Assembly: GCA_041661005.1 (NCBI GenBank)
Contig: JBAZVG010000001.1
Span: 543,515 to 607,514 of the forward strand
Length of the DNA stretch: 64,000 nucleotides
DNA from: Minisyncoccota bacterium
Lineage (GTDB): Bacteria > Patescibacteriota > Minisyncoccia > Phycocordibacterales > UBA9973
Reading direction: 5' to 3'
The notes beneath the pieces are model-generated. The model had not been told where the DNA came from, made no database searches, and was given only the letters and a program-made list of their open reading frames with translations. Positions 1-64,000 of the stretch are shown here, piece after piece (positions within the stretch are counted from its first letter, which is position 1; every line of letters begins with the position of its first letter). The position numbers were made by a program, and so were the translations under genes.

Positions 1-368
1 GAAGAAAGCGAAATCCCACGGAAATCTTTCGTTCGAGGGAGGGCGACATTGATAAGCTTTTCCAGAAAAGCATACATCCTTTTACCCCGCAATGTCACGA
101 TGACTCCGATCGGATCGCCCTGCCTAGTCTTAAAAGACGCGACTGATTGCTTGGCGCCTCTAGTCACCGGCTTCTGGCCAGTTATCTTTGCTAAACGCAG
201 AGCAATAGCTTCATTTTTATTCTTATCTTTTTTCATAGCTGTCCCTGTGCCCACATTCAGCACGATTTTTTGCATTTTTGGCGCAGCTATAGCGCTCTTG
301 TAATGAAAAGTTGTTTTCATTTTATCAAACACTTCTATTTCTTTTTCTTTAACAGTTAAATGTTTCAT
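1..368 (-). CDS. rplE: 50S ribosomal protein L5, N-terminal part (gene continues past window start)
   Basis: Minus-strand translation from ATG at 366-368 gives MKHLTVKEKEIEVFDKMKTTF...KIVLNVGTG...ITGQKPVTRGAKQSVASFKTRQGDPIGVIVTLRGKRMYAFLEKLINVALPR, typical L5. It follows rplX as in the spc operon. No stop inside the window. Confidence 0.8.
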   Translation of the reverse strand, partial: MKHLTVKEKEIEVFDKMKTTFHYKSAIAAPKMQKIVLNVGTGTAMKKDKNKNEAIALRLAKITGQKPVTRGAKQSVASFKTRQGDPIGVIVTLRGKRMYAFLEKLINVALPRTKDFRGISLS

Positions 369-375
369 TTGGTTT

Positions 376-594
376 TTAATCTAATTTTTTAACGTTCGAG
401 GCATGGATCGGCATTTCGATACTTTTCATGCTTCCTTTTTCGCCAGACTTTCTCGGACGCTGGTGTTTCTTCATCATATTCGCGCCTTCGACAATGACCT
501 TGTTCTCATTCACTAAAACTCGGACAATTTTTCCTTTTTTGCCTTTATCCTTGCCTGTTATTATTGTTACACTGTCTCCTTTCTTGATTTTCAT
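376..594 (-). CDS. rplX: 50S ribosomal protein L24
   Basis: 72-aa ORF MKIKKGDSVTIITGKDKGKKGKIVRV..., KOW-type L24 signature. Lies between rplN and rplE. Confidence 0.9.
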   Translation of the reverse strand: MKIKKGDSVTIITGKDKGKKGKIVRVLVNENKVIVEGANMMKKHQRPRKSGEKGSMKSIEMPIHASNVKKLD

Positions 595-603
595 ATTGTG
601 TTG

Positions 604-975
604 TTATATTACCTCTTGCGCTAATGAAATTATTTTCTGAAATCCTTTTTCGGCTAGCTCTCTCGGAATCGGACCGAATACGCGACCAGCTTTTGGATCC
701 AGCTTGCCTTTCTCGAGAAGCACGACAGCATTATCATCAAAACGAATATAAGATCCGTCACGCCTTCTGAAAGCATTTCTGGTGCGCACGATGACTGCTT
801 GATGCACATCTTTCTTTTTGACCCCCTTTCTAGGACTCGCCACTTTGACGGTAATAATGACCTGCTCACCCAAAGTAGCGTATCTTTTTTTAGAGGAACC
901 TAAAACCTTAAACACCTTTCCTATGGTGCCTCCAGCATTGTCTGTTATTTTTACCCATGTTCCTGCTTGAATCAT
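604..975 (-). CDS. rplN: 50S ribosomal protein L14
   Basis: 123-aa ORF MIQAGTWVKITDNAGG...AVIVRT...IRFDDNAVVL, canonical L14. Confidence 0.95.
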   Translation of the reverse strand: MIQAGTWVKITDNAGGTIGKVFKVLGSSKKRYATLGEQVIITVKVASPRKGVKKKDVHQAVIVRTRNAFRRRDGSYIRFDDNAVVLLEKGKLDPKAGRVFGPIPRELAEKGFQKIISLAQEVI

Positions 976-979
976 ATAT

Positions 980-1267
980 TTATTTGCTTAAAACTTTAAA
1001 GTGTTTATCCTTTGAAATCGGTTTCGTTTCTACTATTTGCACGTTGTCTCCGATTTTATATTTATTTTCCTCATCATGCGCTTTGTATTTTTTGCTTACT
1101 TGGTAAAATTTGCCATACAAAGGATGCTTGATAAACCTGAAAACGTTGACAGTCACAGTCTTGTCCATTTTATCGGAAACAACCACACCTTTTAAGACGT
1201 TGCCTGTCCTGAGCGAAGTCGAAGGACCTTTGTTTTCTTTATTTTCTTTTTGTATTTTCGTTTTCAT
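980..1267 (-). CDS. rpsQ: 30S ribosomal protein S17
   Basis: 95-aa ORF with the [14 protein letters not shown]...[16 protein letters not shown]17 pattern. Operon position fits. Confidence 0.9.
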
Positions 1268-1282
1268 TTTTTTTACAACTTT

Positions 1283-1474
1283 TTACTTTGCGCGATTTAT
1301 TTCCGTCAAAACCCGAGCGATCTCTTTCCTCAAAGTTGCAAACTCTTTCACATTCTTTGATTTTGACCCTTCAGCTTTGAACTTTATAAGTCTCGCATTT
1401 TCCTGTAAAACAGCAAGTTTCTTTTTCAGCTCGCTTTCTGTCATGTCTTTTAAATTATCTTTTTTCTTTGCCAT
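1283..1474 (-). CDS. rpmC: 50S ribosomal protein L29
   Basis: Internal start MAKKKDNLKDMTESELKKKLAVLQENARLIKFK... (L29 coiled-coil pattern). The ORF-track start at 1513 is probably upstream of the true start. Confidence 0.8.
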   Translation of the reverse strand: MAKKKDNLKDMTESELKKKLAVLQENARLIKFKAEGSKSKNVKEFATLRKEIARVLTEINRAK

Positions 1475-1487
1475 ATGATTATCTAAA

Positions 1488-1916
1488 TTATTGTTTGTGA
1501 ACTCTGGACACAATTCTTACTTTGATCGGAAGTTTACTACCAGCTTTTCTGAGAGCCTCCCCCGCAGTTTTTTCATCTACCCCGTCCACTTCAAAAATAA
1601 TACGGCCGGGAAAAACGTCAAAACAATATCCCTGTGGATCTCCTTTACCCTTTCCCATGCCCACTTCCGCCGCTTTGGCGGTATATGGACGATCCGGAAA
1701 AATGCGAATCCAATACTTTCCAGCCTTGGTGAGCGTTCTGGCTATCACCTTTCGAGCAGCTTCAATCTGGGCTGACCTCACACGCGCCTGAGATACAGAT
1801 TTGAGTCCATAAGAACCGAAAGACAGCTTGATGCCTCTAGTATCCGGCGATGTCGCCTTTGGATTACTTCGTCCCGTCTGCCATTTCCTAAATTTTACTT
1901 TTTTTGGAGTCAACAT
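1488..1916 (-). CDS. rplP: 50S ribosomal protein L16
   Basis: 142-aa ORF MLTPKKVKFRKWQTGR...GMGKGKG... canonical L16. Confidence 0.95.
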   Translation of the reverse strand: MLTPKKVKFRKWQTGRSNPKATSPDTRGIKLSFGSYGLKSVSQARVRSAQIEAARKVIARTLTKAGKYWIRIFPDRPYTAKAAEVGMGKGKGDPQGYCFDVFPGRIIFEVDGVDEKTAGEALRKAGSKLPIKVRIVSRVHKQ

Positions 1917-1920
1917 AAAA

Positions 1921-2625
1921 TTAATCAGACTTGGCTTTATTTTCTAATGATTCGTTCTTTTTTGTATTTTTGTCAGCAAAAATTTTACCGCGATAAATCC
2001 AGACTTTCACACCCACAACGCCATAAGACAAAGTCGCGCGCTCACGTTTGAAGTCTATGTCCGCGCGGAAAGTCTGAAGCGGGATACTTCCACGCTTGAG
2101 CTCTTCCGTGCGGGCAATGTCTGCCCCTCCTAACCTGCCTGATAACACCACTCTCGCTCCCTCTACCCCGCGCGCTGTCATAACCTTTTCGATAATTGTT
2201 TTGATGACCCGGCGATAAGGCATTCGTTTCTCCAATCCTTCAGCGATCATATATGCCACGATCGCGGCATCAGCTTCTGGATTTGTGACTTCAATGACTT
2301 CGAGTTTGAAATCTTCCGGTCGTGGAAGTTTCAGATTATCCATTTTTTTAAGAATTTCCTCTTTGAGCTTTGTCGCTCCTTCGCCATTTCTGCCGATAAT
2401 GAGACCGGGGCGAGAAGTTTTGATGATAAATCTGGTAGCTTTTCTGCTTCTCTCGATTTCAATTGTAGAAACATACATCCCACGCAATTTCTTTTCCAAA
2501 TATTGGCGCACGAGCACATCTCCTTTCAAATAAGAGACATACTTTTTCGGATCGGCAAACCAGCGACTTTTCCAGTCTCTGAGCATGATCAATCTATGTG
2601 CGTATGGATGAACTATTTTTGACAT
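1921..2625 (-). CDS. rpsC: 30S ribosomal protein S3
   Basis: 234-aa ORF with KH domain and S3 C-terminal domain (MSKIVHPYAHRLIMLRDWKSRWFA...). Confidence 0.95.
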   Translation of the reverse strand: MSKIVHPYAHRLIMLRDWKSRWFADPKKYVSYLKGDVLVRQYLEKKLRGMYVSTIEIERSRKATRFIIKTSRPGLIIGRNGEGATKLKEEILKKMDNLKLPRPEDFKLEVIEVTNPEADAAIVAYMIAEGLEKRMPYRRVIKTIIEKVMTARGVEGARVVLSGRLGGADIARTEELKRGSIPLQTFRADIDFKRERATLSYGVVGVKVWIYRGKIFADKNTKKNESLENKAKSD

Positions 2626-2629
2626 ATTA

Positions 2630-3013
2630 TTATTTCGTAACTTTTTTTGTTTTAATCGCCTTTGTCTTCTTTGTTTTTGTTACTTGCGCCACTTTCTCAC
2701 CCAAAAGGAGGCTGAGATGACTGGTGCGTTTGTTTATCCTGTGTCCTGTGCCCATGGCAGCCGGCATCATTCTTTTCATTGTTATACCTTTGTCTACTCG
2801 CAATTCTTTAACAAATAAATTTTCTGCGTCTATTCCCATAGACTTTGCATTCGCAACAGCAGAAAGTAAAAGCTTTTTTATCGGCAAGCCTGCTCGCTTT
2901 GCCAAAAAATCAAGTTCAGCTATGGCTTCATTCACACTCTTTCCCTTTACCAGTCCTGCAACTAAGCGAACTTTTCTCGGAGCCTGTCTGTAATTTTTTA
3001 AAAAAGCTTTCAT
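2630..3013 (-). CDS. rplV: 50S ribosomal protein L22
   Basis: 127-aa ORF MKAFLKNYRQAPRKVRLVAGLVKGKSVNEAIAELDF... L22 pattern. Lys-rich C-terminal tail. Confidence 0.9.
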   Translation of the reverse strand: MKAFLKNYRQAPRKVRLVAGLVKGKSVNEAIAELDFLAKRAGLPIKKLLLSAVANAKSMGIDAENLFVKELRVDKGITMKRMMPAAMGTGHRINKRTSHLSLLLGEKVAQVTKTKKTKAIKTKKVTK

Positions 3014-3030
3014 GTTTATCTTATTTTTTA

Positions 3031-3384
3031 TTATTTCTTAGCCCCCTTTGCGTCGAGAGCGGCGGCAGTCGCTCCTTTTGCCGCATTTATTTCAGCTTCC
3101 TGTTTCTTTTGTTCAAGTTCTTTCTGCATCTTTCCGCCATGCTTTGTGAATTTCTTTGTTGGAGAAAATTCTCCCAATCTATGACCCACCATGTCTTCGG
3201 TGACCAGGACATCCACATGCACTTTGCCATTGTAAACGCCAAAAGTGAAACCAAGCATCTCGGGAGAAATGACGCAAGCCCTCTTCCATGTCTTGATGGA
3301 AGGAGTATTGAGCGGATTTTTGCCGGCAATCTTTTTTAAGAGCCTTTCATCCACGTATATTCCTTTTTTGATTGATCTTGTCAT
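3031..3384 (-). CDS. rpsS: 30S ribosomal protein S19 (with Lys/Ala-rich C-terminal extension)
   Basis: Start at internal [19 protein letters not shown]...[18 protein letters not shown] (S19 core), followed by a ~30-aa K/A-rich tail. The upstream in-frame extension in the ORF track overlaps a structured leader and is unlikely to be coding. Confidence 0.9.
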
Positions 3385-3390
3385 GTGTTT

Positions 3391-3486
3391 ATTCCCCTCT
3401 TGAGGGGTGGCTCGCTTGCGAGACGGGGTGGAAAAATACATCCACCTCCCTCCGACCAAAGTCGGAGTACTCCTCAAGAGGAGAAT
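3391..3486. repeat. Structured intergenic repeat, family A copy 1 (in the rpsS 5' leader)
   Basis: ATTCCCCTCTTGAGGGGTGG...GGTGGA-N8-TCCACCTCCC...CCGAC-caaa-GTCGG...ACTCCTCAAGAGGAGAAT. This is about 85% identical to 37083-37169. The third hairpin differs by compensatory changes (CCGAC/GTCGG here versus CCC/GGG in copy 2). The ends are near-inverted repeats. Confidence 0.7.
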
Positions 3487-3529
3487 TAATTAAAAATAGC
3501 TCGTAACGAGCTTGGTTTTATATTAGCAA

Positions 3530-3557
3530 ATATGAATAAAATGTCAACAAACAAACA
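3530..3557 (-). promoter_or_regulatory. Candidate sigma70-type promoter driving the rpsS leader (internal promoter in the S10 operon)
   Basis: Minus strand reads TTGACA-16 nt-TAATAT: -35 at 3552-3557 and -10 at 3530-3535. It lies directly after the U-tract of the upstream terminator. Confidence 0.5.
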
Positions 3558-3590
3558 AAAATGGGGGCATCAGACTGCCGATGCCCCCAC
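3545..3590 (-). terminator. Intrinsic terminator
   Basis: Minus strand reads GGGGGCATCGGCAGTCTGATGCCCCC followed by ATTTTTGTTTGTTTG (GC stem 3563-3588 plus U-tract). Confidence 0.65.
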
Positions 3591-3601
3591 ATGCCTCATT
3601 G

Positions 3602-3664
3602 CTACCGCCGCCGATTTGCGAACTTCTTCAAGTGTCTTGGAGAGGGTTTTTTCTTCTCTGCCAT
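3602..3664 (-). CDS. Candidate 20-codon basic mini-ORF (MAEKKKPSPRHLKKFANRRR) with a canonical Shine-Dalgarno
   Basis: GGAAGGGAGGTGAGAACC precedes the ATG (GGAGGTG 6 nt upstream). TAG stop is followed directly by the 3563-3588 terminator. It lies inside the rplB-rpsS insert and was not in the ORF track because it is under 60 aa. Confidence 0.35.
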   Translation of the reverse strand: MAEKKKPSPRHLKKFANRRR

Positions 3665-3797
3665 GGTTCTCACCTCCCTTCCGTGATCAAAAGACCACAT
3701 TGTTCGTTGTTCACTTATATTTATACAACTTACAAAAAATAACACAATACAAAAAAGTGGATAAACACAACCTCCTGAATCCCCCTTGTCAGGGAGA

Positions 3798-3830
3798 CAC
3801 CAAAAACCCTCCCTTGATAAGGGGAGGGTT
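3798..3830 (-). terminator. Intrinsic terminator directly after the rplB stop
   Basis: Minus strand reads CCCTCCCCTTATCAAGGGAGGG followed by TTTTTG. Confidence 0.6.
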
Positions 3831-3847
3831 AGGGAGGGGTTGAATTT

Positions 3848-4687
3848 TTATTTTGATTTCCCAGTCTTCCTGCGAGAAACAATGAAAACATTTGAGTACC
3901 TCTTTGGACCACGAGTTTTTCTGCCACCTGTGACTTTACCCCACATGGTTTTCGGACGTTTGGTTCCTCTGCCCTGTCTACCTTCTCCACCTCCATATGG
4001 ATGGTCTACTGGGTTCATAGCAGTACCACGAACTGTTGGTCTGATTCCTTTCCAGCGACTTCGTCCAGCTTTTCCATAATTTTCAAGATGGTGCTCATCG
4101 TTTGAGACAGTTCCGACACATGCCCAACAATTTTCATTTATTTTTCTGACTTCCGTCGAAGGCATTTTGATGTTTGTGTATCCGTCGGCATTTGCCACCA
4201 CTTGCGCAAAAATCCCCGCCGAACGTCCGATCTTCGATCCACCATTTGGTTGTATTTCCACATTGTAAACGAAAGTTCCAACTGGAATATTTTTTAGCGG
4301 AAGTCTATTGGCAACGGTAAAAGGCGCCTTTTCTGACACGACAAAGGTATCGCCGGGCTTCACGGACTTTGGTAAAATAACATATCTTTTTTCTCCGTCT
4401 TTATAAACAGCGAGTCCGATAAAAGCCGAGCGGTTTGGATCATATTCAACGGATTTTATTGTAGCAGGAATTTCTTTTTTGTTATATAAAAAATCTACAT
4501 CTCGGTAGAGACGTTTGTGTCCGGCGCCTTTATGTCGCACAGTTATCCGCCCGGCGCTGTTTCTGCCCACCCTGCGATAAAAACCATGAGTCAAAGATTT
4601 AGTCGGCTCTGTGTGAGTCAAAAGCTCCCTATAAGGGATATGGGTCATTTGTCTTCTAGATTTGCTTGTGGGTTTGTATGTTTTCAT
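3848..4687 (-). CDS. rplB: 50S ribosomal protein L2
   Basis: 279-aa ORF with the conserved L2 C-terminal motif GTAMNPVDHPYGGGEGR. Confidence 0.95.
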   Translation of the reverse strand: MKTYKPTSKSRRQMTHIPYRELLTHTEPTKSLTHGFYRRVGRNSAGRITVRHKGAGHKRLYRDVDFLYNKKEIPATIKSVEYDPNRSAFIGLAVYKDGEKRYVILPKSVKPGDTFVVSEKAPFTVANRLPLKNIPVGTFVYNVEIQPNGGSKIGRSAGIFAQVVANADGYTNIKMPSTEVRKINENCWACVGTVSNDEHHLENYGKAGRSRWKGIRPTVRGTAMNPVDHPYGGGEGRQGRGTKRPKTMWGKVTGGRKTRGPKRYSNVFIVSRRKTGKSK

Positions 4688-4727
4688 CTGATTTACTTTA
4701 TGAACTTGATAACTTTCTACTTTATGA

Positions 4728-4997
4728 CTAAACGAACTCTATTTTATCTTCCTTTTTCAAATACACAAGAGCTTTTTTACCTCCGCCTTTCGTGCCCATG
4801 CGTCCTTTCGACATGATATTTTTCTTTGGCACGCTTAAAATATTTATTCGGATAGGTTTTACTTTATAAAGCGCAAAAATAGCCTTATTTATTTCTGTCT
4901 TGTTGGCATTATTTGAAACATCGAAAGTGTAGACATTTTGCTCTTGCGCCAATGATGCTTTTTCAGTAATTCTTGGGTTTTTAATTATGTTTGTCAT
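4728..4997 (-). CDS. rplW: 50S ribosomal protein L23
   Basis: 89-aa ORF in the conserved L4-L23-L2 position. ...NKAIFALYKVKPIRINIL... is L23-like. Confidence 0.85.
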   Translation of the reverse strand: MTNIIKNPRITEKASLAQEQNVYTFDVSNNANKTEINKAIFALYKVKPIRINILSVPKKNIMSKGRMGTKGGGKKALVYLKKEDKIEFV

Positions 4998-5002
4998 AAA
5001 AA

Positions 5003-5662
5003 TTATCCTCGAGACTCCAAGAATTTTACACTCTCGACCGGATTTTCTATTAAAAGATACTTGTAATTTAAAACATCAAACGGATTTAAATTTTTCAAAA
5101 AAGCTATCTCGAGTTGTGGTATATTTCTAAAACTTTTCTCTATCTTTTCATCACGTCCGAAAATCGTAGTCAAAACGCGAGGCTTCTTCGAAGCATCAAT
5201 GATTTTCCAACCTGAAACTTTTACCAAATTTTGCACTATCTTCACAGCATCTTTCGTTTTGATAGAAGACGTAGATAGTGAATCAACAAAAAGTATTTCT
5301 CCATCTTTTAATTTTTTTGAAAGAACGGAAAAGAGAGCTTGCGCGCGCATTTTCTTTGAGATTTTTCTCTTGTAATTCTTCTCAGCAAGAGGTCCGTGAG
5401 TCACACCTCCACCAACCCATATAGGGCTTCGAGATGATCCATGTCTAGCCTGTCCGGTTCCTTTTTGCTTCCAAGGCTTTCTACCTCCACCCCGAACTTC
5501 TCCTCGGTCTTTGGTATCGGCAGTTCCAGCTCTTTTGTTGCTCCTCATGCTCTGCACAACTTGGTGTACCAAATCACTGCGCCACTTAGCAGCAAAAACT
5601 TTTTCCGGAAGATCTATCTTCCCTGCCTCCGCCCCTTTTTGGTTGTATATTTTTGCTTCCAT
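5003..5662 (-). CDS. rplD: 50S ribosomal protein L4
   Basis: 219-aa ORF with ...RGGGRKPWKQKGTGQARHGS... L4 signature. Confidence 0.9.
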   Translation of the reverse strand: MEAKIYNQKGAEAGKIDLPEKVFAAKWRSDLVHQVVQSMRSNKRAGTADTKDRGEVRGGGRKPWKQKGTGQARHGSSRSPIWVGGGVTHGPLAEKNYKRKISKKMRAQALFSVLSKKLKDGEILFVDSLSTSSIKTKDAVKIVQNLVKVSGWKIIDASKKPRVLTTIFGRDEKIEKSFRNIPQLEIAFLKNLNPFDVLNYKYLLIENPVESVKFLESRG

Positions 5663-5673
5663 TTGCTTTTGCT

Positions 5674-6288
5674 TTATCTGCTGATTATTTCCACTAAACT
5701 CCCGCGTTTGCCGGCTACTGCTCCTTTGACAAGCATTATGTTATTTTCCTTATCAACAGAAACAACTTTTAAATTCTTTTGAGTAATGCGATCTCCACCC
5801 ATTCTGCCCGCCATTCTCATGCCCTTGGGGACGTGAGTTCGCAGTCCGCCACCGATACTTCCAGGCTCTCTTTCGGAATGTTTCTGACCGTGTGTTCGAG
5901 GACCGCCAGAAAAGCCATGGCGTTTCACAACACCCTGAAAGCCCTTGCCTTTTGACACGCTTGAAATCTGCAACTTATCATCCGGAGAAAAAACTGAAAC
6001 ATCAATACTAGCGCCTTCTTTAACATCTATCGTATCAGTGGGCTTGAGTCTAAATTCTTTAAGATATTTATAAAAAGCTCCTTTCATAGCCCCAGCCCTA
6101 CCCTTTGTAATTCTTTCTTTCTTTTGTGTTCCAAAACCAACTTGAACAGCATTGTAGCCATCCTTATCTTTTGAAAACACTCTCGTCACCGTGATCGGTC
6201 CAGCGGAGAGTATGGTAACTGGAACAACAACCCCCTCAGGTGAGAAGTATTCCGTCATGTTTTCTTTTGTTGCTAAAATGAATTTCAT
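5674..6288 (-). CDS. rplC: 50S ribosomal protein L3
   Basis: 204-aa ORF with ...KGKGFQGVVKRHGFSGGPRTHGQ... L3 signature. Confidence 0.95.
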   Translation of the reverse strand: MKFILATKENMTEYFSPEGVVVPVTILSAGPITVTRVFSKDKDGYNAVQVGFGTQKKERITKGRAGAMKGAFYKYLKEFRLKPTDTIDVKEGASIDVSVFSPDDKLQISSVSKGKGFQGVVKRHGFSGGPRTHGQKHSEREPGSIGGGLRTHVPKGMRMAGRMGGDRITQKNLKVVSVDKENNIMLVKGAVAGKRGSLVEIISR

Positions 6289-6300
6289 GGTTTTTTGTAA

Positions 6301-6335
6301 TAGCGCTTTAGGCGCTCAGAGCGCCTAAAGCGCTA
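6301..6335. promoter_or_regulatory. Perfect 16-bp inverted repeat (stem-loop) between rpsJ and rplC
   Basis: TAGCGCTTTAGGCGCT-cag-AGCGCCTAAAGCGCTA. GC-rich in an AT-rich genome. Possible attenuator, processing site or protein-binding site. Confidence 0.5.
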
Positions 6336-6346
6336 TCTCCTCGGTT

Positions 6347-6784
6347 CTACAACATTTTCACATCAATATCTACACCAGAAGGTAATGACAAATTGGTAAG
6401 GGCCTCAATGGTCTTTGCGTTTGGATTTATAATATCAATCAATCTTTTGTGCACTCGAATCTCAAACTGTTCCCTTGTATTTTTATAAATAAAAGGAGAA
6501 CGATTGACTGTATATTTCTTGATCTCAGTAGGTAGTGGCACAGGACCGACTATCGTCGCATCATGACGAACTGCAGTATCTATAATCTGCTTGACTGAGC
6601 TGTCGAGTATTTTACTCTCATAAGCTCGCACTCGTATGCGAAGTATAACCTCGCCATCTTCCTTTTTTTTCTTTAAAGAAACTTTAGAGACTTTTCCCGC
6701 TTTCTGCGGAACCCCAGAAGAGGTGGTGGTTTTTGCGTCTTTCACCATTTTAGGTTTTTTTATTTTTGTCTCTGTTGTTGTCAT
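6347..6784 (-). CDS. rpsJ: 30S ribosomal protein S10 with ~40-aa Lys-rich N-terminal extension
   Basis: C-terminal ~100 aa are canonical S10 (ILRIRVRAYES...GPVPLPT...EIRVHKRLIDI). The N-terminus is K/T-rich, and the start may be an internal Met. Confidence 0.88.
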   Translation of the reverse strand: MTTTETKIKKPKMVKDAKTTTSSGVPQKAGKVSKVSLKKKKEDGEVILRIRVRAYESKILDSSVKQIIDTAVRHDATIVGPVPLPTEIKKYTVNRSPFIYKNTREQFEIRVHKRLIDIINPNAKTIEALTNLSLPSGVDIDVKML

Positions 6785-6823
6785 GGTACTTTTACTTTAT
6801 AACTTTGTGAACCTTTGAAGCTC

Positions 6824-8017
6824 CTAGCCTAATATCTTAGTAACAACTCCGGCTCCGACAGTCTTGCCTCCTTCACGAATAGCGAATCTTTGAGATTCTT
6901 CGAGCGCAACTGGGGTAACCAATTTAACTGTAATCTTTACTGTGTCTCCCGGCATGACCATCTCTGTTCCTTCAGCTAGAGCGACATCACCAGTAACATC
7001 TGTGGTTCGAATGTAGAATTGAGGTTTGTAACCCTTAAAGAAAGGAGTATGACGTCCACCTTCCTCTTTCTTCAAAACGTAAATTTCAGCAGTGAAATTG
7101 TCATGTGGAGTAGTAGTGCCCGGCTTACAAAGAACTTGTCCGCGAGTGATATCTTCTTTCTTAAGACCACGAAGAAGAATACCAGCATTGTCGCCAGCCA
7201 TACCTTCTTTTAGGCTCTTGTTAAACATTTCTATACCTGTAACTGTTGATTTTTGAGTAGGCTTGATTCCAACTATTTCGACATCTTCATCGACTTTAAC
7301 GACACCTCTTTCAATCTTTCCTGTAACGACAGTTCCACGTCCTTCGATTGAGAATATGTCTTCAACTGGCATGAGAAAAGGCTTTGCTAGATCTCGAACT
7401 GGAATCGGAATATAAGTATCAAGAGCGTTTGCAAGCTCGAGAATTTTCTTTGCCCATTCATCATCAACTGACTTTGACTCGAGACCTTTTAGAGCTGAAC
7501 CACGGATAACCGGAGCTCCTGCGCCGTCAAACCCTTGCTTGGTTAGAAGCTCACGAATTTCTTCCTCGACTAGATCGATCATTTCCTTATCATCAACCAT
7601 ATCGCACTTGTTTAAGAATACGATAATCTTTGGAACACCAACTTGCTTTGCTAGGAGAACGTGTTCACGAGTCTGAGGCATGGCACCGTCAGTAGCGGCA
7701 ACCACCAAAATGGCGCCATCCATTTGCGCTGCGCCTGTGATCATGTTTTTAATATAATCGGCGTGTCCCGGAGCATCGATGTGCGCGTAGTGGCGAGCAT
7801 CCGTAGCATACTCATTGTGAGAAATGTTAATAGTGATTCCACGAGCTTTTTCCTCGGGAGCATTGTCGATCTGATCAACACCTCGAAGTCTGACTTGCTT
7901 TCCAGCCAAGTTTAAAACATGCAAGATCGCAGCGGTTAAAGTGGTCTTACCATGGTCAACGTGACCAATAGTTCCGACATTTACGTGCGGTTTATCTCTT
8001 TTAAATTCTTCTGCCAT
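6824..8017 (-). CDS. tuf: Elongation factor Tu
   Basis: [31 protein letters not shown]... throughout. Likely start at the internal Met (8017) rather than the ORF-track start at 8038. Confidence 0.95.
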
Positions 8018-8282
8018 ATTTTTATTCTTACCCCGCAAGAGCGAGGAGACGTTACTAACTAAAACTCAACATACAGGAGCCAGTTGCTGGGGCTTAGTTA
8101 CTAACTTGCCCCGCTATAAGCGTGGGCGATAATTAAACTTATAATAATGTGCCTCAAGAGCGTTTCCGCTATTAGGAGGCAAATTGGTAAATCAAAACAA
8201 AAACTGCAAAAAGTGCAGTTATTACCATACTAACAAATTAAAAAGTAATGTCAATATTATTTATACAAGTATAAAAACAAAA

Positions 8283-8325
8283 GAAAAAACTTCAAGGCCC
8301 TCCTCCTCGAAGTTTTTTTCTTTTG
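8283..8325. terminator. Bidirectional intrinsic terminator
   Basis: AAAAAACTTC...GAAGTTTTTTTCTTTTGTTTTTT: a hairpin flanked by A-tract and T-tract. Confidence 0.55.
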
Positions 8326-8337
8326 TTTTTTATAAGA

Positions 8338-8787
8338 TTAATTAACTTTTATTGGCTCACTAGATAGACTACATCCTGATTTAAAAACATAGCTATTTGA
8401 ACATGTAACTTGAATATACAAATCAGCTGAATTTTCTCCACTTAAAGGAACCCATGATTCTTGCTTATCGTTTGGAGTATTTGTCTCAATTGTTCTTACA
8501 AGCACAAATTGTCTTGGAGAATCTGAAACCTTTCTAATTAAATTTATATTAACTCCGGCATCAACTGGATAATTAGAAGTTTGCCAGTTAACAGTCTTTG
8601 TCCCAGCAAGTACAGCTACTGCCGGTGAAGTGACTAAAGTAACCGACTGGGTAGAAATTGTCGCTGGAGCAACTTCTTCAGGAGTTTTTTCAGTCTTGGA
8701 TGAAGTAAGAACCCAAAAAATAATACCTAAAACAATGATTACAAAAAGCGCGATATATTTATTTTTATTCATACTTTTATTATACAA
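8338..8787 (-). CDS. Hypothetical membrane-anchored or secreted protein
   Basis: 149-aa ORF with an N-terminal hydrophobic segment (IALFVIIVLGIIFWVL). No recognised domain. Confidence 0.5.
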   Translation of the reverse strand: MYNKSMNKNKYIALFVIIVLGIIFWVLTSSKTEKTPEEVAPATISTQSVTLVTSPAVAVLAGTKTVNWQTSNYPVDAGVNINLIRKVSDSPRQFVLVRTIETNTPNDKQESWVPLSGENSADLYIQVTCSNSYVFKSGCSLSSEPIKVN

Positions 8788-8885
8788 AGTTAATTAATAA
8801 ATTACCAACTCACTACCCCATAGTATATCACACTTATCATAAAAAGCAAGCTCCCCGTCCCCGAATTCTGACTCCAAGCGCAATG

Positions 8886-8912
8886 TATAGTTAAAAAAAG
8901 CCCCACAGACTG
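8886..8912 (-). terminator. Intrinsic terminator after pyrF
   Basis: Minus strand reads CCCCAGTCTGTGGGGC followed by TTTTTTT. Confidence 0.6.
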
Positions 8913-8914
8913 GG

Positions 8915-9733
8915 TTATTTATATTTATTTATCTCTTCCCAAAGTTTTCTTGCCTCATCTTTTGGATTTTCAGCAAAAATTATACTGCGAGCAGAATTTA
9001 TGATAAGTCCCAAACCCTCACTATTTAATCCAGCTTCAATAGCAGATCTTAAATCTCCCCCTTGAGCCCCGATTCCCGGGACAAGAAAAGTCATATCTGG
9101 AGCGAGATTGCGAATCTTTTTCATCTCTTCCGGATACGTCGCTCCCACTACCAGCATGCAATTTTTATTTTTATTCCATTCTTCCGAAACTTTCTCTGCG
9201 ACAATTTGCCAAAGCGGAACACTTTTGTTGGACACCGGGTGTCCAACATTTAGATCTTGAAACTCGGGAGCGCCCGGATTGGAAGTTCTACACAAAATAA
9301 TCGAACATTTGTCTTTTCTATCTAAAAACGGCTGTAAGGCCTCCTTCCCTAAATATGGATGCAAAGTGACAGCGTCAAAACCAAGCCAATCAAAAATCGA
9401 AGCTACATATCCGTTATTTGTATTTCCAATATCTGCCCGTTTGGCGTCTAAAATAGTGAAAATATCGGGATGATTGTCGATCAAATAATCCATTGTCATT
9501 TTCAATTCTTTTATCCCCTTGTCCCCACGAGCTTCATAAAAAGCGCTGTTTGGTTTATACGCAGATGCATATTCATGCGTTTCATTTATAATCCATTTAT
9601 TAAATTCAAACTGTGGGAATTCTAATTTCTTAAATTTTTCAGGAATTTTAGCAAAATCCGCATCCAACCCAACACAAAGAAGTGAATCAATTTTCTTGGC
9701 TCTTTCGTTGTATTTGTTTATTATCTGACTCAT
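8915..9733 (-). CDS. pyrF: Orotidine 5'-phosphate decarboxylase (long, type-2 form)
   Basis: 272 aa with LCVGLDAD...ILDAKRADIGNT... (the catalytic Asp-x-Lys-x-x-Asp motif of OMP decarboxylase). Last gene of the pyr operon. Confidence 0.85.
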   Translation of the reverse strand: MSQIINKYNERAKKIDSLLCVGLDADFAKIPEKFKKLEFPQFEFNKWIINETHEYASAYKPNSAFYEARGDKGIKELKMTMDYLIDNHPDIFTILDAKRADIGNTNNGYVASIFDWLGFDAVTLHPYLGKEALQPFLDRKDKCSIILCRTSNPGAPEFQDLNVGHPVSNKSVPLWQIVAEKVSEEWNKNKNCMLVVGATYPEEMKKIRNLAPDMTFLVPGIGAQGGDLRSAIEAGLNSEGLGLIINSARSIIFAENPKDEARKLWEEINKYK

Positions 9734-9734
9734 A

Positions 9735-10358
9735 TTATTTAATCACATGCTTCAAAATCCAATCTTCCACAATCTTTAATCCGTCTGTGTTCAAGATTTT
9801 TTGTCTTTTTGCTTCTTCCAAAATAACAGGAAAGGATGTGAGTGTATGCAAACGAACCTTGGCTTTTTCAAACCCTTCTCTTGCTTCATCAAAACCATAA
9901 CTTAGAATGACTAAACAGTCATCGACAATTGCACCTTCAGCCCTTAAAGCGGAAACACCCGCAAGAGAACTGCATCCAGCGCTAACGACATCCTCAATAA
10001 GCAAAACCCTTTTTCCAGCGACATCACCCCCTTCAATCTTTTTTTTAGTTCCATGATCCTTCACTTGTTTTCTCACAAAAACTGACGGCACTTTCAAAAA
10101 AAATCCCAACCCGGCGCTGTGTGGTATACCAGCCGCTTCCACTCCGGCAATAATATCAAAATTTATGTTATCTCTCTCGATAATTTCCGCAAAACTTCGG
10201 ATAACACTCTCCCACTCTTTAGGATGAAAGGGAAATTTTCTATTATCCACATAAACCGGAGATTTAATTCCCGACTTAAATGTTACCGGGTCGTTTACAA
10301 CAAAGCTCACTGCGCCAATTTTTATAAGCGCTTGGGCAATTTTTTGTTCTATATTCAT
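9735..10358 (-). CDS. pyrE: Orotate phosphoribosyltransferase
   Basis: 207 aa with the PRPP-binding motif KRVLLIEDVVSAG, type I PRTase. Confidence 0.9.
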   Translation of the reverse strand: MNIEQKIAQALIKIGAVSFVVNDPVTFKSGIKSPVYVDNRKFPFHPKEWESVIRSFAEIIERDNINFDIIAGVEAAGIPHSAGLGFFLKVPSVFVRKQVKDHGTKKKIEGGDVAGKRVLLIEDVVSAGCSSLAGVSALRAEGAIVDDCLVILSYGFDEAREGFEKAKVRLHTLTSFPVILEEAKRQKILNTDGLKIVEDWILKHVIK

Positions 10359-10390
10359 ATCTTTATCTTAGCTCTCCTTCGCTGAAAAAG

Positions 10391-11476
10391 CTACGAACGG
10401 GCAAGCCTTTCCTTTATCTCTCTTGCAAGATATGGATTCCACATTGCCCCTGTGGCAGACATTACAATATCCGCCCCAGCATTTCTGTATTCAAAAAAAT
10501 CTTCTGGCGTAGCGACTCCACCGACCCCAATAATAGTATAATTTAAACCCAATTCGTCGCGTAATTTTTTTAACCTTTTCGCCATATCAAGCCCCGCCCA
10601 TTTTATAGCATGCCCACAAACCCCGCTTCTTGATCTCGCATCGCCCGGCAGAGCCTGTTTGCCGTTTTCATCAACAATTTCCGCGGAAATCGTATTGATA
10701 GCGGAAATGCCTTGCACCAAAGATCCAACCTCTTTAATAAAACTTCGCAACTTTTCTTCATCTTGGAAGAATGAAATTTTAATAACAAGAGGGACGTCTT
10801 TTATTTCATCTTTTATAGCTCTTGCAACCTTGACGCTGCGCTCTGTATCGTAACAAAGTAAATTATTTGTTCCTTCGTTTGGGCAACTCAGATTTACCTC
10901 CATCACTTTTACGCCTGTATCCCTAAGCAATCGGGCCGTCAAAACAAAATCATTTATGTATTCTTCGGCGCTTTGTCCCTCCTTTTTTGTTCCCTGAAAA
11001 CTTCCTACCACGATCTGACCAAGGCGAGCATTTTTGACAACTCTTGCTAGATCTTTCTGCCAAAATTCTGGATCAGTTGACGGCACGCCAAAAGAATTGG
11101 TGATAGAAAGAGGTTCATGATAATTTCTGTTCGCCTCTAATTTACTTTCAGCTTTTTTAAAAGTTAAATCTCCATCAATCTTTACGGACAAAACATTCGG
11201 CCACTCGTGACAAGGATATTTACTGCTCCGCACCGTTTTATAAGTCACAATGTCAAAACCTTTATCTAACGCTGCCTGAACAAAGTTGCCATTGATAAGT
11301 GGACCAGCCGGAATGCCAAAAGGTGAATCTACTTTAAAACCAAAAAAATTATACTTGCCATTTTCAGTAAGGACTCCCCTTGCTGAAGTTGCTGAAATTG
11401 CAAAGGCGCCAAAAGGACCATCTTTAAAATTTTCCTCGTAGGATTTTTCTGGATCGTAAAATGGGAAGTGAGGCAT
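10391..11476 (-). CDS. pyrD: Dihydroorotate dehydrogenase
   Basis: 361 aa TIM-barrel flavoenzyme with FGIPAGPL and NLSCPN motifs. Confidence 0.85.
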   Translation of the reverse strand: MPHFPFYDPEKSYEENFKDGPFGAFAISATSARGVLTENGKYNFFGFKVDSPFGIPAGPLINGNFVQAALDKGFDIVTYKTVRSSKYPCHEWPNVLSVKIDGDLTFKKAESKLEANRNYHEPLSITNSFGVPSTDPEFWQKDLARVVKNARLGQIVVGSFQGTKKEGQSAEEYINDFVLTARLLRDTGVKVMEVNLSCPNEGTNNLLCYDTERSVKVARAIKDEIKDVPLVIKISFFQDEEKLRSFIKEVGSLVQGISAINTISAEIVDENGKQALPGDARSRSGVCGHAIKWAGLDMAKRLKKLRDELGLNYTIIGVGGVATPEDFFEYRNAGADIVMSATGAMWNPYLAREIKERLARS

Positions 11477-11481
11477 AGTTT

Positions 11482-12399
11482 CTATAAATTGAGACTAAAA
11501 AGTAATACCGCCATTCGAATGTATAAACCATTTTGTGCCTGACGAAAGTAGGCTGCGCGAGAATCTAGATCAATTGCTGAATCAACTTCATTTACCCTTG
11601 GTAAGGGATGCATGATGATCGCCTCTTTCTTTAATCTTTTTAAATGTTTTGTTTTTAGTAAAAAAGCATCTTTAACTTTATTGTAATCCTCAATATTTGA
11701 GAACCGTTCTTTCTGCACTCGTGTCATATACAAAACATCTATATCTGGTATTATTTTTTCTAGATTATCCATTTCTAAAAAAGAAACTTTTTTATTACGT
11801 AAATATTCTCGATATTCTTCTGGCAAAACTAATTCTTTCGGAGAAACAAAATAAAATTTATTGTCTGGATATAGCATCAAAAGCGGGACAAGCGAACGAA
11901 GCGTTCTGCTGTTTAACACATCACCCACAAAGGCAATGGAAATATTATCCAATCTTCCATGTTCTTTTTTTATAGTGTAAAGATCAAGAAATCCCTGGGT
12001 CGGATGCTGGTTAGCGCCGTCTCCAGCATTTATTATTGGCTTAGTTGAGACTTTCGAAGCAGTCTCCGCCGCTCCCATCTTCGGATGACGCATGACGATA
12101 AGGTCGGCGTAACAATTGAGCATTTTTGTCGTATCCTCAACCGTTTCACCTTTATAAGCAGAAGAACTGGAAGACGCGTTCTCAACAGAAATCACACTGG
12201 CTCCGAGTTTGATCGCCGCTGTTTCAAAAGACAATCGAGTGCGGGTGGATGGTTCAAAAAAAATAGAAGCTACAATTTTATTTTCTAGTTGTTTGCCATT
12301 TTTACCGCTTTTACAAAGCTTTTCCATCTTTGAAGCGACCGACAAAATCTTTTCAACATCTTTCTTCTCAAATTGTTTTGTATCCAAAATGTGTCGCAT
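11482..12399 (-). CDS. pyrB: Aspartate carbamoyltransferase catalytic subunit
   Basis: 305 aa with STRTR, HPTQ and HPLP motifs. Confidence 0.9.
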   Translation of the reverse strand: MRHILDTKQFEKKDVEKILSVASKMEKLCKSGKNGKQLENKIVASIFFEPSTRTRLSFETAAIKLGASVISVENASSSSSAYKGETVEDTTKMLNCYADLIVMRHPKMGAAETASKVSTKPIINAGDGANQHPTQGFLDLYTIKKEHGRLDNISIAFVGDVLNSRTLRSLVPLLMLYPDNKFYFVSPKELVLPEEYREYLRNKKVSFLEMDNLEKIIPDIDVLYMTRVQKERFSNIEDYNKVKDAFLLKTKHLKRLKKEAIIMHPLPRVNEVDSAIDLDSRAAYFRQAQNGLYIRMAVLLFSLNL

Positions 12400-12405
12400 A
12401 TAATT

Positions 12406-15400
12406 TTAATTATTGAGATACTCCCTATATGATTTAATTTCTAAATCCGAGATCACATAGCGCGCCAATGCTTTGATAAATGCTCGCGCCAGATGCAAAT
12501 CAGTAAATAAAGGAATTTGATTATCGACCGTAGCCCTTCTGATACGAAAACCATCCGTGATGGTTTTCGCCAAAATTCCACTTTCGTCCTCTTTATTTAA
12601 ATTTATCACAAAAGCCACTTGCTTGCTAAGAATTGCATCGAGAACATTCGGAGATTGCTCGGACGCTTTCCTGACAATTATACAATCTACATTCTTATTT
12701 TTCAAAAACTCTCCGGTCGTATCGGTAGCCAAAATCTTATAATCAAGTTCTATCAACATTCGCGTTGCTTCTAAAAATTTTGCCTTATTCAAGTCTCCTC
12801 CAAGGGAAAGAAGAACAGTTTTCCTATTGAAATCAAATTTGTTGGCGCTTAAAATCGACTTTAGCAAGGCTTCATCATAATCTTTGCCAAAACAAGCCAC
12901 TTCCCCAGTCGAAGACATTTCTACCCGCAAAATAGGATCCGCGCCTGAAAGTCTGGCAAATGAAAATTGTGGCGACTTCACTATTACATTCTCTGGATAT
13001 GTAAATTTATGCATCTTGGCCACGCCCAAAAATGCGTCCACTGCAACTTCAGAAAAATTAACATCCATAGCCTTTGATAACAATGGAAAAGTTCGACTAG
13101 CGCGTAGATTCACTTCGATCACAGATGGGTGATTATCTTTTACTAAAAATTGGATATTGAAAGGTCCGGTGATATTGAGTTCTTTGGCTATTTTTTTAGA
13201 AATTTCACGCAGTTGAAATTCAGTGGAAGCGTAGACGCGCTGAGTTGGAAAAACTATCGTAGCATCGCCTGAATGGACGCCAGCATTTTCCACATGTTCA
13301 GAAATTCCGTAAATCATAATTTCTCCCCCTTGCGCAACCGCATCAAATTCAAGCTCTTTGGCATGTTCTATATATTGAGAAATAGTAACTGGATATCCGG
13401 GAGAAAGTCTGGAGGCTTTCATAATAAAATCCCGCAATTGGCGCTTGTCATAACATACGCTCATAGCAGAACCGGAAAGCACATAAGAAGGTCGCACCAA
13501 AACCGGAAAACCTGTTTTGTCTGTAAATTTGAGAGCTTGAGACATGTTGGTAAAACTCTGCCATCTCGGCTGGGCAATTTGAAGCTTATCTAAAAGCGCT
13601 GAAAAAAGATTGCGATCCTCAGCTTGATTAATATCGAAAGCTTTAGTGCCTAGAATATGAAAACCTTCTTTGGAAAGTTTTTGAGCCAGATTGTTTGGAC
13701 GCTGTCCGCCCACGGAGATGACAAGCCCGTAAGCATTTTCAAATTCAAAAATATCAGCCACAGTTTCAAAAGACAAGTCTTCAAAGTAGAGACGGTCGGA
13801 CATGTCATAATCAGTGGAGACAGTTTCCGGATTGCAGTTTATGATTATAGATTTTTTCTGATGTCGTTTAAATGCCATCGCCGCGTGCACACAAGACCAG
13901 TCAAATTCAACGCTGGAACCTATATGATACGAACCGCTCCCGAGCACCAAAACGGCATCTTTGCCAAATGCGGAAACGTCATTATAATTTGCATGATAAG
14001 TGAGATAAAGATAATTAGTTTTCGCCGGAAATTCTCCAGCCAAAGTATCAATGGCCAGGACTCTTGGTAAAATATTCAGACTTTTTCTTAATTTTCTTAT
14101 TTCTAATTCCTCCTTTCCACAAAGCGCGCCTATTTTTTTGTCGGAAAAGCCGGCTTGCTTTAATTCTAAGACTTTTTCTCTATTTAATTTTTTATTTTTT
14201 GAAAAAGCTTTTTCCATACGAACTATGTTTTCCAATCTAAACAAGAACCACGGATCAATGCCTGTGATTTTATAGATCGAAGCCACAGATGCGCCTTTTT
14301 TCATGGTTTCAGCAATGGCAAATAATCTCTTTGGAGTCGGAATCGATAAAAATTTTTTTAATTCTTTTCCATTTTTGAAACCATTATCAGTCACCCCTCC
14401 CGCTAGTCCGGACTGCATGCGCACTGCTTTTTGGATAGCTTCTTCAAAACTTCGGCCAATAGCCATGACCTCTCCCACCGACTTCATTGCGCTACCAATT
14501 TTTTCTTCCGCGCCCTTAAATTTTTCCAAATCCCATCTGGGCATCTTTACGACTACATAATCGAGCGCCGGCTCAAAAAAACTCTGAGTAACTTTGGTTA
14601 TTTTATTTTTGATTTCTAGCAAGCTGTGTCCGAGCGCAAGTTTTGCCGCTACATACGCGAGCGGATAACCAGTTGCCTTTGAAGCTAGCGCGCTCGAACG
14701 GGAAAGCCGAGCGTTAACTTCGATAACAAAAAAATCTAGCCCCTCACCCCCTCCTCCCCCTCTCCCCGAAGGAGAGGGGGACGGATTTAAGGCATATTGC
14801 ACATTGCACTCTCCGACAATTTTTAGACTCTCAACTATTTTTATGCTTGCCTCTCGCAGTCCGTGATATTCACTATTTGATAAAGTCTGACTCGGTGCCA
14901 CCACAATAGAGTCACCAGTATGGATTCCCAGCGGATCAAAATTTTCCATGTTGCATACTGTAACAATATTTCCAAATCTGTCTCGGACTACTTCATACTC
15001 TATTTCCTTAAAATGATGCAAATATTTTTCTATTAGAACTTGGGGGCTGACAGCTAACGCTCCTTCTACTATTTCCCTTAGATCTCGTTCGTTTTTCGCA
15101 ACACCTGATTTCTGCCCACCCAATGTGAAAGCTGCCCGCACCATTAGCGGGAATCCGATTTCTTTCGCAATTTTTTTCGCCTCTTTCAAATTCGTGGCAG
15201 AGCCAGAAGGTGGCACCGGAATTCCGATTTTTTTTAAATGATCGGCGAAAAACTGACGATCTTCGGTCAATTCAATAGAAGAAATAGGAGAACCAAGAAC
15301 TTGCACATTATATTTTTTCAAAATTCCTTTCTTCTCCAAACTAAGTCCGCAATTTAGCGCTGTCTGTCCGCCAAAAGACAGCATGATTCCGTCCGGGTGT

Positions 15401-15648
15401 TCTTTGATTATGACTTTCTCAACAAAATAATCATTGATTGGCAAAAAATAAACTTCATCGGCTAAGGTTTTGGAAGTTTGAAAAGTTGCAATATTTGGAT
15501 TCACCAAAATGACTTTAATTTTTTCTTCTTTCAGGGCTTTGATGGCCTGACTGCCACTATAATCAAATTCCCCCGCTTCACCTATTTTCAACGCTCCGGA
15601 ACCCAAGACCAATATTTTTCTGAATTTATTTTTATTAATTTTTGTCAT
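12406..15648 (-). CDS. carB: Carbamoyl-phosphate synthase large subunit
   Basis: 1080 aa with duplicated ATP-grasp halves and an MGS-like C-terminus. Carries an in-frame low-complexity insertion (SPSPSPSGRGGGGGEG) encoded by a GC-rich palindrome at ~14748-14790. Confidence 0.95.
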   Translation of the reverse strand: MTKINKNKFRKILVLGSGALKIGEAGEFDYSGSQAIKALKEEKIKVILVNPNIATFQTSKTLADEVYFLPINDYFVEKVIIKEHPDGIMLSFGGQTALNCGLSLEKKGILKKYNVQVLGSPISSIELTEDRQFFADHLKKIGIPVPPSGSATNLKEAKKIAKEIGFPLMVRAAFTLGGQKSGVAKNERDLREIVEGALAVSPQVLIEKYLHHFKEIEYEVVRDRFGNIVTVCNMENFDPLGIHTGDSIVVAPSQTLSNSEYHGLREASIKIVESLKIVGECNVQYALNPSPSPSGRGGGGGEGLDFFVIEVNARLSRSSALASKATGYPLAYVAAKLALGHSLLEIKNKITKVTQSFFEPALDYVVVKMPRWDLEKFKGAEEKIGSAMKSVGEVMAIGRSFEEAIQKAVRMQSGLAGGVTDNGFKNGKELKKFLSIPTPKRLFAIAETMKKGASVASIYKITGIDPWFLFRLENIVRMEKAFSKNKKLNREKVLELKQAGFSDKKIGALCGKEELEIRKLRKSLNILPRVLAIDTLAGEFPAKTNYLYLTYHANYNDVSAFGKDAVLVLGSGSYHIGSSVEFDWSCVHAAMAFKRHQKKSIIINCNPETVSTDYDMSDRLYFEDLSFETVADIFEFENAYGLVISVGGQRPNNLAQKLSKEGFHILGTKAFDINQAEDRNLFSALLDKLQIAQPRWQSFTNMSQALKFTDKTGFPVLVRPSYVLSGSAMSVCYDKRQLRDFIMKASRLSPGYPVTISQYIEHAKELEFDAVAQGGEIMIYGISEHVENAGVHSGDATIVFPTQRVYASTEFQLREISKKIAKELNITGPFNIQFLVKDNHPSVIEVNLRASRTFPLLSKAMDVNFSEVAVDAFLGVAKMHKFTYPENVIVKSPQFSFARLSGADPILRVEMSSTGEVACFGKDYDEALLKSILSANKFDFNRKTVLLSLGGDLNKAKFLEATRMLIELDYKILATDTTGEFLKNKNVDCIIVRKASEQSPNVLDAILSKQVAFVINLNKEDESGILAKTITDGFRIRRATVDNQIPLFTDLHLARAFIKALARYVISDLEIKSYREYLNN

Positions 15649-16726
15649 ATTCTTTATTTGTTTTTATCCCCGCCTTTTTTAAGAAAAAATCAAATATCCA
15701 GCCCGTATCAAGGGGTCCCGGAGAACTCTCTGGATGAAATTGCACCGACATGAAAGGCAAGCTTTTGTGAATAATTCCTTCATTGGTGCCATCATTCGCA
15801 TTGTGAAACCATTCTTGGAAACCTTCTGGGATTTTCTTGATCGCAAAACCATGATTTTGAGTTGAAAGATATGCTCGCTTGGCGCCGATTTCCATAACTG
15901 GCTGATTTTGACTGCGATGCCCAAATTTAAGCTTGTAAGTGGTGCCACCAGACGCCAATGCCAAGATTTGATTGCCCAAGCAAATGCCAAAAATCGGAAT
16001 TTTTCTATCAATAATTTTCTTTACATTTTTTATAGTTGCCTGCGCCATAGTCGGGTCACCCGGACCGCTGGAAATAACTACAGCATCAAAAACGCTATCA
16101 AGTTTGGTGACATCTGTATCCCAAGGCACCACAACAACTTTCAATCCCCTCCAAACGAGACTGCGAATTATGTTTAGCTTCACTCCGCAATCTATCAATA
16201 CAATCGTATTTTCACCAACACCGCTCGTCCATATTTTTTTTGTGGAAACTTCAGCCACCAGATTTCTCAAGTTCGGATCTTCGAATGAGACAATCTCATT
16301 TTTATTTTTTTCCTGAAACTGAATTTTCCCTAGCATCACACCTTCGGTCCGCAGTTTCTTGGTCAATTCACGAGTATCTTTAACCTCTAGCGCTGGAATA
16401 TTTTGTTCCTTGAGCCATTTGGATAGAGTCATCGTCGAAGAATGATGAGACGGCGTATCAATATAATTACATACTATGAGACCAGATATTTGTATCTTGC
16501 CGGACTCCCACAATTCCTTTTTAGGAACACCATAATTCCCAATAAGCGGATAAGTCATTATCAAAATCTGACCAGCAAAAGAAGGATCGGTAATGGCCTC
16601 CGGATAACCCACCATGCCAGTCGCAAAAACAACTTCGCCAGAAATAGATTTTTCCGCACCAAAACTTTTACCCTCATAAGAGCTTCCGTCTTTTAATACT
16701 AATTGGGCTGTTTTATTTGTTTTCAT
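15635..16726 (-). CDS. carA: Carbamoyl-phosphate synthase small (glutaminase) subunit
   Basis: 363 aa, class I glutamine amidotransferase (GICLGNQ...HGFA). Overlaps carB by 14 nt. Confidence 0.9.
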   Translation of the reverse strand: MKTNKTAQLVLKDGSSYEGKSFGAEKSISGEVVFATGMVGYPEAITDPSFAGQILIMTYPLIGNYGVPKKELWESGKIQISGLIVCNYIDTPSHHSSTMTLSKWLKEQNIPALEVKDTRELTKKLRTEGVMLGKIQFQEKNKNEIVSFEDPNLRNLVAEVSTKKIWTSGVGENTIVLIDCGVKLNIIRSLVWRGLKVVVVPWDTDVTKLDSVFDAVVISSGPGDPTMAQATIKNVKKIIDRKIPIFGICLGNQILALASGGTTYKLKFGHRSQNQPVMEIGAKRAYLSTQNHGFAIKKIPEGFQEWFHNANDGTNEGIIHKSLPFMSVQFHPESSPGPLDTGWIFDFFLKKAGIKTNKEYDKN

Positions 16727-17942
16727 ATACTTTACCTTTAATAACAGTCATAACTACACTACCCGGAAAGGTCACATTTAAAAATGGCGACTGGCGCGAT
16801 TTGGTTTTTAGTTCTTTTTCCATTATTTTTACTTGCTTATCCATATCCAAGACAGTAAAAGAACCAACATATCCTTTTTCTATTCTGCCGTATTTATCTG
16901 GGGTAAATTTATTGATAAAATTCCCAGGATTGTAACTGCAAACCCTTGCGATGTTTTCGGGAATAAAATTGTGTTCTTTCATCAACCATGCAACAAATGG
17001 ACCGTAAGTATCGAGATGCGTGAGCCCAGAAATGCCTTTTTCTTTTTCCTCAATAGTGTGCGGAGCATGATCTGTCGCCAGATAATCTATGTCACCATTC
17101 TTAAGCGCGGCAATCATGCTGAGACGATTACTCTTTGTCTGACGTATAGGCGGATTCACTTGAAAGTTTCTCTTGTTCTTGGGAAGCATGGTCTCGTCAA
17201 AAAATAAGTGATGAGGCGTCACCTCGACAGTCACATTTATTCCACGTTTTTTTGCATTTATTATTTTATTTATCCCCTCTAAGGTAGAACAATGGCAAAT
17301 CTTCCCAGTGAGGTTATATTTTTCAATGAGTTTCAAGGCAAAATCCACGGCGGAAATTTCGGCCTCAGGTGGACGCCTTGCTTCATGCACATCTCTGTCT
17401 GCATTTTCTTTTAAAATTTCAGGATCTTCACAATGAAAACTTACGTGCTGATTTTTATATTTCTCTAAAGCCTTTTCCAACTCTTCATTCGAAGTAAAAA
17501 ATAAATCTCCAACAGATTGTCCCATAAAAACTTTGTAAGGAACTATTTTGGAGAGGGGTTTTGTGCTTGGCCCAATGCCAGCATAAAGAATTATGGTAAC
17601 AGGAGACTTTTCTGTTAAATCACTTTTTGTTTTAAAACTTGCATCATCTATCGGTGGCACCGGATTATTCGGCATCTCTGCAAAAGCGACCACTCCACCA
17701 TTTATCGCCGCCTCGCCTGCGCTCTTGAAATCTTCCTTATAATCCTGTGTATGACCTGCATCTTCCCTCGCATGCACATGCAAATCTATAAATCCCGGGA
17801 AAATTAATTCATCTTTAAAAATAAAATCCGCAGTCCCAGTAGGTTCGCTAACTTTTAAAATCAATCCGCTTGCTTCATCTATCTCGATTCTACCTCGCGA
17901 GACTTTATCCTTATCCACAATGTTGCCTTCAATGCTAATCAT
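16713..17942 (-). CDS. pyrC: Dihydroorotase
   Basis: 409 aa amidohydrolase with DLHVHAR... metal-binding motif. First gene of the pyr operon. Overlaps carA by 14 nt. Confidence 0.85.
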   Translation of the reverse strand: MISIEGNIVDKDKVSRGRIEIDEASGLILKVSEPTGTADFIFKDELIFPGFIDLHVHAREDAGHTQDYKEDFKSAGEAAINGGVVAFAEMPNNPVPPIDDASFKTKSDLTEKSPVTIILYAGIGPSTKPLSKIVPYKVFMGQSVGDLFFTSNEELEKALEKYKNQHVSFHCEDPEILKENADRDVHEARRPPEAEISAVDFALKLIEKYNLTGKICHCSTLEGINKIINAKKRGINVTVEVTPHHLFFDETMLPKNKRNFQVNPPIRQTKSNRLSMIAALKNGDIDYLATDHAPHTIEEKEKGISGLTHLDTYGPFVAWLMKEHNFIPENIARVCSYNPGNFINKFTPDKYGRIEKGYVGSFTVLDMDKQVKIMEKELKTKSRQSPFLNVTFPGSVVMTVIKGKVYENK

Positions 17943-18075
17943 ATATTTGGGCCAGCCTCGCCGCCCGCTTCACCGAATCGAGGCGAGAGTCTAGGCGGGC
18001 AAAAAAATAACCCCGTGATAGGGGCTTTTATAAAAGAAGAGGTGACAGAAATACAAAAAAGTTTTGGGGTATTGC
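17943..18075 (-). promoter_or_regulatory. GC-rich structured 5' leader of the pyr operon (candidate attenuator or translational switch)
   Basis: Minus strand reads AAAAGCCCCUAUCACGGGGUUAUUUUUUU (hairpin plus U-tract), then GCCCGCC..CUCGCC..GCGGGC..GGCGAGG. These are two mutually exclusive helices, and the second overlaps the presumed SD (GGCGAGG) 16 nt before the ATG. Confidence 0.4.
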
Positions 18076-18369
18076 AAGTATAAAAATTTTTTTTCATGTC
18101 ACGCATATTGAGAGAAATGATATCATCTCCTAGAAAAGAAGCAAGTTTCTCGACAGTGGAGTAAGTGGACAAACTTTTTTGTTTAATTTAGAAAAATAAG
18201 AAAGTGCGCCAAGCTCGGAAGCTCGACGCACGATGCTGGCTCGGGGTAATCTTACGGACGAACGCAAGATCACCTTGATATAGGAAAACCTCCTTAAAAG
18301 CCAGCACACAAAGTGTATCATATCCAATGACCTTATCAACTACTTCCTCGCCGTAATAATAGGAAACAT

Positions 18370-18627
18370 TTATTTATAAATATCATGACTGCCTATTGAA
18401 TGAAAATAGACAATATTGTTTTTCCCGAATTCGCATATTATTCTGTAGGAAAAAGAAATGGAAAAAGCGGAACAACCTTTTAGTTTGCCTGAAAGTTTAT
18501 GGGTTTTTAATTTAGCATCAGAAGGATTTCTTTTAAATAGTGCTTCCTTTTTTACAGCTTCTTTCTTAATGTCTAGTGGAAGTTTCTTGAAAAGACGAAT
18601 AAATTCAGCTGTATAAATAATATCCAT
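18370..18627 (-). CDS. Type II toxin, RelE/ParE superfamily
   Basis: 85 aa with ...CSAFSISFSYRIICEFGKNNIVYFHSIGSHDIYK, which matches the RelE/ParE C-terminal pattern. Sits immediately downstream of the RHH antitoxin gene. Confidence 0.75.
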   Translation of the reverse strand: MDIIYTAEFIRLFKKLPLDIKKEAVKKEALFKRNPSDAKLKTHKLSGKLKGCSAFSISFSYRIICEFGKNNIVYFHSIGSHDIYK

Positions 18628-18632
18628 GTTAA

Positions 18633-18848
18633 TTACATAAGATCTTTAAGAGATCGCAATCTTTTGAACTTTCCTTGAGCAAAATCTCTCTGACTTCTCA
18701 TGACAGATTGATACAGCTGTTCTTCTTCCCAGGCTCTCACAGCATCTCTAAAAAATTCAGAGACAGAAGCATAACTACCCTCTCTTACAGCCAAGTCCAC
18801 ACTGCGCTTGAGCGAAACTGGCATTGAAATGTTTAATGTTGTTCTCAT
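18633..18848 (-). CDS. Type II antitoxin, ribbon-helix-helix (ParD/CopG-like)
   Basis: Internal start MRTTLNISMPVSLKRSVDLAVREGSYASVSEFFRDAVRAWEE, an RHH fold signature. 5-nt spacing to the toxin gene. Confidence 0.7.
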   Translation of the reverse strand: MRTTLNISMPVSLKRSVDLAVREGSYASVSEFFRDAVRAWEEEQLYQSVMRSQRDFAQGKFKRLRSLKDLM

Positions 18849-18965
18849 TCGGGAAGTGTAGCACACTGTGCTACAGGGTGTCAAATATCTCGAATCCAGC
18901 AAGGACTCCCCTTGCTGAACATTACTGGGGCTTTTGCAAAAGAAGAGGTGGATAACTTTATTTAT

Positions 18966-19346
18966 CTAGTTTTTGATTCTTAACGTAAGAAAACCCCATG
19001 ATTCAAGTAATGCCCACAATATTGATATCACCCAAAAAACAATTAACGAAGAATGTACTGTGATTTCTGAAAAAAGTATATAAATTATAGTAAATCCAAA
19101 AACACCCGTAATCACATCCGTTACTTTATTCCATTTTTCTTCATGAAGACCATTGATAATTTCTATTATTTCCCATGCAAGCATGATCATGAAAGAAATA
19201 AAAAATCCAAAATAAAAATCAATGTTATAGAAATAAATAACTGCACCAAGGAGTCCACCCGCAAGGGTGTGGTTTACAGACCAGAGATCTAAGAATTTTC
19301 CATTTTTCCAAACTTTAACCGACCAGCGTTTAAAGTCCTGTTTCAT
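18966..19346 (-). CDS. Hypothetical integral membrane protein
   Basis: 126 aa with three or four hydrophobic helices. Begins 6 nt after the fusA stop. Confidence 0.5.
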   Translation of the reverse strand: MKQDFKRWSVKVWKNGKFLDLWSVNHTLAGGLLGAVIYFYNIDFYFGFFISFMIMLAWEIIEIINGLHEEKWNKVTDVITGVFGFTIIYILFSEITVHSSLIVFWVISILWALLESWGFLTLRIKN

Positions 19347-19351
19347 TTGAG

Positions 19352-21511
19352 TTATTTCCTCGCAGCAATGATAGTCTCCGCGACATTATTAGGCACAATG
19401 TCATAGCGGAAGAATTCCATAGTGAAAGATGCTCGGCCTTCGGTCATCGAACGCAGTCCTGTCATATAACCAAACATTTCGGAAAGAGGCACTATCGCTT
19501 TGATAACTTTATTCATTCCCCTGTCTTCCATGCCCTCAATCAACGCGCGTTTTGAAGAAAGATTGCCTGTTACGTCTCCCATAAATTTGTCTGGGGTGAC
19601 AACTTCCACTTTCATCATAGGCTCGAGAATAACGGGGTTCGCCCTTTTGCAGGCATCCTGCACCGCCATGCTTGAGGCAATCTTGAAAGCCATTTCGTTC
19701 GAGTCAACTTCATGATAACTTCCATCCCAAAGCTCCACCGACACGTTGACGATTTTAAATCCAGCCAAAACTCCGCGATCCAAGCCCTCTTTGAATCCTT
19801 TTTCACAAGGCGCAATATATTCCTGTGGAATTACTCCTCCTTTAATGGTGTTCACAAACTCAAAACCCGGAGACCTCTTGGTGTTTTTCGGCAAGTCTTC
19901 CAGCTCTTCTTTTGAAAGCATTTCCATGGGCTTCACTTTGATCTTGACATGTCCGTAGTTTCCACGTCCACCAGATTGTTTGATATATTTTCCTTCAGCT
20001 TCGGCCTGACCGTTGATTGTCTCACGATATGCTACCTGCGGTTTACCCACATTCGCTTCGACAGTAAATTCGCGTTTCATTCTATCCACAATAATTTCCA
20101 AATGCAATTCTCCCATGCCGGCGATGATAGTCTCCCCCGTTTCTTGATCAGTGCTAACTTTAAAAGTAGGATCTTCTTGAGCAAGACGATTAAGAGCCAT
20201 ACCCATTTTTTCCTGGTCAGCTTTTGTTTTTGGTTCAATGCGGAGTGAGATAACTGGTTCTGGAAAAACAATCCTATCTAAGATAATTGGATTTTCTTCA
20301 TCGCAAAGAGTATCTGAAGTAATAGTGTCTTTGAGTCCAACTGCTGCCGCGATTTCTCCAGCAAAAACTTGCTTCACTTCTTCTCGGTCATTCGCATGCA
20401 TTCGAAGAATTCGGCCGATACGTTCTTTGTTGCGCGTGCGTGGATTGTAAACATAACTGCCAGCCGAAAGAGTTCCAGAGTAAACACGGAAGAAGATAAG
20501 TTGACCGACGAATGGGTCAGTCGCAACCTTGAAAGCAAGAGCCGCAAAAGGTTCTGTGTCTGAAGCGTGTCTCTCAATAGCAACATCATCATTGTTTGGA
20601 TCAATACCACTGATTGCAGCGATGTCTGTAGGAGACGGCAAGTAGTCAATAACTGCATCCAGCACAAGCTGAACACCTTTGTTTTTTAAAGCTGAACCAG
20701 CAAATACTGGAAAGATCATATTAGCAATAACAGCCTTGCGCAGAGTCTTCTTCAAAACATCGAAATTCGGAATCACCCCCTCCAAGTATTCAGTCATCAT
20801 GACATCATCCGTCTCAACTATTTTTTCAATAAGATCTGAATGATATTTTTCCGCATCAGCTTTCAAATTCTCTGGCAAAGTGTCTAAGTCTTTTTCAATA
20901 ACTTTATTTCCCATTTCTCCTTCAAAGTAATAAGCCTTCATGCGGAGAAGATCGATAACTCCCTCAAATTTATCTTCGAGGCCAATAGGAATCTGCACTC
21001 GCACAGCTTTTTTACTCAACCTGTCTAAAATTGTTGAAAAGGAATGTTCAAAAGAAGCGCCTGTTCGGTCTAATTTGTTTATAAAACAAATACGAGGAAC
21101 TTTCGCTTCGTCAGCATAGCGCCAATTAGTCTCAGATTGAGGCTCTACACCAGCCACACCGTCGAAAACAACGACAGCGCCGTCTAGAACGCGAAGAGAA
21201 CGTTTTACTTCAACCGTAAAATCAATGTGTCCAGGAGTATCAATAATATTAAAACGATTTGTCTTTGTCTTGTCAGTGGGAGCATAGGTGGGCGTCCAGA
21301 AACATGTGACAGCCGCAGAAGTAATGGTGATTCCACGCTCTCGTTCTTGCTCCATCCAGTCAGTCGTGGTCTCACCTTCATGAACTTCACCGATCTTGTG
21401 TTTTTTTCCAGTATAATAAAGCACACGTTCTGTGGTCGTCGTTTTACCCGCATCAATGTGCGCGATAATTCCAAAATTTCTAACTTTTTCTAAAGGATAG
21501 TCTCGTTCCAT
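19352..21511 (-). CDS. fusA: Elongation factor G
   Basis: 719 aa with [18 protein letters not shown]..., full EF-G domain order. Confidence 0.95.
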
Positions 21512-21517
21512 AAATTT

Positions 21518-21988
21518 CTACCAAGCAAAGTGAGCAAAAGCTTTATTGGCTTCAGCCATTTTGTGTGTGTCTTCTTTCTTTTTGATAGCTGCGCCTTCGT
21601 TCTTAGAAGCGGCGATGAGTTCATCTGCAAGTTTCAAGTGCATTGGTTTGCCTTTGCCTCCGCGAGCCGCATCACGAATCCATCGCATAGCCAGAGCGAG
21701 CTTTCTCTCCGGTCGGACTTCGATAGGTATTTGATAGTTCGCGCCTCCGATACGCTTTGAGCGAACTTCGGTTGAAGGTCCAGCATTTTTCATCGCTAAA
21801 TCAAAAATCTCCAGCGGATTTGGATTGCCTGTCTTTTCTTTGATCATGTCAAAAGTGGCATACATCACCTTGCGAGCTGTTTCTTTTTTTCCAGACCACA
21901 TGATGTAATTAATAAACTTCTCTAGTTTTGTAGAGTTGTAGATAAAATCAGGAGCAACTATATTTCTATTTTTAACTTTTCGTCTCAT
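21518..21988 (-). CDS. rpsG: 30S ribosomal protein S7
   Basis: 156 aa, canonical S7 (MRRKVKNRNIVAPDFIYNS...). Confidence 0.95.
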   Translation of the reverse strand: MRRKVKNRNIVAPDFIYNSTKLEKFINYIMWSGKKETARKVMYATFDMIKEKTGNPNPLEIFDLAMKNAGPSTEVRSKRIGGANYQIPIEVRPERKLALAMRWIRDAARGGKGKPMHLKLADELIAASKNEGAAIKKKEDTHKMAEANKAFAHFAW

Positions 21989-22024
21989 TTTTTTACTTTA
22001 TAACCTTATGAACTTTATAACTTT

Positions 22025-22441
22025 CTACTTACCCTTTGGTTTCTTGTTTCCATAGAGCGACCGAGCCTGTCTCCTCTTTTCCACTCCTTGTGTATCTAAA
22101 ACTCCACGCACAATATGATATCGTACTCCGATCAAATCTTTCACACGACCTCCCCGAAGCATCACCACTGAGTGTTCTTGTAAATTATGTCCTTCACCTG
22201 GGATATAGGCCGTAACTTCCATGCCGTTAGTGAGACGCACTCTCGCGATCTTTCGAAGAGCTGAGTTTGGCTTCTTTGGGGTTGTTGTCGAAACCTTGGT
22301 GCAAACACCGCGCTTGAAAGGACTAGAGAAAAAAACCGGTCTATTTTTCAAGACATTAAATCCGCGCGTCAAAGCGACCGTCTTGTCTTTCGGATGAGCC
22401 TTGACTCTATTTTTCTTTATTAGTTGATTAATTGTTGGCAT
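22025..22441 (-). CDS. rpsL: 30S ribosomal protein S12
   Basis: Internal start [12 protein letters not shown]... with ...[12 protein letters not shown]...[17 protein letters not shown]. The ORF-track N-terminal extension is unlikely to be coding. Confidence 0.9.
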
Positions 22442-22519
22442 ACAAGTATGTCTTTTGTAAAATAAAAGAGTCCGAAGACTCAGCCCATAATTTACTATAA
22501 ACAACTCTAAAATGCAAGC

Positions 22520-22587
22520 CCCGTAGTGAAACTTTGCGACGCATTAACAAATGCATGCTTCGCATATCGCAAAGTTCTACTACAGGG
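22520..22587. repeat. Structured intergenic repeat, family B copy 1 (in the rpsL leader, overlapping the M50 protease stop)
   Basis: CCCCGTAGTGAAACTTTGCGA...TCGCAAAGTTCTACTACAGGG: an imperfect long palindrome. It shares both termini with copies at 56281-56355 and 59882-59953. The interior differs but stays base-paired. Confidence 0.7.
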
Positions 22588-23203
22588 CAAGACCGGTAAA
22601 TAAATGAAAAAGAAACGACAATATGGGCGCTAAATAATCAGAAAAGAAAACAATAAAAACTAGCAACAAAATCAAAGAATATTGCTCATAGGCAAAGATA
22701 AAAGAAGAAGCCTTAGCGGGTAAAAAAGAAAAAAGTATTTTAGAACCATCAAGCGGGGGGATCGGAACTAGATTAAATATACCTAAGGCTAGATTTACTA
22801 TGACAATCACCGAAGTTATAAAATAAAAACCTACTGGTAGCGCTAAACCAGAAGTGAGGCGAATGATAACTCCAAATATAATTGCAATAGAAAAGTTCGC
22901 CAGAACTCCTGCAATGGCAACCCAGAAAGTTCCCCATTTTTTATTACTCAAATTGTCTGGATTGTATGGCACCGGCTTCGCCCAACCAATTAAAAAAGGT
23001 GAATGGGATAAAACTAACAATGTTGGCAAAATAATTGAACCAAAAAGATCTAGATGTTTAAGTGGATTCAAGGTCAACCTTCCGGCAAAGCGCGCAGTCT
23101 TGTCGCCAAAATATTCCGCCATGAAACCATGAGATACTTCGTGGATCACTACAGACATGATGAGTATAGCTACATAAAAAATTGCGTTGGTGCTATTGGC
23201 CAT
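22580..23203 (-). CDS. Site-2 protease family (peptidase M50) zinc metalloprotease
   Basis: 207 aa polytopic membrane protein with HEVSHG (HExxH) and a downstream LDG motif. Confidence 0.8.
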   Translation of the reverse strand: MANSTNAIFYVAILIMSVVIHEVSHGFMAEYFGDKTARFAGRLTLNPLKHLDLFGSIILPTLLVLSHSPFLIGWAKPVPYNPDNLSNKKWGTFWVAIAGVLANFSIAIIFGVIIRLTSGLALPVGFYFITSVIVIVNLALGIFNLVPIPPLDGSKILFSFLPAKASSFIFAYEQYSLILLLVFIVFFSDYLAPILSFLFHLFTGLAL

Positions 23204-23269
23204 TTGTATATTATTCTCTTCGTTTAAGTGTTTGCATTATAATAACTTTAATGATAACATAAAAAAACC

Positions 23270-23521
23270 ATGGCGAAAATATGCGTTATAACAAAAAAGG
23301 GCTCAATTATGGGAGGTGGATACTCAAACAGAACTCGTGCCACCAAATTCAACCCGACTGGTAAAGTGCGTAAATTCTTAAATCTTCAAAAGAAGAGGAT
23401 TTTTGTTCCCGAATTAAATAAATCTATAAATATAAAAGTGTCCACTCAAGGCATGCGCACAATGAAAAAAAATGGCACTTACGCCACCCTCCTCAAAGCT
23501 GGGTTGATAACATCTAGATAG
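23270..23521 (+). CDS. rpmB: 50S ribosomal protein L28
   Basis: MAKICVITKKGSIMGG...RKFLNLQKKRIFVPELNKSINIKVSTQGMRTMKKNG aligns with the L28 pattern (MxxxCxxTGK..., RRFLPNL...RV...SAKGMR...KKG). Confidence 0.85.
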   Translation: MAKICVITKKGSIMGGGYSNRTRATKFNPTGKVRKFLNLQKKRIFVPELNKSINIKVSTQGMRTMKKNGTYATLLKAGLITSR

Positions 23522-23540
23522 AAAACAAGAAGGAAATTTT

Positions 23541-23612
23541 TGCCGGTACGGATTTTTTGAAGCTTAAAAAATCCTGAAGTTTTCGGCTCGTCAGCCTCAA
23601 AACCCCTTAAAA
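23541..23612 (-). repeat. Structured repeat, family C copy a (inverted orientation; rpmB / helicase convergent 3' region)
   Basis: Reverse complement reads GGGGTTTTGAG-GCTGACGAGCC-GAAAACTTCAGGATTTTTTAAGCTTCAAAAAATCCGTACCGG. Matches 27389-27455 and 37694-37787 with compensatory changes in the first hairpin. Confidence 0.7.
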
Positions 23613-23642
23613 ACTTCCTTCTTATTTTCTATCTACGGAAAT

Positions 23643-25028
23643 CTACACTGGCACGAAAGTCAGCGCTGTGCCAGCTTTGCCACTTCGGCCGGTTCGGCCG
23701 ATACGATGCACATAGGTGTCGTAAGTTTGAGGCACATCATAGTTTATAACGTGTGTAACATCTGGAATATCAAGCCCCCTAGCGGCAACATCAGTCGCAA
23801 TCAAAATATTAATTTTATCTTGTTTAAATGAATCCAAAATGCGAATACGTTCACGACTTCTTTTGTCACCATGAATTCCGCCCACTTTGAATCCCATTGT
23901 GTGTAATTCTTTGGCGAGCGTATCCACGCTATGTTTCATCTCGCGGAAAATTAAAACCTTTTGGGTCGGACCGCTTGCCCCGCCGTGGCGTGGGTCTTTT
24001 TTCAAGACTTCATGCAACTTTTCTAACTTTTCTTCTTTGGTACGCACGCGAATTACGTCTTGATCAATATTTTTCGCCGTCTCGCCAGAGACGACAGAAA
24101 TAAAAGCTGGATCTTTCAAATATTGCTCAGTCATTTTTCTAATTTCTGGAGAAAGAGTCGCTGAAAAGAAAAGGGTTTGGCGTTCCTTTGCTGTCTTCCC
24201 TATTATAAACACCATATCATCTCGGAATCCCATATCAAGCATTCTGTCAGCTTCATCTAGCACGACACTGTGGCAAGTCGACAAGTCTAAAACTTTTTTC
24301 TCAATCAAGTCTCGCAAACGTCCGGGTGTGCCGATGACAAACGAAACTCCGAGCTTTATTTCCCTAATTTGTTTCATTATCGGCAATCCACCCACACATG
24401 CGACGGAAAACATCCCAAATCCAAAAGCTAGAGTTTTAAAATCACTTTCTATCTGAAGCGCGAGTTCACGAGTCGGCGCCATTATTAAAACTGTCTCTCT
24501 TTTATTTTGTCCTTTTGTTTTAGAAATTTTCTCAATTAAGGGAAGCAAGAAAGCTGCAGTTTTTCCTGTGCCAGTATTTGCCATACCAAAGACATCTTTG
24601 CCGGCTAAAATCGTCGGTATTGCTTGATCTTGAATTGGCCTAGGATTTTCAAAACCAGCTCCTTTTATATTTTTATGAAGTTGTGGATTAAAAGGAAAAT
24701 CGAGAAATGTGTGTCGGGAAACATAAGGTTTTTCCTCCACTCGAACACCTTTTTTAATGAAACGCGAAAAATCTATCCGTTCACCACGAGATCTCTTATT
24801 GCTTGAACGTCTAAAATTGCCCCCGCCTGCAACGCTATGCGTAGCATTGCGGGCAGGTCCAAAACGAGGACGAGAATTATTAAACCTGCCTCGACTTGCG
24901 CTGGACAAGGCGGGTTTTCCACTGCTTGAGTTGTATTTTGCTTTGTGAGCAAAAGTATGACTGCTAAATTTTTTCGGGTTAGCCGAATGGCTCGCCCGTA
25001 GGGCTATGCCCGAGGGATGTTTATACAT
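23643..25028 (-). CDS. DEAD-box ATP-dependent RNA helicase with ~110-aa R/S/G-rich N-terminal region
   Basis: Q motif (FENPRPIQ), motif I (GMANTGTGKT), DEAD (VLDEADRM), SAT, HRIGRTGR. The first ~20 codons overlap a family D mini-palindrome, so the true start is uncertain. Confidence 0.85.
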   Translation of the reverse strand: MYKHPSGIALRASHSANPKKFSSHTFAHKAKYNSSSGKPALSSASRGRFNNSRPRFGPARNATHSVAGGGNFRRSSNKRSRGERIDFSRFIKKGVRVEEKPYVSRHTFLDFPFNPQLHKNIKGAGFENPRPIQDQAIPTILAGKDVFGMANTGTGKTAAFLLPLIEKISKTKGQNKRETVLIMAPTRELALQIESDFKTLAFGFGMFSVACVGGLPIMKQIREIKLGVSFVIGTPGRLRDLIEKKVLDLSTCHSVVLDEADRMLDMGFRDDMVFIIGKTAKERQTLFFSATLSPEIRKMTEQYLKDPAFISVVSGETAKNIDQDVIRVRTKEEKLEKLHEVLKKDPRHGGASGPTQKVLIFREMKHSVDTLAKELHTMGFKVGGIHGDKRSRERIRILDSFKQDKINILIATDVAARGLDIPDVTHVINYDVPQTYDTYVHRIGRTGRSGKAGTALTFVPV

Positions 25029-25137
25029 AATGGGTCACTCCCAAAATGTAAAAGATGAGAATGATGTTTTAAGAGTAGCATTTTATCATTAATTTGTCAA
25101 CGTTTCATTAAACTATTGGAAAAGTTACAATAAAAAT

Positions 25138-26487
25138 ATGCCAAACATAGATAATTTAAAACATAGTCAAGTACAAATCAAAGGAGGTGGAAAAGTTATT
25201 GTTTTAGATACTGGATCAGTTATTGGTCCTGAAGCTGACGCTATGCTTCAGGCGCTCCATTCCAGATCTGTCGGAGGATTGGAAAGCCATCTCAAAATAC
25301 TTTCCGAAAAAGGACCGAATAATTTTATGAAAAATTTCTATGTCGGATATGGACATAAGTCTATAGGCGACTGTGGGAGTACTTCCCTTTTTATTGAGGG
25401 AATATCAATGCTCACAGCTAAGGCAATCCAAGATTGGGCACTTTATTCAGGACAAGAATCTTCGACTAGATACATTGATTTTCAAACTCAGCCTTTTAAA
25501 AATATACTAGGTACAAAAGAAGGAGAAGATATTCTTGAATCATATAGAAAATTTTATGTCGAAGCACTTCAACCGACAAAAGAATATTTAAAATCACAAT
25601 TCCCCCTTGATGCAGGTGAAAAGGAAAATATTTATATTAAAGCAATTGATGCCAGAGCCTTTGACATATTGAGAGGATTCTTACCAGCAGGATCAGCAAC
25701 TAACGTAGCTTGGCATACAAACCTGAGACAAGCAGCAGACAAAATAATGCTTCTTCGTCATCATCCGTTAGAAGAAGTAAGAAATGTTGCAAAAGCCATA
25801 GAGGAAGCTTTGCGCATGGCATTCCCAAATTCATTCGGACATGAACGTTATGAAAATACGGAAAATTACAATAAAGAATGGATGGAAAAAGATTATTATT
25901 ACCACGATAAAAACTGTCCGGATTTCAAAATGGTTAATAACTCTATAAACACTGATTTACTGCCAAGAAAAATTTTACAAAGCAGGCCAATAAAAACTGA
26001 ATTGCCAAAATATCTGGCTGAAGCTGGAAATTTACAATTTGAATTTTTACTTGATTTCGGGTCTTTTCGTGATTTACAAAGACATCGTGCGGTAATTCAA
26101 AGAATGCCACTCCTAACTACAGAAATTGGTTTTGAAAAATGGTATCTAGGTGAACTTCCTAAAGAATTAAAAAATAAAGCGGAATTATTTCTTAAAAAAC
26201 AAGAACAAAAAGTAAATAATTTAAAAATTTCAAAGGAAGAAAAGCAGTACTACACAGCCATGGGTTATCTTACTTCAAATAGGTTAACAGGAAATATCCC
26301 CGCTTTAGTTTATTTAGCAGAACTACGAGCTACAAGATTCGTGCATCCGACATTAAGAAAAAGGGCAAAAATGATAGCTGATACATTGTCGGAACTTTTA
26401 GGCAAATTTGGATTAGTAATGCATTTAGATAAAGAAATAGATAGATTTGATATTAAGCGCGGAGAACATGATATTGTTTTAAAATGA
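25138..26487 (+). CDS. Tandem-domain ThyX-like (flavin-dependent thymidylate synthase-like) protein
   Basis: 449 aa, two ThyX-like halves. Half 1 has ...YSGQESSTRYIDF and ...ATNVAWHTNLRQAADKIMLLRHHPLEEVRNVAKAIEEAL. Half 2 has ...FRDLQRHRAVIQ (the RHR motif) and ...ALVYLAELRATRFVHPTLRKRAKMIADTL. Each half lacks part of the canonical RHRxxxxxS...SQRY signature that the other retains. Confidence 0.5.
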   Translation: MPNIDNLKHSQVQIKGGGKVIVLDTGSVIGPEADAMLQALHSRSVGGLESHLKILSEKGPNNFMKNFYVGYGHKSIGDCGSTSLFIEGISMLTAKAIQDWALYSGQESSTRYIDFQTQPFKNILGTKEGEDILESYRKFYVEALQPTKEYLKSQFPLDAGEKENIYIKAIDARAFDILRGFLPAGSATNVAWHTNLRQAADKIMLLRHHPLEEVRNVAKAIEEALRMAFPNSFGHERYENTENYNKEWMEKDYYYHDKNCPDFKMVNNSINTDLLPRKILQSRPIKTELPKYLAEAGNLQFEFLLDFGSFRDLQRHRAVIQRMPLLTTEIGFEKWYLGELPKELKNKAELFLKKQEQKVNNLKISKEEKQYYTAMGYLTSNRLTGNIPALVYLAELRATRFVHPTLRKRAKMIADTLSELLGKFGLVMHLDKEIDRFDIKRGEHDIVLK

Positions 26488-26488
26488 T

Positions 26489-26821
26489 TTAGGGATCCTC
26501 GGGAGTTTTTATTCGAATAAAAATGTCTTCGCCCTCAGGTGATTTTTCTTTTCTATATTTTCTCTTCTTATTTTTTTCTATTTTGGCAATTAATTCTTTT
26601 TCCATATCAAAACCCATCGCTTCGCACATCCCAAGAATAAAAATCATTACATCCGCAAATTCCTCCGCCACACCGGGCTGATTCTTATTATGTTTAGAAA
26701 ATGCTTCAGAGAGCTCTTCATGCGCTCGACAGAATTCAAGCGCAACATTAGTTGTATTAAAACCTTTCTCCAACTTATTTCTCATTACCTCTTTTTGTAA
26801 TTCTTTTAAATTTATAGACAT
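26489..26821 (-). CDS. Small MazG-like all-alpha nucleoside triphosphate pyrophosphohydrolase
   Basis: 110 aa with EELSEA...EEFADVMIFILGM (the EExxE/D metal-binding helices of the MazG/HisE superfamily). Confidence 0.6.
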   Translation of the reverse strand: MSINLKELQKEVMRNKLEKGFNTTNVALEFCRAHEELSEAFSKHNKNQPGVAEEFADVMIFILGMCEAMGFDMEKELIAKIEKNKKRKYRKEKSPEGEDIFIRIKTPEDP

Positions 26822-26826
26822 TTTAT

Positions 26827-27360
26827 TTATTGATCTTTATATGATTCTATTTCTTTATTCACAATTTCCAATTTTACTCCCGATTTTTTAAAAACATTTT
26901 TTGACTGCTCAGTTAGATGATAATTTTTAAAAGCAACAACACGTTTAATCCCCGCATTGATAATTGTTTTCGCACAAGTATAACAAGGAACCATTTTGCA
27001 ATATAGTGTTGCCCCATCAATCACAACACCGTGCCGGGCGGCATTCGCGATAGCGTTCAATTCTGCATGAGCTGTCCTGAGACAATGACGAGAAACTGTT
27101 CCATCTTCATTCGTGAGAGTATGCATCTCATGACCCACCTCGTCACAATGAGGAAGTCCAACCGGAGAACCCACGTAGCCAGTAGCAAGAATTCTTTTAT
27201 CTTTTACCAAGATTGCGCCTGAGCGTCCACGATCACAAGTTCCACGTGAACCGACAAGTTCTATCATTTGTAAGAAATACTCGTCCCAGGATGGACGTTT
27301 GTGTTTTGTAACTTTTTCGACAGTCTTTTTCATATCTCTAATATACTCCAAAAATATCAA
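26827..27360 (-). CDS. dCMP deaminase (CMP/dCMP-type zinc deaminase)
   Basis: 177 aa with HAELNAI...PCYTCAKTII (the H-A-E and PC-x-x-C zinc motifs). Confidence 0.8.
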   Translation of the reverse strand: MIFLEYIRDMKKTVEKVTKHKRPSWDEYFLQMIELVGSRGTCDRGRSGAILVKDKRILATGYVGSPVGLPHCDEVGHEMHTLTNEDGTVSRHCLRTAHAELNAIANAARHGVVIDGATLYCKMVPCYTCAKTIINAGIKRVVAFKNYHLTEQSKNVFKKSGVKLEIVNKEIESYKDQ

Positions 27361-27388
27361 AAAACAAAATTTTTAAAATATAACTTTT

Positions 27389-27455
27389 GGAGGGGTTTTG
27401 AGCGCGACGGCGCGAAAACTTCAGGATTTTTTAAGCTTCAAAAAATCCGTACCGG
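27389..27455 (+). repeat. Structured repeat, family C copy b
   Basis: GGAGGGGTTTTGAG-CGCGACGGCGCG-AAAACTTCAGGATTTTTTAAGCTTCAAAAAATCCGTACCGG. Confidence 0.7.
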
Positions 27456-27482
27456 AAAAAGTTCATATTTTAAAAATTTTGT

Positions 27483-28511
27483 CTAATCTTTTTTTCCAAG
27501 CGCTTTTAACACTTTTAAATACATGGCTTCAACTATCTTTTTCTGTTTTTTACCAGTTGTAACATAGTGATCCAACCCCGGAGCGGCGTTAATCTCGATA
27601 ATATAATAACTACAATCTTTAGGATTTTGGGTTATATTTCCCTTTGTGACCATGATGTCCACCCCTGCAATACGTAGCCCCATTTTTTTTGTAAGTTCTA
27701 TGGCAATTTTCTGAAACTTTTTATGAATTACGTCAGTAACATCAACAGAATCTCCACCAGTGGACAGATTTGCGTTATCCAGTAGAAATATTTGCTGGTT
27801 TTTTTTGAGGATACTTTTAAAACTTAAAGTTTGTCTTGCCAATTTGTTTTTAATTCTTTCGTCAGAAAAATTTATTTTTGTATCTCGCTTATCAAAAATA
27901 AAATTCCTTTGTTTTTGTTTCAAAAGTGAAAGTACCGAACTTTTTCCATCTCCAGTAACAGAAAGTGGTATTCGTTCATAAGCAGAAATTATTTTTTCAT
28001 CGAGAACCACGATGCGATAATCGAGCCCCGGTAAATATCGCTCAATAATCGCTATTTTATCTGTCTTGAAAATTTCCAGCAGTACTCGCTTCAACTCTTT
28101 ATCATTCCAAACAAGAGCCACACCGGAACCTTGGCTCTGGCTATTTGGCTTTGCTATAACTGGATATCCTAAATGTTTCGCATATTTTATCCCTGACAAA
28201 ATTGTGCGATTGCTTTTTATGGCTTTAGCCCAGGAATCTTTAAAAAAAGTCCGTCCTTTCGCTACCGGATACCCGAGCTTTTTCATGAAAAATTTGGCGT
28301 AATCTTTATCTTTAGCAATATCCGCTGAAGCGACATGATTCAAGTCCAAAGAATAAAAACGCAATGACCTAGTGATGCCATTTGGATAAATTATTTGAGC
28401 TACGACTCCCCATTCCGGCTCGATCACAATCTTTGCGCCAATTTTCGGCGCAAGTTTTTTTAGAAGATTAGTCAAATACGGAAAAGATGGTTTTTTATTT
28501 CTTTTTTTCAT
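27483..28511 (-). CDS. ATP-grasp ligase, RimK/CofF/cyanophycin-synthetase-like
   Basis: 342 aa with ...NLSTGGDSVDVT...GVDIMV...YIIEINAAPGLD, which is comparable to RimK SNLHRGG...VDIL...MEVNASPGL. Overlaps the upstream cofE-like gene by 17 nt. Confidence 0.55.
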   Translation of the reverse strand: MKKRNKKPSFPYLTNLLKKLAPKIGAKIVIEPEWGVVAQIIYPNGITRSLRFYSLDLNHVASADIAKDKDYAKFFMKKLGYPVAKGRTFFKDSWAKAIKSNRTILSGIKYAKHLGYPVIAKPNSQSQGSGVALVWNDKELKRVLLEIFKTDKIAIIERYLPGLDYRIVVLDEKIISAYERIPLSVTGDGKSSVLSLLKQKQRNFIFDKRDTKINFSDERIKNKLARQTLSFKSILKKNQQIFLLDNANLSTGGDSVDVTDVIHKKFQKIAIELTKKMGLRIAGVDIMVTKGNITQNPKDCSYYIIEINAAPGLDHYVTTGKKQKKIVEAMYLKVLKALGKKD

Positions 28512-29217
28512 CTTTTATGATTTTTAAATTGGAAAAAAGCGGGGCATAAATATCTTTACTTGGATTAATGACAAGCTCTCCTCGTTTTATCTTATTAGTA
28601 AAAGTCACTGGCGCATTAGAAATGACCGCGAGGGGTTGCTTTTCTTTTCCCTCACCCATGCAAAGCACCGCAGATGTGGCCAAGCTATCTGCGATATCAG
28701 TCTTAGACATTTTCAAAACCCTGCCAAAAATATCTTTAGCGCCTACATAGTTTCGAATACCCTCAAATCCAGCGTAACTCAACGCCACACCCACAACCCC
28801 TGCGCGAAGTGGCATAAGTCTTGAGTCTGTTATTAAAACTCCTAGATTTTTTAAGTGAAAATGTCGCATTAATTTTCGACGTAAAACCTCTGCGCTTTTA
28901 AAACTATTTTTAGGCAAAAGAATTAGCTTCCCATCGGCATTAGACTCATCAATGCCAGCATTCGCCATCACTATGCCATTTTTAATGGAAAGCCAGACAA
29001 GTTTAGTCTTTAAGGCAAAATCACTTTCTTGTTTTATTAGAGCGACTTTTTGCTTTTCATTTTTATAGTCTACAGTCCTTCCCTCGGCAAGCGCAACAAT
29101 TTTAGAAGTCACGACTAAAACAGATTTCTCAGGAATTTTTTTAACGTATTTTAAAATAAATTGGAGCAAGTTTTCGTCTTTCCGAAATATTCTAGTTTTG
29201 ATTGCTTTGATTTGCAT
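28495..29217 (-). CDS. CofE-family gamma-glutamyl ligase-like protein (F420-0:gamma-glutamyl ligase family)
   Basis: 240 aa with VLVVTSKIVALAEGR and IVMANAGIDESN, the two hallmark CofE/FbiB-N motifs. No other F420 genes in the window. Confidence 0.6.
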   Translation of the reverse strand: MQIKAIKTRIFRKDENLLQFILKYVKKIPEKSVLVVTSKIVALAEGRTVDYKNEKQKVALIKQESDFALKTKLVWLSIKNGIVMANAGIDESNADGKLILLPKNSFKSAEVLRRKLMRHFHLKNLGVLITDSRLMPLRAGVVGVALSYAGFEGIRNYVGAKDIFGRVLKMSKTDIADSLATSAVLCMGEGKEKQPLAVISNAPVTFTNKIKRGELVINPSKDIYAPLFSNLKIIKDEKKK

Positions 29218-29854
29218 TTGGATTACCTCTAAGGAGTTTAATACCTAAATATGAGAGCGGAGTGTAAAACAAGCCCATCAAAACTTTATACAGCCACCAA
29301 GTAATAATGATACTGATTAAGGTTTTTGTCTCATAAATCCCGGCGAAAGCAATTAACATAAACAAGGCACTGTCGAGCAGCTGCGACCAAAGATTTGATA
29401 AGAGTGAGCGCAACCAGAAAAATTTAGGTCCTAATTTTTCTCGAACAAAGAAGAAAGTAAACACATCTTGATATTCAGCCACGATAAATGCTACGAGAGA
29501 TGCTAAAGCCATTCGGCCAGAAATACCAAAAATAAGGTTGTAACCTTCTTTTGCCCAAAGTCCCTGCTCTGCCCAAGGCAACCATAATGACAATAAAGAA
29601 TACAGAATAAATAAAGCGGTGCTGATAAAACCGGCCCTCACGAATAACTTTGCTAAACGCTTGCCGTAAACTTCTCCGATTACGTCAGTCATCAAAAATA
29701 CTATCGGGAATGAAAACACGGCCACGGACAAATGCGATCCAAACAGAAAAGGCATAATTTTTAAGCCTAAAGTATTCGCCGCAAAAAGAGAAGTAAGATA
29801 AAGGGTCAAACAAATAAGGATTTTCTTATAATCTCTTTCAGTAAGTGTTTGCAT
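29192..29854 (-). CDS. VUT/DUF165-family transporter (YhhQ-like putative queuosine-precursor or vitamin transporter)
   Basis: 220 aa with six predicted TM helices. Length and topology resemble YhhQ-type proteins. Assignment is from memory of the family and is moderate. Confidence 0.45.
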   Translation of the reverse strand: MQTLTERDYKKILICLTLYLTSLFAANTLGLKIMPFLFGSHLSVAVFSFPIVFLMTDVIGEVYGKRLAKLFVRAGFISTALFILYSLLSLWLPWAEQGLWAKEGYNLIFGISGRMALASLVAFIVAEYQDVFTFFFVREKLGPKFFWLRSLLSNLWSQLLDSALFMLIAFAGIYETKTLISIIITWWLYKVLMGLFYTPLSYLGIKLLRGNPNANQSNQN

Positions 29855-29869
29855 ATTTTATCGTAAAAA

Positions 29870-30295
29870 TTATCCCTTTACCTCAATGCCCATTGAGCGA
29901 GCCGAGCCAGCGATGATATTTATAGCACCCTCATCATCTTTGGCATTCAAGTCGCCTCTTTTTTTATTCGCAATTTCCAGAGCTTGCGCGCGGGTAATCT
30001 TTCCAGCTTTTGTGGCAACATTTTTACCTGATCCCTTTTCCACTCCGGCAGCTTTCAAAATAAGCCCAGTTGCAGGCGGAGTCTTTACTACGAAATCATA
30101 GCTACGATCTTCATAAACAGTAATAGAAACACCGACTTTATCCCCCGCCATTTTAGCAGTAGCCGCATTGAATTTAGTAACGAAGTCGCCGATGTTTATC
30201 CCCGCTTGTCCAAGAGCCGGCCCTAGTGGTGGCGCCGGAGTAGCTTTGGCAGCCTGAATTTGTAATTTTATTTTTTTTGTAATTTTCTTCGCCAT
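29870..30295 (-). CDS. rplK: 50S ribosomal protein L11
   Basis: 141 aa with [35 protein letters not shown]..., canonical L11. Not followed by rplA. Confidence 0.95.
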
Positions 30296-30317
30296 ATGTT
30301 TATTAGGTTAGATTAGC

Positions 30318-30860
30318 TTATATTTTCTTAACTTGCAAGAAATCCAGTTCGACCGGGGTTTCGCGACCAAACATTGAAACAAGCACCTTGACCTTCCCGC
30401 GTTCCTCGTCGACAGAATTCACTTTTCCTTCAAGATCTTTGAACGGACCATCGGTAATCAAAATACTTTCGCCAATAACCATATCGATATTGTGTCTTGT
30501 CGTACCGGCATCCATTTTCTTGAAAAGATAATCAACTTCTTCTTTTTTGAGAGGCACCGGATTCACTCCTGCGCCAACAAAACCAGTAACTCTGGGGGTA
30601 TTCCTAACAACATACCAAGAATCATCCGTCACGATCATATCAACTAATACGTAACCCGGATAAATCTTTTCTTCCACTTCCACTCTCTTGCCTCCCTTTA
30701 TTTTTATCTTCTTTTCAATAGGAACGATGACATTAAAAATCTTGTCATGCATACCCAAAGAATCTATGCGTTGTTTTAAGTTACGCAGAACAACGTTTTC
30801 ATATCCGGCATAAGTATGGATAGCATACCAATTTCTAGATCCTTGTTCTTCTTGTTTCAT
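30318..30860 (-). CDS. nusG: Transcription termination/antitermination factor NusG
   Basis: 180 aa with NGN domain (WYAIHTYAGYENVV) and C-terminal KOW. Confidence 0.9.
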   Translation of the reverse strand: MKQEEQGSRNWYAIHTYAGYENVVLRNLKQRIDSLGMHDKIFNVIVPIEKKIKIKGGKRVEVEEKIYPGYVLVDMIVTDDSWYVVRNTPRVTGFVGAGVNPVPLKKEEVDYLFKKMDAGTTRHNIDMVIGESILITDGPFKDLEGKVNSVDEERGKVKVLVSMFGRETPVELDFLQVKKI

Positions 30861-30876
30861 GGTAAATTTTTAAAAA

Positions 30877-31062
30877 TTACAGCAAAATTATTTTTTCCAA
30901 ACCTTTTGAAAAAATAAAATCGAAAATACCCAAATAATACGCTACGATGACAGACAAGACTATGACAATCAAAGTATAATAAAAGGTTTGGCTCCTGTTT
31001 GGCCAAATCACGTGCTTCAATTCTGTCTTTGTTTCTTTAAAATATTCAGTAATTTTTGACAT
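30877..31062 (-). CDS. secE: Preprotein translocase subunit SecE
   Basis: 61 aa, single TM helix, located upstream of nusG. Confidence 0.75.
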   Translation of the reverse strand: MSKITEYFKETKTELKHVIWPNRSQTFYYTLIVIVLSVIVAYYLGIFDFIFSKGLEKIILL

Positions 31063-31140
31063 CCCATTAGAAAATTAAAATAATAAACTTCAACTTTTTT
31101 ACAAGTTCCCTGATTTTCTAACGGGACAAGTAAATTCTTT
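31063..31140 (-). promoter_or_regulatory. Conserved ~75-nt promoter/5'UTR block shared by secE and ruvX
   Basis: Minus strand reads TACTTGTCCCGTTAGAAAATCAGGGAACTTGTAAAAAA...TTATTATTTTAATTTTCTAATGGG-ATG. The ruvX upstream reads TACTTGTCCCGTTAAAAAATCAGCGGACATGTGGAAAG...TTATTATTTTAATTTTTTAATAGG-ATG. Confidence 0.5.
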
Positions 31141-31274
31141 TAAAAAAGCCCCTCGGAGGGCTATTTCAATAATACTCCTTTTCTCTGAAATAGTCAAACA
31201 ATCAAAAAAGATGCCAGCCATGGAGATTCCTGCGACATCTTTTTTGATTTATATAGATTATAAATTATTTCGTA

Positions 31275-31991
31275 TTATTCTCTGTGAGAAATCTCTTCGC
31301 TGACTTTCGCAATAAACTTCGCAGCCGCATCGCGTCCACCCAAGCCAAAAGCGAGAGCGCCACCGATCGAAAGCATCGCTATAATTCCAGTGAAAAGCAC
31401 ATTCATGTAGTAATCAGCAACTCCGAGCTGACCTAGAGCTATGATGAATGCAAAGATCCAGACAGCATACTTAGCTATAGTAGCAAATAGGTTTGCTGTA
31501 GAAAGACCCATACCCATTGCTCCAGCTTTGACTGTCTTTGAAATACCTTCTGATACAAAAGCCGCAATGATCAAGATAAGCGCAGCAATAACAACTTTGA
31601 CCAAGTATACGAGCACAGCATCCTTCAAGAAAGAAGTGACTGCATTAGTACCTATATTTGGATCGACTGGTAAAACCAAACTAAGTGAAGCAATAAGGAA
31701 AACGATAATTACAAACCATTTGACCACTTCACCAATGAAATACCCAGAATTTAGATTCATTCCAGCTCTTCTAAAAAAACCTTCCACTCCGACAGATTTC
31801 AAAAGGTTATCTATCTTCAGAGTACTGAAAACTTGCGCTAGGGCCTTAGCGATAATATTGCCCAAAACCCAACCTATCACAAAAAACACGATTGCAATTA
31901 CAAGCTTCGGGGCAAATTGAATAAAACCCCACCACAACTCTTGAAGCGATGAATTAAAAACATCACCCCATGTAAGCCAAATATTACTCAT
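31275..31991 (-). CDS. Hypothetical polytopic membrane protein
   Basis: 238 aa with five or six hydrophobic helices. No confident family assignment. Confidence 0.5.
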   Translation of the reverse strand: MSNIWLTWGDVFNSSLQELWWGFIQFAPKLVIAIVFFVIGWVLGNIIAKALAQVFSTLKIDNLLKSVGVEGFFRRAGMNLNSGYFIGEVVKWFVIIVFLIASLSLVLPVDPNIGTNAVTSFLKDAVLVYLVKVVIAALILIIAAFVSEGISKTVKAGAMGMGLSTANLFATIAKYAVWIFAFIIALGQLGVADYYMNVLFTGIIAMLSIGGALAFGLGGRDAAAKFIAKVSEEISHRE

Positions 31992-32083
31992 AGTAAATTA
32001 CTAATATTAATAATAAAAACACTTTTTTAAGTTTCGACCTTATTAAAGTTCCTACTCTTATTATACCAAACTCTAATCGCTTT

Positions 32084-32674
32084 CTAGTATTTTTTTAACA
32101 CCTGTGTGGATAACTCTCGAACCTGCAAAAGAACCTCGTGCGGATAATCGAGAATATCTCGAACAAGTTTATCATACATATTTAATCTATAAACAAATTC
32201 CTTTGTATCGAAGACAGCGTAAGTGAGCTCCGCGCCGATTTCGGCTTCAAGCCTTTTAACACCTTCTTCGATCTTGCTTCGTTTCATTTTATCTCCAACG
32301 ATCAACAAATCAACTCTGGAGTCGTTGTTTTTTATAAATACGCCAGAAACAACGAGGAACTTCACTCGTCCAACTCTTTTGAAATTATCCAGAAGCTTTT
32401 GTTTGTTCAAATTATCAGACCGCACTAATAAATCCTCAAATTCTCCCGCATATTTAAAAAGAGAATTAAAATACCATTCCAAAGATGTCCTCGAGTGTTT
32501 TCTGACGAAATTAACAGATTCCAATAGTCTGAGTTCTCGGCGGACAATATCGAGACTGACCCGGCTTCTTTTGGCTATATCCTTGCTTTTAAAACTTTTC
32601 CCTCTATTCAACAAAAACAGTCGCATTATTTTCACTCGCGCTGAGTTACCCAATATTTTCTCTAGAATTTCCAT
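32084..32674 (-). CDS. Hypothetical protein, probable winged-helix regulator N-terminus
   Basis: 196 aa. The N-terminal ~60 aa look like a wHTH (ARVKIMRLFLLNRGKSFKSKDIAKRSRVSLDIVRRELRLLESVNFV). The remainder is unassigned. Confidence 0.4.
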   Translation of the reverse strand: MEILEKILGNSARVKIMRLFLLNRGKSFKSKDIAKRSRVSLDIVRRELRLLESVNFVRKHSRTSLEWYFNSLFKYAGEFEDLLVRSDNLNKQKLLDNFKRVGRVKFLVVSGVFIKNNDSRVDLLIVGDKMKRSKIEEGVKRLEAEIGAELTYAVFDTKEFVYRLNMYDKLVRDILDYPHEVLLQVRELSTQVLKKY

Positions 32675-32719
32675 CCCCTTATTCTATCCCTTTTCCGATA
32701 AAAATCAAGAAAAAACCAC

Positions 32720-32757
32720 TCCAGCACAACGCCAAAGTGGTTTTTTCATTAACAATA
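32720..32757. terminator. Bidirectional intrinsic terminator
   Basis: AAAAAACCACTCCAGCACAACGCCAAAGTGGTTTTTTC. Confidence 0.6.
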
Positions 32758-32766
32758 AAAACAACT

Positions 32767-35700
32767 TTATCTATTTAACAAACTTCTCACCTCGTATCCG
32801 ACAATTCCATCGCTTTTTAATCCATTGTCAGTTTGGAATTTGATGACAGCCTCTTTGACTTTGGCACCGAAGTTTCCATCGACATTTCCAGCGTCATATC
32901 CTGCTCCATTCAAGAATTTCTGAAGCTCTCTGACTTCATTTCCATAAGAACCTTCTTCTAGAAATTGAGTGAAGTGAAAGGAACCTGCGTTAGAAACATT
33001 TCCATCTGTATTCGCCGTTCCGTTTATCGCGGTAGCAACTAGAGACGATGATAGATTGCGAGTGGTCGAACCTGAAGAACAAGTATATAATCTCGGATAA
33101 TCGCCAACGCCTACATTCACCCATTGAGATCCATCGAAACGATAATGATCTCCAGTCGTGGGATTATCACCCTGAACCTTCGAAGTTCCACTGGTATATA
33201 CTTTTCCCGGCACGGCTTGGCACCATTTTGTGGCCGTTCCGGTGTCATTGAAAGGCAAGAGGTCGCCATTTCCAAAATTCACTCGTGGATTGTAATAAAT
33301 ATCTCCTGAAGAGATACTAGTCATCCAACTAATGGACTTTAGATCAAGTGAATTAGTTACCGTCTTGTTAGCACATGCGCCATTTACTGAATACTCTGTA
33401 GAACAGGACATGAGAATGTTTGAAACTTTGCCGTCATCTGCACAGTAACCTTCAGCAACAGAAGTGCAAGAATCTCCGGAACATACTCCTCCATTCGAAG
33501 CAACAGATACATCCCTAAAATATGAACCTAACCCATTAACACGCCCGTCGGCAAGCCCCGCCACGTTTGGATTTCTTCCATCGTCAGAATCGGTGCAGGA
33601 CGATACAGTGGTTGGAGAGGTGATGGTGAAATAATTATTACTTAATCCGATTGCGAGTACGCCGCTTCCCGTCACAGTATCAAAAGCTTCGATACGGAGT
33701 TTGTAATGATTCCCGGCAGGAATCAGGTGTGGCATCGGCGTAGCCAGGGTGATTCTACTTGTTGAGAGCTGAATTGCGGTTGAGACCTGATAATTTAAGT
33801 TTGTATCGGTATTCAAGAGAAAAACGTTGGCTTGTTTGCCGACCAAACCGCTTGGTGTGAAATCAATTCCAATCACATCCGTCGAGCTGAATGTTCCCCC
33901 ATTTGGACTTGTAACGGTGATGGAAGGTTGAGTGGTAGAAACTGGACTAAAACTCACTCCAATAATATGACTCCCTGTAACATTGTAAAACGTATAGGAG
34001 GAGGCGACTGGAACAGTACTGTTATTATCAAGAGTAATAGTACTAACTTTGTAACCAACATTAGGAGTAAAAGTGAAAGTCTTGTTACTTCCAGCCGGAA
34101 CAGTAATATGTCCAGATGGAGAAATCGTTCCACCTTCGCTAGTAGAAGTAATAATCGTGGGTTGCGTTGCTCCAACAGAACAAAGAACATTACTACTTGC
34201 ATTAACATTGTTTAAAGTACAATCATTCCTAGCATTATTTGTACATCCCTGATAAACGCCACTCTTACTGAAACAAACGTTTTCAAACCCTTGATTTTTG
34301 CAAGAATTGTAATAACCTTGCTGGGTCTGTTGAAGGGTAGAACAACTTAGGGTTGAAGTCGTTGGAGAAGTGATGGTGAAAACACCACTTCGAGAAACAA
34401 TTCCATGTGGAATATCACTAATGATAATTTGTGTGTTTGTCATTGCAGTATCTGGTGTCCATGAGTATCGACAAGCATACGTGGCATCACATCTGCTTCC
34501 TGTTCCTTGAAGTTGGCCTGCAGAAATACTTGATACAATTGTCCTGTTACCACCGCTTGTTACATAAGCTATTGAGAATGAATCGTTTATATTACTGATA
34601 TTTGGGTCCAGCCATGTAATTTGATACGGTTGACCAACTACCAAATTTTCTCCACTTGTTGGACTAACGACAGTGATGGAAGGGCTAGTAGAAACAGTTC
34701 CCCTTGGTACTATATTTGATGCTGGAATGCTTATTCTTGCACTAGTGTTATCGGTGAAATTTAACAAGAGATAACCTCCGGCAAATCTCTGACTGCCGGG
34801 ATAACCATAAGCATAGAAACTAAGTCCACCATAAGCGGGAATTTGCCAGCCAATGTTGTCAGTTTGAGTGGCATTGGGTTCACAATTGACTCCGCAGGAT
34901 TGGCTTGTGGTCCATCCTAAAATGTAAAGATATTTACCAACAGGATTGTTGGATGAAGCATCAGTCGCCCAGCCTTCTCCGGAAGTGTTGTGCACAAGTA
35001 CCATTCTCTTGATGGTCTTCGCGCTAGAGCCCGAATTATTTATTTTAACTGCCCATTTCCAATCAGGACCATGAATTCTGCCCCCGATTGAAGTATTCCA
35101 TTTAATCGGATGGTCTTCACTGGCGCTTACTAATTCTGCGGAGCCGGTGATGTAGGGAGTTTGAGTATTAGTACCAGAAGTGATAGTGATAGTTGAATTG
35201 CTTAAACCACAAGTGTCGGAAGAACTTTGGCAAACTTTAACAGTATAAACTCCATCCGGAACAATCCCACTCAAATAATTACCTACTGTCCAATTGTAAG
35301 AAGAACCTTGAGTATTAGCAATGACATATACAGATCCAGTTGAAATTAGTTCTACTTCATGAGTAGAAATATTGTTTGTATCATTCCAACTAAGAGTTTT
35401 TGTTGTACCTCTCACCCACGTCACTCTCTCATTTGGGCTTGTGACAGTGATAGAAGGTTGGGTTGATGGTGTACCGATAGTAAACGAAATCGAGTTTTGT
35501 GTATTGAACGCAAGAGAGCCGTTTGAATTACGACCTTGTGCAGTTAGTGAATATAGTCCAGGAGGGAAATTGGGAACTGTAAAACTTAAATAAGTACCAA
35601 CTATGGATGCATCTGTATCACCAGATAAAGTTTTTCCAGCAAAGGTGACGGTGTAAGAATATGCACTATGTAAATCAAACATGTACATTGCGACTTTTTC

Positions 35701-36489
35701 ACCTGGCAGAGCATTATTTGTGCCTAAAGAAGTGATAGAAGGTTGAGTGGTATTCCCCACATTCACGCTCAAACTCGTCTGCGCAGTTTGACCAACTGCA
35801 TTTTGAACTGTAAACCTCGGAGTGAATATTCCTGATTTTACATAGCTATGTTGAAAGGTTGCAGACTGTGTCGGAATGTTAAGAACTTGCGAGTTAGAAC
35901 CTGCTTGTATATTAGTAGCTTCATCTCCCCAAAGCACAGAATACATGAGTTCTCCTCCATTTGGACTAGAAGCACGGACACTCCAAGTCCCTTGCTGATT
36001 GACATTCAATGTTTGTGGTCCACTTACTCCGCTGATAACTGGATTATTATTGGTTCCTTCTTCGCAAGACCTGCCGGTAGTAGAACTAAAACCTGTGTTT
36101 GAAGCACAACCTGGCGGAAAATTCGATGAGTTACCGCAAGGTAGACCCGTGGTTATGCTGTATCCGGAATTAGATGTACATCCCGCTGGAAAATTTGTGG
36201 AAACAAGACTATCGCATTTTACCCCAGTGAGCGGACTGTAGCCGGCAGTTGAAGTACAACCTGAGGGAAGCGATGAGTTAATTACTGTATCGCACTTTAC
36301 TCCGGTAAGTGGACTATACCCACGAGTTGAAGTACAACCTGCTGGCAAAGATCTGGTGGACGAAGATCCACTACCTCCACCGGAAGATCCTCTATTTATA
36401 GCTGCCATCTGCGCACTTGCAGAATTAGTAAAACCTAGTAAAGAAAATACTAAAGTAAAAATAAACAAAAACAATATGTATTTTTTCAT
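32767..36489 (-). CDS. Giant cell-surface protein with Cys-motif repeats and a C-terminal peptidoglycan-binding domain
   Basis: Likely start at MKKYILFLFIF (signal/TM). Four ~20-aa repeats xPxGC[TA]S[TN]xG[YF]SxxTGxxC, long beta-rich Thr/Ser-rich regions, and a C-terminal PG_binding_1-like segment (LQKFLNGAGYDAGNVDGNFGAKVKEAVIKFQTDNGLKSDGIVG). Confidence 0.7.
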   Translation of the reverse strand: MKKYILFLFIFTLVFSLLGFTNSASAQMAAINRGSSGGGSGSSSTRSLPAGCTSTRGYSPLTGVKCDTVINSSLPSGCTSTAGYSPLTGVKCDSLVSTNFPAGCTSNSGYSITTGLPCGNSSNFPPGCASNTGFSSTTGRSCEEGTNNNPVISGVSGPQTLNVNQQGTWSVRASSPNGGELMYSVLWGDEATNIQAGSNSQVLNIPTQSATFQHSYVKSGIFTPRFTVQNAVGQTAQTSLSVNVGNTTQPSITSLGTNNALPGEKVAMYMFDLHSAYSYTVTFAGKTLSGDTDASIVGTYLSFTVPNFPPGLYSLTAQGRNSNGSLAFNTQNSISFTIGTPSTQPSITVTSPNERVTWVRGTTKTLSWNDTNNISTHEVELISTGSVYVIANTQGSSYNWTVGNYLSGIVPDGVYTVKVCQSSSDTCGLSNSTITITSGTNTQTPYITGSAELVSASEDHPIKWNTSIGGRIHGPDWKWAVKINNSGSSAKTIKRMVLVHNTSGEGWATDASSNNPVGKYLYILGWTTSQSCGVNCEPNATQTDNIGWQIPAYGGLSFYAYGYPGSQRFAGGYLLLNFTDNTSARISIPASNIVPRGTVSTSPSITVVSPTSGENLVVGQPYQITWLDPNISNINDSFSIAYVTSGGNRTIVSSISAGQLQGTGSRCDATYACRYSWTPDTAMTNTQIIISDIPHGIVSRSGVFTITSPTTSTLSCSTLQQTQQGYYNSCKNQGFENVCFSKSGVYQGCTNNARNDCTLNNVNASSNVLCSVGATQPTIITSTSEGGTISPSGHITVPAGSNKTFTFTPNVGYKVSTITLDNNSTVPVASSYTFYNVTGSHIIGVSFSPVSTTQPSITVTSPNGGTFSSTDVIGIDFTPSGLVGKQANVFLLNTDTNLNYQVSTAIQLSTSRITLATPMPHLIPAGNHYKLRIEAFDTVTGSGVLAIGLSNNYFTITSPTTVSSCTDSDDGRNPNVAGLADGRVNGLGSYFRDVSVASNGGVCSGDSCTSVAEGYCADDGKVSNILMSCSTEYSVNGACANKTVTNSLDLKSISWMTSISSGDIYYNPRVNFGNGDLLPFNDTGTATKWCQAVPGKVYTSGTSKVQGDNPTTGDHYRFDGSQWVNVGVGDYPRLYTCSSGSTTRNLSSSLVATAINGTANTDGNVSNAGSFHFTQFLEEGSYGNEVRELQKFLNGAGYDAGNVDGNFGAKVKEAVIKFQTDNGLKSDGIVGYEVRSLLNR

Positions 36490-36540
36490 ATACCTAAGTA
36501 TACCCACCCCGGGCGAATTTGTTAAATAAGTTATCCACAC

Positions 36541-36577
36541 TAAAAAAACATCAAGGAGTATCTTTGATGTTTTTTTA
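36541..36577. terminator. Bidirectional intrinsic terminator
   Basis: AAAAAAACATCAAGGAGTATCTTTGATGTTTTTTTAG. Confidence 0.6.
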
Positions 36578-36696
36578 GTGCTTCCGGTCGAAAAGTCGAG
36601 TATTTTATTTTAGCTCGACTCTTGCACATAAAATTCTGCTGAATTTTTGTACAAGCCGGCCCTCGATGCCGACGCATCTGTGGACCGAAAATTGAG

Positions 36697-37062
36697 CTAT
36701 TTAAGCTCAATTTTCCCTCCTGCTGCTTCGATTTTTTTCTTTAAATCGTTCGCTTCTTCTTTCTTCATTCCCTCTTTCAAGGTTCCCGGAGCGGCATCAA
36801 CCAAGTCCTTGGCATCTTTCAAACCAAGACCAAGAGTTTCTTTTACGACTTTCATCACAGCTATCTTTTGGTCGCCAGCGGACGCCAAAACAACAGTGTA
36901 AGTGCTTTGTTCTTCGGCTACAGGAGCTGCTCCAGCGCCTCCACCGATAGCGACAGCTGCGGCAGACACTCCAAATTTCTCCTCAATGGCTTTTACAAGC
37001 TCATTGAGCTCCAAAACTGAAGCGCTTTCTAAATCTTTCATAAACCCATCGAATTTTGACAT
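36697..37062 (-). CDS. rplL: 50S ribosomal protein L7/L12
   Basis: Internal start [38 protein letters not shown]...[22 protein letters not shown]...[21 protein letters not shown]. The ORF-track upstream extension overlaps repeat A2. Confidence 0.9.
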
Positions 37063-37082
37063 AATATTTTTGTTTAAAAATA

Positions 37083-37169
37083 ATTTTAATAATTCCCCTC
37101 TTGAGGGGTGGCGTTTATGCCGGGGTGGATATAATTCGTCCACCTCCCCCCTAAAGGGTACTCCTCAAA
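37083..37169. repeat. Structured intergenic repeat, family A copy 2 (between rplJ and rplL)
   Basis: ATTCCCCTCTTGAGGGGTGG...GGTGGA-N8-TCCACCTCCCC-CCTAAAGGG-TACTCCTCAAAGAGGAGAAT. See copy 1 at 3391-3486. Confidence 0.7.
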
Positions 37170-37178
37170 GAGGAGAAT

Positions 37179-37658
37179 CTATTTCCCTTTCGCTACTTCA
37201 CCAACCGCGATAGCTAAACGTTGCATCGGACTCTTGAGTAAGAATGCAAGTTTCGAAAGCAAAACTTCTTTCGAAGGTATCATCGCTAGCTCCATCATTT
37301 TTGCGCCGGTGATAAATTTCCCTTCAAAAATCCCTCCTAAAATATTCAGCATCCCCTTGTGGGTTTTCTGAAAATTATAGATTTCACGCGGTCCCGCTAT
37401 TTCATCCTTTGAATACGCGATAGCAACTTCTCCTTCAAGATCCGGAATTTCGCCTTCCGCTTTTCCTTTCAATGCTCGAGCAAGAAGGGTTTTTCTGGAA
37501 ACTTTATAGCCTACTCCACCTGAACGAAGGTCCCGACGAAGTATAGTCTCATCGCTGACTTTCAAACCATGAAAATTCACGAAAACTAAAGACTCAGATT
37601 CTTTGATCACTCCCTCAAGATCTTTTACTATTTCTTCTTTTTTTGATTTTTGTAACAT
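37179..37658 (-). CDS. rplJ: 50S ribosomal protein L10
   Basis: 159 aa in the rplJ-rplL arrangement. The L10 fold is recognisable (MLQKSKKEEIVKDLEGVIKESESLVFVNFHGLKV...). Confidence 0.85.
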   Translation of the reverse strand: MLQKSKKEEIVKDLEGVIKESESLVFVNFHGLKVSDETILRRDLRSGGVGYKVSRKTLLARALKGKAEGEIPDLEGEVAIAYSKDEIAGPREIYNFQKTHKGMLNILGGIFEGKFITGAKMMELAMIPSKEVLLSKLAFLLKSPMQRLAIAVGEVAKGK

Positions 37659-37693
37659 GTTTGATTTTTAAAAACTTTTGAAACATAATTTTT

Positions 37694-37787
37694 TGAAGGG
37701 GTTTCGAGGCTGTCGAGCCGAGAACTTCCCTTGGCCGTCCCGGCACGGGCGAGGCAGGATTTTTTAAGCTTAAAAAAATCCGTACCG
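37694..37787 (+). repeat. Structured repeat, family C copy c (with a 27-nt internal insertion)
   Basis: GAAGGGGTTTCGAG-GCTGTCGAGCC-GAGAACTTCC[insert CTTGGCCGTCCCGGCACGGGCGAGGC]AGGATTTTTTAAGCTTAAAAAAATCCGTACCG. Confidence 0.65.
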
Positions 37788-37799
37788 AAAAAAAATTGA

Positions 37800-37990
37800 T
37801 GTTGATAAAGTTTTAACTAAAAAAACGGCTTTCGCCGTCAAAGATATCGACCCCGCCTTGACTCGCATAGGCGAGGCAGGCCACTAAATAGGCTATAACA
37901 AAGATTTATCTTTGTTCGCCCGTTCCGACTATGTCGGAATTAGGGACTTATTAAGACCTTACGGTCGCCTATCTTCTTTGCGGTATTTAC
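37800..37990. other. GC-rich multi-hairpin non-coding region (candidate structured RNA)
   Basis: Successive hairpins ACGGC-TTTC-GCCGT, GCCT..CTCGC-ATAG-GCGAG..AGGC and TTCCGAC-TAT-GTCGGAA. No ORF. GC-rich relative to surroundings. The motif GGCGAGGCAGG recurs at 37748 and 37869. Confidence 0.3.
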
Positions 37991-38008
37991 AATATAACAC
38001 AAGACGCT

Positions 38009-38278
38009 CTATTTTGCAAAATAGTTCACCAAGAAAACACTGCCAAGCCCTAAAACTATGATCGTGGTAAAAAGAAGTAATGTTTTTAAAAAGTGTTTTG
38101 TAACCATATAAATTAACGATATCCCCTCAACCACAATACAACCAACAGAAAAACTAGAACAACAATAAAAGAATGCCAGACATCCCAATCCGAATATATG
38201 TTTTTTTTCTTCAAAAAGTTTGAGAACTTTTTGTCCCCTTCCAGAAAAAGAATATATGGCAAAACAGCAATCATCCAC
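38009..38278 (-). CDS. Small hypothetical membrane protein (uncertain; overlapping alternative ORF at 38113-38304)
   Basis: 89 aa, hydrophobic. No homology recognised. Confidence 0.25.
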   Translation of the reverse strand: MDDCCFAIYSFSGRGQKVLKLFEEKKHIFGLGCLAFFYCCSSFSVGCIVVEGISLIYMVTKHFLKTLLLFTTIIVLGLGSVFLVNYFAK

Positions 38279-38349
38279 CAGACTTTAAAAAGGAATTCAA
38301 ACATAAACCTATTTTAACAAAATCTTGTTACAAACACTAGACGACCAAT

Positions 38350-39168
38350 TTACCGTATTTCGTAGGTTATCGTCACATCCGAGCTAATCGTATTTTCACC
38401 TTTAGGAATCACAGCTGGAGCTGGAGCTCTGCCTGCGCCATCTTTCATCATTGCCGACTCAGCATACATCATGACGGGATAATTCCCAGATTCGCTGAAG
38501 TTTGCAACCCTGCCCAACCTTACACCCAAATCATCTGCCAAGACTTTGGCTTTTTCCCTAGCATCTTCGATAGCCTCCTTTCTGGCTTGCGCTTTCAGAG
38601 CATCCTCGTCATCTATCGCAAAGTTTGGTCCGCTTAAATTCAAGACACCTGTCGTGCCCAACCCCTGCATAACTGCACCGGCCTCATCTGTGTTGCGAAT
38701 TTTTACAGTAATACTTTCACTTGCCTCATAACCAGTAAGAACTTGCTTGCCAGTACCGCAATCATAAGACGATCCAGAGACACCGCCCGTCTCAACCTGC
38801 GGACATAAAGCGCGAACATACTCGTATTTTGGATAAAAAGATGCGTTCGTGGTTTTTATATCTTTATCGGCAATATCTTTTGTTTTTAGAAAATCGAGAG
38901 CCTTTTTCTCTATCCCAGCAACGCCATTTTGAGCTTCCTTGACCGTCTTTGCAGTTTTGCTGATTGTAAAGTATACACTCGCAATATCTGGCACTGCTTG
39001 AACTTCTCCATGACCAGACAAAGTAATAGTGTTGGTATCTGAACTACCCATCTTGCCATAAGATCTGAATTCAGATAATAGTCTAACTACGAAGAACAAA
39101 GAAAGAACAACCAAAAAAACAAGTGAGACTTTGTATAAATTTTTTACGTATTGCTGTGGTATTTCCAT
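38350..39168 (-). CDS. SIMPL-domain (DUF541 / BP26-like) protein
   Basis: 272 aa with an N-terminal TM, then ...ITLSGHGEVQAVPDIASVYFTISKTAKTVKEAQ...GYEASESITVKIRNTDEAGAVMQ...AKVLADDLGVRLGRV, matching the SIMPL family pattern. Confidence 0.7.
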   Translation of the reverse strand: MEIPQQYVKNLYKVSLVFLVVLSLFFVVRLLSEFRSYGKMGSSDTNTITLSGHGEVQAVPDIASVYFTISKTAKTVKEAQNGVAGIEKKALDFLKTKDIADKDIKTTNASFYPKYEYVRALCPQVETGGVSGSSYDCGTGKQVLTGYEASESITVKIRNTDEAGAVMQGLGTTGVLNLSGPNFAIDDEDALKAQARKEAIEDAREKAKVLADDLGVRLGRVANFSESGNYPVMMYAESAMMKDGAGRAPAPAVIPKGENTISSDVTITYEIR

Positions 39169-39232
39169 ATATTTTTACCTTATTTATTCTTAATAATTTG
39201 ATTATAACATAAAATAATATTAATCAAAAATT

Positions 39233-40213
39233 TTAATACGGATCAGTGCCTTGAATAAGTCGTGGGGAACCTGGCTGAACTATTATGCCTTGTCTGGTAT
39301 TGGGAATATTTCGTGGAACCTCAGGATTATTAGTATTATTTCCATTATTTGTATTTTGATTTTCTGGATTAGGATTTGTGGTAACAGGAGGAGTGGTGGG
39401 AGAAGTGGGAGTCGGAGGTGGTGGATTGGGAGTAGATTGCTGTATCTCTTGTTCCACCTGTGTCAATTTTTCTTTTATACTATCTACTTCATCTTCTACT
39501 TGTTCCACGACTTCTTGTTGATTACCGACATCTTCCGGTGTGACTGATGGTATATTCGAAGGAGAAGTTGGAGGGGTTTGTGGATTATTAGAATTTTCAA
39601 TAGCAGTTTCGAGAGAGACCAATACTTCTTCGATGGCTTCTACGGGTGGAAGTTGTGATAAATAAATATCTATTTGCAATTGAGAAAGTCCAGAATCTGC
39701 CGGCGTTAAGCTTTCTATTATTTCAGAAAGATCTTCCAGAAATTCTTTAATCGTTTGCATTTCTTTCTGTATTTTCTCCCTCTCGTTTACATCTATTGTC
39801 TTGATTAACAGAATGTCAGTTTTTTTCCGCCATTCTTCAAGTAATAAATTTATATTTTTTCTTTCATCATTTATGAGAATATTTTTCAGAGGATTTTTAA
39901 CTATGAGTTCTGGATTTGATCCAGATGCGTCTTTAAACATAAAATCGGTCTCCTCGACTATCCCAGAAGCTTTCCTCATTTGATCTTGGAAAGTTGCAGC
40001 AAGATAAAATTCACTCTCGAGGTCGTCCGTCATCGTATCTAGAGTTTCTTTTTCTTTATTTAATTTATTTTTCGCTATCGCTAAATCGCTTTGTAACATA
40101 TTTTTTTGAGTGACCAAATCGTTGTATTTATCTCCATGCATAAAAAAATACACTCCAAAAGCAAGAACGAGTGCAAACACTACCCCTCCGCCAATAAGGC
40201 TTAATTTATTCAT
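39233..40213 (-). CDS. Hypothetical membrane-anchored coiled-coil protein with Pro/Thr/Asn-rich C-terminus
   Basis: 326 aa with an N-terminal TM, a long coiled-coil, and a low-complexity PTSP-rich tail. Confidence 0.5.
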   Translation of the reverse strand: MNKLSLIGGGVVFALVLAFGVYFFMHGDKYNDLVTQKNMLQSDLAIAKNKLNKEKETLDTMTDDLESEFYLAATFQDQMRKASGIVEETDFMFKDASGSNPELIVKNPLKNILINDERKNINLLLEEWRKKTDILLIKTIDVNEREKIQKEMQTIKEFLEDLSEIIESLTPADSGLSQLQIDIYLSQLPPVEAIEEVLVSLETAIENSNNPQTPPTSPSNIPSVTPEDVGNQQEVVEQVEDEVDSIKEKLTQVEQEIQQSTPNPPPPTPTSPTTPPVTTNPNPENQNTNNGNNTNNPEVPRNIPNTRQGIIVQPGSPRLIQGTDPY

Positions 40214-40239
40214 CTATTTATTATAATTTTTTATACCAA

Positions 40240-41280
40240 CTAAATCAAATTAACTTCTGAGGTAAGTTCAAGACCAAATTTTTCTTTTACATCAACGATG
40301 ATTTTATTTGCCAGAGCCAACACTTCTTCTCCTTTTGCTTTACCATAATTTACCAAAACTAACGCTTGTTTTTCATGGACGCCAACATTTCCAAGCCTTT
40401 GTCCTTTCCACCCACATTGTTCGATCAACCATCCAGCTGGGATTTTGACAAGATTATCTTCTTCAAAATACGGCATTTCCGGATATGCTTTTTGCAGTTT
40501 TTTTAATTCCTCCGGTTGTACAAAAATATTTTTAAAAAAACTACCTGCGTTAGGAATGCTAACCGGATCTGGAAGTTTACTCCTGCGTATAGCAGAAACC
40601 GCATTGCTTATATCCCTCGGCCGTAGCCCTACGGGCGAGTCCTTTAAACTTCTGACTTCAATTTTATTTTTCTCTAAATAATCCTGTAAAATTTTATAAG
40701 TTACATTTTTATTTTCTTTTTTACTTAATCGAAGAGTTGTCGCGATAATAAAATATTTTTCCTTTAATTCATTTTTAAAAATACTATCTCGGTAGCCAAG
40801 TTTGCATTCTTCTTTGCTGAAAACCATCTTTTCTCCAGTAATAATATTAATCGTCTCGACATTTTCTAATACATTTTTGAGCTCGACTCCATACGCTCCG
40901 ATATTTTGCATCGGCGCTGCGCCGACTGTCCCCGGGATAAGCGCCAAATTCTCGATGCCCCACAAATCACGTTCCACTGCAAAAGTCACAAGATCGTGCC
41001 AAATCTCTCCGCCCATGGCGCGAACCATAACGGTTTCAGAATTTTCTGATAGAATCTCAATACCTTTCAATTTATTTAAAACAACTAAACCATCGAAATC
41101 TTTAGTAAACAAAACATTGCTCCCTCCGCCGAGAAATAATTTATTGCTGTTTTGAAACTCTTTCGTAGTCAAAAGTTCTTTTAAATCGGCCTCATTCGCG
41201 ATTTCTACAAAAAATTTAGCATTCACCGAAATGCTAAAAGTGTTTAACTTTGACAAATTGTAGTTGTGCTCTATTTTCAC
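40240..41280 (-). CDS. murB: UDP-N-acetylenolpyruvoylglucosamine reductase
   Basis: 346 aa with an FAD-binding PCMH domain (LFLGGGSNVLF) and the MurB C-terminal KLPDP...GSFFKN motif. Contains an in-frame copy of the family D mini-palindrome at 40614-40639 encoding DSPVGLRPRD. Confidence 0.85.
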   Translation of the reverse strand: MKIEHNYNLSKLNTFSISVNAKFFVEIANEADLKELLTTKEFQNSNKLFLGGGSNVLFTKDFDGLVVLNKLKGIEILSENSETVMVRAMGGEIWHDLVTFAVERDLWGIENLALIPGTVGAAPMQNIGAYGVELKNVLENVETINIITGEKMVFSKEECKLGYRDSIFKNELKEKYFIIATTLRLSKKENKNVTYKILQDYLEKNKIEVRSLKDSPVGLRPRDISNAVSAIRRSKLPDPVSIPNAGSFFKNIFVQPEELKKLQKAYPEMPYFEEDNLVKIPAGWLIEQCGWKGQRLGNVGVHEKQALVLVNYGKAKGEEVLALANKIIVDVKEKFGLELTSEVNLI

Positions 41281-41891
41281 TCTCTAAGTATATAGACAGA
41301 CCCATCTTTCTGCAATTTAATTACTTTGGATGCTTTTCCTTTGATCTCTCCCCCGTCTATATATAAATCCACTAAATTTCCAAAATATTTTCTAGCTTCA
41401 GAAATATTCTCACTCGGAGACAAGCCCTCTGGGTTAGCCGAGGGCGCAATGAGCGGACCTGTTTCCTTCAATAAATCTCGTAAACTTTCTTCCGCAGGCA
41501 AACGAAATGCCAAAGTCTGCGTTCCTCGATGCAGATATGCGAATTTTTCATCTGAACATTCAAAAACAATACTAACTGGAAGAGATCCTCCGACTGTGAT
41601 CAGAGCAGACCAATATTCTTGAACTATAGCTTTTTGTTTTTCAGAAAGAACAATAGAAAATTTTTCAAGCTCGTCAATATCACCAATTAATATTACACAA
41701 GGTTTTTTGGGATCTCTTTTTCTTATACTATAAATTCGATTTACCGCAGAGACGTCCAGAGCACTACCGACAATGCCATAAATAGTGTCTGTGGGTATGA
41801 CAGCGACGCCATTTCCTTTCAAAGTTTTTATCAAACTTTCATTATTCCAAATGTTTTGCTGTGACAACATAAAATGTATTATAATATACAA
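41277..41891 (-). CDS. tsaC: L-threonylcarbamoyladenylate synthase (Sua5/YrdC family)
   Basis: 204 aa with ...VAVIPTDTIYGIVGSALDVSAVNRIYSIRKR...PCVILIGD..., the YrdC fold signature. Confidence 0.8.
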   Translation of the reverse strand: MYIIIHFMLSQQNIWNNESLIKTLKGNGVAVIPTDTIYGIVGSALDVSAVNRIYSIRKRDPKKPCVILIGDIDELEKFSIVLSEKQKAIVQEYWSALITVGGSLPVSIVFECSDEKFAYLHRGTQTLAFRLPAEESLRDLLKETGPLIAPSANPEGLSPSENISEARKYFGNLVDLYIDGGEIKGKASKVIKLQKDGSVYILRE

Positions 41892-42281
41892 ATGATAAAA
41901 AACATCGTAAAATTTTTCGATAAACTAGAAGATCGCATGCGAGGTAAATTAAGCCACTACCCTATTGTTTACGCTTTCATTGGAGGTATTGGAATCGTAT
42001 TATTTTGGCGCGGAGTTTGGTACACGGCAGACGATACGAACATCGGAAGCATTGATTCATTTGTCATCGGATCTATCATCCTCCTCATAACCGGAGTGTT
42101 TGTTTCCGCTTTCATTGGAAGCCGGCTCATTATTTCCGGCTTAATTGGAGGGAAAAAACTAGCCGAAAAAGAACAAAGTGAAATAGAAACTGAAGAAACC
42201 CAACTTGTAAATCTGCAAAACACCATGAACAGAGTGGAGGAGAAGATAGATAATCTCAAAAAAGAAACAGAAAAAAAATAG
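41874..42281 (+). CDS. Hypothetical membrane protein with C-terminal coiled coil
   Basis: 135 aa, two TM segments then a charged helical tail. Plus strand. Starts at a divergent junction with tsaC. Confidence 0.45.
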   Translation: MYYNIQMIKNIVKFFDKLEDRMRGKLSHYPIVYAFIGGIGIVLFWRGVWYTADDTNIGSIDSFVIGSIILLITGVFVSAFIGSRLIISGLIGGKKLAEKEQSEIETEETQLVNLQNTMNRVEEKIDNLKKETEKK

Positions 42282-42298
42282 TTTTATACGGCTATGGA

Positions 42299-42829
42299 TT
42301 AGAAAATTTCTTCTTCTAATTTTCTTTCTATTTCCTCTTCACTGATAGGTTTGAGCAACTTCCTCAGTTCTGGATCTTCCGACAAATCCACTCCTTGCCT
42401 TTCCAGCACTATGGCCAACATTTGCATAAGTTTAGTAATTTCCTTCTCGGAAATAAGATTGACTTGCAAATGAGTTTCTTCACGCAGATCATCTATCTTT
42501 GAGTTGCGATTCTGGGAGATGAGCACAAAAATTGCAAGAAAAATAGCTTCGAGGGAGACAACCATCGTCAGAAGGTTGAAGGGAAAAGGATCAAACGGAG
42601 GTATCCACTTTATCTGATTGGTATTGATGAGTATCCACCCAGTAAACAAAAATATATTCAATAATAAAAAAGCCATACTACCAAAACTCGAAGTCATCCA
42701 ATCGGCAATTCTCTCTGTCACCGTTCTTTTAGAATCAAAAGTGGCTTTAATGCTCTTAAATATTTTTCTTCTCGACCCCTTGCTTTCTCCAAACAATGAG
42801 CTCAAAAATGAAACGTGGTTTTTTGACAT
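42299..42829 (-). CDS. DUF1003-family membrane protein
   Basis: 176 aa with ...WILINTNQIKWIPPFDPFPFNLLTMVVSLEAIFLAIFVLISQNR...HLQVNL..., the characteristic DUF1003 pattern. Confidence 0.65.
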   Translation of the reverse strand: MSKNHVSFLSSLFGESKGSRRKIFKSIKATFDSKRTVTERIADWMTSSFGSMAFLLLNIFLFTGWILINTNQIKWIPPFDPFPFNLLTMVVSLEAIFLAIFVLISQNRNSKIDDLREETHLQVNLISEKEITKLMQMLAIVLERQGVDLSEDPELRKLLKPISEEEIERKLEEEIF

Positions 42830-42849
42830 ACATCTTTATTATACACTAA

Positions 42850-42935
42850 AATTGGGTGCCTATTCGGTTATGCTCCGAATCTAAGAGCTCCACAAGCTCT
42901 TGTGCTACTATTACACCATAGGCACCATGTATTGA
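42850..42935. other. Nested multi-hairpin element between the P-type ATPase and the DUF1003 gene
   Basis: GGTGCCTAT[TTCGG..CCGAA][TAAGAGCT-ccaca-AGCTCTT]...ATAGGCACC: a 9-bp outer stem enclosing two inner hairpins. Confidence 0.3.
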
Positions 42936-43052
42936 TATTTATAACAATAAAAGAGGAACATATGCAAGTTTATTTGCATAACGTCCGAGAGTAATTGGTA
43001 TATGGTAATCCATATAACAAAAAATATACGTAAATGCTACTTTTTTTATCTT

Positions 43053-45716
43053 TTATTTTATTCTAAATAATTTTAGATAATGTTCTTTGGTGAATAAATG
43101 ATTCTTGTTGTGAAGAAGATATTTTGCACCCTCAACCATAGCAATATTAAAAATAAGCCAAAATACGATTAAGGGCGTCCAAGCGAGAGGTAATGGCGCA
43201 ATTTCGAAAATATTTCTAATCGCCGGTATGGTCATCGTAGCGACTAAAATGACAACTGCAATCAAAATACTTATGTTGAGTTTTTTGTTGGCAAATATAG
43301 GATATGAAAAAAGCGGACGATGCAAACTTCTGAAAGAAAAGGAAATAGCAAGGATGTAAGAAGAGAAACAAACGAAAAATATGGAACGAGTGACATCTAA
43401 ATCCAGGCCGATTTGCAATAGAAAATAATACAAAAAGAAAAGAAACAATGAACTTAAAACTCCAACGCCAAAAATAAACACTTTAACATTCTTTGTAAAA
43501 ATAAGATGCGTACTTTCCATCTTTTTGCTTTTTCTTTTTTCTTTATCTATGTCTTCTTCAAATGCAAAAGCGAGCGCAGGCAGACTTCCGGTAAAAAGAT
43601 TCACCCAGATGATTTGGAGCGCGGTAATGGGCAGAGGAAGCCCCATCAAGAGACTCCCCCCAATTACAAACACTTCATCAAGAGAATTAGACATTAGATA
43701 TGTGAATGCTTTTTTGATATTGGAAAGAATTCGGCGTCCTTCATCTATGGCCAGAGAAATAGTTTGAAAATTGTCATCAAGCAATACTAAATCTGCCGCG
43801 CTTTTTGCCACATCACTTCCTGAGCCGAGCGATATGCCTATATCCATCGCCTTGAGCGCCGGAGCATCATTGACACCATCCCCCGTCATAGCCACTACCT
43901 CTCCAAGACTTTGATACAGCCGTCCTATGCGAAGTTTGTCTTCTGGTGTCACTCGGGCGAATATTTTTATTTTAGGAATGATGACAAGTAATTCTTTATC
44001 AGAAAGACTCTTGAGGTCATTGCCGGTAAGTATTTCATCTTCACGCGCTTCCCAATCCAAACTTTTTACCACAGAAAGCGCGGTTCCCATGAGATCTCCT
44101 GTGACTAAAACCATTTTTATGCCATGAGACTCAATATTTTTAATTGCAGCCGGAACTTCTACTCTTATGGGATCATAAAAAACAAACATTCCGAGAAAAT
44201 CAAGTCCCTCCATGTCTTGAATAGAAAAACTTTTTGGATGTTTTTTGGAGATTGTCGCAATACCGATAAGTCTTTTGCCCTCTCTGCTCGTAACATCTAT
44301 CCATTCTTCTAATTTAATATATTCTTCTTTCGAAATATTTGATTTCTTGAGTAAAATATCCGGCGCGCCCATCACCACATACAATCCATTTTTCTCGGCT
44401 ACAGAAAATTTGTTGGTTGAATTAAATGGCAAAACCAAAAAGGAAGAACTGAAAACAATGTCATCAAAAGAAACATTATGCAAGAGGCTTGCTTTGGCGA
44501 TATTGACTTCAAACGGTCGCCCCCGAAAAGTCCATTCTGCCTTGTCTTTATCTCTGTTTTCAATAGAAACGTCAATATTGAGTAATGCCAATTCTAATAA
44601 TTTTTTTTGATCATCAGAAAAAACTTTATGCAATACTTCGTGTTCATCTTTTTTAATTGGATTAGAGAGAAGCGCTGTTCTGGTGTGTATTCCAACGAGT
44701 TGCATATCTGCTAGCGTCAACGTCCCCGTTTTGTCTGTCATTATGAGGGTTGCAGAGCCGAGTGTCTCCGCCGCGGTAAGCTTTCTGACGATTCCCTTCT
44801 TGTTTGCAATACGCTCGGAACCGATCGCTAAAATAACAGTGAGTGCGATAGGCAATGCCTCGGGCACGGCCCCCACAGCAACAGCCGCGGAAAGGACGAG
44901 CATTGGAATCAATGACTCTCCACGCATTATTCCCAAAATTAAAATTCCTATGACAATAATAGAAACTATAAAAAAAATGAACCAAGCCAAACGTCCGATA
45001 CCTCTCTGTAGTGGAGTTTGAGTTCTTTTAGTGGTGGAGACTATCCCGGCAATTTTACCGATTTCAGTTTCATTGCCCGTAGCATAGACAACCGCGGTAG
45101 CATATCCCTGCACCACCAAACTCCCAGCATGAGCAATATTTTTACGTTCCGAAACCGCCGAAGTTATATTGATAGTTATATTATTTTTTTCCACTGGCAG
45201 AGATTCTCCAGTAAGTATTGCTTCGTCTACATTGAGATCAATTTCACTGAGAATGCGCGCATCAGCAGGCACTCTCGAACCGTAAAATAATTTTATTATA
45301 TCCCCGGGCACCAAAAGAGAAGAATCAATTTCTTGTTCTTTTCCGTTACGAATAACTTTAGCCCTATCTTTTATATATGTTTTTAATTTCTCAAGGGTAT
45401 TTTCAGCATGATATTCATGATAAAACCCCAGCACCACATTGAGCAATACCGCAAAGACAATCACAGCTGTGTTCATCCACTCGGCAAGTATGCTGGTGAG
45501 AACAGCCGCGCCAATAAGTAAAAATATAAGCGGACTTAAAAATTGTTTCAAAAAAAGAGAAGGAATATGGATCTTTTCTTTGCTGTGAAAAGTATTATTT
45601 CCGTATTTTTGCAAACGAACTTCTGCCTCTTTGTCAGTTATGCCAACTTGCGTCGAATGTAATTGTTCGACGGTTTCTTTGTCCGATAGTCCCCATGGTT
45701 GCATAGTATTCTGCAT
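43053..45716 (-). CDS. P-type cation-transporting ATPase (P2-type, Ca2+/Mg2+-ATPase-like)
   Basis: 887 aa with TGES, the phosphorylation motif DKTGTLT, MTGDGVNDAPAL, and ten TM helices. Confidence 0.85.
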   Translation of the reverse strand: MQNTMQPWGLSDKETVEQLHSTQVGITDKEAEVRLQKYGNNTFHSKEKIHIPSLFLKQFLSPLIFLLIGAAVLTSILAEWMNTAVIVFAVLLNVVLGFYHEYHAENTLEKLKTYIKDRAKVIRNGKEQEIDSSLLVPGDIIKLFYGSRVPADARILSEIDLNVDEAILTGESLPVEKNNITINITSAVSERKNIAHAGSLVVQGYATAVVYATGNETEIGKIAGIVSTTKRTQTPLQRGIGRLAWFIFFIVSIIVIGILILGIMRGESLIPMLVLSAAVAVGAVPEALPIALTVILAIGSERIANKKGIVRKLTAAETLGSATLIMTDKTGTLTLADMQLVGIHTRTALLSNPIKKDEHEVLHKVFSDDQKKLLELALLNIDVSIENRDKDKAEWTFRGRPFEVNIAKASLLHNVSFDDIVFSSSFLVLPFNSTNKFSVAEKNGLYVVMGAPDILLKKSNISKEEYIKLEEWIDVTSREGKRLIGIATISKKHPKSFSIQDMEGLDFLGMFVFYDPIRVEVPAAIKNIESHGIKMVLVTGDLMGTALSVVKSLDWEAREDEILTGNDLKSLSDKELLVIIPKIKIFARVTPEDKLRIGRLYQSLGEVVAMTGDGVNDAPALKAMDIGISLGSGSDVAKSAADLVLLDDNFQTISLAIDEGRRILSNIKKAFTYLMSNSLDEVFVIGGSLLMGLPLPITALQIIWVNLFTGSLPALAFAFEEDIDKEKRKSKKMESTHLIFTKNVKVFIFGVGVLSSLFLFFLYYFLLQIGLDLDVTRSIFFVCFSSYILAISFSFRSLHRPLFSYPIFANKKLNISILIAVVILVATMTIPAIRNIFEIAPLPLAWTPLIVFWLIFNIAMVEGAKYLLHNKNHLFTKEHYLKLFRIK

Positions 45717-45745
45717 TTTAAATAAATATTCTAGGAATTACTCCA

Positions 45746-46378
45746 TTAGAATTCTTTAAAACAATATTCTTTATCGGGTTCACTTTTTATTAAATTACAA
45801 ATTTGCGAATCATTTTTATTTTTAGCTATTTGCATATAACAACTGGTAATATACACTTGTGCAACTACCTTTTCACATATTCCAGCGTCTCCTTTTTTAA
45901 TCGCGATACCGACATAGCATAAATCTTTCGAAGATAATCCTACTATATTTTCACAAGCTTGTTCGTCACCAGATTCAATAGCGCTTTTCTTTTGAATTTG
46001 AGTTTCACAACTAAATCTATAGTCATCTGATTTTAATGTTTTACAAAGACTTAAATCTTTTATCTTAACTGCAATACCCATAATACATACCTGATTATCA
46101 AATTCAGGCAAGCCATTGCAGGCATTTAAATCTTCTTTCTCTTTAGCAAAATTAGTTATACATGAATATTTAGTTCCATTTGTACTAGTTGTATTGCAAA
46201 TTTCTATATTATTTTCTTGGACAGCGGCTTTATATAAACAATAATTGTACTCAGCAAACGGTAAGTTTTTACTACATCCTGATTTTTTATTATAAACATA
46301 CATACCACCTCCAATTACTAATAATGCGATAATCACTATTAATAGTGGTGCAACGAAACCTTTTTGTGAGTTTTCCAT
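45746..46378 (-). CDS. Hypothetical Cys-rich secreted or membrane-anchored protein
   Basis: 210 aa with an N-terminal TM and repeated ~35-aa Cys-containing units (C..N/D..C..G). Confidence 0.5.
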   Translation of the reverse strand: MENSQKGFVAPLLIVIIALLVIGGGMYVYNKKSGCSKNLPFAEYNYCLYKAAVQENNIEICNTTSTNGTKYSCITNFAKEKEDLNACNGLPEFDNQVCIMGIAVKIKDLSLCKTLKSDDYRFSCETQIQKKSAIESGDEQACENIVGLSSKDLCYVGIAIKKGDAGICEKVVAQVYITSCYMQIAKNKNDSQICNLIKSEPDKEYCFKEF

Positions 46379-46427
46379 AATTGCTATTTTAACATTTTAT
46401 CAACGAAACCCCCAAACGCCTACACTA

Positions 46428-46513
46428 TGGTGCGCGGGAGAGGAATCGCACCTCCACGCCCTTGCGGGCACTACCACCTCAAGGTAGCTCGGCTACTGTT
46501 ACGACACCCGCGC
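46428..46513 (-). tRNA. tRNA-Leu(GAG)-like, class II, atypical D and T loops
   Basis: Minus strand reads GCGCGGG-UG-UCG-UAACAGUAGC-CGA-G-CUACC-UUGAGGU-GGUAG-[UGCCCGCAAGGGCGUG]-GGAGG-UGCGAUU-CCUCU-CCCGCGC-A-CCA. Perfect 7-bp acceptor, encoded CCA, long variable arm. The D-loop lacks GG and the T-loop is UGCGAUU, so it may be a variant or a pseudo-tRNA. Confidence 0.5.
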
Positions 46514-46522
46514 ATGTTTTTG

Positions 46523-47200
46523 TCAATAGTATGTTTGTTGTTGCTTGTAGTTAATTTTTAAAGCCTTCTCTATCTTTAACCTCTTGCGCGACAGACACAT
46601 GACTTTTTTATCATAGTACATTCTTTTAATAATTTCCAGCGCTTCCTTTTTCGCATATTTAAGTTGAAAAGTGCTCCCTTTACCATCTTTAGTTATGTGA
46701 CCATAAATATTTAATCTACACTTGAGTTCTTCTCTTAACCAATCAATGTGTTTTTTGCTGGCAGAAATAAATTCTAAGTAAAACATAAAACTAGATCTCC
46801 ATCTTTTGTCCCAATAGGAATAGAAAGTTCCGTCTCCGTCAAAACACCCTCTTAGAAAATCAAAGAAATATTTAGGTGGCATTAAAACTTTACCAATTGT
46901 TTTAGACTTTTTAGCATACAATCCTATCGACTCTAAAAATCTATATAAAAGCACATCACCAAATTGTACTTTGTGTGATAAATTACCATCATAACCAGAA
47001 ATCGCCTTACCTATTTTAACATCAAGATTAAAACACTTCATGAAGTTATTAATCTGCTCAATTTCTTTAGAAACAAAAGCTATATGGCGATTATCGGGTG
47101 AAAGATTCCCATCCGTAGTTAAAAGTCCAATTGCATACGCAAAATTTTCTGACCATTTTATTTTTACTTTACCTTTTGGCTTTGGTCCCCTCTTCCCCAT
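46523..47200 (-). mobile_element. LAGLIDADG homing endonuclease (double-motif), free-standing
   Basis: 225 aa with two dodecapeptide motifs: FAYAIGLLTTDGNL and FLRGCFDGDGTF. Sits 9 nt upstream of the tRNA-Leu-like gene. The 12-mer TACCTTGAGGTG from the tRNA anticodon arm is repeated just upstream of its start codon (47215-47226), next to an extended -10 TGATATAAT. Confidence 0.8.
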
Positions 47201-47282
47201 TTGTATATTATATCACCTCAAGGTAATAGCGTCTACCAATTATTAGATAAACAAAAAACCACTTTCGTGGGATTATGTTTAT

Positions 47283-47756
47283 TTATTCTGCAACCTTAAC
47301 TTCTTCGGCTGGAGCTTCTTCCTCAACATCTACCTGATTAGTGATAGAACGCATTTTACTGCGAACATCTTTCACCGCCTTGGTGCGGATATAATAAAGC
47401 TTTGATCTGCGAGCGCGAGATCTTTTAGTTATTTCAATTTTATCTATCATCGGAGAATAAAGTGGAAAAATTCTCTCGACTCCGACGCCGGAAGCTACTT
47501 TTCTTACCGTAAAAGTTGCGCCTATTTCTGTCCCATGTTTCCTCCCAAGCACGATACCTTCAAAAGCCTGAAGTCTAAATTTGCCAGCTTCGCCCTTTTT
47601 AGCGTCTCCTTTTTTCTTTTCACCCTTTTTTTCAGTTTTTTCCTCTAAAATCTTGGACCAAATGTTTACAGTATCTCCAGCCTTAAAACTAAGGCTCTTG
47701 CGAGCTTCCATATCCACTGGGCTAAATTTAATATTGGTAACTTTATTTCCTGTCAT
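47283..47756 (-). CDS. rplS: 50S ribosomal protein L19 (with Lys-rich internal insertion and acidic C-terminal tail)
   Basis: 157 aa with ...GKFRLQAFEGIVLGRKHGTEIGATFTVRKVASGVGVERIFPLYSPMIDKIEI..., matching the L19 core. Confidence 0.85.
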   Translation of the reverse strand: MTGNKVTNIKFSPVDMEARKSLSFKAGDTVNIWSKILEEKTEKKGEKKKGDAKKGEAGKFRLQAFEGIVLGRKHGTEIGATFTVRKVASGVGVERIFPLYSPMIDKIEITKRSRARRSKLYYIRTKAVKDVRSKMRSITNQVDVEEEAPAEEVKVAE

Positions 47757-47812
47757 AGTAGAAGCACTTTAGCATAAAAGATTTTACAAATCAAATGCAT
47801 ACGCTGTGTGCT

Positions 47813-49516
47813 TTAGATAAATTCCTGCTGATAGCATTTCTCACAATAAATTATTTCTGGTCTTTCCGGCGCGTAAGAAGTCCTTATCATCTTGTCGCAT
47901 TTTGCGCATGTACGATTGTAGAGTTTCGGCATCTGCAGTTTATCAAAACGAGATTTCTCTCTACATTTCAAACACCGATCAGGAAGAGGTATATTCATTT
48001 TTCTTAGAAGATCAAACTCTAAACCGGCAATCTTATATCTCCTGTCGCAAGTAGTGCAAGAAATAACTTCCTTTAACATCGATTCATCCACTTCGCTTAT
48101 AGTTTCAGGTAAGTCATTGCCAGAAATAGTTGCTTTGCTTTGTTGTTCTACCTCATCATTCCAAAAATATCCGTCTCTTAATGCTTCCTCTTTTGTCTTT
48201 GGACAAAATTTATAAGCCGTAGAATTATTATAAGCAAATTTACCAAAAACTATTTGAGGAAATTCTCCATATGTCCATATTCTACCTTTTTCATCAACAT
48301 ATGGATTTATTTTCATATCTTCAATTATTTTTTCACGTAAAATTTCATACTCTTCCTTTGAATATTCCTTGTTTAGGATGCAATGTTTTTTTCTCTTTAA
48401 ACTCACACAACCGAAATCATTTTTACCAGATCTATTCCAAAGACAGTACTCAACATCTACAACATCTTCGACGCAATATGCAGAGAATTTAACGTTACTG
48501 ACATTTTCACCAACTGTAACAGATTCATAAATAAGTTCAGCATTATTACCCCAACCCGAATAATCCATACAATCTTTTATTGGAGAGACAGTAATAAACT
48601 GGCACCATTTACTATTTTCTGCTTTACTTGCAATATAAATTTCTTTAGAATTTTTAGAATTAAATAAATATTCTCCAGTAACATTTAAATTTAAAGTGTT
48701 GCCTGTATAAAACCTGTAAGGATGTTTTTGCCAAAATTTTTCGGCTTCTTTTTGAACTTTTTTAATTCCAGAACGCGTGTCTAACTTAAATTCTTTTAAT
48801 TTTTCAAAATATTCTTCTTTAGAATACTGAACATTAAAGATCTGGTAGGATGCGCCCCGTAAATTTACACAACCAACACAATACATAGAACTATAGCAAT
48901 TTCTAGAAAACCAAACATCTGTACAGGCGTCGCATTCTTTGGAATAAAAAACGCGATAAGAATCATTCTGACCTATAGATTCGTAACACAATTCTGATTT
49001 AAATATTCTAAATGAATCAGCTGTATCTTTGGCATTATTTAAGAAGGAAGAAAAGTAAACATTTTCACAATAATCAGCCCAGATGGCAAGGGTGCAATTT
49101 TTAGAAAAACCGATAGAATTACTGTAGTCACAATTTTTCAAATTTAAATAACCCGATTCTAATGACGGAAAAGGAACTTTTTCTGAAAGTTGTTTTAATT
49201 GTTCTAAAAAAGAACGGCTAGAATCATAATCCATACCATACTCTGTTCCATCCCAAGAATCTTCCCACCAACATGGCTGGCAATATACCGTAATTTTTTG
49301 TTCTGGTGGATACATTGAAAGAGCACGCTTGCCACACTTGTCGCAATCACGATAAAAAAGATACCAGCCATTGTGACAAGACATGCGTCTGATCATTCGA
49401 CACTCCGGACACCAAGTCGGCGCTGGAACTTTTATTTTCTCGTAAAAATTAAAGTCTTCGGATTCTATTGTGAAATCTTTTTTGCAATTCTGGCATATTT
49501 TATCTTCTGCTTCCAT
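47813..49516 (-). CDS. Hypothetical large multi-zinc-ribbon (Cys-rich) protein
   Basis: 567 aa with at least ten CxxC pairs clustered at both termini (CQNCKK...CPEC; CDKCGK; CTTCDRR...CLKCREK...CAKCDK...CEKC), internal repeats, and no TM. Confidence 0.5.
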   Translation of the reverse strand: MEAEDKICQNCKKDFTIESEDFNFYEKIKVPAPTWCPECRMIRRMSCHNGWYLFYRDCDKCGKRALSMYPPEQKITVYCQPCWWEDSWDGTEYGMDYDSSRSFLEQLKQLSEKVPFPSLESGYLNLKNCDYSNSIGFSKNCTLAIWADYCENVYFSSFLNNAKDTADSFRIFKSELCYESIGQNDSYRVFYSKECDACTDVWFSRNCYSSMYCVGCVNLRGASYQIFNVQYSKEEYFEKLKEFKLDTRSGIKKVQKEAEKFWQKHPYRFYTGNTLNLNVTGEYLFNSKNSKEIYIASKAENSKWCQFITVSPIKDCMDYSGWGNNAELIYESVTVGENVSNVKFSAYCVEDVVDVEYCLWNRSGKNDFGCVSLKRKKHCILNKEYSKEEYEILREKIIEDMKINPYVDEKGRIWTYGEFPQIVFGKFAYNNSTAYKFCPKTKEEALRDGYFWNDEVEQQSKATISGNDLPETISEVDESMLKEVISCTTCDRRYKIAGLEFDLLRKMNIPLPDRCLKCREKSRFDKLQMPKLYNRTCAKCDKMIRTSYAPERPEIIYCEKCYQQEFI

Positions 49517-49520
49517 AAGT

Positions 49521-50321
49521 TTATTTTATCACCTTTCCGAACTCTTTAGGCACTGTTGATTCAACTTTTACAGTCTTGCCCTTTAAATTTTCAAATTCAA
49601 TAGATTTTGCATGAAGTGCCATGCGAGAAATGCCTTTCGGGCAAAAACCGTCTGGATTATAAAGCAAATCACAAACCACTGGATGATTCAAGAATTTCAT
49701 GTGCACACGGATCTGATGCGTTCGGCCGGTTTTAGGCTTAACTTCAAGATAAGTAAAAGGCAATTGATCTAGCACATCAAAATTTTTCCTCCTGCGCCCT
49801 TCCCCGAGTACGGGGCGGGACCCTCGGAGATAAAAATTTTGATACGCTTTCGCTTTGAATCGCTTTAAAACTTTGTATTCAGTAATTGCTTCACGCATTT
49901 CTCCTCTTGCTCCTCTGCCAGCCAAATGACGACGGAAATCTTTTGGACTCCTACCAATTGGTTTATTTATAATTCCTCTATCATTTTTTACCCAACCAGA
50001 AACTATTGTGTAATAAGTTTTTTTTATTGTTCTATCTTGAAATTGTTTTTTGAGAAATTCATGCGCTTTTTTATTTTTTGCTAAAAGCATAACACCGGAA
50101 GTGTCACGATCTAAACGGTGTACAACTTCGAGTTTGGGATATTTTTTCAAAAAAATACTAAGAATTGTACTTTTGTCCGAGCCTGCCCCGTGCCGAACTC
50201 TTTGTCCCGTAGTGAGCTTTGCTCTACTACTGGGATGTTCTGGTGCAGGGTGCACCAAAATACCCGACGGTTTATCGATGGCTAGAATATTTGTATCTTC
50301 GTATAAAACTTTTATTTTCAT
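49521..50321 (-). CDS. RluA-family pseudouridine synthase
   Basis: 266 aa with the catalytic motif HRLDRDTSGVML and ...THQIRVH... Confidence 0.8.
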   Translation of the reverse strand: MKIKVLYEDTNILAIDKPSGILVHPAPEHPSSRAKLTTGQRVRHGAGSDKSTILSIFLKKYPKLEVVHRLDRDTSGVMLLAKNKKAHEFLKKQFQDRTIKKTYYTIVSGWVKNDRGIINKPIGRSPKDFRRHLAGRGARGEMREAITEYKVLKRFKAKAYQNFYLRGSRPVLGEGRRRKNFDVLDQLPFTYLEVKPKTGRTHQIRVHMKFLNHPVVCDLLYNPDGFCPKGISRMALHAKSIEFENLKGKTVKVESTVPKEFGKVIK

Positions 50322-50432
50322 AAATTGATATTTTTGTTGATTCTATCATATCATTTTTATTTTTTTGAACAGATATGAATCAAAACACTCTGCTGGCTTT
50401 CACCTGCAGAGTGCGCGATTGAAATGTCCCCA

Positions 50433-51152
50433 TCACCTTGGGACAGACCGATAAAACACGTTCGGTGATGAGTAACTGTCGCGAAACGTATTTGTGAAAC
50501 CGGACCGCACCCGCCAATCAATGATGGGCACCCAGTCGACGAGATTGGTTGACCTCTCTAAGCCAGCCAAGACCCCCTCCGTATCTACTGGAGGTTGTCC
50601 GACTGACCAAGATAGATTCGGAATTCCTGCTTCGTCAACAGGCATTCCTAAGTCCTGAAAACTGACAGGTTTAAGATCTGTATCCTTCTCAAAGAGAAGC
50701 GCAAGAGCAACTCGCCCTGTCTCATTGAGAGTCGCATACACGACCGGGGAAATGATTGCAACTGCCTGAGTCTGGGTCTGAGCCATAATAGGAGTAAAAC
50801 TCGTCGACCTCAAACCCTGACCTGAACTTGAAGAAGAAACAATCGAAACCGCCGGTGGTAAATTACTCTCATCCACCCACTCAAACCAGATGCGCTGATC
50901 TTGCCAACTTGCCGAAGTGATATTTGTGACACCACCACCCGGAATAAAAATCCGGACTTCGTTTGTTTCCTGTCCAACTGGTGGCGGACGGTTCAACCGT
51001 TGGGCAAGTTTGTAAATGTTGTAGGCGACATAGCCGCCTCCAACAATGACTAGCGTTGCCACAGCAAACGCCATGAGAACACTGAGAGCGGATGCTTGTT
51101 TTGTCAGCACCATAATCAGCATGCCGACAATGCTCGGGCTCTTGGTTTTCAT
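50433..51152 (-). CDS. Hypothetical membrane-anchored protein (island gene 2)
   Basis: Start at internal MKTKSPSIVGMLIMVLTKQ... giving an ATGA overlap (translational coupling) with the upstream 77-aa ORF. N-terminal TM then a Ser/Thr/Pro-rich extracytoplasmic domain. GC-rich codons. Confidence 0.45.
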   Translation of the reverse strand: MKTKSPSIVGMLIMVLTKQASALSVLMAFAVATLVIVGGGYVAYNIYKLAQRLNRPPPVGQETNEVRIFIPGGGVTNITSASWQDQRIWFEWVDESNLPPAVSIVSSSSSGQGLRSTSFTPIMAQTQTQAVAIISPVVYATLNETGRVALALLFEKDTDLKPVSFQDLGMPVDEAGIPNLSWSVGQPPVDTEGVLAGLERSTNLVDWVPIIDWRVRSGFTNTFRDSYSSPNVFYRSVPR

Positions 51153-51382
51153 GGCAACAGCCCTCCCGATTTGATGTCGTTCAGGATGTAATAAACCAAC
51201 CACACAATCCCCGAGACTAAAACCAGCGTCCCGAGAACGTACTGCACCGGTCGTGACAACCACCGGTTTGTAAACCTGGACTCCGCCTCGCAGAGTCTTG
51301 TGAATATCGTCATAAGACTTCTCCAGCTTTGTCTTTGTCCGTCATCGTAGTTGATGAAGTTAACAAAGATCAATTTTTCCAT
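51149..51382 (-). CDS. Hypothetical small membrane protein (island gene 1)
   Basis: 77 aa with a C-terminal TM (YVLGTLVLVSGIVWLVYYIL). Its stop overlaps the start of the downstream gene. Confidence 0.4.
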   Translation of the reverse strand: MEKLIFVNFINYDDGQRQSWRSLMTIFTRLCEAESRFTNRWLSRPVQYVLGTLVLVSGIVWLVYYILNDIKSGGLLP

Positions 51383-51610
51383 TTTAGAATACTACTTGGT
51401 CGTCAATTTGTCAAATAATCTAAGACACTCTTGATCATGATATTTCTTGATTTTGTATCTGTATTATGACAAGCTCTTAAACGGAATCCCAAAACAGTTT
51501 GTCCATTTTTAGACGAGAAGCACAGTATTAGGTTGTCATCTAAAAAAACAAATGCGCATGAGCGCGATCAATGAGATTTTGTTTTGGGATAGTTTACGGG
51601 AGAAAATCGT

Positions 51611-52168
51611 ATGGAAACCTACACGTTTGGGTTTGGTAGTGATAGGAAACCAGCCTTGGTACCTGGTTTCAAAGTCGACACCTGTGGACAAGTCTTCAAA
51701 GAAGAAAAGGTGGTCGGGTTGGGCGCTGAAGGATCACACCACTACTGGGAAGTACCTTTAAAGATCTACAGGGATAAATACCCTAAAACAGTCGTAACCA
51801 ACCAGATTGAAGCTATTTTTCATGCCCATCCCATCAGAGAAGGACACAATCCCAAATTCTATCTTGTCTATGCAGGCCCTGAACGTCCGTCCGACAGGGT
51901 CCTGATACGAGTTAGAACAATGGCAGGAGACGATGCAGGTTGTGAACCTGGCAGAATCATATTCTGCCACCCTGGGCGGGCATTCAAGATCGCTCATGGA
52001 CATTCGATTAGTTCTGATGGAATTCGGTCTGTGGACATGATCCTCGATGTGCACCCAATGACCTTCTTCATAGTTGTCGCTGGAAGCGATCAACTGCATC
52101 GTCGATTCAAGATAGCTTATTCCGGAGGATGTCCCCCGACTTTCACGGAAATCAAACCCCATCCATAA
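51611..52168 (+). CDS. Hypothetical protein (island gene 3)
   Basis: 185 aa with a GGGAG SD 10 nt upstream, followed by the plus-strand terminator CGGGAGAAATCCCACG-TCTTTTTTATTTT. An overlapping antisense ORF (51758-52225) is the less likely alternative. Confidence 0.45.
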   Translation: METYTFGFGSDRKPALVPGFKVDTCGQVFKEEKVVGLGAEGSHHYWEVPLKIYRDKYPKTVVTNQIEAIFHAHPIREGHNPKFYLVYAGPERPSDRVLIRVRTMAGDDAGCEPGRIIFCHPGRAFKIAHGHSISSDGIRSVDMILDVHPMTFFIVVAGSDQLHRRFKIAYSGGCPPTFTEIKPHP

Positions 52169-52298
52169 TGGGTGAATTAAGCATCGTTGGCTACAAGCCA
52201 AGTTAGCACCAATCAATCTCATCAAAGGCGCGGGAGAAATCCCACGTCTTTTTTATTTTCCAGTTTTCTGGCTTTTAAAAAGACGTTGATTTCTGTGT

Positions 52299-52373
52299 TG
52301 GTGCCCCCGGCAGGAATCGAACCTACATCAAGGCCTTAGAAGAGCCTTGTTCTATCCATTGAACTACGAGGGC
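52299..52373 (-). tRNA. tRNA-Arg(TCT)
   Basis: Minus strand reads GCCCTCG-UA-GUUC-AAUGGAUA-GAAC-A-AGGCU-CUUCUAA-GGCCU-UGAUG-UAGGU-UCGAUUC-CUGCC-GGGGGC-A-CCA. Canonical cloverleaf with anticodon UCU. Confidence 0.85.
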
Positions 52374-52399
52374 TACTTGCCCCGCCCTAGGCGTGGGGG

Positions 52400-52472
52400 T
52401 GCGCGGTGAGGGACTTGAACCCCCGACCTTCTCAGTGTAAATGAGTTGCTCTACCAACTGAGCTAACCGCGC
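52400..52472 (-). tRNA. tRNA-Val(TAC)
   Basis: Minus strand reads GCGCGGU-UA-GCUC-AGUUGGUA-GAGC-A-ACUCA-UUUACAC-UGAGA-AGGUC-GGGGG-UUCAAGU-CCCUC-ACCGCGC-A. Anticodon UAC. CCA not encoded. Confidence 0.85.
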
Positions 52473-52498
52473 ATAAACACCCTTTTAAATTAACATTT

Positions 52499-52813
52499 TT
52501 ACAGCGACGGGTCAATGACCGGCGCAGGAGAGTTCAATATTTTATCTGATTTTTGTTCTCGTCGAGAGAAATATTCCAACACTTTTTCAATCCTTTCTTT
52601 TTTTACTGTCTCAACTTCGGGGATAACATCGACGGTTGATAAAACGAGTTCTTTATTGGTTTGTGTAAAAAGATAATAACCAAAAAAAGAAGATAGCAGA
52701 ATAACCACAAATATGAAAAGAACAGCCAATTGCCAATAAAAATTAATGTTTAATAATAAATTTTCTTTCTTCTTCTTGAAACTTTTTTCTTTTTTGAGAA
52801 ATTTTATTTTCAT
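52499..52813 (-). CDS. Small membrane protein, last gene of the pilMNO cluster (PilP-like position)
   Basis: 104 aa with a single TM. Sits downstream of the pilO-like gene in the same operon. Confidence 0.4.
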   Translation of the reverse strand: MKIKFLKKEKSFKKKKENLLLNINFYWQLAVLFIFVVILLSSFFGYYLFTQTNKELVLSTVDVIPEVETVKKERIEKVLEYFSRREQKSDKILNSPAPVIDPSL

Positions 52814-52828
52814 AACATTATTTGAAAT

Positions 52829-53374
52829 TTATTTTATAAAACTCAAAAGCCTTATCTTGAAAATCGCTTCCCATTCCGAAACTTGAATATTTTTACTCTT
52901 TGTGTCTGGAATGGTTTTCCTGTCAATGTCCATACCAATAAATTCAAGTTCATATGGAGAATTTTCTAAAAGCATCAAAAATTTATAGAGACTATAGAAG
53001 GTTCCAGAAGCTTTCATTCCAACCATGAGCCCGACATCGTCAGCTAAAATACTGACAGAAGTAACCTCAGCTTTGGCGTTCACCTTCTTTGCTAACCCTT
53101 CAATCGTATCCAAGAACGGCACAACATCGGAACTTTTAGCAAAATGGGTTTCTAACTGAGCTCTTTCCCCCTCGATCATTTCGATTGAACGATCGAGCGC
53201 CCTTATTCCATCCCGTCTGAGTGTTTCATTTTGCCATTTTTCTTCTTTGGTTTGCAATTCTCTGTTGTTGGTATTTACCGTCCAATATAAAAAAAAGAAT
53301 GCTAGAAGGGAAATACAAAAAAATGCTGTAAAAAAAAGTAATGGAGTTTTTGGAAAATTGCTTTGCATGTTCAT
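52829..53374 (-). CDS. pilO: Type IV pilus assembly protein PilO-like
   Basis: 181 aa with an N-terminal TM, a coiled-coil, then a ferredoxin-like periplasmic domain. Operon position after pilN. Confidence 0.55.
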   Translation of the reverse strand: MNMQSNFPKTPLLFFTAFFCISLLAFFFLYWTVNTNNRELQTKEEKWQNETLRRDGIRALDRSIEMIEGERAQLETHFAKSSDVVPFLDTIEGLAKKVNAKAEVTSVSILADDVGLMVGMKASGTFYSLYKFLMLLENSPYELEFIGMDIDRKTIPDTKSKNIQVSEWEAIFKIRLLSFIK

Positions 53375-53384
53375 GTTACATTTA

Positions 53385-53936
53385 CTACGGAATTAAACTC
53401 AAATAAAATTTAATATCGGATCCCTTTACAAAATTCGAGATCGGCAAATCGACCTGCTTAAAAATGGCCCCATCTTCGAGTGCTTGACGAAATGAAAGTA
53501 AAACTTCTCGAGAAGGCGCGTTACCTTGAATACCAACCTTTTTGTCGGTTTTTCCACTATTGGGCAGATCGCCTTCATAGGCAATGCTGGTAATTTCGAT
53601 ACCGGGTATTTTTTTAGAAATAATAGCATTTATTATTTTTTCAGATATAGTAAATTTGTTTTTTTCAGCATTTTCAATCAGATCAAGCTTGTAATTCAAG
53701 TCTTTGATCACTATAAGAGTTTTCTGGTCGATTGAAGGCACTGGCTCGCTTTTTTGTATCTCCAGTTTGCTATTTATGATGCTATTCTTCACAGAAGAAA
53801 GAAAGTAAGACGGTAGAATCGCGACAAAAGCAATAAAGACAGACACCCCGCCCACAGCCAAAAACAAAACAACAAGTTTATAATAAAAAACTCTGACCAT
53901 TTTTTTCTTTTCTTCTTTTGGAATTAAATTGATCAC
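53385..53936 (-). CDS. pilN: Type IV pilus assembly protein PilN-like
   Basis: 183 aa with the N-terminal INLIPKEEKKK...TM pattern typical of PilN. Confidence 0.6.
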   Translation of the reverse strand: MINLIPKEEKKKMVRVFYYKLVVLFLAVGGVSVFIAFVAILPSYFLSSVKNSIINSKLEIQKSEPVPSIDQKTLIVIKDLNYKLDLIENAEKNKFTISEKIINAIISKKIPGIEITSIAYEGDLPNSGKTDKKVGIQGNAPSREVLLSFRQALEDGAIFKQVDLPISNFVKGSDIKFYLSLIP

Positions 53937-53942
53937 AAAAAA

Positions 53943-55055
53943 TTAATTGTTATTATAATTCCTCAGGGCTAGTCCTAATGCGGTGGCAAACGAAAGCGCT
54001 TGTTTAAAATTCATGTCTGGAACATGATTTTCTGTATCAACTATATTGACCCAGACATTGGCCATCTCTACCGGACTTTTCATGCTAACAGAAAAGTAAT
54101 CAACAAGTCCTGTCAAATTAGAATCTCCGCCACAAAGAATTATTTTTTTAATCGGCATATTATTTTTTCCTTCCACGTCTTTGTGTGTATGCCAATATAA
54201 AAAGTGCTTCACTATCTCGTCACGCAGAATAGAAACGCTGTTCAAGAGAACAGAAAACAGTTCCTTGTTGGGAGCATTGCGCTCCAGCCCGTATTTGCGC
54301 TTCATTTTTTCCGCTTCGTCGAAATTTATTTTGAAATTTTTGGCAATCATGTCGGTGAGCATAACTCCACCCACGTCAAGCGTCGAGGTAAACATCACAA
54401 TGCCACGAGATACGATGAAGATACCTGTGCGTTTTTCTCCAAAATCCACGATCATGTAAGTATCTAAGTCTCCCTTTTTAACGACAGCTCGAGAAATCGC
54501 TTGCGCTTCGAGCTCAAACGACTGGACTAATATTTGAGAATTCCGAAATATAGCAAGATAATTTTCAATAACATTTCTTGATATAGTCGCGACTTGAAGC
54601 TCTATGCTTTGCATATCTTCGGAGATAATTTCATAGTCAAAGATAGCATCCTGAGCTGAGATTGGCACATGTTCTTCGAGAGCAAGCTCAATACTCTCTT
54701 TAATATTCACTAATCCATCCTTCTCCAATCGAAGTTTAAAAAGATACACTTGTTCTTCCGGCAGAGAAGCGCGCACAGATTTCAATCCGATCTCTTTTTT
54801 AAGCGAGATAAGAATTTCTTCTATCCGTTTTGGATTTTTAATCTTACCCGAATCAATGATCCCAGGAGGAATGGCGCGCTCCCCGTGCCGTCCGACTCTT
54901 ATACCATTTTTGGTGCTGACAAGCTCCATAAATTTTATTGATTCATCGCCGATATCTAACCCAAAAGAAGAATCTGAAAGAAAAGAAGGAACCGGAAAAA
55001 ATCTGCTGAAGAATGTGTCGAACAAATTGAAAGACATGCGCATATTATACAACAC
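53943..55055 (-). CDS. pilM: Type IV pilus assembly ATPase-fold protein PilM
   Basis: 370 aa actin-like fold (LGLDIGDESIKFMEL...IVDFGEKRTGIFIV...ILCGGDSNLTGL). Confidence 0.75.
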   Translation of the reverse strand: MLYNMRMSFNLFDTFFSRFFPVPSFLSDSSFGLDIGDESIKFMELVSTKNGIRVGRHGERAIPPGIIDSGKIKNPKRIEEILISLKKEIGLKSVRASLPEEQVYLFKLRLEKDGLVNIKESIELALEEHVPISAQDAIFDYEIISEDMQSIELQVATISRNVIENYLAIFRNSQILVQSFELEAQAISRAVVKKGDLDTYMIVDFGEKRTGIFIVSRGIVMFTSTLDVGGVMLTDMIAKNFKINFDEAEKMKRKYGLERNAPNKELFSVLLNSVSILRDEIVKHFLYWHTHKDVEGKNNMPIKKIILCGGDSNLTGLVDYFSVSMKSPVEMANVWVNIVDTENHVPDMNFKQALSFATALGLALRNYNNN

Positions 55056-55203
55056 ATCCCATCATCTCGCTATCATTTTCTCCTACTTTTGTGGATTAAA
55101 AAAAATGTTCTTGAAGAAGATGTCATTGACATAGAGAGGTAAATTTCATAATCTTGACTAGAATCAACAGCATCTTGAAACAATAGAACCAAGTAAAGAA
55201 ACT

Positions 55204-55701
55204 ATGGAAAAATTACCAAAAAAACCTCACTCCATCATTCGATCCTGCGACTTTCTCGTAGATTACGAGCCGGATGCTATAGCACAAGCAATAAGGTCGG
55301 TTCGTTTTCACGAAAAGGATCTCAAGCTCGATCTGGAAGAAATTCCGGTTTTGAGTCACGTCAGAGCTTGGCGGCGTGTCTTTGGGGTCTGCCTATATAA
55401 CCAAACATACGGTTACGAAGTCCCAGAGGCACTAAGCAAAGTGCCTTGCGCGAACAGACCTCTGGTGTTAGCGGATCCGCTGACATCGATACTCTTCATC
55501 GCACTAAATGCTAAAATGATGCGCAGGCATTATTTTGTCAGCATTTTTACCGATACCCACGGACAACAATGGGTCATCAATATGGAAGCCCTCGTTAGGG
55601 AGCCCATTATCCAAATCCACCCGACCTGCCCTGAGGCAATTTACCGGGATGCCGCTATCCACTTGGCCACCCCTAGCAGGCCTCTTGCTTGGGCATCCTA
55701 G
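55204..55701 (+). CDS. Hypothetical protein, GC-richer orphan (candidate horizontally acquired singleton)
   Basis: 165 aa, ~50% GC. Has its own strong promoter (TTGACA-17-TAATCT at ~55120-55150) and a terminator at 55722-55752. Confidence 0.5.
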   Translation: MEKLPKKPHSIIRSCDFLVDYEPDAIAQAIRSVRFHEKDLKLDLEEIPVLSHVRAWRRVFGVCLYNQTYGYEVPEALSKVPCANRPLVLADPLTSILFIALNAKMMRRHYFVSIFTDTHGQQWVINMEALVREPIIQIHPTCPEAIYRDAAIHLATPSRPLAWAS

Positions 55702-55721
55702 GCCTATCTCATCATCACCCC

Positions 55722-55752
55722 CCCGCAGGGTCTAACTCTGCGGGTCTTTTTT
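55722..55752 (+). terminator. Intrinsic terminator
   Basis: CCCGCAGGGTCTAACTCTGCGGG followed by TCTTTTTTTATC. Confidence 0.7.
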
Positions 55753-55754
55753 TA

Positions 55755-56195
55755 TCAAATTTTTTGATTCTTTCTATCCAAATATCTTTGTAAGATTATT
55801 GCAGCTGCCTGCGCGTCAATCCGTCCGCTTTTTATTTGCTTTACTTTACTGTGCGCTTGGGACGGATTTAATCCCGCCTTGCTATCTTTCCCTCGCCTAG
55901 CTTCGACTGAAGTCAAAAATTCTTTTTGTTTATGAATGGGCAGTTTAAATTTCTCCTCAAGTTCTAAAATAAAGACTTCTATCCTCCCCGACAGCGCATT
56001 TAATTTTCCAGAAAAATCTACCGACTCCCCTATTATTATTTCTCCAATATTTTCTTGTTCTATGATCTCGCAGAATTTTTTCATGACATTCGAATAATTC
56101 AATATTATTTCTTTCGGAAAAGCAAAAACTCCATTTTCGTCCGAAATAGCCACCCCTATCCTTTTTGTTCCATAATCAATGCCCAGAAATTTCAT
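55755..56195 (-). CDS. ruvX: Holliday-junction resolvase-like protein RuvX/YqgF
   Basis: 146 aa with MKFLGIDYGTKRIGVAISD..., RNase H-like fold. Confidence 0.85.
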   Translation of the reverse strand: MKFLGIDYGTKRIGVAISDENGVFAFPKEIILNYSNVMKKFCEIIEQENIGEIIIGESVDFSGKLNALSGRIEVFILELEEKFKLPIHKQKEFLTSVEARRGKDSKAGLNPSQAHSKVKQIKSGRIDAQAAAIILQRYLDRKNQKI

Positions 56196-56280
56196 CCTAT
56201 TAAAAAATTAAAATAATAATGCTTACTCTTTCCACATGTCCGCTGATTTTTTAACGGGACAAGTATTTTAGATACTAGCA

Positions 56281-56355
56281 CCCCGTAGTGAATTTTGGAA
56301 ATGCGCGGAGCGTGCTCCGACGCAAGTCGGAACTTTTCCAAAATCTACTACTGGG
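56281..56355. repeat. Structured intergenic repeat, family B copy 2
   Basis: CCCCGTAGTGAATTTTGGAAA-[TGCGCGGAGCGTGCTCCGACGCAAGTCGGAAC]-TTTTCCAAAATCTACTACTGGG. Confidence 0.7.
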
Positions 56356-56390
56356 TAGCATAAAACCTATTTTTCTGATATGATTTTATT

Positions 56391-56630
56391 ATGGAACAAT
56401 TGCCAACTTCTTTCAATATACTCATAGTAGTAATCACCCTTTGGACTATTCCTTGGAAAATTTATGCCGTGTGGACGGCGGTAAAGCACAACCACAAGAA
56501 ATGGTTTGTGGTGTTGCTCATATTAAACACAGTGAGTATTTTAGAGATTTTTTACATCTTCAAAATTGTCAAGAAAAGTTGGGCTGAAGTAAAAAGAGAT
56601 TTCAGAAAAGCATTTTCGTCTTTTAAATAA
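56391..56630 (+). CDS. Small hypothetical membrane protein
   Basis: 79 aa, two TM helices. Confidence 0.45.
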   Translation: MEQLPTSFNILIVVITLWTIPWKIYAVWTAVKHNHKKWFVVLLILNTVSILEIFYIFKIVKKSWAEVKRDFRKAFSSFK

Positions 56631-56682
56631 ATCAGCTTGAGAAAAAACTCAAAATAGATATACTGAATTAGTTATTCAGTAA

Positions 56683-56758
56683 GGGATGGGTGCCTGAGTG
56701 GTCTAAAGGAACAGTCTTGCCACCGCCTTTGGCGGGGTCCCGCAGTAAGCGGGAAAAA
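56683..56758 (+). other. tRNA-like 5' fragment fused to a conserved hairpin element (pseudo-tRNA / element 1)
   Basis: GGGATGG-GU-GCCUGAGUGGUCUAAAGG-A-ACAGU-CUUG looks like acceptor, D arm and the anticodon stem up to the loop of a class II tRNA. It then diverges into CCGCC-TTT-GGCGG and GTCCCGCAGTAAGCGGGAAAAAC. The latter motif recurs at 57200-57225. Confidence 0.35.
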
Positions 56759-56759
56759 C

Positions 56760-57014
56760 ATGTATATGTTTAAGGTTTATATTTTAAAAAGCTTAAATTA
56801 TAACCGTTACTACATCGGTCATAGTGCAGATGTTGAAAAAAGATTAAGGGAACATAATATTGGAAAGGTTCATTCGACTAAAGCATACAAATCTTGGAAA
56901 ATAGTGTATATTGAGAATAAACCAAGTAAGAAAGAAGCGTACGCTAGGGAAATGCAAATAAAATCTTTCAAACATGGCGAAGCTTTTAAAAAATTAATTG
57001 AAAATAAAATTTAA
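56760..57014 (+). mobile_element. GIY-YIG nuclease family protein (small URI-domain homing-endonuclease-like)
   Basis: 84 aa with MYMFKVYILKSLNYNRYYIGHSADVEKRLREHN...WKIVYIE...EAYAREMQIKS, the GIY-x10-YIG core plus R and E catalytic residues. Confidence 0.75.
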
Positions 57015-57033
57015 AATTATTTGGTGTTCTAGC

Positions 57034-57122
57034 GGAGGCGTCGCATAGTTGGTCTAGTGCGCTTGTCTTGAAAACAAGTACGCCGCAAGGCGTCGTGAGT
57101 TCGAATCTCACCGCCTCCGCCA
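57034..57122 (+). tRNA. tRNA-Ser(TGA)
   Basis: GGAGGCG-UC-GCAU-AGUUGGUCUA-GUGC-G-CUUGU-CUUGAAA-ACAAG-[UACGCCGCAAGGCGUC]-GUGAG-UUCGAAU-CUCAC-CGCCUCC-G-CCA. Long variable arm, anticodon UGA, encoded CCA. Confidence 0.9.
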
Positions 57123-57300
57123 GAATACCAAGTCTTGTCATCGCCTTCCACGACCCGCCGAAGGCGGAGTCTCGCCTACGGCGGGACGAGTCGGCGAGAT
57201 CCCGCAGTAAAGCGGGAAAAACTATCGGGAGAAATCCCTTAGAGGTTCTCATTCCCTAGGCAGATCCGCCTTGGGCGGAGACTCCTCTGTCATCCGCAAA
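57123..57300 (+). other. Hairpin-rich element 2 following tRNA-Ser (paralogous to element 1)
   Basis: Begins AAGTCTTGTCATCGCC (compare element 1 CAGTCTTGCCACCGCC). Contains CCGCC-GAA-GGCGG, CCGCC-TTG-GGCGG and GATCCCGCAGTAAAGCGGGAAAAAC. Bounded by TGTCATC(G/C) at both ends. Confidence 0.35.
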
Positions 57301-57341
57301 TTTTCAAACTGCCAAAATAAAATATAAGCTATAATAGTATT

Positions 57342-57926
57342 ATGCAGAAAAAATTCGAAAAACTCCTAGATTTTGTAAGATTCATGCACGAGTTTAGAGA
57401 GATCGTTAGATATGAGGGTTCAAAACTCGGCAAAAAAGTTGAAACTGATTCGGAACATAGTTATCAAGTTGCAATGGTTGCTTGGTTTTTGATTGATGAG
57501 AATAATTTAAAATTGAACAAGGAACTTTGCTTAATGTATTCACTAACTCATGATTTAGTGGAAGTTTACGCCGGAGACACGTTTGTCTTTGACAAAAAAA
57601 GGTTATCCTCACAACATGAAAGAGAGAAAGGGGCATTAATAAAAATCAAAAAAAGATTTCCCTATTTTAATAATCTGATCAAAATAATAGAAAATTATGA
57701 AAAAAAAGAAGATGGAGAAAGTAAATTCATCTATGCGGTAGATAAAATAATCTCACCACTTCAAATATACATAGAAGGAGGAAAATTATGGCATGAAAAG
57801 AAGGTTTCTTTTTTAGATGCGTTCGAAAACAAGGATAAAAAGATTGCTGTATCTTCGGATGTATATAAATATTGGCAAGAACTTCTGAAAGAATTCAAAA
57901 AAAACAAAAAGATGTTTTACAATTAG
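57342..57926 (+). CDS. HD-domain phosphohydrolase (YfbR-like 5'-deoxynucleotidase family)
   Basis: 194 aa with ...SEHSYQVAMVAW...LTHDLVEVYAGD..., the HD motif arrangement of the YfbR family. Confidence 0.7.
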   Translation: MQKKFEKLLDFVRFMHEFREIVRYEGSKLGKKVETDSEHSYQVAMVAWFLIDENNLKLNKELCLMYSLTHDLVEVYAGDTFVFDKKRLSSQHEREKGALIKIKKRFPYFNNLIKIIENYEKKEDGESKFIYAVDKIISPLQIYIEGGKLWHEKKVSFLDAFENKDKKIAVSSDVYKYWQELLKEFKKNKKMFYN

Positions 57927-58283
57927 TTTAACGTCTGATTAAGCCTTATTCCTCAACAACCAGTTCCAACAGCGTACCCCTCGGTCGTAGCCCTACGGGT
58001 GAGACAAACTGCCTTCGCCTGCCAAAAGGTTTGTAAAGACCACATATATTGTTACACTGTAAAAAAAATAGACAAAAGATATCTAATCTGTTATACTAGC
58101 GGAGTTGAATTTTAGAAATTTATTTTAATTCGGTTTAGGGGAATATTCCATATATTATGAAGTGTTTAAAGCAAAATTTTCCACGCCACGGCGAGGTAAA
58201 TAAAATCTTTTTTAACGTACGCTTTGGGCTAGGGACAAATCCATAAATATAGGGACATGTTCTTGTAAGCTGACATAAAGCTT

Positions 58284-59816
58284 ATGAGCATAACACTGAT
58301 AACAATTTTTATAAGCGCAGGAGCGCTCCTTTTGGGTGTCGGCATCGGATACTATCTCCGCTTGATTATTGCATTGGGGAAAAGACGGTCAATTGAAATC
58401 GATATCAAGCAGATGATGGTGAGCGCAAAAGAGGAAGCACAAAAAATAACAGATGAGGCAAAAAAGACATCAGAGTCCAAACTTGCAGAGTTGAAAGAAG
58501 AAGAAAAAAAGAAAGAGCAGGAGTTTCGAGAGAGGGATATGAGGCTCATTAAAAAAGATGAGTTTCTTGATGCTCGACAGATCGAAATAGACAAAGAGGT
58601 TGAAAATATCAAAACGAGAGTAGAAGAAGTAAAAAAGATTCAAGAAAAAGTAGTAAAGGTAGAGGAAGAAAAAAGGACAGAATTGGAAAGAGTGTCAAAA
58701 TTAACACAAGAAGAAGCGAAGGAAGAACTCTTGCGAGATATCGAAAAGAAATATGAGGAAGACATCTTGACCAGAATTCAAAAACTTGAAAATAGCAACC
58801 AAGAAAAACTGGATCGTAGAGCAAAAGACATATTGGCCACAAGCATCCAACGCTTGGCTTCAAGCACAGCCTCGGAACTCATGACAACTGTGGTTTCTAT
58901 TCCCAACAACGAAATCAAAGGAAAGATAATCGGAAAAGAAGGCAGAAACATCAGAGCCTTTGAAAGGGCATCTGGGGTGGAACTCATTGTGGATGATACT
59001 CCCGGCTCCATTGTCATATCTTCATTCGATCCAATCAGAAGGCAGGTGGCAAGGCTTGCGCTAGAAAATTTGATTTTAGACGGACGTATTCAACCGGCAA
59101 AGATAGAGGAGTTAGTGGAAAAAGCAAAAGAGGAGATAAATAAAATCATTAAAGAAAAAGGTGAACAAGCGGTTTATGAATGTGGAATATTAAATTTCGA
59201 TCCACGCATCATTGCAATCATTGGACGATTGTATTTCCGTACAAGTTATGGACAAAATGTTCTTCAACATTCCATCGAGATGGCGCACATCGCCGGAATG
59301 CTCGCTGAAGAACTCGGCGCAGATGTGGCTATTGCCAAAGCCGGCGCGCTTGTTCACGACATCGGTAAGGCTCTCGATCATGAAGTACAAGGCACGCACA
59401 TCGAGATAGGTATTAGAATCCTGCAGAAATTCGGCGCTGATGAACGCATTATCACTGCAATGAAAAGTCACCATGAAGACTACCCCTATGAGACTATCGA
59501 GTCCATTATCGTTCAAACTGCCGACTCTATCTCCGGCGGACGACCTGGAGCTCGCCGAGATTCAGTAGAAAATTACCTAAAGAGACTCCAAGAATTGGAA
59601 GCATTAGTAAACACCTTCCCTGCAGTAGAGAAATCATATGCTTTGCAAGCTGGCCGTGAAATCCGCATCTTTGTTACCCCAGAAAAGATCTCTGATGCCG
59701 AAGCTAAGATCATGGCTCGCGATATAGCGTTAAAAATAGAGCAAGAACTAAAATACCCAGGTGAAATCAAGGTCACAATGATCCGTGAACTCAGGGTTAT
59801 AGAATACGCGAGGTAG
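58284..59816 (+). CDS. rny: Ribonuclease Y
   Basis: 510 aa with an N-terminal TM, coiled-coil, KH domain (IGKEGRNIRAFE), and HD domain (HSIEMAHIAG...VHDIGKA). Confidence 0.9.
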   Translation: MSITLITIFISAGALLLGVGIGYYLRLIIALGKRRSIEIDIKQMMVSAKEEAQKITDEAKKTSESKLAELKEEEKKKEQEFRERDMRLIKKDEFLDARQIEIDKEVENIKTRVEEVKKIQEKVVKVEEEKRTELERVSKLTQEEAKEELLRDIEKKYEEDILTRIQKLENSNQEKLDRRAKDILATSIQRLASSTASELMTTVVSIPNNEIKGKIIGKEGRNIRAFERASGVELIVDDTPGSIVISSFDPIRRQVARLALENLILDGRIQPAKIEELVEKAKEEINKIIKEKGEQAVYECGILNFDPRIIAIIGRLYFRTSYGQNVLQHSIEMAHIAGMLAEELGADVAIAKAGALVHDIGKALDHEVQGTHIEIGIRILQKFGADERIITAMKSHHEDYPYETIESIIVQTADSISGGRPGARRDSVENYLKRLQELEALVNTFPAVEKSYALQAGREIRIFVTPEKISDAEAKIMARDIALKIEQELKYPGEIKVTMIRELRVIEYAR

Positions 59817-59881
59817 AAAATATTGGAAATATAATTTTTGTCAAATTGCACAGCCTCTTGCCTTAAAAAACCCTTGATATA

Positions 59882-59953
59882 TCCCGGTAGTGAATTTTGG
59901 CAAAGCATTAAATGCGCTCGCTTTGCGAGCATTGCCAAAATCTACTAACCGGG
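59882..59953. repeat. Structured intergenic repeat, family B copy 3
   Basis: TCCCGGTAGTGAATTTTGGCAAAGCATTAAATGCGCTCGCTTTGCGAGCATTGCCAAAATCTACTAACCGGG. Confidence 0.7.
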
Positions 59954-60048
59954 TATAATGTATGGGTATTAAAAATAAGGGTAAAAGTCCCGCCTGCGCA
60001 CAAAGCTTCGGCGTGGCAAGGTCGAAAGAATTATTAATAGTTAGTTAA

Positions 60049-60090
60049 CTAGGTTCTAGCTTCTAGATTTTACTAGCAACTAGTCACTAG
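60049..60090. promoter_or_regulatory. Array of six CTAG tetranucleotides in 42 bp upstream of hup
   Basis: aaCTAGgttCTAGcttCTAGattttaCTAGcaaCTAGtcaCTAGcat, located 20-60 nt upstream of the hup ATG. Confidence 0.4.
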
Positions 60091-60109
60091 CATCTAAAAC
60101 CTAATCTAT

Positions 60110-60382
60110 ATGAATAAACAAGCATTAGCAGAATTTGTACACGGAAAGCTGGGTGGCACAAAAGTGCAAGCAGAAGAGATCGTAGACGGATTGTTTGGAG
60201 TTATCATCGACACTTTAAAGAAGGGCGGTGAGGTTTCAATCGCCGGCTTTGGTATCTTTTCCGTAAAACAAAGAGCTGCTCGAATGGCTCGCAATCCAAA
60301 GACTGGAGAGCAAGTCAAAGTGGAGGCAAAGAAAGTGCCAAAATTCCGAGCTGCAAAAGGTTTGAAGGACACAATTGCATAA
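60110..60382 (+). CDS. hup: DNA-binding protein HU
   Basis: 90 aa with MNKQALAEFVH...GGEVSIAGFGIFSVKQRAARMARNPKTGEQVKV..., canonical HU. Confidence 0.9.
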   Translation: MNKQALAEFVHGKLGGTKVQAEEIVDGLFGVIIDTLKKGGEVSIAGFGIFSVKQRAARMARNPKTGEQVKVEAKKVPKFRAAKGLKDTIA

Positions 60383-60404
60383 ATTCTTTTCGCGCGAAAA
60401 GAAT

Positions 60405-60440
60405 GAACATAAAAAACACCCGATGAGGGTGTTTTTTATG
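60405..60440. terminator. Bidirectional terminator between convergent hup and lexA
   Basis: AAAAAACACCCGATGAGGGTGTTTTTTATG. Confidence 0.7.
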
Positions 60441-60454
60441 TATTTGAGTAATTT

Positions 60455-61033
60455 CTAGTATTTCCTTATCACCGCCTTTAAAACTGCATTGATATTCAAA
60501 CTACGTTCTGGATATATCGGCTTATAATTTTTATTGGCTGGCTCGAGCCAAACTTTGTCTCCAACTTTTCTGAAATATTTTAGAGTGAATTCCCCATCTA
60601 TTTCGGCAATAACTATCTGCCCATCGCGGGCTACGTTCGCCCTTTCTACCAACACCATGTCTCCCTTTTCTATATGCGCATCTATCATTGAGTCGCCATC
60701 TACCTCAAGCATATAAGTTAGCGGTTTATTTTTTATCAAAAGATCATCCAGGTTCACAGTATCAGCTAATTCTTCCTCAACAGTAGCCGGAAAACCAGCA
60801 GTAACAAAACCAAGCATTGGGACACTGACAGTATTTTCTGCAAAAGTTTTGGTAGGTATTAGCCTACCTAAGTGATCTTTCGCCACAAGTCCTGCTTCTA
60901 GCAACTTCTCTACCACCTTGAACACTGCATTCTTTGACTTAAAACTGAAAAGTTTCATCATCTCTGAATACGTGGGCATTCTTTTATTTTCTGAATAAAA
61001 AGACTCAATCTTTGTCTGGTGTTCGTTACGCAT
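60455..61033 (-). CDS. lexA: LexA repressor
   Basis: 192 aa with an N-terminal wHTH and a C-terminal S24 peptidase domain (GDSM catalytic Ser, downstream Lys, cleavage-site region VTAGFPA). Confidence 0.85.
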   Translation of the reverse strand: MRNEHQTKIESFYSENKRMPTYSEMMKLFSFKSKNAVFKVVEKLLEAGLVAKDHLGRLIPTKTFAENTVSVPMLGFVTAGFPATVEEELADTVNLDDLLIKNKPLTYMLEVDGDSMIDAHIEKGDMVLVERANVARDGQIVIAEIDGEFTLKYFRKVGDKVWLEPANKNYKPIYPERSLNINAVLKAVIRKY

Positions 61034-61232
61034 GAATAGGAGTTCTAAAGAATAAATTTATAAATCTATTCATCCAACCCCTACGAGTGTGATAGCGAAC
61101 CTTTTGTAATAGCAACTTATGATCTCTCGCCTCCTTTAGATACGTCTCTCCTTGAAGTATCTTCAAATCAATCTTCTTATTAATCCTATTTATTTCTCGC
61201 TCTAACATTTTTAAATATTGTGTTTGTGACAT
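61026..61232 (-). CDS. Small hypothetical protein co-transcribed with lexA
   Basis: 68 aa. Overlaps the lexA start by 8 nt. The LexA box lies ~65 nt upstream. Confidence 0.4.
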   Translation of the reverse strand: MSQTQYLKMLEREINRINKKIDLKILQGETYLKEARDHKLLLQKVRYHTRRGWMNRFINLFFRTPIHA

Positions 61233-61297
61233 ACTTGTCTCGCCGAAGCTTATTAAGCGAAGGCGGATGTTTATATTTCTAATACTCGACTATATGT

Positions 61298-61311
61298 TTA
61301 GTATAAGTGAA
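61298..61311. promoter_or_regulatory. Cheo-type LexA operator (GAAC-N4-GTTC)
   Basis: TGAACGCTCGTTCA, a perfect palindrome upstream of the small-ORF/lexA unit. This points to autoregulation. Confidence 0.6.
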
Positions 61312-61504
61312 CGCTCGTTCACTGTCAACAAACGACCTGTGGATAACTAAGGAAAACTAAAATCTAGCGAACTTGAAGCCCGCTAGAATTACTCGTCTTT
61401 CCGAGTTGCCAAGATGTTTCACCTTCCCTTCTTCCCTCTTTTACGATAGGGGAATCGACGATGTCCGCGCACTGCCTTAACGACCACCCCGCCAAAGCGA
61501 ATTT

Positions 61505-61753
61505 TCATAGGCTTAGGCGATGAGTGAATTCGGGTGGGGAAGTTTGTAGCACCACCCCCGACTGTTCAAGTGCATGCCTTTCGGCACACATGGTTGAGCA
61601 AAAGAAAAAATACTGCACTTCCTTTGCTCCGTTTTCCCCAGTGAGTACCCAATTGAATGGGAATTTGCCGTTGCACTGGGAGCAAGTAACCGTCTCCAAA
61701 TCCCAATCTTTGCCAGTGAGCATAGAACAATTCCTTTCAAATATATTATACAT
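61505..61753 (-). CDS. Small Cys-containing hypothetical protein (uncertain)
   Basis: 82 aa with CSQC...C..MC spacing suggestive of a zinc ribbon. The region has overlapping ORFs in other frames, so coding status is uncertain. Confidence 0.25.
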   Translation of the reverse strand: MYNIFERNCSMLTGKDWDLETVTCSQCNGKFPFNWVLTGENGAKEVQYFFFCSTMCAERHALEQSGVVLQTSPPEFTHRLSL

Positions 61754-61857
61754 CTAGTAAAACACCACAATACCCCATGCAGTGCATAACTTACCTTAGA
61801 AATTCCAAGCTAGAGGAAAGCCCAGCCCAAGACACATTTAAAATAAATAAATTTTAT

Positions 61858-62601
61858 TTACTCAAATTCTAACAACAATGGCAAATGGTCAGAAACTTCA
61901 TCTGTAAGAACTTCAAAATTTTTTACCTCAACCTCAGGAGAAACTATTATATAGTCTACAACCTCAGATCTATTTTTAAGAGAACTTCTTGTGGTGATTA
62001 TTCCATATTCCTCAACCAGATTTCTATTACCATCTTTTAAAATTGCTAAACTCTGGGTATCTGGAGACACATTCAAGTCGGCACATAAAATTCGAGCGCC
62101 TTTTGATTCGTCAAAAATTTTCTTTACTTTTTCCGATTGCAAAATACGTTTCTCGGTATCTGCTTTGCCTCTTGCTATCCACATCCCATGAAAATTAAAA
62201 ATTTTGTATGTTTTTCCTGAAAAAGAAAATTCTACAATTTGCAAATTTCTACCCATCGAAAAATAACTATCATCGTTTTCATCTTCTGTGTTATTTAATT
62301 CTGGAAAAAGGATTAAATTCTCAGTCTTCTTCACAACCCAATCTTTTTTAATAAATATCACCAGACCTCCTACGTCAATTTCAACTGGAGCGGCATAATA
62401 TCCATTAAAATCCGGGAGAATATTCTGCAGTTCGGAGAAAAGTTTTGGCTGAACATTCCCCAAAAGCGGTCTCGTTTTTTTTGCATCATGAAAAACTTCT
62501 TGGAAAGAAAAGATATCTGTGCTCAACGAATGATTTTTAATAAACTCCATCATGGGTTCATAAACAACACCACCTTGAAGATTTAAGTTAATTAATTTCA
62601 T
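61858..62601 (-). CDS. Endonuclease/exonuclease/phosphatase (EEP) family protein
   Basis: 247 aa with the C-terminal SDHLPL motif and N-terminal ...FQEV... typical of the EEP superfamily. Confidence 0.7.
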   Translation of the reverse strand: MKLINLNLQGGVVYEPMMEFIKNHSLSTDIFSFQEVFHDAKKTRPLLGNVQPKLFSELQNILPDFNGYYAAPVEIDVGGLVIFIKKDWVVKKTENLILFPELNNTEDENDDSYFSMGRNLQIVEFSFSGKTYKIFNFHGMWIARGKADTEKRILQSEKVKKIFDESKGARILCADLNVSPDTQSLAILKDGNRNLVEEYGIITTRSSLKNRSEVVDYIIVSPEVEVKNFEVLTDEVSDHLPLLLEFE

Positions 62602-62610
62602 TAAAAATGA

Positions 62611-62859
62611 TTAAAGAAACCAATAATTAATAACACCAAAAAGTATAACAGCTGTAAGTATCAGCGTACTTATAAAAGCGCCAATCTGGTCTGCATTTTT
62701 CCATGATTTATAGGAACTATACAACCAAAAAGGTTGCGATACTAAATTACTGATTAACCCCCATTCAGGTAATTTTAAAGCTGTAAGTAAAAATCCCAAC
62801 AAAGTAAAAAAAACAATAGAAACTTGCACGAAGCCATTAAAATTTAAATAGTTTCTCAT
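62611..62859 (-). CDS. Small hypothetical membrane protein
   Basis: 82 aa, three hydrophobic helices. Confidence 0.4.
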   Translation of the reverse strand: MRNYLNFNGFVQVSIVFFTLLGFLLTALKLPEWGLISNLVSQPFWLYSSYKSWKNADQIGAFISTLILTAVILFGVINYWFL

Positions 62860-62868
62860 ATTTCTATA

Positions 62869-63471
62869 TTATAATTTATTTTCCAAAGGCTTGAATAATT
62901 CTTTTAATTCTTGCATCTTATCCGAGTTAAGTTTGGCTTCAAAAAATTTTACAATAACCTCTTTTTCATAAAAATCTTGATGACCATTGGTGGCTATATC
63001 AATAAGCTTATCAAGTGTCACAGGTAATAATTTTATTTTTTCTCCCGCATCAAGGTGGAGATCAGAAACTTTTTTTAAACCTTTCGCAATAAAAGTATAT
63101 ACCACCCAATCAATTTTACTTATTGGATGTTGTGAATCCCATAAAATAAACTCTTCAGCCTCATACCCACTTTCTTCTAAAAGTTCTCTCTTGGCAGCAG
63201 AAAGTATATCTTCTCCTTCATCCACTCTGCCTCCTGTCGCTCCGACGAAAGGAGCTTTTCCGGGCTGTTCTTGTTCTGTCAAAATAATTTTTCCATCAGG
63301 AAGCACAGGGAAAACAACAACTGTGTCTGGCCGTTTTAATTTCTCAAATGTTTCTTTTGTTCCGTCAAACATTTCTTGCTCCCATTGATATACATCAAAA
63401 ATAACCCCCTTAAAAACTTTCTTGGCATTTTCGGGAATGGGTTGTTTTGATTTTGGACGATCTATATTCAT
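62869..63471 (-). CDS. Nudix hydrolase
   Basis: 200 aa with Nudix box GGRVDEGEDILSAAKRELLEESG. Confidence 0.8.
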   Translation of the reverse strand: MNIDRPKSKQPIPENAKKVFKGVIFDVYQWEQEMFDGTKETFEKLKRPDTVVVFPVLPDGKIILTEQEQPGKAPFVGATGGRVDEGEDILSAAKRELLEESGYEAEEFILWDSQHPISKIDWVVYTFIAKGLKKVSDLHLDAGEKIKLLPVTLDKLIDIATNGHQDFYEKEVIVKFFEAKLNSDKMQELKELFKPLENKL

Positions 63472-63508
63472 TTATATATTATAGCAAAATTCCAGATTAC
63501 TGAATAAA

Positions 63509-63991
63509 TTAGATGCCCGTGTTGCCATAATAAGGACAATATAAAGATCCTGAAGAATGAAACATACCGCATCTGGGACAACTACCTAAGGATACACCTG
63601 ATGCAGTTGTGGTATTAACTCCAGTAACTGTTAGTGGAGACGTCCCAGTTATACTGGAATAAAAACCAGGTTGATAAATTGGGGTAGATATAGTATATGC
63701 TCCAATTGTAGCTTCGTCTTTTTTGAGACTATCTATGGCTTTTTGTATTTCTTTTTTATTGGCTGCTGTAGCTGAACTTAAAGCTTTTTCCTGTTCAATA
63801 ATAAGAATTTGTAATTTCTTTTTAGCCTCGTCTCGTCCCTTTTTAGAAAGTTCTTCGAACCTAGTTATACTTTCTTTGGAAATTTTTTCTTGTGACTCTA
63901 AAAATTCCCTAAATTTTTTCTTCTGTTCATCGCTGTTTTTCCAGAGTGCGTAACCTACAAGAATTGCAACTATGGCAATAATTACTGACAA
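63509..63991 (-). CDS. Hypothetical membrane-anchored protein
   Basis: 160 aa with an N-terminal TM and a coiled-coil. A C-terminal CPRCG...CPYYG Cys pair could bind metal. Confidence 0.45.
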   Translation of the reverse strand: MSVIIAIVAILVGYALWKNSDEQKKKFREFLESQEKISKESITRFEELSKKGRDEAKKKLQILIIEQEKALSSATAANKKEIQKAIDSLKKDEATIGAYTISTPIYQPGFYSSITGTSPLTVTGVNTTTASGVSLGSCPRCGMFHSSGSLYCPYYGNTGI

Positions 63992-64000
63992 AATACCAAC

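Follow-up and report, generated by a model that had tools for sequence, protein, structure and literature searches.

A probable unit for folate salvage and retention next to thymidylate synthesis genes behind rplK in a Patescibacteria genome

CPR bacteria (Patescibacteria) are thought to rely on other cells for cofactors, and in the locus described here a predicted membrane transporter and two predicted ligases lie directly behind the ribosomal protein gene rplK. Which compound would such genes take up and modify? An earlier note, made from the sequence alone, had seen in the two ligases the CofE/CofF pair of coenzyme F420, with doubts about an F420 role, and had proposed either import and oligoglutamylation of a precursor or glutamylation of a ribosomal or translation component. 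Within the window (the whole 64-kb stretch of DNA analysed, part of an 813-kb contig), secE-nusG-rplK is followed on the minus strand by a Vut_1/YhhQ-family transporter, a CofE-family ligase and an ATP-grasp ligase, and further downstream by genes for a dCMP deaminase, a MazG-like protein and, in convergent orientation, ThyX (Table 1). The ORFs lie at the coordinates given earlier, the motifs quoted there (VLVVTSKIVALAEGR, ANAGIDESN, NLSTGG, EINAAPGLD) all occur in the translations, and HMM searches returned the same three domain assignments at scores well beyond chance (PF02592, 2.6e-39; PF01996, 4.1e-40; ATP-grasp models, up to 1.3e-53). The overlapping stops and starts that had been described exist between the transporter and CofE-like genes (26 nt) and between the CofE-like and ATP-grasp genes (17 nt), but not between rplK and the transporter gene, which are separated by a 15-nt gap. 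Since no terminator-like site was found outside coding sequence from rplK to the end of the ATP-grasp gene, co-transcription of rplK through the ATP-grasp gene is plausible.

Table 1. Features of the locus, with positions in the window and supporting model matches
Feature	Position	Strand	Evidence
secE	30877..31062	-	ORF; PF00584 SecE carried by homologous ORFs in relatives; heads co-oriented run
nusG	30318..30860	-	PF02357 NusG 5.6e-27 + KOW
rplK (ribosomal protein L11)	29870..30295	-	PF03946, PF00298
VUT/QPTR (YhhQ, COG1738)-family membrane transporter	29192..29854	-	PF02592 135.5 bits; TIGR00697 114 bits
FolC2-type (CofE-family, COG1478) gamma-glutamyl ligase, predicted	28495..29217	-	PF01996 138 bits; TIGR04132 220 bits
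Stand-alone ATP-grasp ligase, cyanophycin-synthetase-G / GshF type	27483..28511	-	TIGR02068 182 bits (G domain only); GshAB 156
dCMP deaminase	26827..27360	-	PF00383 4.4e-23; TIGR02571 ComEB 124 bits (cutoff 219, below)
MazG-like all-alpha NTP pyrophosphohydrolase	26489..26821	-	PF12643 30 bits
ThyX-like flavin-dependent thymidylate synthase, 449 aa	25138..26487	+	PF02511 61 bits; TIGR02170 only 21.9 bits

The absence of rplA behind rplK, to which the earlier note had drawn attention, was confirmed, and among the window ORFs no L1-sized one adjoins rplJ-rplL (36697-37658). Parcubacteria of the OD1-L1 group are known to have lost L1 (PMC5220378; bioRxiv 10.1101/2022.01.07.475337), which accounts for the absence, and the host is best explained as a Paceibacteria/Nomurabacteria-type CPR bacterium that lost this protein. 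In relatives too, folate genes and not rplA follow rplK. This linkage was seen only in the Nomurabacteria-like lineage; outside of it, the transporter-ligase pair sits with FolD/GlyA, DHFR-like or unrelated genes. The position behind rplK is a lineage-specific gene order, without a functional link to the ribosome.

The identity of the CofE-like protein is central to the question. PF01996 (F420_ligase) is its sole Pfam match and its public annotation reads 'coenzyme F420-0:L-glutamate ligase'. The best model, however, is TIGR04132 ('putative folate metabolism gamma-glutamate ligase', 220 bits), and the protein stays under the cutoffs of all three CofE equivalog models (among them TIGR01916, 136.9 versus 180.65 bits, and NF009809, 132 versus 274). 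The 220 bits are also below the curated TIGR04132 cutoff of 350; given the narrow set of proteins behind this model, we place the window ligase in a sister branch of FolC2. The FolC2 model outscores the CofE models in six relatives as well (TIGR04132, 185-344 bits), and the TIGR04132/TIGR01916 scores form a gradient from the window ligase (220/137) over its relatives L058 (251/112) and L059 (290/125) to L060 (344/100). A true CofE from Rhizobiales, used as control, has the opposite pattern (92/297) and passes the CofE cutoff. Moreover, in an alignment with residues 78-223 of Af-CofE, a range without R234, the chromophore contacts G153-R154-C155 (PMC10861534) correspond to L-M-P in the window ligase. 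The segment reads TDTNGRCFRRG in Af-CofE, NDSFGRPWRNG in the Rhizobiales CofE and TDSRLMPLRAG in the window ligase, where the insertion and the C-terminal motif typical of CofE are also swapped for those of the FolC2-like group. Based on its best score against the FolC2 model and on the folate genes beside its relatives (see below), the CofE-like protein is read as most likely a FolC2-type folate glutamate ligase, of a known kind and mis-annotated as an F420 ligase, and is predicted to be a folylpolyglutamate / dihydrofolate synthase.

The gene neighbourhoods were compared across 60 CofE-like loci, 40 of which have HMM-confirmed folate enzyme gene(s) at most 5 kb away. These neighbours include FolA/ThyA (19 loci), FolD (8), GlyA (7), DHFR-like genes, 5-FCL (L038 and L039), FolP (L059), and FolP together with a CT610-type pABA synthase, i.e., FolP and CADD beside the ligase (L012, L013 and L142); CADD is a pABA synthase (PMC9522330). 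They occur in independent gene orders: FolD, VUT, ligase; VUT, ligase, GlyA, FolD; VUT, DHFR-like, ligase; 5-FCL, ligase, FolA; FolP, CADD, ligase; and, in a Verrucomicrobia MAG, FolP, ligase. The VUT-ligase pair itself comes in several arrangements and was seen in Paceibacteria, Gracilibacteria and Peribacteria. Among the ORFs of the window there is no FolA, ThyA, FolD, GlyA, FolP or DHFR-like gene, and the divergent, unusually long ThyX-like protein is the only local folate link of the cluster. A literature search returned no paper on the VUT-CofE pairing, on FolC2 in CPR or on the ATP-grasp family of the window, and none that discusses a folylglutamate synthase of CPR bacteria.

The transporter matches PF02592 (Vut_1) over its full length and exceeds the TIGR00697 cutoff of 50.95 bits. 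It reaches only 54 bits with the E. coli-type model NF008406 (cutoff 252) and is 27% identical to E. coli YhhQ. A VUT gene lies directly upstream of the CofE-like gene, usually overlapping it, in 40 of the 57 CofE-like loci whose upstream sequence extends over 900 bp or more. In loci showing both rplK and the ligase, the slot before the ligase is taken by VUT (30 loci), by a 235-aa membrane protein (8) or by FolP and CADD (3), and no locus has two of them. The 235-aa protein has no Pfam or NCBIfam match and no informative names among its top-listed homologues; in the fold search, its model came closest to ECF S components, at weak E-values (0.027 or above). Since the slot is otherwise held by this S-component-like protein or by FolP and CADD, the gene context makes it about an even chance that the VUT transporter imports folate or a pteroate-type compound. 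In a survey of CPR genomes, folA/glyA/folD were present in 90.8%, and no known folate transporter was found in the MAGs analysed (PMC11974145). Rfam searches covering the window and 11 related loci with long upstream gaps matched only tRNA and tmRNA genes; neither a THF riboswitch upstream of VUT nor a preQ1 riboswitch was found, and the lack of a riboswitch upstream of the transporter is evidence neither way on its substrate. Some genomes carry a second, divergent VUT paralogue, which in L020 adjoins, as judged by eye, an aldo-keto reductase and a riboflavin-kinase-like gene; a queuosine (Q) gene neighbourhood was looked for around this copy and none was found.

The trio that the earlier note had treated as one system is not obligate. 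The VUT-ligase pairing recurs as given above, but only 11 of the 60 CofE-like loci have the ATP-grasp gene adjacent, and about 18 loci carry it straight after rplK with neither transporter nor CofE-like gene. In close relatives it is always part of this same folate/dTMP cluster. More distant homologues adjoin FolA, GlyA-FolD, FolP-ligase or 5-FCL, some adjoin putative purL/purQ (by eye), and a folate gene is absent in two of the five informative distant contexts. The ATP-grasp gene is optional in the cluster, yet it tracks folate and one-carbon genes. No fusion of the ATP-grasp to a folate domain was found in a full-library HMMER search; the architectures returned were ATP-grasp domains duplicated in tandem and longer proteins with multiple ATP-grasp domains, of which one also has acylphosphatase and LPG-synthase domains. 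The detectable relatives number in the thousands (326 representative clusters at E-values up to 1e-30).

At the subfamily level, this protein is of the cyanophycin-synthetase-G / GshF type and not, as had been proposed, RimK/CofF-like. The CofF (TIGR04443), MptN (NF040720) and RimK (TIGR00768) models give 32.7, 41.4 and 48.6 bits (cutoffs 300, 350 and 143.4), versus 182 for cyanophycin synthetase (TIGR02068) and 156 for GshAB. The TIGR02068 match spans positions 206-471 of an 862-position model, and its 182 bits are to be compared with a cutoff of 850. The PDB sequence and fold matches agree (CphA1, CphA2 and GshF, with RimK only at rank 19). In the alignment, the catalytic residues K69, K121, R166, R180, N248, S250, E306 and G312 are kept, the counterparts of K220, K261, R309, R323, N394, S396, E450 and G456 of CphA1, whereas H267 and R458 of CphA1 are replaced by Q127 and D314; R458 holds the incoming aspartate (PMC9427784).

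The downstream genes suggest where the cofactor could be used. In relatives without the ATP-grasp gene, the dCMP deaminase and CofE-like genes share about 12 nt, and the MazG-like gene is conserved in 16 related loci. The ThyX-like gene holds the position of the ThyA and FolA genes of the relatives, and the loci with ThyX (L044, L120, L121 and L139) lack FolA. The deaminase is predicted to supply dUMP, the MazG-like enzyme probably converts dUTP/dCTP to dUMP/dCMP, and the ThyX-like protein is the predicted folate-consuming enzyme of the window cluster.

Taken together, we propose, with a probability of roughly 0.6, that the cluster salvages and retains folate and is coupled to thymidylate synthesis. 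The VUT/QPTR-family protein would import folate or a pteroate-type compound. Family assignment and gene context make it quite probable that the FolC2-type, NTP-dependent gamma-glutamyl ligase adds glutamate(s) to the imported folate; in relatives with FolP and CADD, its glutamate acceptor would be dihydropteroate. Glutamylation would trap the folate cofactor in the cell and allow folate enzymes to use it well. The ThyX next door would then use the polyglutamylated cofactor, with dUMP coming from the dCMP deaminase and the MazG-like enzyme. The ATP-grasp protein is a putative active carboxylate-amine ligase of the CphA-G/GshF type belonging to the same folate/one-carbon neighbourhood. Tentatively, and on weak support, its likeliest role would be to ligate a further residue to the folate glutamate tail, for example as an alpha-linked cap or extension, or to build on the tail independently of FolC2. 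The earlier proposal of import followed by oligoglutamylation, by analogy with folylpolyglutamate synthetase, came close to this answer, with folate itself now favoured as the substrate; this part of the system is not wholly uncharacterised, contrary to what had been supposed, since FolC2/CT611 has already been described.

Several other explanations were weighed. That the CofE-like enzyme gamma-glutamylates imported F420-0 and the ATP-grasp protein caps the tail like CofF would fit the sole Pfam match and the public name, and formally the two genes do resemble a CofE/CofF pairing. This reading was rejected as scarcely credible based on the HMM cutoffs, the true-CofE control, the residue comparison and the context: the chromophore contacts are not conserved, the ATP-grasp subfamily scores do not support the exact F420 enzyme pair, no F420 pathway genes were seen by eye among the window ORFs, and the neighbours are folate and dTMP genes. 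Thus, the doubt that the earlier note itself had expressed about an F420 role is borne out. A RimK-like modification of a ribosomal or translation protein was likewise rejected as very improbable. The genes do trail rplK with gaps of at most 15 nt or overlaps, and RimK is an ATP-grasp enzyme, but the rplK linkage is confined to one lineage, with the pair elsewhere beside FolD/GlyA, DHFR-like or unrelated genes, the ATP-grasp is not RimK-type in either score or fold search, and its distant homologues lie beside FolA, 5-FCL or putative purL. We know of no CofE-family enzyme that acts on a protein.

The substrate of the transporter and the role of the ATP-grasp protein leave more room for alternatives. 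An ordinary importer of queuosine precursors (preQ0, preQ1, queuine), sharing an operon with a folate ligase fed by another route, is rather unlikely. In its favour, characterised QPTR/YhhQ members all carry 7-deazaguanines (PMC5372724, PMC11130926), the TIGR00697 score is above cutoff, and the second VUT paralogue of some genomes indicates that the family has diversified. Against this stand the tight, usually overlapping pairing across the three groups named above and several gene orders, the alternative occupation of the slot by an S-component-like (vitamin-type) protein or FolP and CADD, never both, and the lack of a carboxylate for the ligase in deazaguanines; no Q-pathway gene was recognised by eye among the recurrent neighbour clusters, and no preQ1 riboswitch was detected in the scans. 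It is a real possibility, somewhat short of even, that the ATP-grasp protein is unconnected with the folate tail and makes a small peptide or poly-amino acid of cyanophycin or glutathione type, or loads a one-carbon unit through PurT-like activation of formate, its placement being regulatory or historical. It is most closely related to the CphA G domain and the GshF module, it occurs without the ligase, tandem-duplicated relatives exist, and some distant homologues have no folate neighbours or lie by apparent purL/purQ. However, the association with FolA, GlyA-FolD, FolP-ligase and 5-FCL recurs in independent arrangements and lineages, and the protein has neither an M domain for cyanophycin nor a GshA partner, with Asp in place of CphA1 R458.

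If the folate salvage and retention reading holds, the cluster gives candidates for both folate uptake (VUT, or the S-component-like alternative) and retention (the FolC2-type ligase) in bacteria most of which carry folate-using enzymes, yet in whose analysed MAGs no folate transporter was found (PMC11974145). Transport of folate or pteroate would widen the known specificities of the QPTR/YhhQ family. A bolder and rather doubtful combination is that a QPTR/YhhQ branch switched from 7-deazaguanines to folate/pteroate as the CPR folate importer and that the CphA-G/GshF-type ATP-grasp is a folate-tail ligase; the latter could make an alpha-linked cap or extension, or be a third non-orthologous folylglutamate ligase where FolC2 is absent. 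The ATP-grasp family is well populated, uncharacterised and tracks one-carbon genes. The results also flag a systematic mis-annotation: the names 'coenzyme F420-0:L-glutamate ligase', 'queuosine precursor transporter' and 'cyanophycin synthetase' are attached to thousands of proteins from CPR bacteria and could mislead metabolic reconstructions into F420, queuosine or cyanophycin metabolism.

Among known systems, the window ligase is closest to FolC2 of Chlamydia trachomatis (CT611; a COG1478 paralogue of CofE; TIGR04132), of the same protein family and size (about 240 aa). CT611 is encoded in the operon folKP-folA-folC2-ct610 and complements an E. coli folC mutant (PMC1971073, PMC4161248). 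The relatives of the window ligase likewise cluster with folP, a CT610/CADD-type pABA synthase, folA and 5-FCL, the FolP-CADD-ligase order resembles the chlamydial operon, and the predicted reaction, NTP-dependent glutamylation of dihydropteroate or folate, is the same. In contrast to CT611, which belongs to a full de novo pathway, the Patescibacteria ligase forms a separate, sub-cutoff branch, is mostly paired with a transporter (salvage) and in the window sits in a dTMP cluster after rplK. [quoted passage not shown] The transporter resembles QPTR/YhhQ (COG1738, TC 2.A.88 VUT family) in being about 220 aa long and strongly hydrophobic, and differs in its coupling to a folate ligase and its predicted substrate. 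The best sequence and fold matches of the ATP-grasp protein are the CphA G domain, whose G-omega loop (ANLSTGG) and carboxylate-binding Arg (R309, here R166) are kept, and the ATP-grasp module of GshF (GshAB). Compared with CphA1/CphA2 (N-G-M or G-M, about 600-900 aa), it is a stand-alone protein of 342 aa without N or M domains, and compared with GshF it has no GshA domain; its context is folate and nucleotide metabolism instead of nitrogen storage or thiol metabolism. The RimK-family alpha-L-glutamate ligases CofF and MptN, which cap F420 and tetrahydromethanopterin, belong to a different subfamily and offer a functional analogy only, that of an ATP-grasp enzyme that works on a cofactor tail following, or alongside, a gamma-glutamyl ligase.

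The domain assignments of the earlier note (Vut_1, F420_ligase, ATP-grasp, L11 and NusG) were reproduced by Pfam and NCBIfam in agreement, with E-values from 1e-39 to 1e-53, and every motif that it quoted was found in the translations. The genes are tightly packed, with gaps of 16, 22 and 15 nt in order from secE to rplK to the transporter, overlaps of 26 nt (transporter/CofE-like) and 17 nt (CofE-like/ATP-grasp), and a 122-nt gap separating the ATP-grasp gene from that of dCMP deaminase. Since no terminator-like site was found outside coding sequence from rplK to the ATP-grasp stop, co-transcription over this span is plausible.

Features of the locus and of the remainder of the window
Feature	Position	Strand	Basis or remark
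tuf	6824-8038		
pyrC, carA, carB, pyrB, pyrD-like gene, pyrE, pyrF	8915-17942	minus	complete de novo UMP pathway; carB by eye only, pyrD and pyrC under curated cutoffs
fusA	19352-21511		
ThyX-like gene, 449 aa	25138-26487	plus	converges on dCMP deaminase/MazG-like genes
MazG-like gene	26489-26821	minus	
dCMP deaminase	26827-27360	minus	
342-aa ATP-grasp protein	27483-28511	minus	ORF, ATP-grasp HMM
240-aa CofE-like protein	28495-29217	minus	ORF, F420_ligase HMM
220-aa membrane protein (VUT transporter)	29192-29854	minus	ORF, Vut_1 HMM
rplK	29870-30295	minus	ORF, L11 HMM
nusG	30318-30860	minus	ORF, NusG HMM
secE	30877-31062	minus	ORF
Predicted surface protein, 1257 aa	32767-36540	minus	
rplJ and rplL	36697-37658		
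L1-sized stretch upstream of rplJ, ~690 bp	37659-38349		no ORF >89 aa, no Rfam match
tRNA-Leu	46428-46513		
Free-standing 225-aa ORF	46523-47200	minus	two LAGLIDADG-like motifs (by eye)
Stretch of raised GC	50000-52300		local GC 0.44 vs about 0.38 in neighbouring windows

Sequence comparison places the CofE-like protein among the FolC2-type enzymes. Of the NCBIfam models, TIGR04132 (named "putative folate metabolism gamma-glutamate ligase") gave the highest score, 220 bits, while the three CofE equivalog models gave 110-137 bits, each under cutoff. The scores for TIGR04132 and the CofE model TIGR01916 were 185-251 and 104-158 in other Patescibacteria relatives, 290 and 125 in a Verrucomicrobia MAG copy located after FolP, 344 and 100 in an Alphaproteobacteria MAG, and 92 and 297 in a Rhizobiales true-CofE control. 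In the alignment, catalytic core motifs are common to both groups; the FolC2-like group, however, lacks a CofE insertion of ~16 aa and has its own C-terminal motif, D-[ILM]-[YF]-x-P-L-[FL]. Where A. fulgidus CofE packs against the F420 chromophore (G153-R154-C155, PMC10861534), true CofEs read G-R-C/P, whereas the window protein has L-M-P and the related loci L059 and L060 have T-T-P. FolC2 is the COG1478 paralogue that stands in for FolC in Chlamydia, and ct611 rescues a folC mutant of E. coli by complementation (PMC1971073, PMC4161248, PMC5041015). The public record of the identical protein, from a "Candidatus Paceibacterota" MAG, is annotated "coenzyme F420-0:L-glutamate ligase", which we regard as a mis-annotation. 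The ligase represents a large CPR branch, itself new, within the known FolC2 kind.

The gene context was analysed in 60 FolC2-like loci out of species-representative genomes, and at least one folate enzyme gene lies within 5 kb in 40 of them. Neighbours were confirmed by HMM for FolA (202 bits), ThyA (325), SHMT (520) and DHPS (289, above cutoff), as well as for FolD, 5-formyl-THF cyclo-ligase (5-FCL) and a RibD_C/DHFR-like protein; the CADD-family neighbour reached 197.7 on TIGR04305 (cutoff 200). The arrangements include VUT > (DHFR-like) > ligase > dCMP deaminase > MazG, followed on the opposite strand by FolA and ThyA; FolD > VUT > ligase; VUT > ligase > GlyA > FolD; 5-FCL > ligase > FolA; rplK > FolP > CADD > ligase; and FolP > ligase. 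Because they vary from lineage to lineage, simple inherited synteny is argued against. Two metagenome contigs, L087 and L088 (Ga0208958_1002012, Ga0208375_1003866), carry two locus variants in tandem with rplK duplicated (rplK > ATP-grasp > dCMP deaminase > rplK > VUT > ligase > dCMP deaminase), which reflects a genuine duplication or else two strains assembled into a chimera.

The window holds the ThyX variant of the cluster, and FolA, ThyA, FolD, GlyA, FolP and the DHFR-like gene were all absent from it. FolA is missing from all five loci with ThyX; as ThyX regenerates THF and not DHF, FolA would be dispensable there. The ThyX-like protein has about twice the usual length and low scores, with 61 bits on PF02511 (covering residues 56-231) and 21.9 bits on TIGR02170 (cutoff 87.9), and its gene holds the place of ThyA and FolA in relatives (L044, L120, L121, L139).

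The transporter matches PF02592 over its full length and scores 114 bits on the "queuosine precursor transporter" model (cutoff 51), with only 27% identity to E. coli YhhQ. Of 57 loci whose upstream sequence is long enough, 40 have a VUT gene immediately before the ligase gene in the same orientation. Where a locus shows rplK as well as the ligase, the intervening slot is occupied by VUT, with an optional DHFR-like gene (14 + 16 loci), by a 235-aa membrane protein without Pfam match (2 + 6) or by FolP and CADD (2 + 1), and two of these were never seen together in it. The top ten PDB matches to the AF2 model of the 235-aa protein (pLDDT 74) are all ECF S components (4huq_S, RibU, BioY, FolT), as weak fold matches with E-values of 0.027 and above. 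This protein is encoded at 8778-9485 of L004 and also in L017, L100, L102, L115-L117 and L154; its family counts 1061 homologues, those listed being unnamed or "hypothetical" save one UniRef entry, "ECF tran...".

Since the slot alternates between a synthesis route and either of two uptake-type proteins, the most straightforward interpretation is that each of the three occupants supplies the pteroate or folate of the ligase, and we put the probability that the transporter carries folate or pteroate at roughly one half. A CPR survey found folA/glyA/folD in 90.8% of genomes and a known folate transporter in none of its analysed MAGs (PMC11974145). Against folate import stand the characterised QPTRs, all of which carry 7-deazaguanines (PMC5372724, PMC11130926), and the search for a THF riboswitch in the window and 11 related loci, which found none. 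L020 (14721-15458) and L026 (about 9807-10445) each encode a further VUT paralogue, divergent and with 26-27% identity to the window transporter, at ~5 kb from the copy linked to the ligase, so the family has diversified within single CPR genomes; by eye, the L020 paralogue has an aldo-keto reductase gene and one resembling riboflavin kinase as neighbours, not Q genes.

For the ATP-grasp protein, the RimK/CofF-like label had to be given up. It scores 182 bits on the cyanophycin synthetase model (G domain only) and 156 on GshAB, vs 49, 33 and 41 bits on the RimK family, CofF and MptN; CphA2, CphA1 and GshF rank first in the PDB sequence search and in Foldseek (1e-22 to 1e-20; AF2 model pLDDT 76.5), and RimK appears in the structure comparison only at 2.6e-11. 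When TeCphA1 residues (PMC9427784) were transferred by alignment, the ATP-binding, Mg-binding and acyl-phosphate-stabilising positions were conserved (K69, K121, R166, R180, N248, S250, E306, G312) and the G-omega loop ANLSTGG was kept, whereas His267 is replaced by Gln127, and Arg458, the residue that grips the incoming aspartate by its alpha-carboxylate (PMC9427784), by Asp314. With the core conserved and Arg458 replaced, the protein is likely to be a working carboxylate-amine ligase that would bind its nucleophile in another way than CphA1 does.

In its distribution the ATP-grasp gene stands apart from the other two: just 11 of the 60 FolC2-like genes have it as a neighbour. Used as query, it retrieved 80 metagenome loci; there it always lies within the same dTMP/folate cluster, and in ~18 of them it follows rplK without transporter or ligase. 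Homologues of 54-58% identity adjoin FolA, GlyA > FolD and FolP < ligase, and also, by eye, apparent purL/purQ. Among those of 41-43% identity, 5-FCL family genes are adjacent in two of five informative contexts, with the caveat that COG0212 includes a paralogue related to thiamin (PMC5041015). A folate gene is lacking in two further contexts. We conclude that the protein belongs to folate/one-carbon metabolism. As the only carboxylates of the cofactor sit on its glutamate tail, ligation there is the most economical guess for its role, a tentative one that we hold at clearly less than even odds; the enzyme may instead form peptides or activate formate. A full-library HMMER search returned thousands of detectable relatives. 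The closest of them stand alone, at about 330-350 aa in length, and the longer matches examined are tandem or multi-ATP-grasp proteins; fusions with a folate domain did not appear. Five library proteins of about 620-655 aa (P0408, P0441, P0452, P0463, P0484) are tandem duplications with two modules each, which hints at enzymes performing two successive ligations.

The earlier note had also placed this cluster where rplA should be. The rplJ and rplL genes lie 6.6 kb away, with no L1-sized ORF close to them in the window, and in all related loci showing rplK these folate genes or the ATP-grasp gene follow it, never rplA. Because the OD1-L1 group, a large group of Parcubacteria, is named for being without L1 (PMC5220378; bioRxiv 10.1101/2022.01.07.475337), the gap is a known lineage trait and no sign of a new gene "replacing" L1. 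By eye, no rplA remnant was recognisable in the L1-sized stretch upstream of rplJ.

Elsewhere in the window, the UMP pathway genes are inserted between fusA and tuf and thereby break up the usual rpsL-rpsG-fusA-tuf operon; nucleotide synthesis is believed to be missing from many CPR bacteria. The surface protein has N-terminal Cys-containing repeats (P.GCTS..GYSP.TG.KCD) and, by eye, a peptidoglycan-binding-domain-like C-terminal segment. The LAGLIDADG-like ORF, immediately upstream of the adjoining tRNA-Leu gene, is a possible homing endonuclease. The stretch of raised GC contains overlapping ORFs in both orientations and leads into genes for tRNA-Arg and tRNA-Val; its sequence could be foreign or non-coding.

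Starting from the family assignments, conserved gene neighbourhoods and alternation of upstream genes that the computation established, a scheme can be proposed in which the VUT protein would import folate, probably reduced, and the FolC2-type ligase would gamma-glutamylate it for retention and enzyme affinity. ThyX would then use the cofactor, with dUMP coming from dCMP deaminase and the MazG-like enzyme, and the window's UMP pathway would feed the same route. The finding is less exotic than the "previously uncharacterised system" of the earlier note. The ligase is of the known FolC2 kind; its coupling to a QPTR-family transporter and a folate-associated CphA-G-type ATP-grasp protein are new predictions, neither being described in the literature searched. 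Together, these give three hypotheses on gene function that can be tested directly, for a phylum of which little is understood. The closest known parallel is chlamydial: the FolP-CADD-ligase order of the relatives runs parallel to that of the ct611 operon, folB-folKP-folA-folC2-ct610 (PMC1971073, PMC4161248, PMC5041015), in which CADD/CT610 is a pABA synthase (PMC9522330).

Follow-up and report, generated by a model that had tools for sequence, protein, structure and literature searches.

A 27-nucleotide, probably mobile DNA element inserted in genes and intergenic regions of Patescibacteria

Several classes of short repetitive or mobile DNA invite comparison with the element described here. 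The SDRs of heterocystous cyanobacteria, studied by Elhai et al., are reportedly 21-27 nt long, contain inverted repeats in some cases, are present or absent in homologous sequence and occur nested in repeats; we know of no enzyme responsible for SDRs and, likewise, of no mobilising enzyme for the element described here. The IS200/IS605 elements, as understood from the work on IS608, carry a sub-terminal hairpin with a short 5' guide that pairs with the cleavage or target site and insert, adjacent to a specific short sequence, without target duplication; they possess two different ends located hundreds of bases apart and a tnpA gene. The REPs are extragenic, often form doublets and adjoin a RAYT gene. 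These GC-rich, imperfect palindromes, only about 20-35 nt long and marked by GTAG/CTAC motifs, are believed to be mobilised in single-stranded form via an HUH tyrosine enzyme, and they persist over long times within a lineage (PMC3116915). The GC clusters of yeast mitochondria are short GC-rich hairpins in an AT-rich genome that merge and nest, accumulate substitutions mostly in the loops and move by an unknown mechanism (PMC4478555). The RPEs, found only in Rickettsia, are palindromic elements of about 100-150 bp, with several families per genome, that are located in frame in unrelated housekeeping genes as well as in intergenic regions and encode peptides that fit the host fold (PMC10969869). 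Finally, the PARCELs are palindromic repeats within coding sequences that are readable in either orientation and horizontally distributed (PMC2996958).

In the window (the entire stretch of DNA analysed here, 64 kb), a first-pass annotation had reported a motif, denoted Family D, at positions 40614-40639, 24991-25016 and 57977-58003, and all three sites read as reported, the third being a T/T variant on the + strand. The murB copy (40614-40639 on the + strand, CCCTCGGCCGTAGCCCTACGGGCGAG) and the helicase copy are translated in the frames originally assigned to them, K-DSPVGLRPR-DIS and MYK-HPSGIALRAS-HS, respectively; the latter copy is the reverse complement of the former with one core mismatch (CATAG for CGTAG). 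The third copy, also correctly described as intergenic, is located 52 nt past the stop codon of the HD-domain gene (57342-57926) and 279 nt ahead of the downstream open reading frame (58284-59816), which we read, from its sequence alone, as a putative RNase Y. The claim that chance recurrence is negligible holds as well: the 14-nt core, with at most 2 mismatches, has three matches in the window compared to 0.06 expected, and none of the 100 shuffles produced three, so that chance is rejected. A scan of the window at up to 9 mismatches added a single relative, with 6 mismatches, for a total of 4 copies per 64 kb (three canonical and one diverged; Table 1). When searched against Rfam 15, the window matched only tRNAs, and no match (E<=1) was obtained around the two intergenic copies, including the region 57927-58283; a known RNA family is therefore rejected as the identity of Family D.

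Table 1. Family D copies in the 64-kb window and the genes or repeats that host them
Feature	Coordinates	Strand	Description
Family D copy 1	40614..40641	+	Sub-family C/C/G, Z=T; antisense to murB; read as DSPVGLRPR, MurB residues 214-222
Family D copy 2	24989..25016	-	Sub-family G/C/C, G8>A; sense in DEAD-box helicase codons 5-13 (PSGIALRAS)
Family D copy 3	57978..58005	+	Sub-family T/T/A; intergenic, between HD-domain gene and downstream 510-aa ORF
Diverged Family D relative	37728..37755	+	CCCTTGGCCGTCCCGGCACGGGCGAGGC; ends and terminal helix shared, apex different
murB (UDP-N-acetylmuramate dehydrogenase), host of copy 1	40240..41280	-	Pfam PF01565 and PF02873; 100% identity to an NCBI Paceibacterota protein
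DEAD-box helicase gene, host of copy 2	23643..25028	-	Two further GC-rich inserts present
Intergenic repeat (family GGGGTTTTGAG...CAGGATTTTTTAAGCTT...), host of the diverged copy	37697..37797	+	Paralogues at 27382-27463 (+) and 23535-23616 (-)

The conserved block of Family D consists of exactly 28 nt, CC-CTCGG-X-CGTAGCCCTACGGG-Y-GAG-Z-C; the length of the motif as originally proposed, given as 26-28 nt, is corrected in that the unit also includes CC at its 5' end and ZC at its 3' end. Altogether, 25 positions are fixed, and the GTAG and CTAC motifs, which make up the apical stem, are nearly invariant. Among the 159 unique copies that we collected, the terminal CC and C are invariant and the composition of the flanks is otherwise that of the background, that is, the element has sharp ends in random flanks, with no strong target consensus. 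Wherever it could be resolved (murB, DHFR, helicase, the intergenic repeat and nested copies), insertion adds a net 27 nt, with 26 nt suggested for one intergenic copy. At the resolved sites, a single C is shared and target duplication is absent; the insertion junction is T^C in 6 of 6 such sites, but when all copies are considered, the preceding base is T in only about 31%. Membership among the MITEs, which are 50-500 bp long and have terminal inverted repeats with target-site duplication, is rejected given the 27-nt size, the lack of duplication and the absence of any discernible parent IS. An origin of the variable positions in adenine mutagenesis of the DGR type is rejected as well, because X is never A, metagenomes included.

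The site of the murB insertion is empty (KNSK|DIS) in 108 of the 120 close homologues, and the remaining 12 have the 9-aa insert in common; at the nucleotide level, the empty site is AAA|GAT (K|D), and the filled site contains exactly 27 extra nucleotides. The alignment of MurB orthologues, proposed in the first-pass annotation as a check of lineage-specific insertion, thus shows that most orthologues lack the element. The observation that would have refuted this proposal, identical amino acids encoded by unrelated nucleotides, was not made in murB, where the filled alleles have the nucleotide sequence, and not the peptide only, in common. The orthologous copies are 63-96% identical, compared to 35-56% at synonymous third positions, which are saturated; the third positions within the insert are far better conserved than elsewhere in the gene, and the changes among the copies are distributed over the three codon positions without bias (6/8/6). 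In the AF2 model of MurB, the insert forms a low-confidence coil (pLDDT<50 at residues 214-217).

The filled murB alleles are scattered over a poorly resolved tree, and in some lineages (P0003, P0008) the copies have decayed; whether this pattern reflects a single gain followed by many precise losses or another history is not settled. The homologues were ranked by similarity to a query that contained the insert, which biases the set towards well-kept inserts. A recent spread by recombination of a larger murB segment that includes the insert is rejected because the silent sites immediately flanking the element differ between orthologues. Independent, repeated insertion at this site appears unlikely considering that the flanks of the 159 copies contain no target motif and that 12 of the 12 filled alleles belong to one sub-family.

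In the helicase, about 100 of the 120 homologues start with MY(K/T)xHSxxPKKF, and in the protein encoded in the window, the conserved MYK and SHSANPKKF are separated by a 9-aa insert that was found in none of the other homologues in this set of 120, so that here, too, the orthologue alignment reveals a lineage-specific insertion, in this case exclusive to the window. Given that the conserved MYK precedes the insert, the start codon lies upstream and the copy is within the coding sequence; the reservation that a downstream start would turn this copy into an intergenic one is not borne out. The DHFR gene contains Family D in three loci (L006, L018, L030) and lacks it in two (L072, L075), the difference being 27 nt. 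In the intergenic repeat of the window, the 27-nt insert at 37728 is present in copy 3 of the repeat, and the site is empty in two paralogues (AACTTC|AGGATT); in one genome, the Family D core occurs at two distinct positions of a larger repeat. Furthermore, Family D copies nest in the loops of one another and within other repeats. One and the same sub-family is inserted at AGCT^CTAC inside the loop of a resident copy in murB (L067) and in an unrelated gene, which is nested in one locus (L183) and un-nested in another (L151). No population-level insertion polymorphism of Family D within a species was seen. The orthologues of murB and the helicase alone contain about ten insert types, and many other insert families act alike in these same genes.

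The exact Family D core was identified in 66 stretches of 47 species-representative Patescibacteria assemblies (Nomura-, Kaiser-, Adler-, Staskawicz-, Giovannoni- and Uhrbacteria, Paceibacterota and similar groups), each of which contains only 1-8 exact copies, and over 120 stretches of metagenomes contain it as well; the 159 unique copies come from these two sets. Identical 28-mers are found in lineages with G+C content from 0.29 to 0.67, and in at least 14 orthologous clusters, the 28-mers are identical in flanks that are 68-88% identical. Several loci carry unverified taxon labels outside Patescibacteria ('Gammaproteobacteria', Edwardsbacteria and Neomarinimicrobiota bins); one locus labelled 'Saccharibacteria' is clearly of the Nomurabacteria type. 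Among 2.9 million viral contigs, there was no exact core, and carriage by phages is rejected on these grounds.

A dependence on DNA uptake has been proposed for Patescibacteria, and a DNA-uptake signal (DUS/USS), accumulated and homogenised through the preference of the competence machinery, would be conserved at the nucleotide level, would occupy orthologous sites common to several species, would be located in coding DNA in several frames, all of which is the case for Family D, and could exist in 'dialects', for which the three sub-families might be taken. Known uptake signals, however, occur about once per kb and arise by point mutation, whereas Family D has a density of only about 1 per 16-70 kb and originates as 27-nt insertions; its 25 fixed positions far exceed the length of known signals, the silent sites adjoining the element are not co-converted, and covariation in a single strand (see below) would not be expected of a site recognised as duplex by a receptor. 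We consider this explanation to be very unlikely.

About 84% of the classifiable Family D copies (107 of about 127) are located inside long open reading frames. The 107 copies in frames of at least 150 codons are distributed as F0, 59; R2, 29; F2, 10; and R0, 9, that is, Family D is present in genes in both orientations and in four stop-free frames; it is also present in the intergenic DNA of many genomes. Within genes, no copies were seen in the two frames that contain TAG. Because the intragenic copies are always in stop-free frames, the insert appears to be translated rather than spliced out, yielding such peptides as LGRSPTGE, SPVGLRPR, PSGVALRAS and LARRATPEG. With a length of 9 codons and no stop in four of the six frames, a copy can persist, translated into 9 extra residues, if the protein loop in which it is inserted tolerates it. 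If the element were instead a tiny intron excised from the transcript, with the host protein unaffected, its conservation at the nucleotide level in essential genes would follow from the requirements of splicing. Such an intron would, however, tolerate frames with stops, and yet none of the intragenic copies is in a stop frame and deletion of 27 nt restores a long open reading frame for only 1 of the 159 copies, a marginal case; the element is found within genes in both orientations, and its flanks, being random, offer no conserved exon sequence with which the ends could pair. We therefore reject this possibility, to which hardly any probability can be assigned. Equally improbable is selection on the peptide itself, as a short protein module (LGRSPTGE, SPVGLRPR and others) functional in the host proteins. 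Such selection is compatible with the translation of the inserts and their location in exposed loops, but one DNA sequence encodes unrelated peptides in four frames and also occurs between genes, the substitutions in murB are spread evenly over codon positions, and third positions are unusually conserved; the four reading frames and the even spread are the grounds on which peptide-level selection is rejected.

The first-pass annotation had described Family D as a palindrome, which is correct for part of its anatomy; the long palindrome is not supported by covariation, which supports a smaller helix instead. The long hairpin is rejected as the selected structure: it has no double changes and pairs no better than in shuffles, and the folding of the main sub-family, which is also the commonest, does not surpass that of shuffled sequence. 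The supported helix consists of 3 bp, G5-X6-C7 with G24-Z25-C26, and links an internal trinucleotide to the 3' end: pair 6:25 is CG, GC or UA and pair 7:24 is CG, UA or AU, with no unpaired combination among 32 distinct sequences. The number of double-change cells for this terminal helix is 18, compared to 4.9±1.8 in shuffles, with 0 of 500 shuffles reaching 18. One orthologous site differs at just two positions, X and Z, which have switched jointly. The minimum-energy structure of the main sub-family is this terminal helix. Given that the covarying sub-families are few, these counts are inflated by shared descent, and no other repeat family of like design in the fetched loci was abundant enough to be tested. 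The position of the terminal helix (5-7/24-26) is similar to that of the IS200/IS605 guide 5' of the hairpin, and only by analogy might it have a role in target pairing.

Against this background, the behaviour of Family D, which is found in frame in protein-coding genes and outside them as exact insertions absent from most orthologues, supports the originally suggested likeness to RPEs as in-frame palindromic elements. The likeness extends to behaviour and not to membership in the RPE family: at 27-28 nt, Family D is about five times shorter, its sequence is unrelated to the Rickettsia families, and its hosts are many lineages of Patescibacteria, among which even distant ones have copies of conserved nucleotide sequence. 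In size, Family D is closer to the cyanobacterial SDRs and the yeast mitochondrial GC clusters than to RPEs. It shares with the SDRs the size class, presence or absence in otherwise homologous sequence and nesting, a likeness of kind, but belongs to another phylum and has other sequences; the in-frame coding preference, the covarying terminal helix and the identity across lineages are features of Family D that, to our knowledge, have no counterpart reported for SDRs. As with the GC clusters, it is short, GC-rich and hairpin-type, with constrained structure, nesting and an unknown mechanism, in contrast to GC42, which is 42 bp long, duplicates an AG target, is mostly intergenic and mitochondrial, and evolves rapidly. 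It resembles REPs as a short, GC-rich, imperfect palindrome with GTAG/CTAC, but is mostly intragenic (107 of about 127 copies in long open reading frames, against the extragenic location of REPs and REPINs) and single, with GTAG/CTAC in the apical stem rather than at the foot and no RAYT found in the loci around the copies. It recalls IS200/IS605 elements and their miniature derivatives (PATEs) in that a trinucleotide 5' of a hairpin may act as a guide and insertion occurs without duplication, the difference being that a single 27-nt unit would have to serve as both ends and that the pairing register may differ. The PARCELs are likewise palindromic, intragenic, readable both ways and horizontally distributed, but they are much longer, are arranged in tandem within the genes of surface proteins and code for amphipathic segments.

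We consider Family D to be, in all likelihood, mobile but non-autonomous DNA, with a 28-nt block and a 27-nt insert, that was copied to numerous genomic sites in Patescibacteria of the Parcubacteria/Paceibacteria type. Its mobility is apparent from the exact 27-nt presence or absence between orthologues and between paralogous repeats, the occurrence in both orientations and the self-nesting; the nucleotide sequence itself is conserved, and the helix is kept through double changes in the sub-families. The strong conservation of individual old copies is unexpected for a purely selfish element and counts against mobility, as do the small number of copies per genome and the lack of any insertion polymorphism seen within a species. 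This conservation might reflect selection acting on the DNA or RNA motif, or else residents might be targeted and replaced time and again by new copies.

The same conservation can be read as evidence that Family D is a cis-acting DNA or RNA site useful to the host, under purifying selection and recognised by a protein conserved in Paceibacteria, perhaps a domesticated insert. Such a site might serve to organise the chromosome, to replicate or repair it, or to process mRNA. The sharp boundaries next to saturated synonymous sites, the identical 28-mers across the wide range of G+C content, the few copies per genome and the lack of exact copies in viral contigs are all compatible with this possibility, which we nevertheless deem unlikely. 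The positions look haphazard, in loops of unrelated housekeeping proteins, in both orientations and four frames; most orthologues lack the element, and some copies decay; numerous other insert families behave in the same way in the same genes; the covariation points to a fold of a single strand rather than a duplex binding site; and self-nesting is typical of mobile DNA. The two explanations, a cis-acting site and a mobile element, are not mutually exclusive.

As a mobile element, Family D would be mobilised in trans as a single strand, and the machinery would read the fold of this strand, namely the apical hairpin and the terminal helix, so that new sub-families would be founded only by variants that keep the helix. 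Insertion would attach the element to a target C; a single nucleotide would be shared and nothing duplicated, and the target C may be selected through pairing with G5. This predicted layout, with a short guide immediately 5' of the hairpin pairing with the 3' end of the element, recalls the ends of the IS200/IS605 type and the REP/RAYT systems, which makes an HUH tyrosine enzyme the leading, if weakly supported, candidate for the mobiliser, by analogy. No relevant gene adjoins the intergenic copies; a tblastn search with unverified query sequences for Y1 transposases, TnpA and RAYT, limited to the 1.4 Mb of loci around the copies, gave no match; and among 10 selected open reading frames of the window that were scanned for a mobiliser, none was found, with only a GIY-YIG gene and RuvX detected.

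A bolder version, which we put forward tentatively and regard as rather unlikely, is that Family D is a self-contained 27-nt single-strand replicator, whose guide trinucleotide pairs with its own 3' end and the target C and which preferentially re-enters resident copies, or else a domesticated site read by undescribed, radiation-wide machinery. Preferential re-entry would account for the nearly unchanged copies in essential genes across Paceibacteria.

We found no description of Family D elements in the literature. If it is indeed a replicator of this kind, Family D would be the smallest guide-using mobile element known. If the mobile-element interpretation is correct, it would offer a tractable case of the lower size limit for mobile DNA, and the covarying terminal helix together with the self-nesting would provide leads to the enzyme although its hosts are not amenable to culture; its nucleotide conservation in essential genes would be a puzzle for a purely selfish element. 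In much of the candidate phyla radiation, proteins would then carry many translated 9-aa inserts of mobile-DNA origin, with consequences for the alignment, annotation and structure prediction of the proteins of this radiation.

Family D is a well-delimited 27-nt element, copies of which have reached many sites. Translation filters these insertions, their nucleotide sequence is conserved and they contain a covarying terminal helix. The first-pass annotation had placed this motif in frame within murB and at the 5' end of a helicase gene and, in addition, in an intergenic region, and all three sites read as described (see the table). The murB frame reads ...SLK-DSPVGLRPR-DISNAV...KLPDP, the helicase begins MYK-HPSGIALRAS-HSANPKKF, and the third copy lies outside coding sequence, between an HD-domain gene and a 510-aa ORF that, judged by its sequence, is taken to be RNase Y. 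Recurrence by chance is indeed negligible: allowing 2 mismatches at most, the 14-nt core was found 3 times in the window against 0.06 expected, and 0 of 100 shuffles reached 3. A looser scan of the window added a single relative and no others. The window derives from a Paceibacterota (Patescibacteria) genome, and its MurB and helicase match, at 100% identity, NCBI proteins encoded on an 813-kb contig.

Coordinates of family D copies and other features (window positions unless a locus is named)
Feature	Position (strand)	Remarks
Helicase ORF	23643-25028 (-)	
Family D copy in helicase	24989-25016 (-)	
Further helicase insert	~24806-24850	GC-rich, in frame
Further helicase insert	~23960-24000	GC-rich, in frame
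murB ORF	40240-41280 (-)	
Family D copy in murB	40614-40641 (+)	
Family D copy, intergenic	57978-58005 (+)	
Family D relative	37728-37755	
~80-nt repeat, copy 1	27382-27463 (+)	GGGGTTTTGAG, short variable GC hairpin, then AAAACTTCAGGATTTTTTAAGCTT(C/A)AAAAAATCCGTACCG
~80-nt repeat, copy 2	23535-23616 (-)	
~80-nt repeat, copy 3	37697-37797 (+)	rplJ upstream region; hosts the family D relative
73-nt direct repeat, copy 1	31060-31132	79% identical copies, AT-rich, end CTGATTTT(C/T)TAACGGGACAAGTA
73-nt direct repeat, copy 2	56193-56265	
Hairpin similar to CTTCTCCCCnnnGGGGAGAAGG	14735-14785	
GIY-YIG nuclease gene	56760-57014	84 aa; Pfam E=1.6e-14; adjoins tRNA-Ser
tRNA-Ser	57034-57122	
GC-rich hairpin near GIY-YIG gene	56714-56755	
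GC-rich hairpin near GIY-YIG gene	57137-57207	
GC-rich hairpin near GIY-YIG gene	57254-57289	
Inverted partner of one of these hairpins	6692-6729	38 nt, 82% complementary
bAvd gene and RVT_1, relative	L075 5124-6543	
bAvd gene and RVT_1, relative	L068 1-951	
bAvd gene and RVT_1, relative	L070 1-968	

Copies occur in many Patescibacteria assemblies: the exact pattern CTCGGNCGTAGCCCTACGGGNGAG was found in 66 stretches from 47 species-representative assemblies, nearly all with Parcubacteria-type lineage names or generic Patescibacteria labels, and in more than 120 metagenome stretches (a lower bound, among the matches listed), and in none of 2.9 million viral contigs. The host loci span 29% to 67% G+C, so family D cannot be explained as just a GC island in AT-rich DNA. 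Alignment of 159 differently flanked copies delimits a conserved block of exactly 28 positions, CC-CTCGG-X-CGTAGCCCTACGGG-Y-GAG-Z-C, outside of which base composition is at background. The three main sub-families, named by the variable positions X/Y/Z, are G/C/C (90 copies), C/C/G (40) and T/T/A (15). In 152 of the 159 copies, X and Z are Watson-Crick complements, and X=A does not occur, metagenomes included.

Orthologue alignments identify family D as an insertion. In MurB, with a basic length of 337 aa in this clade, the segment KNSK^DIS (^, junction) is uninterrupted in 108 of 120 homologues and carries a 9-aa insert in the other 12; in the DNA, empty sites read AAA^GAT, and filled ones are longer by 27 nt in which the same nucleotide sequence, rather than just the same peptide, can be recognised in intact or decayed form. 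DHFR reads FES-LGRSPTGEP-IGKPLP in three genomes and FESIGKPLP in two relatives, again a difference of 27 nt. The helicase N-terminus MY(K/T)xHSxxPKKF is conserved in about 100 of 120 homologues and is interrupted, by 9 extra residues, only in the window, which implies a recent insert and a start codon upstream of it; the copy would have been merely intergenic had the true start been downstream. The divergent relative occupies, as an insert of 27 nt, one copy of a different intergenic repeat that is present three times; the other two copies read AACTTC^AGGATT, and because this site is intergenic, the length is not imposed by a reading frame. Because the conserved block spans 28 positions and insertion adds only 27 nt, one terminal C is inferred to be common to element and target. 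All 6 resolved junctions are T^C, yet T precedes only ~31% of all copies, and we do not treat this pattern as a rule.

Stop-to-stop ORFs of 150 codons or more contain 107 of the 159 copies; about 20 others are clearly located between genes, and the remainder are ambiguous. The 107 are distributed over the four stop-free frames, F0 (LGRSPTGE, 59 copies), R2 (SPVGLRPR, 29), F2 (PSGVALRAS, 10) and R0 (LARRATPEG, 9); the two other frames contain TAG. Splicing of the element out of the mRNA would tolerate the TAG frames, but in silico deletion of the 27 nt uncovers an interrupted gene in only 1 of 159 copies, and that one is marginal; hence we infer that ribosomes translate the insert and that stop-frame insertions are purged. 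In the AlphaFold model of the window MurB (mean pLDDT 82), residues 214-222 are predicted to form a coil that leads into helix 221-235, and pLDDT drops under 50 at 214-217, as would be expected of a tolerated loop insert. In several loci (L028/L099/L139, L087, L131), a single long ORF contains two copies, both read in F0 and separated by 99-111 nt; a protein segment may have been duplicated there together with its insert.

Other short inserts occur in the same genes. The helicase contains two more: PARNATHSVAGGG is common to a few homologues, and PRHGGASGPTQ is identical in homologues P0124 and P0140. The second helicase site, KKD^KVLIF, is occupied in other orthologues by inserts of another kind (LPAxAGxxPMK, for example), indicating that different insert families struck the same loop. 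The MurB homologues (P0002-P0120) display at least 8 other insert types at other loops (SARGGSAYGGK, PARNASHSDAGG, SARNAPGIAGAGR, ETSPQPSPGRRG, PTDTEAMAGK, LPAQAGQEG, PRDGTS, KNGSKASV), so in-frame mini-inserts look general in these genomes.

The old copies are conserved as nucleotide sequence. In pairwise comparisons of ten insert-carrying murB genes, the 27 nt are 63-96% identical, compared to 35-56% at synonymous third positions, which are saturated; between the window and P0115, the values are 26/27 and 0.37, and in DHFR, 26-27/27 and 0.26-0.47. The murB changes are spread 6/8/6 over codon positions 1/2/3, which means that conservation is not of the peptide. Exchange of a longer murB segment in recent times could produce such identity but is ruled out by silent differences in the codons directly adjoining the element. 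In at least 14 other orthologous clusters, the 28-mers are identical and the flanks only 68-88% identical. The exact-match clusters were ascertained for intactness, and the murB homologue list was ranked with the insert present in the query; these caveats notwithstanding, neutral descent cannot account for 26/27 matching positions where silent sites are saturated. In a poorly resolved tree, the filled murB alleles have a scattered distribution, yet all belong to one sub-family, which argues against many independent hits on this site. Conservation of old copies could result from selection on the motif, that is, a domesticated site, or from replacement of residents by fresh copies, which is thinkable given the self-nesting and the X/Z switch.

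The nesting involves the sub-family CCCTCGGCA(G/A)TAGACCTACGGGCGATG, inserted in the apical loop of a resident copy (AGCT^CTAC, same orientation) in two places: murB of one genome and an unrelated gene of another, the orthologue of which has the resident copy only. Head-to-tail neighbours, compound copies, copies within other repeat families and intergenic mosaics with other hairpins were also found; the element has a liking for copies of itself and for other palindromes. In assembly JBAZWW01, the core occupies two different positions within copies of a larger palindromic repeat (~100 nt, CCTGAGCGAGAGCGAAGGATCCGAC ... GTCGGATCCTTCGCATGGCTCAGG; L011, L022, L023, L034 and L063, each with a core at one of the two). 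In the mosaics of L103, L117, L179 and L193, family D adjoins the hairpin CTTCTCCCCnnnGGGGAGAAGG, an arrangement reminiscent of REP-type mosaics. The ~80-nt repeats of the window are positioned at gene ends and may be bidirectional terminators.

The first-pass description of the motif as a palindrome holds only in part. The element looks like a hairpin, CTCG.CCGTA-GCCC-TACGG.CGAG, and C/C/G is notably stable (DNA z = -4.3), but it is the only such sub-family; the commonest, G/C/C, has no folding advantage over shuffles (z of -0.1 to -0.4). Among the 32 distinct 28-mers collected, no pair of the long palindrome changed on both sides and pairing did not exceed that in shuffles, so we reject it as a covarying structure. 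What covaries is a small helix, present in the minimum-energy fold of G/C/C, in which G5-X6-C7 pairs with G24-Z25-C26. Pair 6:25 is CG, GC or UA; pair 7:24, an independent check because the idea arose from 6:25, is CG (25), UA (5) or AU (2) and never unpaired. Double-change cells number 18, against 4.9±1.8 in shuffles (reached in 0 of 500), although these counts are inflated by descent and the sub-families are few. At one orthologous site, the elements of two diverged genes differ only at X and Z, flipped together. All sub-families that have spread retain the 5-7/24-26 helix, and variation is greatest at two positions of the apical loop, C12 and C13.

We infer that the element may be mobilised in trans as a single strand, by an enzyme that would read the fold of this strand; through the helix, the 3' end, whose last C is perhaps the target's, would be joined to the trinucleotide that directly precedes the apical hairpin on its 5' side. 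At IS200/IS605 ends, a guide pairs with the cleavage site. The family D helix is laid out similarly, and its GTAG/CTAC tetranucleotides are reminiscent of the heads of REPs; the first candidate mobiliser would therefore be an HUH tyrosine enzyme, although by these analogies alone it remains improbable. Nothing relevant was found beside the intergenic copies, no Y1-like match was detected in 1.4 Mb around copies with approximate query sequences, and the ten window ORFs scanned yielded only RuvX and the GIY-YIG gene, which is surrounded by GC-rich hairpins. Relatives encode bAvd together with a reverse transcriptase (RVT_1), a pairing that resembles a diversity-generating retroelement; two genomes have an RVT_1 gene directly upstream of murB.

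In size and nesting, family D resembles the cyanobacterial SDRs reportedly described by Elhai et al. 2008. Defining features of REPs (extragenic location), MITEs (size and duplication) and DUS (density and origin) are not met. Full-text literature searches for the motif, its peptides, or palindromic or miniature elements of CPR/Patescibacteria/Parcubacteria returned nothing relevant. The exact 27-nt in-frame inserts, along with intergenic copies, bear out the initial reading of an RPE-like element: family D matches the behaviour of Rickettsia RPEs (PMC10969869), although it has only about one-fifth of their length and no sequence relationship to them. Yeast mitochondrial GC42 is likewise a GC-rich hairpin element with structure under constraint (PMC4478555). 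Family D is ordinary in kind; unusual are its size, its reach across the radiation, its strict conservation in essential genes and the covariation signal, which offers a concrete route to its mechanism.

Follow-up and report, generated by a model that had tools for sequence, protein, structure and literature searches.

Why does a LAGLIDADG homing endonuclease gene lie between the ribosomal protein gene rplS and a tRNA-Leu(GAG) gene, directly preceded by a stretch of tRNA-Leu sequence? The question was raised by a locus in the genome of a Minisyncoccota bacterium (UBA9973), and the window that was analysed, i.e. the whole stretch of DNA, comprises 64,000 nt of assembly GCA_041661005.1 (contig JBAZVG010000001.1, positions 543,515 to 607,514 of the forward strand). 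The features of the locus are as follows, with positions counted in the window:

46428 to 46513, minus strand: resident tRNA-Leu(GAG) called by ARAGORN, a non-standard allele (A18/G55 elbow, G26, U44)
46521 to 46526, minus strand: TTGACA motif containing the endonuclease stop codon, 7 nt 5′ of the tRNA
46523 to 47200, minus strand: gene for a two-domain LAGLIDADG homing endonuclease of 225 aa, free-standing (ORF call and Pfam)
47207 to 47235, minus strand: predicted sigma-70-type promoter, with -35 TAGACG (47230 to 47235), a 17-nt spacer, a TG extension and -10 TATAAT (47207 to 47212)
47214 to 47241, minus strand: 28-nt piece derived from tRNA-Leu(GAG), AATTGGTAGACGCTATTACCTTGAGGTG, which includes the upstream copy (47214 to 47225) of a repeated 12-mer
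47250 to 47272, minus strand: terminator-like feature downstream of rplS, a CCAC-GAAA-GTGG hairpin with a T-run behind it (seen by eye and in the predicted fold)
47283 to 47756, minus strand: rplS, coding for ribosomal protein L19, the left neighbour (Pfam Ribosomal_L19, E = 5e-30)
46519 to 47282, minus strand: segment missing from the empty site of locus L013, made of the hairpin, the tRNA-derived piece, the promoter and the endonuclease ORF

In the encoded protein, a Pfam LAGLIDADG_3 match (29.4 bits, cut-off 22.5) covers residues 115-186, and the first motif, AIGLLTTDGNL, was read by eye at residues 23-33. The two catalytic aspartates, D30 in AIGLLTTDG and D123 in the second motif LRGCFDGDG, were invariant in 40 homologues, and the N-terminal tail was found to be basic and conserved (KRGPKPKGK, with G5 and P8 invariant). 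The protein also matched a PHROG endonuclease family (E = 3e-21) and, by sequence comparison with the PDB, I-Tsp061I (E = 8e-5). Its AlphaFold2 model (pLDDT 91.5, pTM 0.88) displayed the alpha-beta-beta-alpha-beta-beta-alpha arrangement twice, together with a DNA-binding saddle, and the best Foldseek match was 2dch, the structure of I-Tsp061I (E = 3.6e-12, TM 0.63-0.69). The top 50 Foldseek matches were LAGLIDADG proteins throughout, the other leading ones being I-AniI, intein endonuclease domains, I-DmoI and I-SceI, with WhiA also present. I-Tsp061I (PDB 2dch) and I-DmoI are, like the present enzyme, single chains of ~200-225 aa with two motifs that carry catalytic acidic residues, yet these best sequence and fold matches are only 19% identical to it; they are archaeal, intron-encoded and target rRNA genes, whereas the present gene is free-standing and specifies a basic N-terminal tail.

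A -10 box lies 6 nt ahead of the ORF and a complete tRNA 9 nt behind it, and group I and group II intron models gave no match at E ≤ 1 in an Rfam scan of positions 45500-48500. On sequence grounds, the 225-aa ORF encodes a homing endonuclease and stands free, embedded in neither an intron nor an intein, as the preliminary description had proposed; the placing of this ORF 9 nt upstream of a tRNA gene on the same strand (gap 46514-46522) was likewise borne out. As judged from dN/dS values of 0.09-0.23 at dS ~1-1.4, the gene is under purifying selection. For a selfish gene this selection is strong, and it would also fit a function that benefits the host.

The 12-mer TACCTTGAGGTG occurs exactly twice in the window, at 46475-46486, where it forms nt 28-39 of the tRNA, and at 47214-47225, where it abuts TGATATAAT; the repeat ahead of the start codon, merged with an extended -10 element, had been noticed at the outset and is indeed present. 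In shuffled sequence the 12-mer was matched 0.09 times on average, and two or more matches were obtained in 1 of 100 shuffles. Its upstream copy belongs to the 28-nt piece AATTGGTAGACGCTATTACCTTGAGGTG, which is made up of a D-loop with GG, the D-stem 3′ strand, an extra base, the anticodon stem 5′ strand, the anticodon loop and nt 39. This piece matches the standard Paceibacteria tRNA-Leu(GAG) allele TGGTAGACGCACTACCTTGAGGTG of loci that are free of the endonuclease gene, and equals nt 14-39 of the standard tRNA except for the one extra base and the variable nt 27-29. In the window, the exact overlap reaches 12 nt only because the resident tRNA keeps the common CTACC anticodon stem. Across related loci the piece is present and near invariant in ~75 of 88 unique cases, between flanks that vary, and its consensus is AATTGGTAGACGCTAYNNCCTTGAGGTGATATAAT, with variation at the presumed centre (nt 27-30). 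A clade at 37-40% identity to the window protein occupies the same rplS/tRNA site and retains AATTAGTAGAC even where this sequence is off the -35 distance. The piece is not indispensable, since it is missing from ~12 of the 88 loci, at least 5 of which have an intact ORF; ORF intactness and -10 spacing were scored by crude patterns, and the conclusions on spacing rest on the sequences themselves. Which base the piece has at the G18 position showed no association with the D-loop type of the resident tRNA.

In 64 kb of AT-rich DNA, 12-mers that recur exactly are common, and this repeat overlaps a promoter-like site, as would suit a chance repeat or a generic promoter element next to an endonuclease gene that had landed at random. 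The pattern is found at just two places in the window, however, and the 28-nt piece, identical to the standard tRNA-Leu over its D-arm and anticodon arm, is kept with the same geometry in ~75 loci, the insertion site being identical at every locus. It is this conservation, rather than the single-window statistic, that constitutes the strongest evidence against a chance repeat; it already refutes that reading, to which we attach practically no probability, and identifies the repeat as tRNA-derived rather than as a generic promoter element. A partial duplication of the locus's own tRNA, which the preliminary description had offered as an origin, is contradicted by the standard GG D-loop of the piece, absent from the resident tRNA, and by its conservation whatever the resident sequence.

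The promoter scan returned TAGACG-17-TATAAT with TG (10/12 matches, 47235 to 47207), a predicted promoter made largely of the tRNA-derived piece, which spans the -35 box and the spacer. The -10 box is conserved from locus to locus, as is its 6-nt spacing to the ATG, and with a start codon this close the endonuclease mRNA is probably leaderless. The hairpin at 47250-47272 was passed over by the terminator scan because its stem is shorter than 5 bp; a hairpin with a T-run stands at the same position in most related gene-bearing loci, its sequence varying. At the other end of the gene, TTGACA is located 7-9 nt ahead of the tRNA in ~28 of 84 gene-bearing loci, in differing reading frames, and it also precedes the tRNA in a gene-free locus (L024). 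The motif was considered as the -35 element of a tRNA-internal promoter and rejected, the corresponding -10 positions being without the critical A at -11.

The downstream tRNA has the peculiarities first ascribed to it: a perfect 7-bp acceptor stem and a CCA end, a D-loop UAACAGUAGC without GG, and a T-loop UGCGAUU. ARAGORN, suggested at the outset as a check, calls a tRNA-Leu(GAG), and the MFE fold is a full class II cloverleaf, but this is not a normal high-scoring tRNA, as it remains below the Rfam RF00005 threshold and has its best match, at 24 bits, to the related tRNA-Sec model. In the Rfam tRNA scoring the standard allele reached 50.5 bits, and A18/G55 alleles fell below E = 0.5; the conserved G18-G19 / T54-Psi55-C56 set is not found in the resident tRNA. 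Among 146 tRNAs, a D-loop with GG was paired with a TTC T-loop in 123 and one with AG was paired with TGC in 23, with zero exceptions, and this perfect covariation makes the A18/G55 elbow look like a functional variant and not like decay.

The resident tRNA differs by a single base from that of the gene-free locus L013, and its sequence is also kept in L093. An origin of the atypical tRNA through the insertion was rejected, given that A18/G55 is found in four gene-free loci (L013, L012, L030 and L036). The elbow is commoner in carriers (19/84 against 4/62 gene-free loci, a statistic that ignores kinship). From these comparisons the A18/G55 elbow is a lineage trait that also occurs without the endonuclease gene, and not a mark of a rebuilt copy. 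The suggestion that the downstream copy is functional or rebuilt therefore survives in its first half, as a working and presumably cleavage-resistant allele, and fails in its second, the same tRNA being present in gene-free L013. The view of A18/G55 as an escape mutation driven by the nuclease is weakened by the tRNA-His of the window (42854-42925), which has the same AG D-loop and G55 T-loop.

L013 also served to delimit the insert. The window and L013 are similar up to the rplS stop codon and again from 5 nt ahead of the tRNA, with clean junctions, and the insert (764 bp, end positions good to ~11 nt) replaces ~15 nt of the 20-nt rplS-tRNA spacer of L013. Homing at the tRNA-Leu anticodon region, as envisaged in the preliminary description, is thus not what the window itself displays, its insertion point being the 20-nt spacer; L134, with a complete tRNA 5′ half, GCGCGGGTGGCGGAACTGGTAGACGC-TA-TGTCCTTGAGGG, surviving upstream of its endonuclease gene, still supports an origin by insertion into an anticodon arm. 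The resident tRNA is unchanged in the comparison with L013, from which neither a gain by tRNA cleavage nor a loss in L013 is demonstrable for the window lineage. A different picture was obtained from the close pair L018, which has the gene, and L029, which is without it and carries the standard tRNA-Leu(GAG) allele: their rplS DNA is 94% identical and their downstream flank ~93%, as against only ~72% for the tRNA. By this alignment, the whole tRNA gene is exchanged along with the endonuclease gene.

The same features bear on two further readings of the locus. In cyanobacteria a group I intron resides in the tRNA-Leu anticodon loop, and introns of bacterial tRNA-Leu genes are a known class; the present piece stops directly after the anticodon loop, with the full 5′ half found in L134. 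The gene could accordingly be pictured as the relic of an intron-encoded endonuclease, in which a former group I intron occupied the tRNA-Leu anticodon loop and the piece is the 5′ exon, the intron RNA having since decayed or gone undetected. We regard this as very improbable: the intron models matched nowhere in the scanned region, a complete, separately folding tRNA lies downstream at every locus, and at nearly every locus the piece has neither acceptor nor D-stem 5′ strand, so that no exon ligation could yield a tRNA. There is also no space for a ribozyme core, as only 6 nt separate the -10 box from the start of the ORF, and 0-25 nt its end from the tRNA. A split or permuted tRNA with the piece as its 5′ exon was rejected on account of the same missing acceptor and D-stem 5′ strand and of the complete downstream tRNA. 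With the group I introns of the bacterial tRNA-Leu(UAA) anticodon loop the element shares its likely ancestral event, a tRNA-Leu interrupted at the anticodon; unlike them, it has no ribozyme core, needs no splicing, concerns another isoacceptor and is followed by a complete tRNA. The second reading, an integrase-type island whose att sites are represented by the partial tRNA copy, draws on the fact that tRNA genes are classic integration sites and on the partial tRNA repeat flanking the insert. Its probability is smaller still, since the 764-bp insert holds no integrase or recombinase, the LAGLIDADG nuclease being its sole ORF, and the repeat is an internal 5′ part with an indel instead of an exact copy of the 3′ end.

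Homologues of the endonuclease were recovered as 4028 matches in a 90%-identity protein database and, in another search, as 2602 cluster representatives. In all ~90 loci with enough flank, down to 37% identity, the order was rplS, endonuclease gene and tRNA-Leu(GAG); the linkage to this tRNA that had been claimed for the window therefore holds, no unrelated context having appeared among those loci. From 80 species representatives that were fetched, the tRNA could be scored in 71, and the endonuclease gene was present in 9 of these 71, at the same site. The nearest rplS relatives (89%) were without it. Endonuclease identity followed L19 identity with a Spearman coefficient of 0.23, and mean endonuclease identity stayed at 57-68% over L19 identities of 40-100%. 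By these measures, the divergence of the endonuclease is uncoupled from that of its host and the gene moves independently of host phylogeny. Resident tRNA similarity correlated with neither endonuclease nor L19 similarity; being independent of endonuclease similarity, it indicates that gene and tRNA are not stably linked over long times, and a stable travelling unit of the two is not supported. Degenerate copies occur, such as the frameshifted one of L063. A scan of viral contigs revealed no relative, and a phage origin was rejected on this basis. The literature that we searched holds no description of the element.

The standard allele, GGTAGACG[CT]ACTACCTTGAGG, was found in 0/84 gene-bearing and 34/62 gene-free loci (Fisher p = 1.7e-16), and in the species representatives alone in 0/9 carriers and 34/62 gene-free cases (p = 0.0024), figures that ignore kinship and that compare different sampling frames, as L19 similarity guided the choice of gene-free loci, and endonuclease similarity that of most gene-bearing ones. 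A26 was present in 2/84 gene-bearing against 39/62 gene-free loci, and the two exceptions are standard everywhere but in the D-loop, where GGT is changed to GGC or GGCT. In nt 17-25, none of the resident tRNAs of 73 loci is identical to the piece upstream of it. Because the endonuclease gene never adjoins the standard allele, the standard tRNA-Leu(GAG) gene is a candidate cutting target, and we infer from these distributions that the enzyme cuts it.

Might the gene instead encode a domesticated LAGLIDADG host protein, for instance a regulator of rplS and the tRNA that binds a tRNA-like operator and is inherited vertically, with many losses? The locus is identical throughout, dN/dS is ~0.1, homologues number in the thousands, the tRNA seems to depend on the promoter of the endonuclease gene, and WhiA, itself a domesticated LAGLIDADG protein, is among the fold matches. 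WhiA has lost its catalytic aspartates, however, and here both are invariant. Vertical inheritance is also difficult to reconcile with a gene that is found in only 9 of 71 species representatives, is lacking in the closest relatives and diverges independently of L19. Replacement of the tRNA allele between 94%-identical neighbours, exclusion of the standard allele from carriers and degenerate copies such as that of L063 likewise count against domestication, which we hold to be unlikely.

We consider it probable that the ORF is a free-standing LAGLIDADG homing endonuclease gene, specific for the rplS/tRNA-Leu(GAG) junction of Paceibacteria (Patescibacteria/CPR), which spreads by inferred cleavage of the tRNA gene. 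The enzyme would cut standard tRNA-Leu(GAG) DNA from the D-loop to the anticodon loop, at ~nt 17-39, with nt 25-28 central. Repair of the break from a gene-carrying genome would then bring in both the endonuclease gene and a tRNA allele that resists cutting; co-conversion and, in carriers, a variant allele of the presumed target were observed in the L018/L029 pair and in the allele counts, the resistance of that allele being presumed. The 28-nt upstream piece would be what remains of a standard tRNA-Leu gene that was once invaded, namely its displaced 5′ half, and we propose that it is left uncut because of the extra base at the presumed site centre and the missing 3′ continuation. It would now provide the -35 box and spacer of a promoter that drives both the endonuclease mRNA and the downstream tRNA, the latter probably being co-transcribed with the mRNA and released by RNase P.

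The near invariance of the piece exceeds the needs of a promoter, and the piece may have one or both of two further roles. If the standard tRNA is the homing site, then a homing-site-like sequence lies over the predicted promoter of the endonuclease, and by analogy with I-TevI the piece may act as an operator for self-repression. Another possible role is that of a portable left homology arm with which new tRNA-Leu genes are invaded. A wider reading, which we advance only tentatively and with more doubt than conviction, is a long-running arms race in which a chromosomal homing endonuclease is pitted against an essential tRNA gene, with escape alleles, a target copy in multiple roles and a dependent tRNA. 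Survivors would hold escape alleles changed in the D-arm, at nt 26/44 and in the anticodon stem, and the unusual diversity of tRNA-Leu(GAG) in Paceibacteria would be a consequence of this. The non-cleavable target copy would serve at once as promoter, autorepression operator and portable homology arm, and would let the element enter any standard tRNA-Leu gene regardless of its flanks, with L134 as a fresh case. In such an arms race the tRNA would come to depend on the promoter of the element, hindering the element's loss.

Free-standing homing endonucleases of T-even phages (SegA-G, MobE) spread by intronless homing, and SegB is located in the T4 tRNA cluster (PMC2988022). The present gene shares with these its position outside any intron or intein, a promoter of its own in the upstream spacer and a sporadic occurrence at a fixed site between conserved genes. 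Further common points are the co-conversion of flanking markers, which here include the tRNA allele, and a carrier that holds a variant, presumably immune, target; SegB, too, is located within a region of tRNA genes and acts on it. Unlike the Seg/Mob genes, the element belongs to the LAGLIDADG family and not to GIY-YIG or HNH, it is chromosomal in ultra-small cellular bacteria instead of phage-borne, its presumed target is inside an essential cellular tRNA gene, and it carries a conserved fragment of that target.

In the autorepression of I-TevI, the operator mimics the homing site and overlaps the enzyme's own promoter (PMC2988022). The piece resembles this operator as a lookalike of the presumed homing site that lies over the -35 box and spacer and is altered in a way expected to block cutting. 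The enzyme families differ, and the operator role is putative here; beyond a lookalike, the mimic is in this case evidently a physical remnant of the invaded gene, as L134 indicates. In CPR bacteria, LAGLIDADG endonucleases are documented in rRNA insertion sequences, e.g. I-ShaI, in a study whose main text nowhere mentions tRNA (PMC11270868). Enzymes of the I-ShaI type have in common with the present one the CPR hosts, the superfamily and site-specific homing into highly conserved RNA genes. They are, however, mostly single-domain homodimers of group-I-like introns in 16S and 23S rRNA genes, and the present enzyme is double-domain, intronless and tRNA-linked.

For enzymology, the element offers a compact, naturally diversified two-domain LAGLIDADG scaffold of 225 aa, together with a candidate 22-24-bp target and many natural, presumably resistant variants for specificity studies. 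It is also abundant, as the 4028 database matches indicate. For the biology of CPR bacteria, it would represent a second, intronless homing route that is aimed at a tRNA gene, beside the introns of rRNA genes (PMC11270868). It would further be a natural case of a selfish nuclease shaping the sequence of an essential tRNA gene, in which the remains of the invaded gene can be reused as the promoter, and possibly the operator, of the invader. Such homing would account for the variability of the rplS-adjacent tRNA-Leu(GAG) and for the alleles that escape standard tRNA models.

The features around the endonuclease gene follow one another on the minus strand of the window, listed here in the direction of transcription.

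47283-47756, minus strand: rplS (L19)
Between rplS and the tRNA-like piece, minus strand: short hairpin and T-run
47214-47241, minus strand: tRNA-like piece AATTGGTAGACGCTATTACCTTGAGGTG, fused to TGATATAAT
47235..47207, minus strand: predicted promoter TAGACG-17-TATAAT with a TG extension (promoter scan)
46523-47200, minus strand: endonuclease ORF of 225 aa, its ATG six bases past TGATATAAT, with a Pfam LAGLIDADG_3 match
46428-46513, minus strand: tRNA-Leu(GAG), nine bases past the endonuclease ORF

The 12-mer TACCTTGAGGTG occurs at only two sites in the window (46475-46486 and 47214-47225), and a scan with intron models matched no intron family in the region around the ORF and the tRNA. As all of these features were present as described, the preliminary description was correct in every particular (coordinates, ORF, 12-mer, promoter and absence of an intron). 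An otherwise unannotated, cysteine-rich ORF of 567 aa lies at 47813-49516 (minus strand), with a weak C-terminal treble-clef zinc-finger match (22 bits, below cut-off).

In a sequence search, the window protein aligned with I-Tsp061I (PDB 2dch, E = 8e-5), an endonuclease from an archaeal intron. An AlphaFold2 model built with 40 homologues as input was confident (pLDDT 91.5), and its best fold matches were I-Tsp061I, I-AniI, intein endonuclease domains, WhiA, I-DmoI and I-SceI. The catalytic aspartates D30 and D123 were both invariant, and comparison with the closest available relatives gave a dN/dS of 0.09-0.23, with synonymous sites near saturation (dS 1-1.4). Judged by sequence and modelled fold, the protein is a genuine LAGLIDADG nuclease with two domains.

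A database search gave more than 4000 relatives for the protein. For comparison, we retrieved eighty species-representative loci via L19, eighty metagenomic loci via the endonuclease, and several long contigs. Wherever the flank was long enough, the endonuclease gene stood in the order rplS, endonuclease gene, tRNA-Leu(GAG), and this was also true of a clade just 37-40% identical to the window protein. The common state in the L19-based sample was rplS followed directly by tRNA-Leu(GAG), the endonuclease gene being present in only 9 of the 71 loci with a scorable tRNA; the closest rplS relatives of the window (89%) lacked it, and one copy (locus L063) was frameshifted. Endonuclease identity was barely coupled to L19 identity (Spearman 0.23), its mean being 57-68% at a host L19 identity of 45% as at 90%. 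A fixed site, sporadic presence and divergence uncoupled from L19 are the signature of a mobile element, and we conclude with high confidence that the gene homes to a single site and is not a vertically inherited host gene. The element is thus real, widespread, site-specific and tied to tRNA-Leu(GAG). This upholds the core of the interpretation first offered, a mobile nuclease linked to that tRNA; it was wrong in details such as a duplication of the resident tRNA as the source of the repeat and a rebuilt downstream tRNA.

An empty site was available in the gene-free locus L013, whose L19 is 86% identical to that of the window. Similarity between the two ends at the rplS stop codon, returns five bases 5' of the tRNA and runs for 600 nt downstream. 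The gap is a 20-nt spacer with a TATAAT box in L013 and about 764 bp in the window, made up of hairpin, tRNA-like piece, promoter and ORF. The two tRNAs differ by one base; the odd tRNA is therefore native to this lineage, in which it also occurs where the endonuclease gene is absent. Moreover, D-loop and T-loop covaried with zero exceptions in 146 rplS-adjacent tRNA-Leu(GAG) genes (GG with TTC, n = 123; AG with TGC, n = 23), corresponding to a change from G18:U55 to A18:G55 at the tRNA elbow. The A18:G55 alleles score too low for the Rfam tRNA model, against 50.5 bits for the standard allele, the commonest gene-free version. The elbow covariation was noted at window 46428-46513 and 42854-42925, the latter a tRNA-His with an AG D-loop and G55, and in L003, L012, L013, L018, L026, L030, L036, L048, L079 and others. 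The predicted fold of the resident window tRNA is a complete class II cloverleaf, and this tRNA is regarded as functional. Its oddity is a trait of the lineage and reflects neither damage nor rebuilding: the downstream tRNA is a working, non-standard allele.

The upstream piece resembles instead the standard allele (...GAAACTGGTAGACGCACTACCTTGAGGTGGTAGCG...). It comprises a D-loop with GG, the 3' strand of the D-stem, the 5' strand of the anticodon stem and the anticodon loop, with one extra base (CGC-TA-YNNCC vs CGC-A-CTACC in the standard allele). Of the 88 unique loci with the gene, about 75 had it in the form AATTGGTAGACGCTAYNNCCTTGAGGTGATATAAT-N6-ATG. There it was near invariant, the exceptions being nt 27-30 and a choice of G or A at the G18 position, with no conservation of the bases on either side. 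Such invariance beside an ORF with a dS of at least 1 implies selection on the piece. In the divergent clade it is reduced to AATT[A/G]GTA[G/T]AC and lies two bases from the -10 box, and a -35 role alone therefore cannot explain its conservation. Locus L134 carries the whole tRNA 5' half upstream of the endonuclease gene (GCGCGGG-TG-GCG-GAACTGGTAGA-CGC-TA-TGTCC-TTGAGGG), behind an apparent old tRNA promoter, while its downstream tRNA is different and of the A18/G55 type. This intact half shows that the upstream piece was once the 5' half of a genuine tRNA-Leu gene and has been displaced. The repeat had thus rightly been taken as tRNA-derived, but it was not copied from the resident tRNA: the two sequences are independent, and the exact 12-mer match in the window arises only because the resident tRNA keeps the common CTACC stem. 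On this comparative evidence, the upstream repeat appears to be left over from a standard tRNA-Leu gene, to have been conserved, and to serve now as a promoter.

The standard allele was found in 0 of 84 gene-bearing loci and in 34 of the 62 that lack the gene (Fisher p = 1.7e-16, phylogeny ignored); its exclusion in the species-representative sample alone gave p = 0.0024, again ignoring phylogeny. A26 was present in 2 of 84 carriers vs 39 of 62 non-carriers, and the two A26 carriers (L109 and L117, ORFs intact) differ from the standard allele solely by a D-loop change of GGT to GGC or GGCT. Over nt 17-25, every resident tRNA differed from the upstream piece of its locus. Locus L018, which has the gene, and gene-free L029 share 94% identity in rplS DNA and about 93% in the flank just downstream of the tRNA. 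Identity between the two tRNAs is only about 72%, the allele being standard in L029 and variant in L018, which shows that the exchange took in the tRNA gene as well as the endonuclease gene. We propose, with moderate confidence, that the standard tRNA-Leu(GAG) gene is the target. The nuclease would recognise roughly nt 17-39 as two conserved ten-base halves with a variable centre between them, an arrangement usual for LAGLIDADG enzymes, and a carrier genome would have to hold a cleavage-resistant allele. The extra base of the upstream piece, at the presumed target centre, would spare the piece from cutting; its possible roles as operator and homology arm are proposed with low to moderate confidence.

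Several gene-free loci showed other features in this region. In L075 (3503-3597), the leader and tRNA nt 1-17 (atctGCGCGGGTGGCGAAATT) are repeated 93 nt upstream of the real tRNA-Leu, the repeat breaking off immediately 5' of GGTAGAC, and L045 has a mini acceptor-stem relic in the spacer upstream of the tRNA; these partial duplications may be scars of breaks or past insertions at the tRNA. A conserved element of ~57 nt with complementary ends (gcccccgatcgcctgctcgtaaactcgcatcggcgattccgaaacggattgggggc) lies between rplS and a standard tRNA-Leu in L009, L029 (3415-3475), L034, L042 and L044. The same spacer in L053 (3400-3760), also with a standard tRNA allele, holds a 78-aa ORF (MFYVYILKSQNVNKFYVGQTDNLDRRLEEHN...) assigned by eye as GIY-YIG-like.

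With regard to expression, a hairpin and T-run follow rplS in most loci, and the promoter scan suggests that the upstream piece provides the -35 box and spacer of the endonuclease promoter. The ATG lies exactly six bases past the -10 box in most gene-bearing loci, without a Shine-Dalgarno sequence (window 47198-47212), and this fixed distance suggests a leaderless mRNA and leaderless translation in these bacteria. As the tRNA starts 0-25 nt past the endonuclease stop codon or overlaps the ORF end, it is probably released from the endonuclease transcript by RNase P, in which case it would depend on the element's promoter. About 28 of the 84 loci with the gene carry TTGACA(AAA) 7-9 nt 5' of the tRNA, the reading frame differing among them (window 46521-46526; L005, L048, L063, L087, L089, L093-L095, L117, L141 and others), with no convincing -10 partner. 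It also precedes the tRNA in gene-free L024, where it may be a footprint of gene loss. In L018, L025, L088, L102, L122 and L156, the ORF and the tRNA gene overlap by 15-36 nt; processing by RNase P would there strip the stop codon from the mRNA, which could act as a built-in limit on endonuclease levels.

We found no description of this element in the literature and no viral relatives of the endonuclease. The LAGLIDADG enzymes described from CPR bacteria are mostly single-domain and lie inside rRNA introns (PMC11270868). The element's behaviour matches the 'intronless homing' of free-standing T-even phage endonucleases, among them SegB within the T4 tRNA cluster, and the placing of a target look-alike over its own promoter recalls the I-TevI operator (PMC2988022). 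Unlike these systems, the element encodes a LAGLIDADG enzyme, resides in bacterial chromosomes and carries a remnant of its target.
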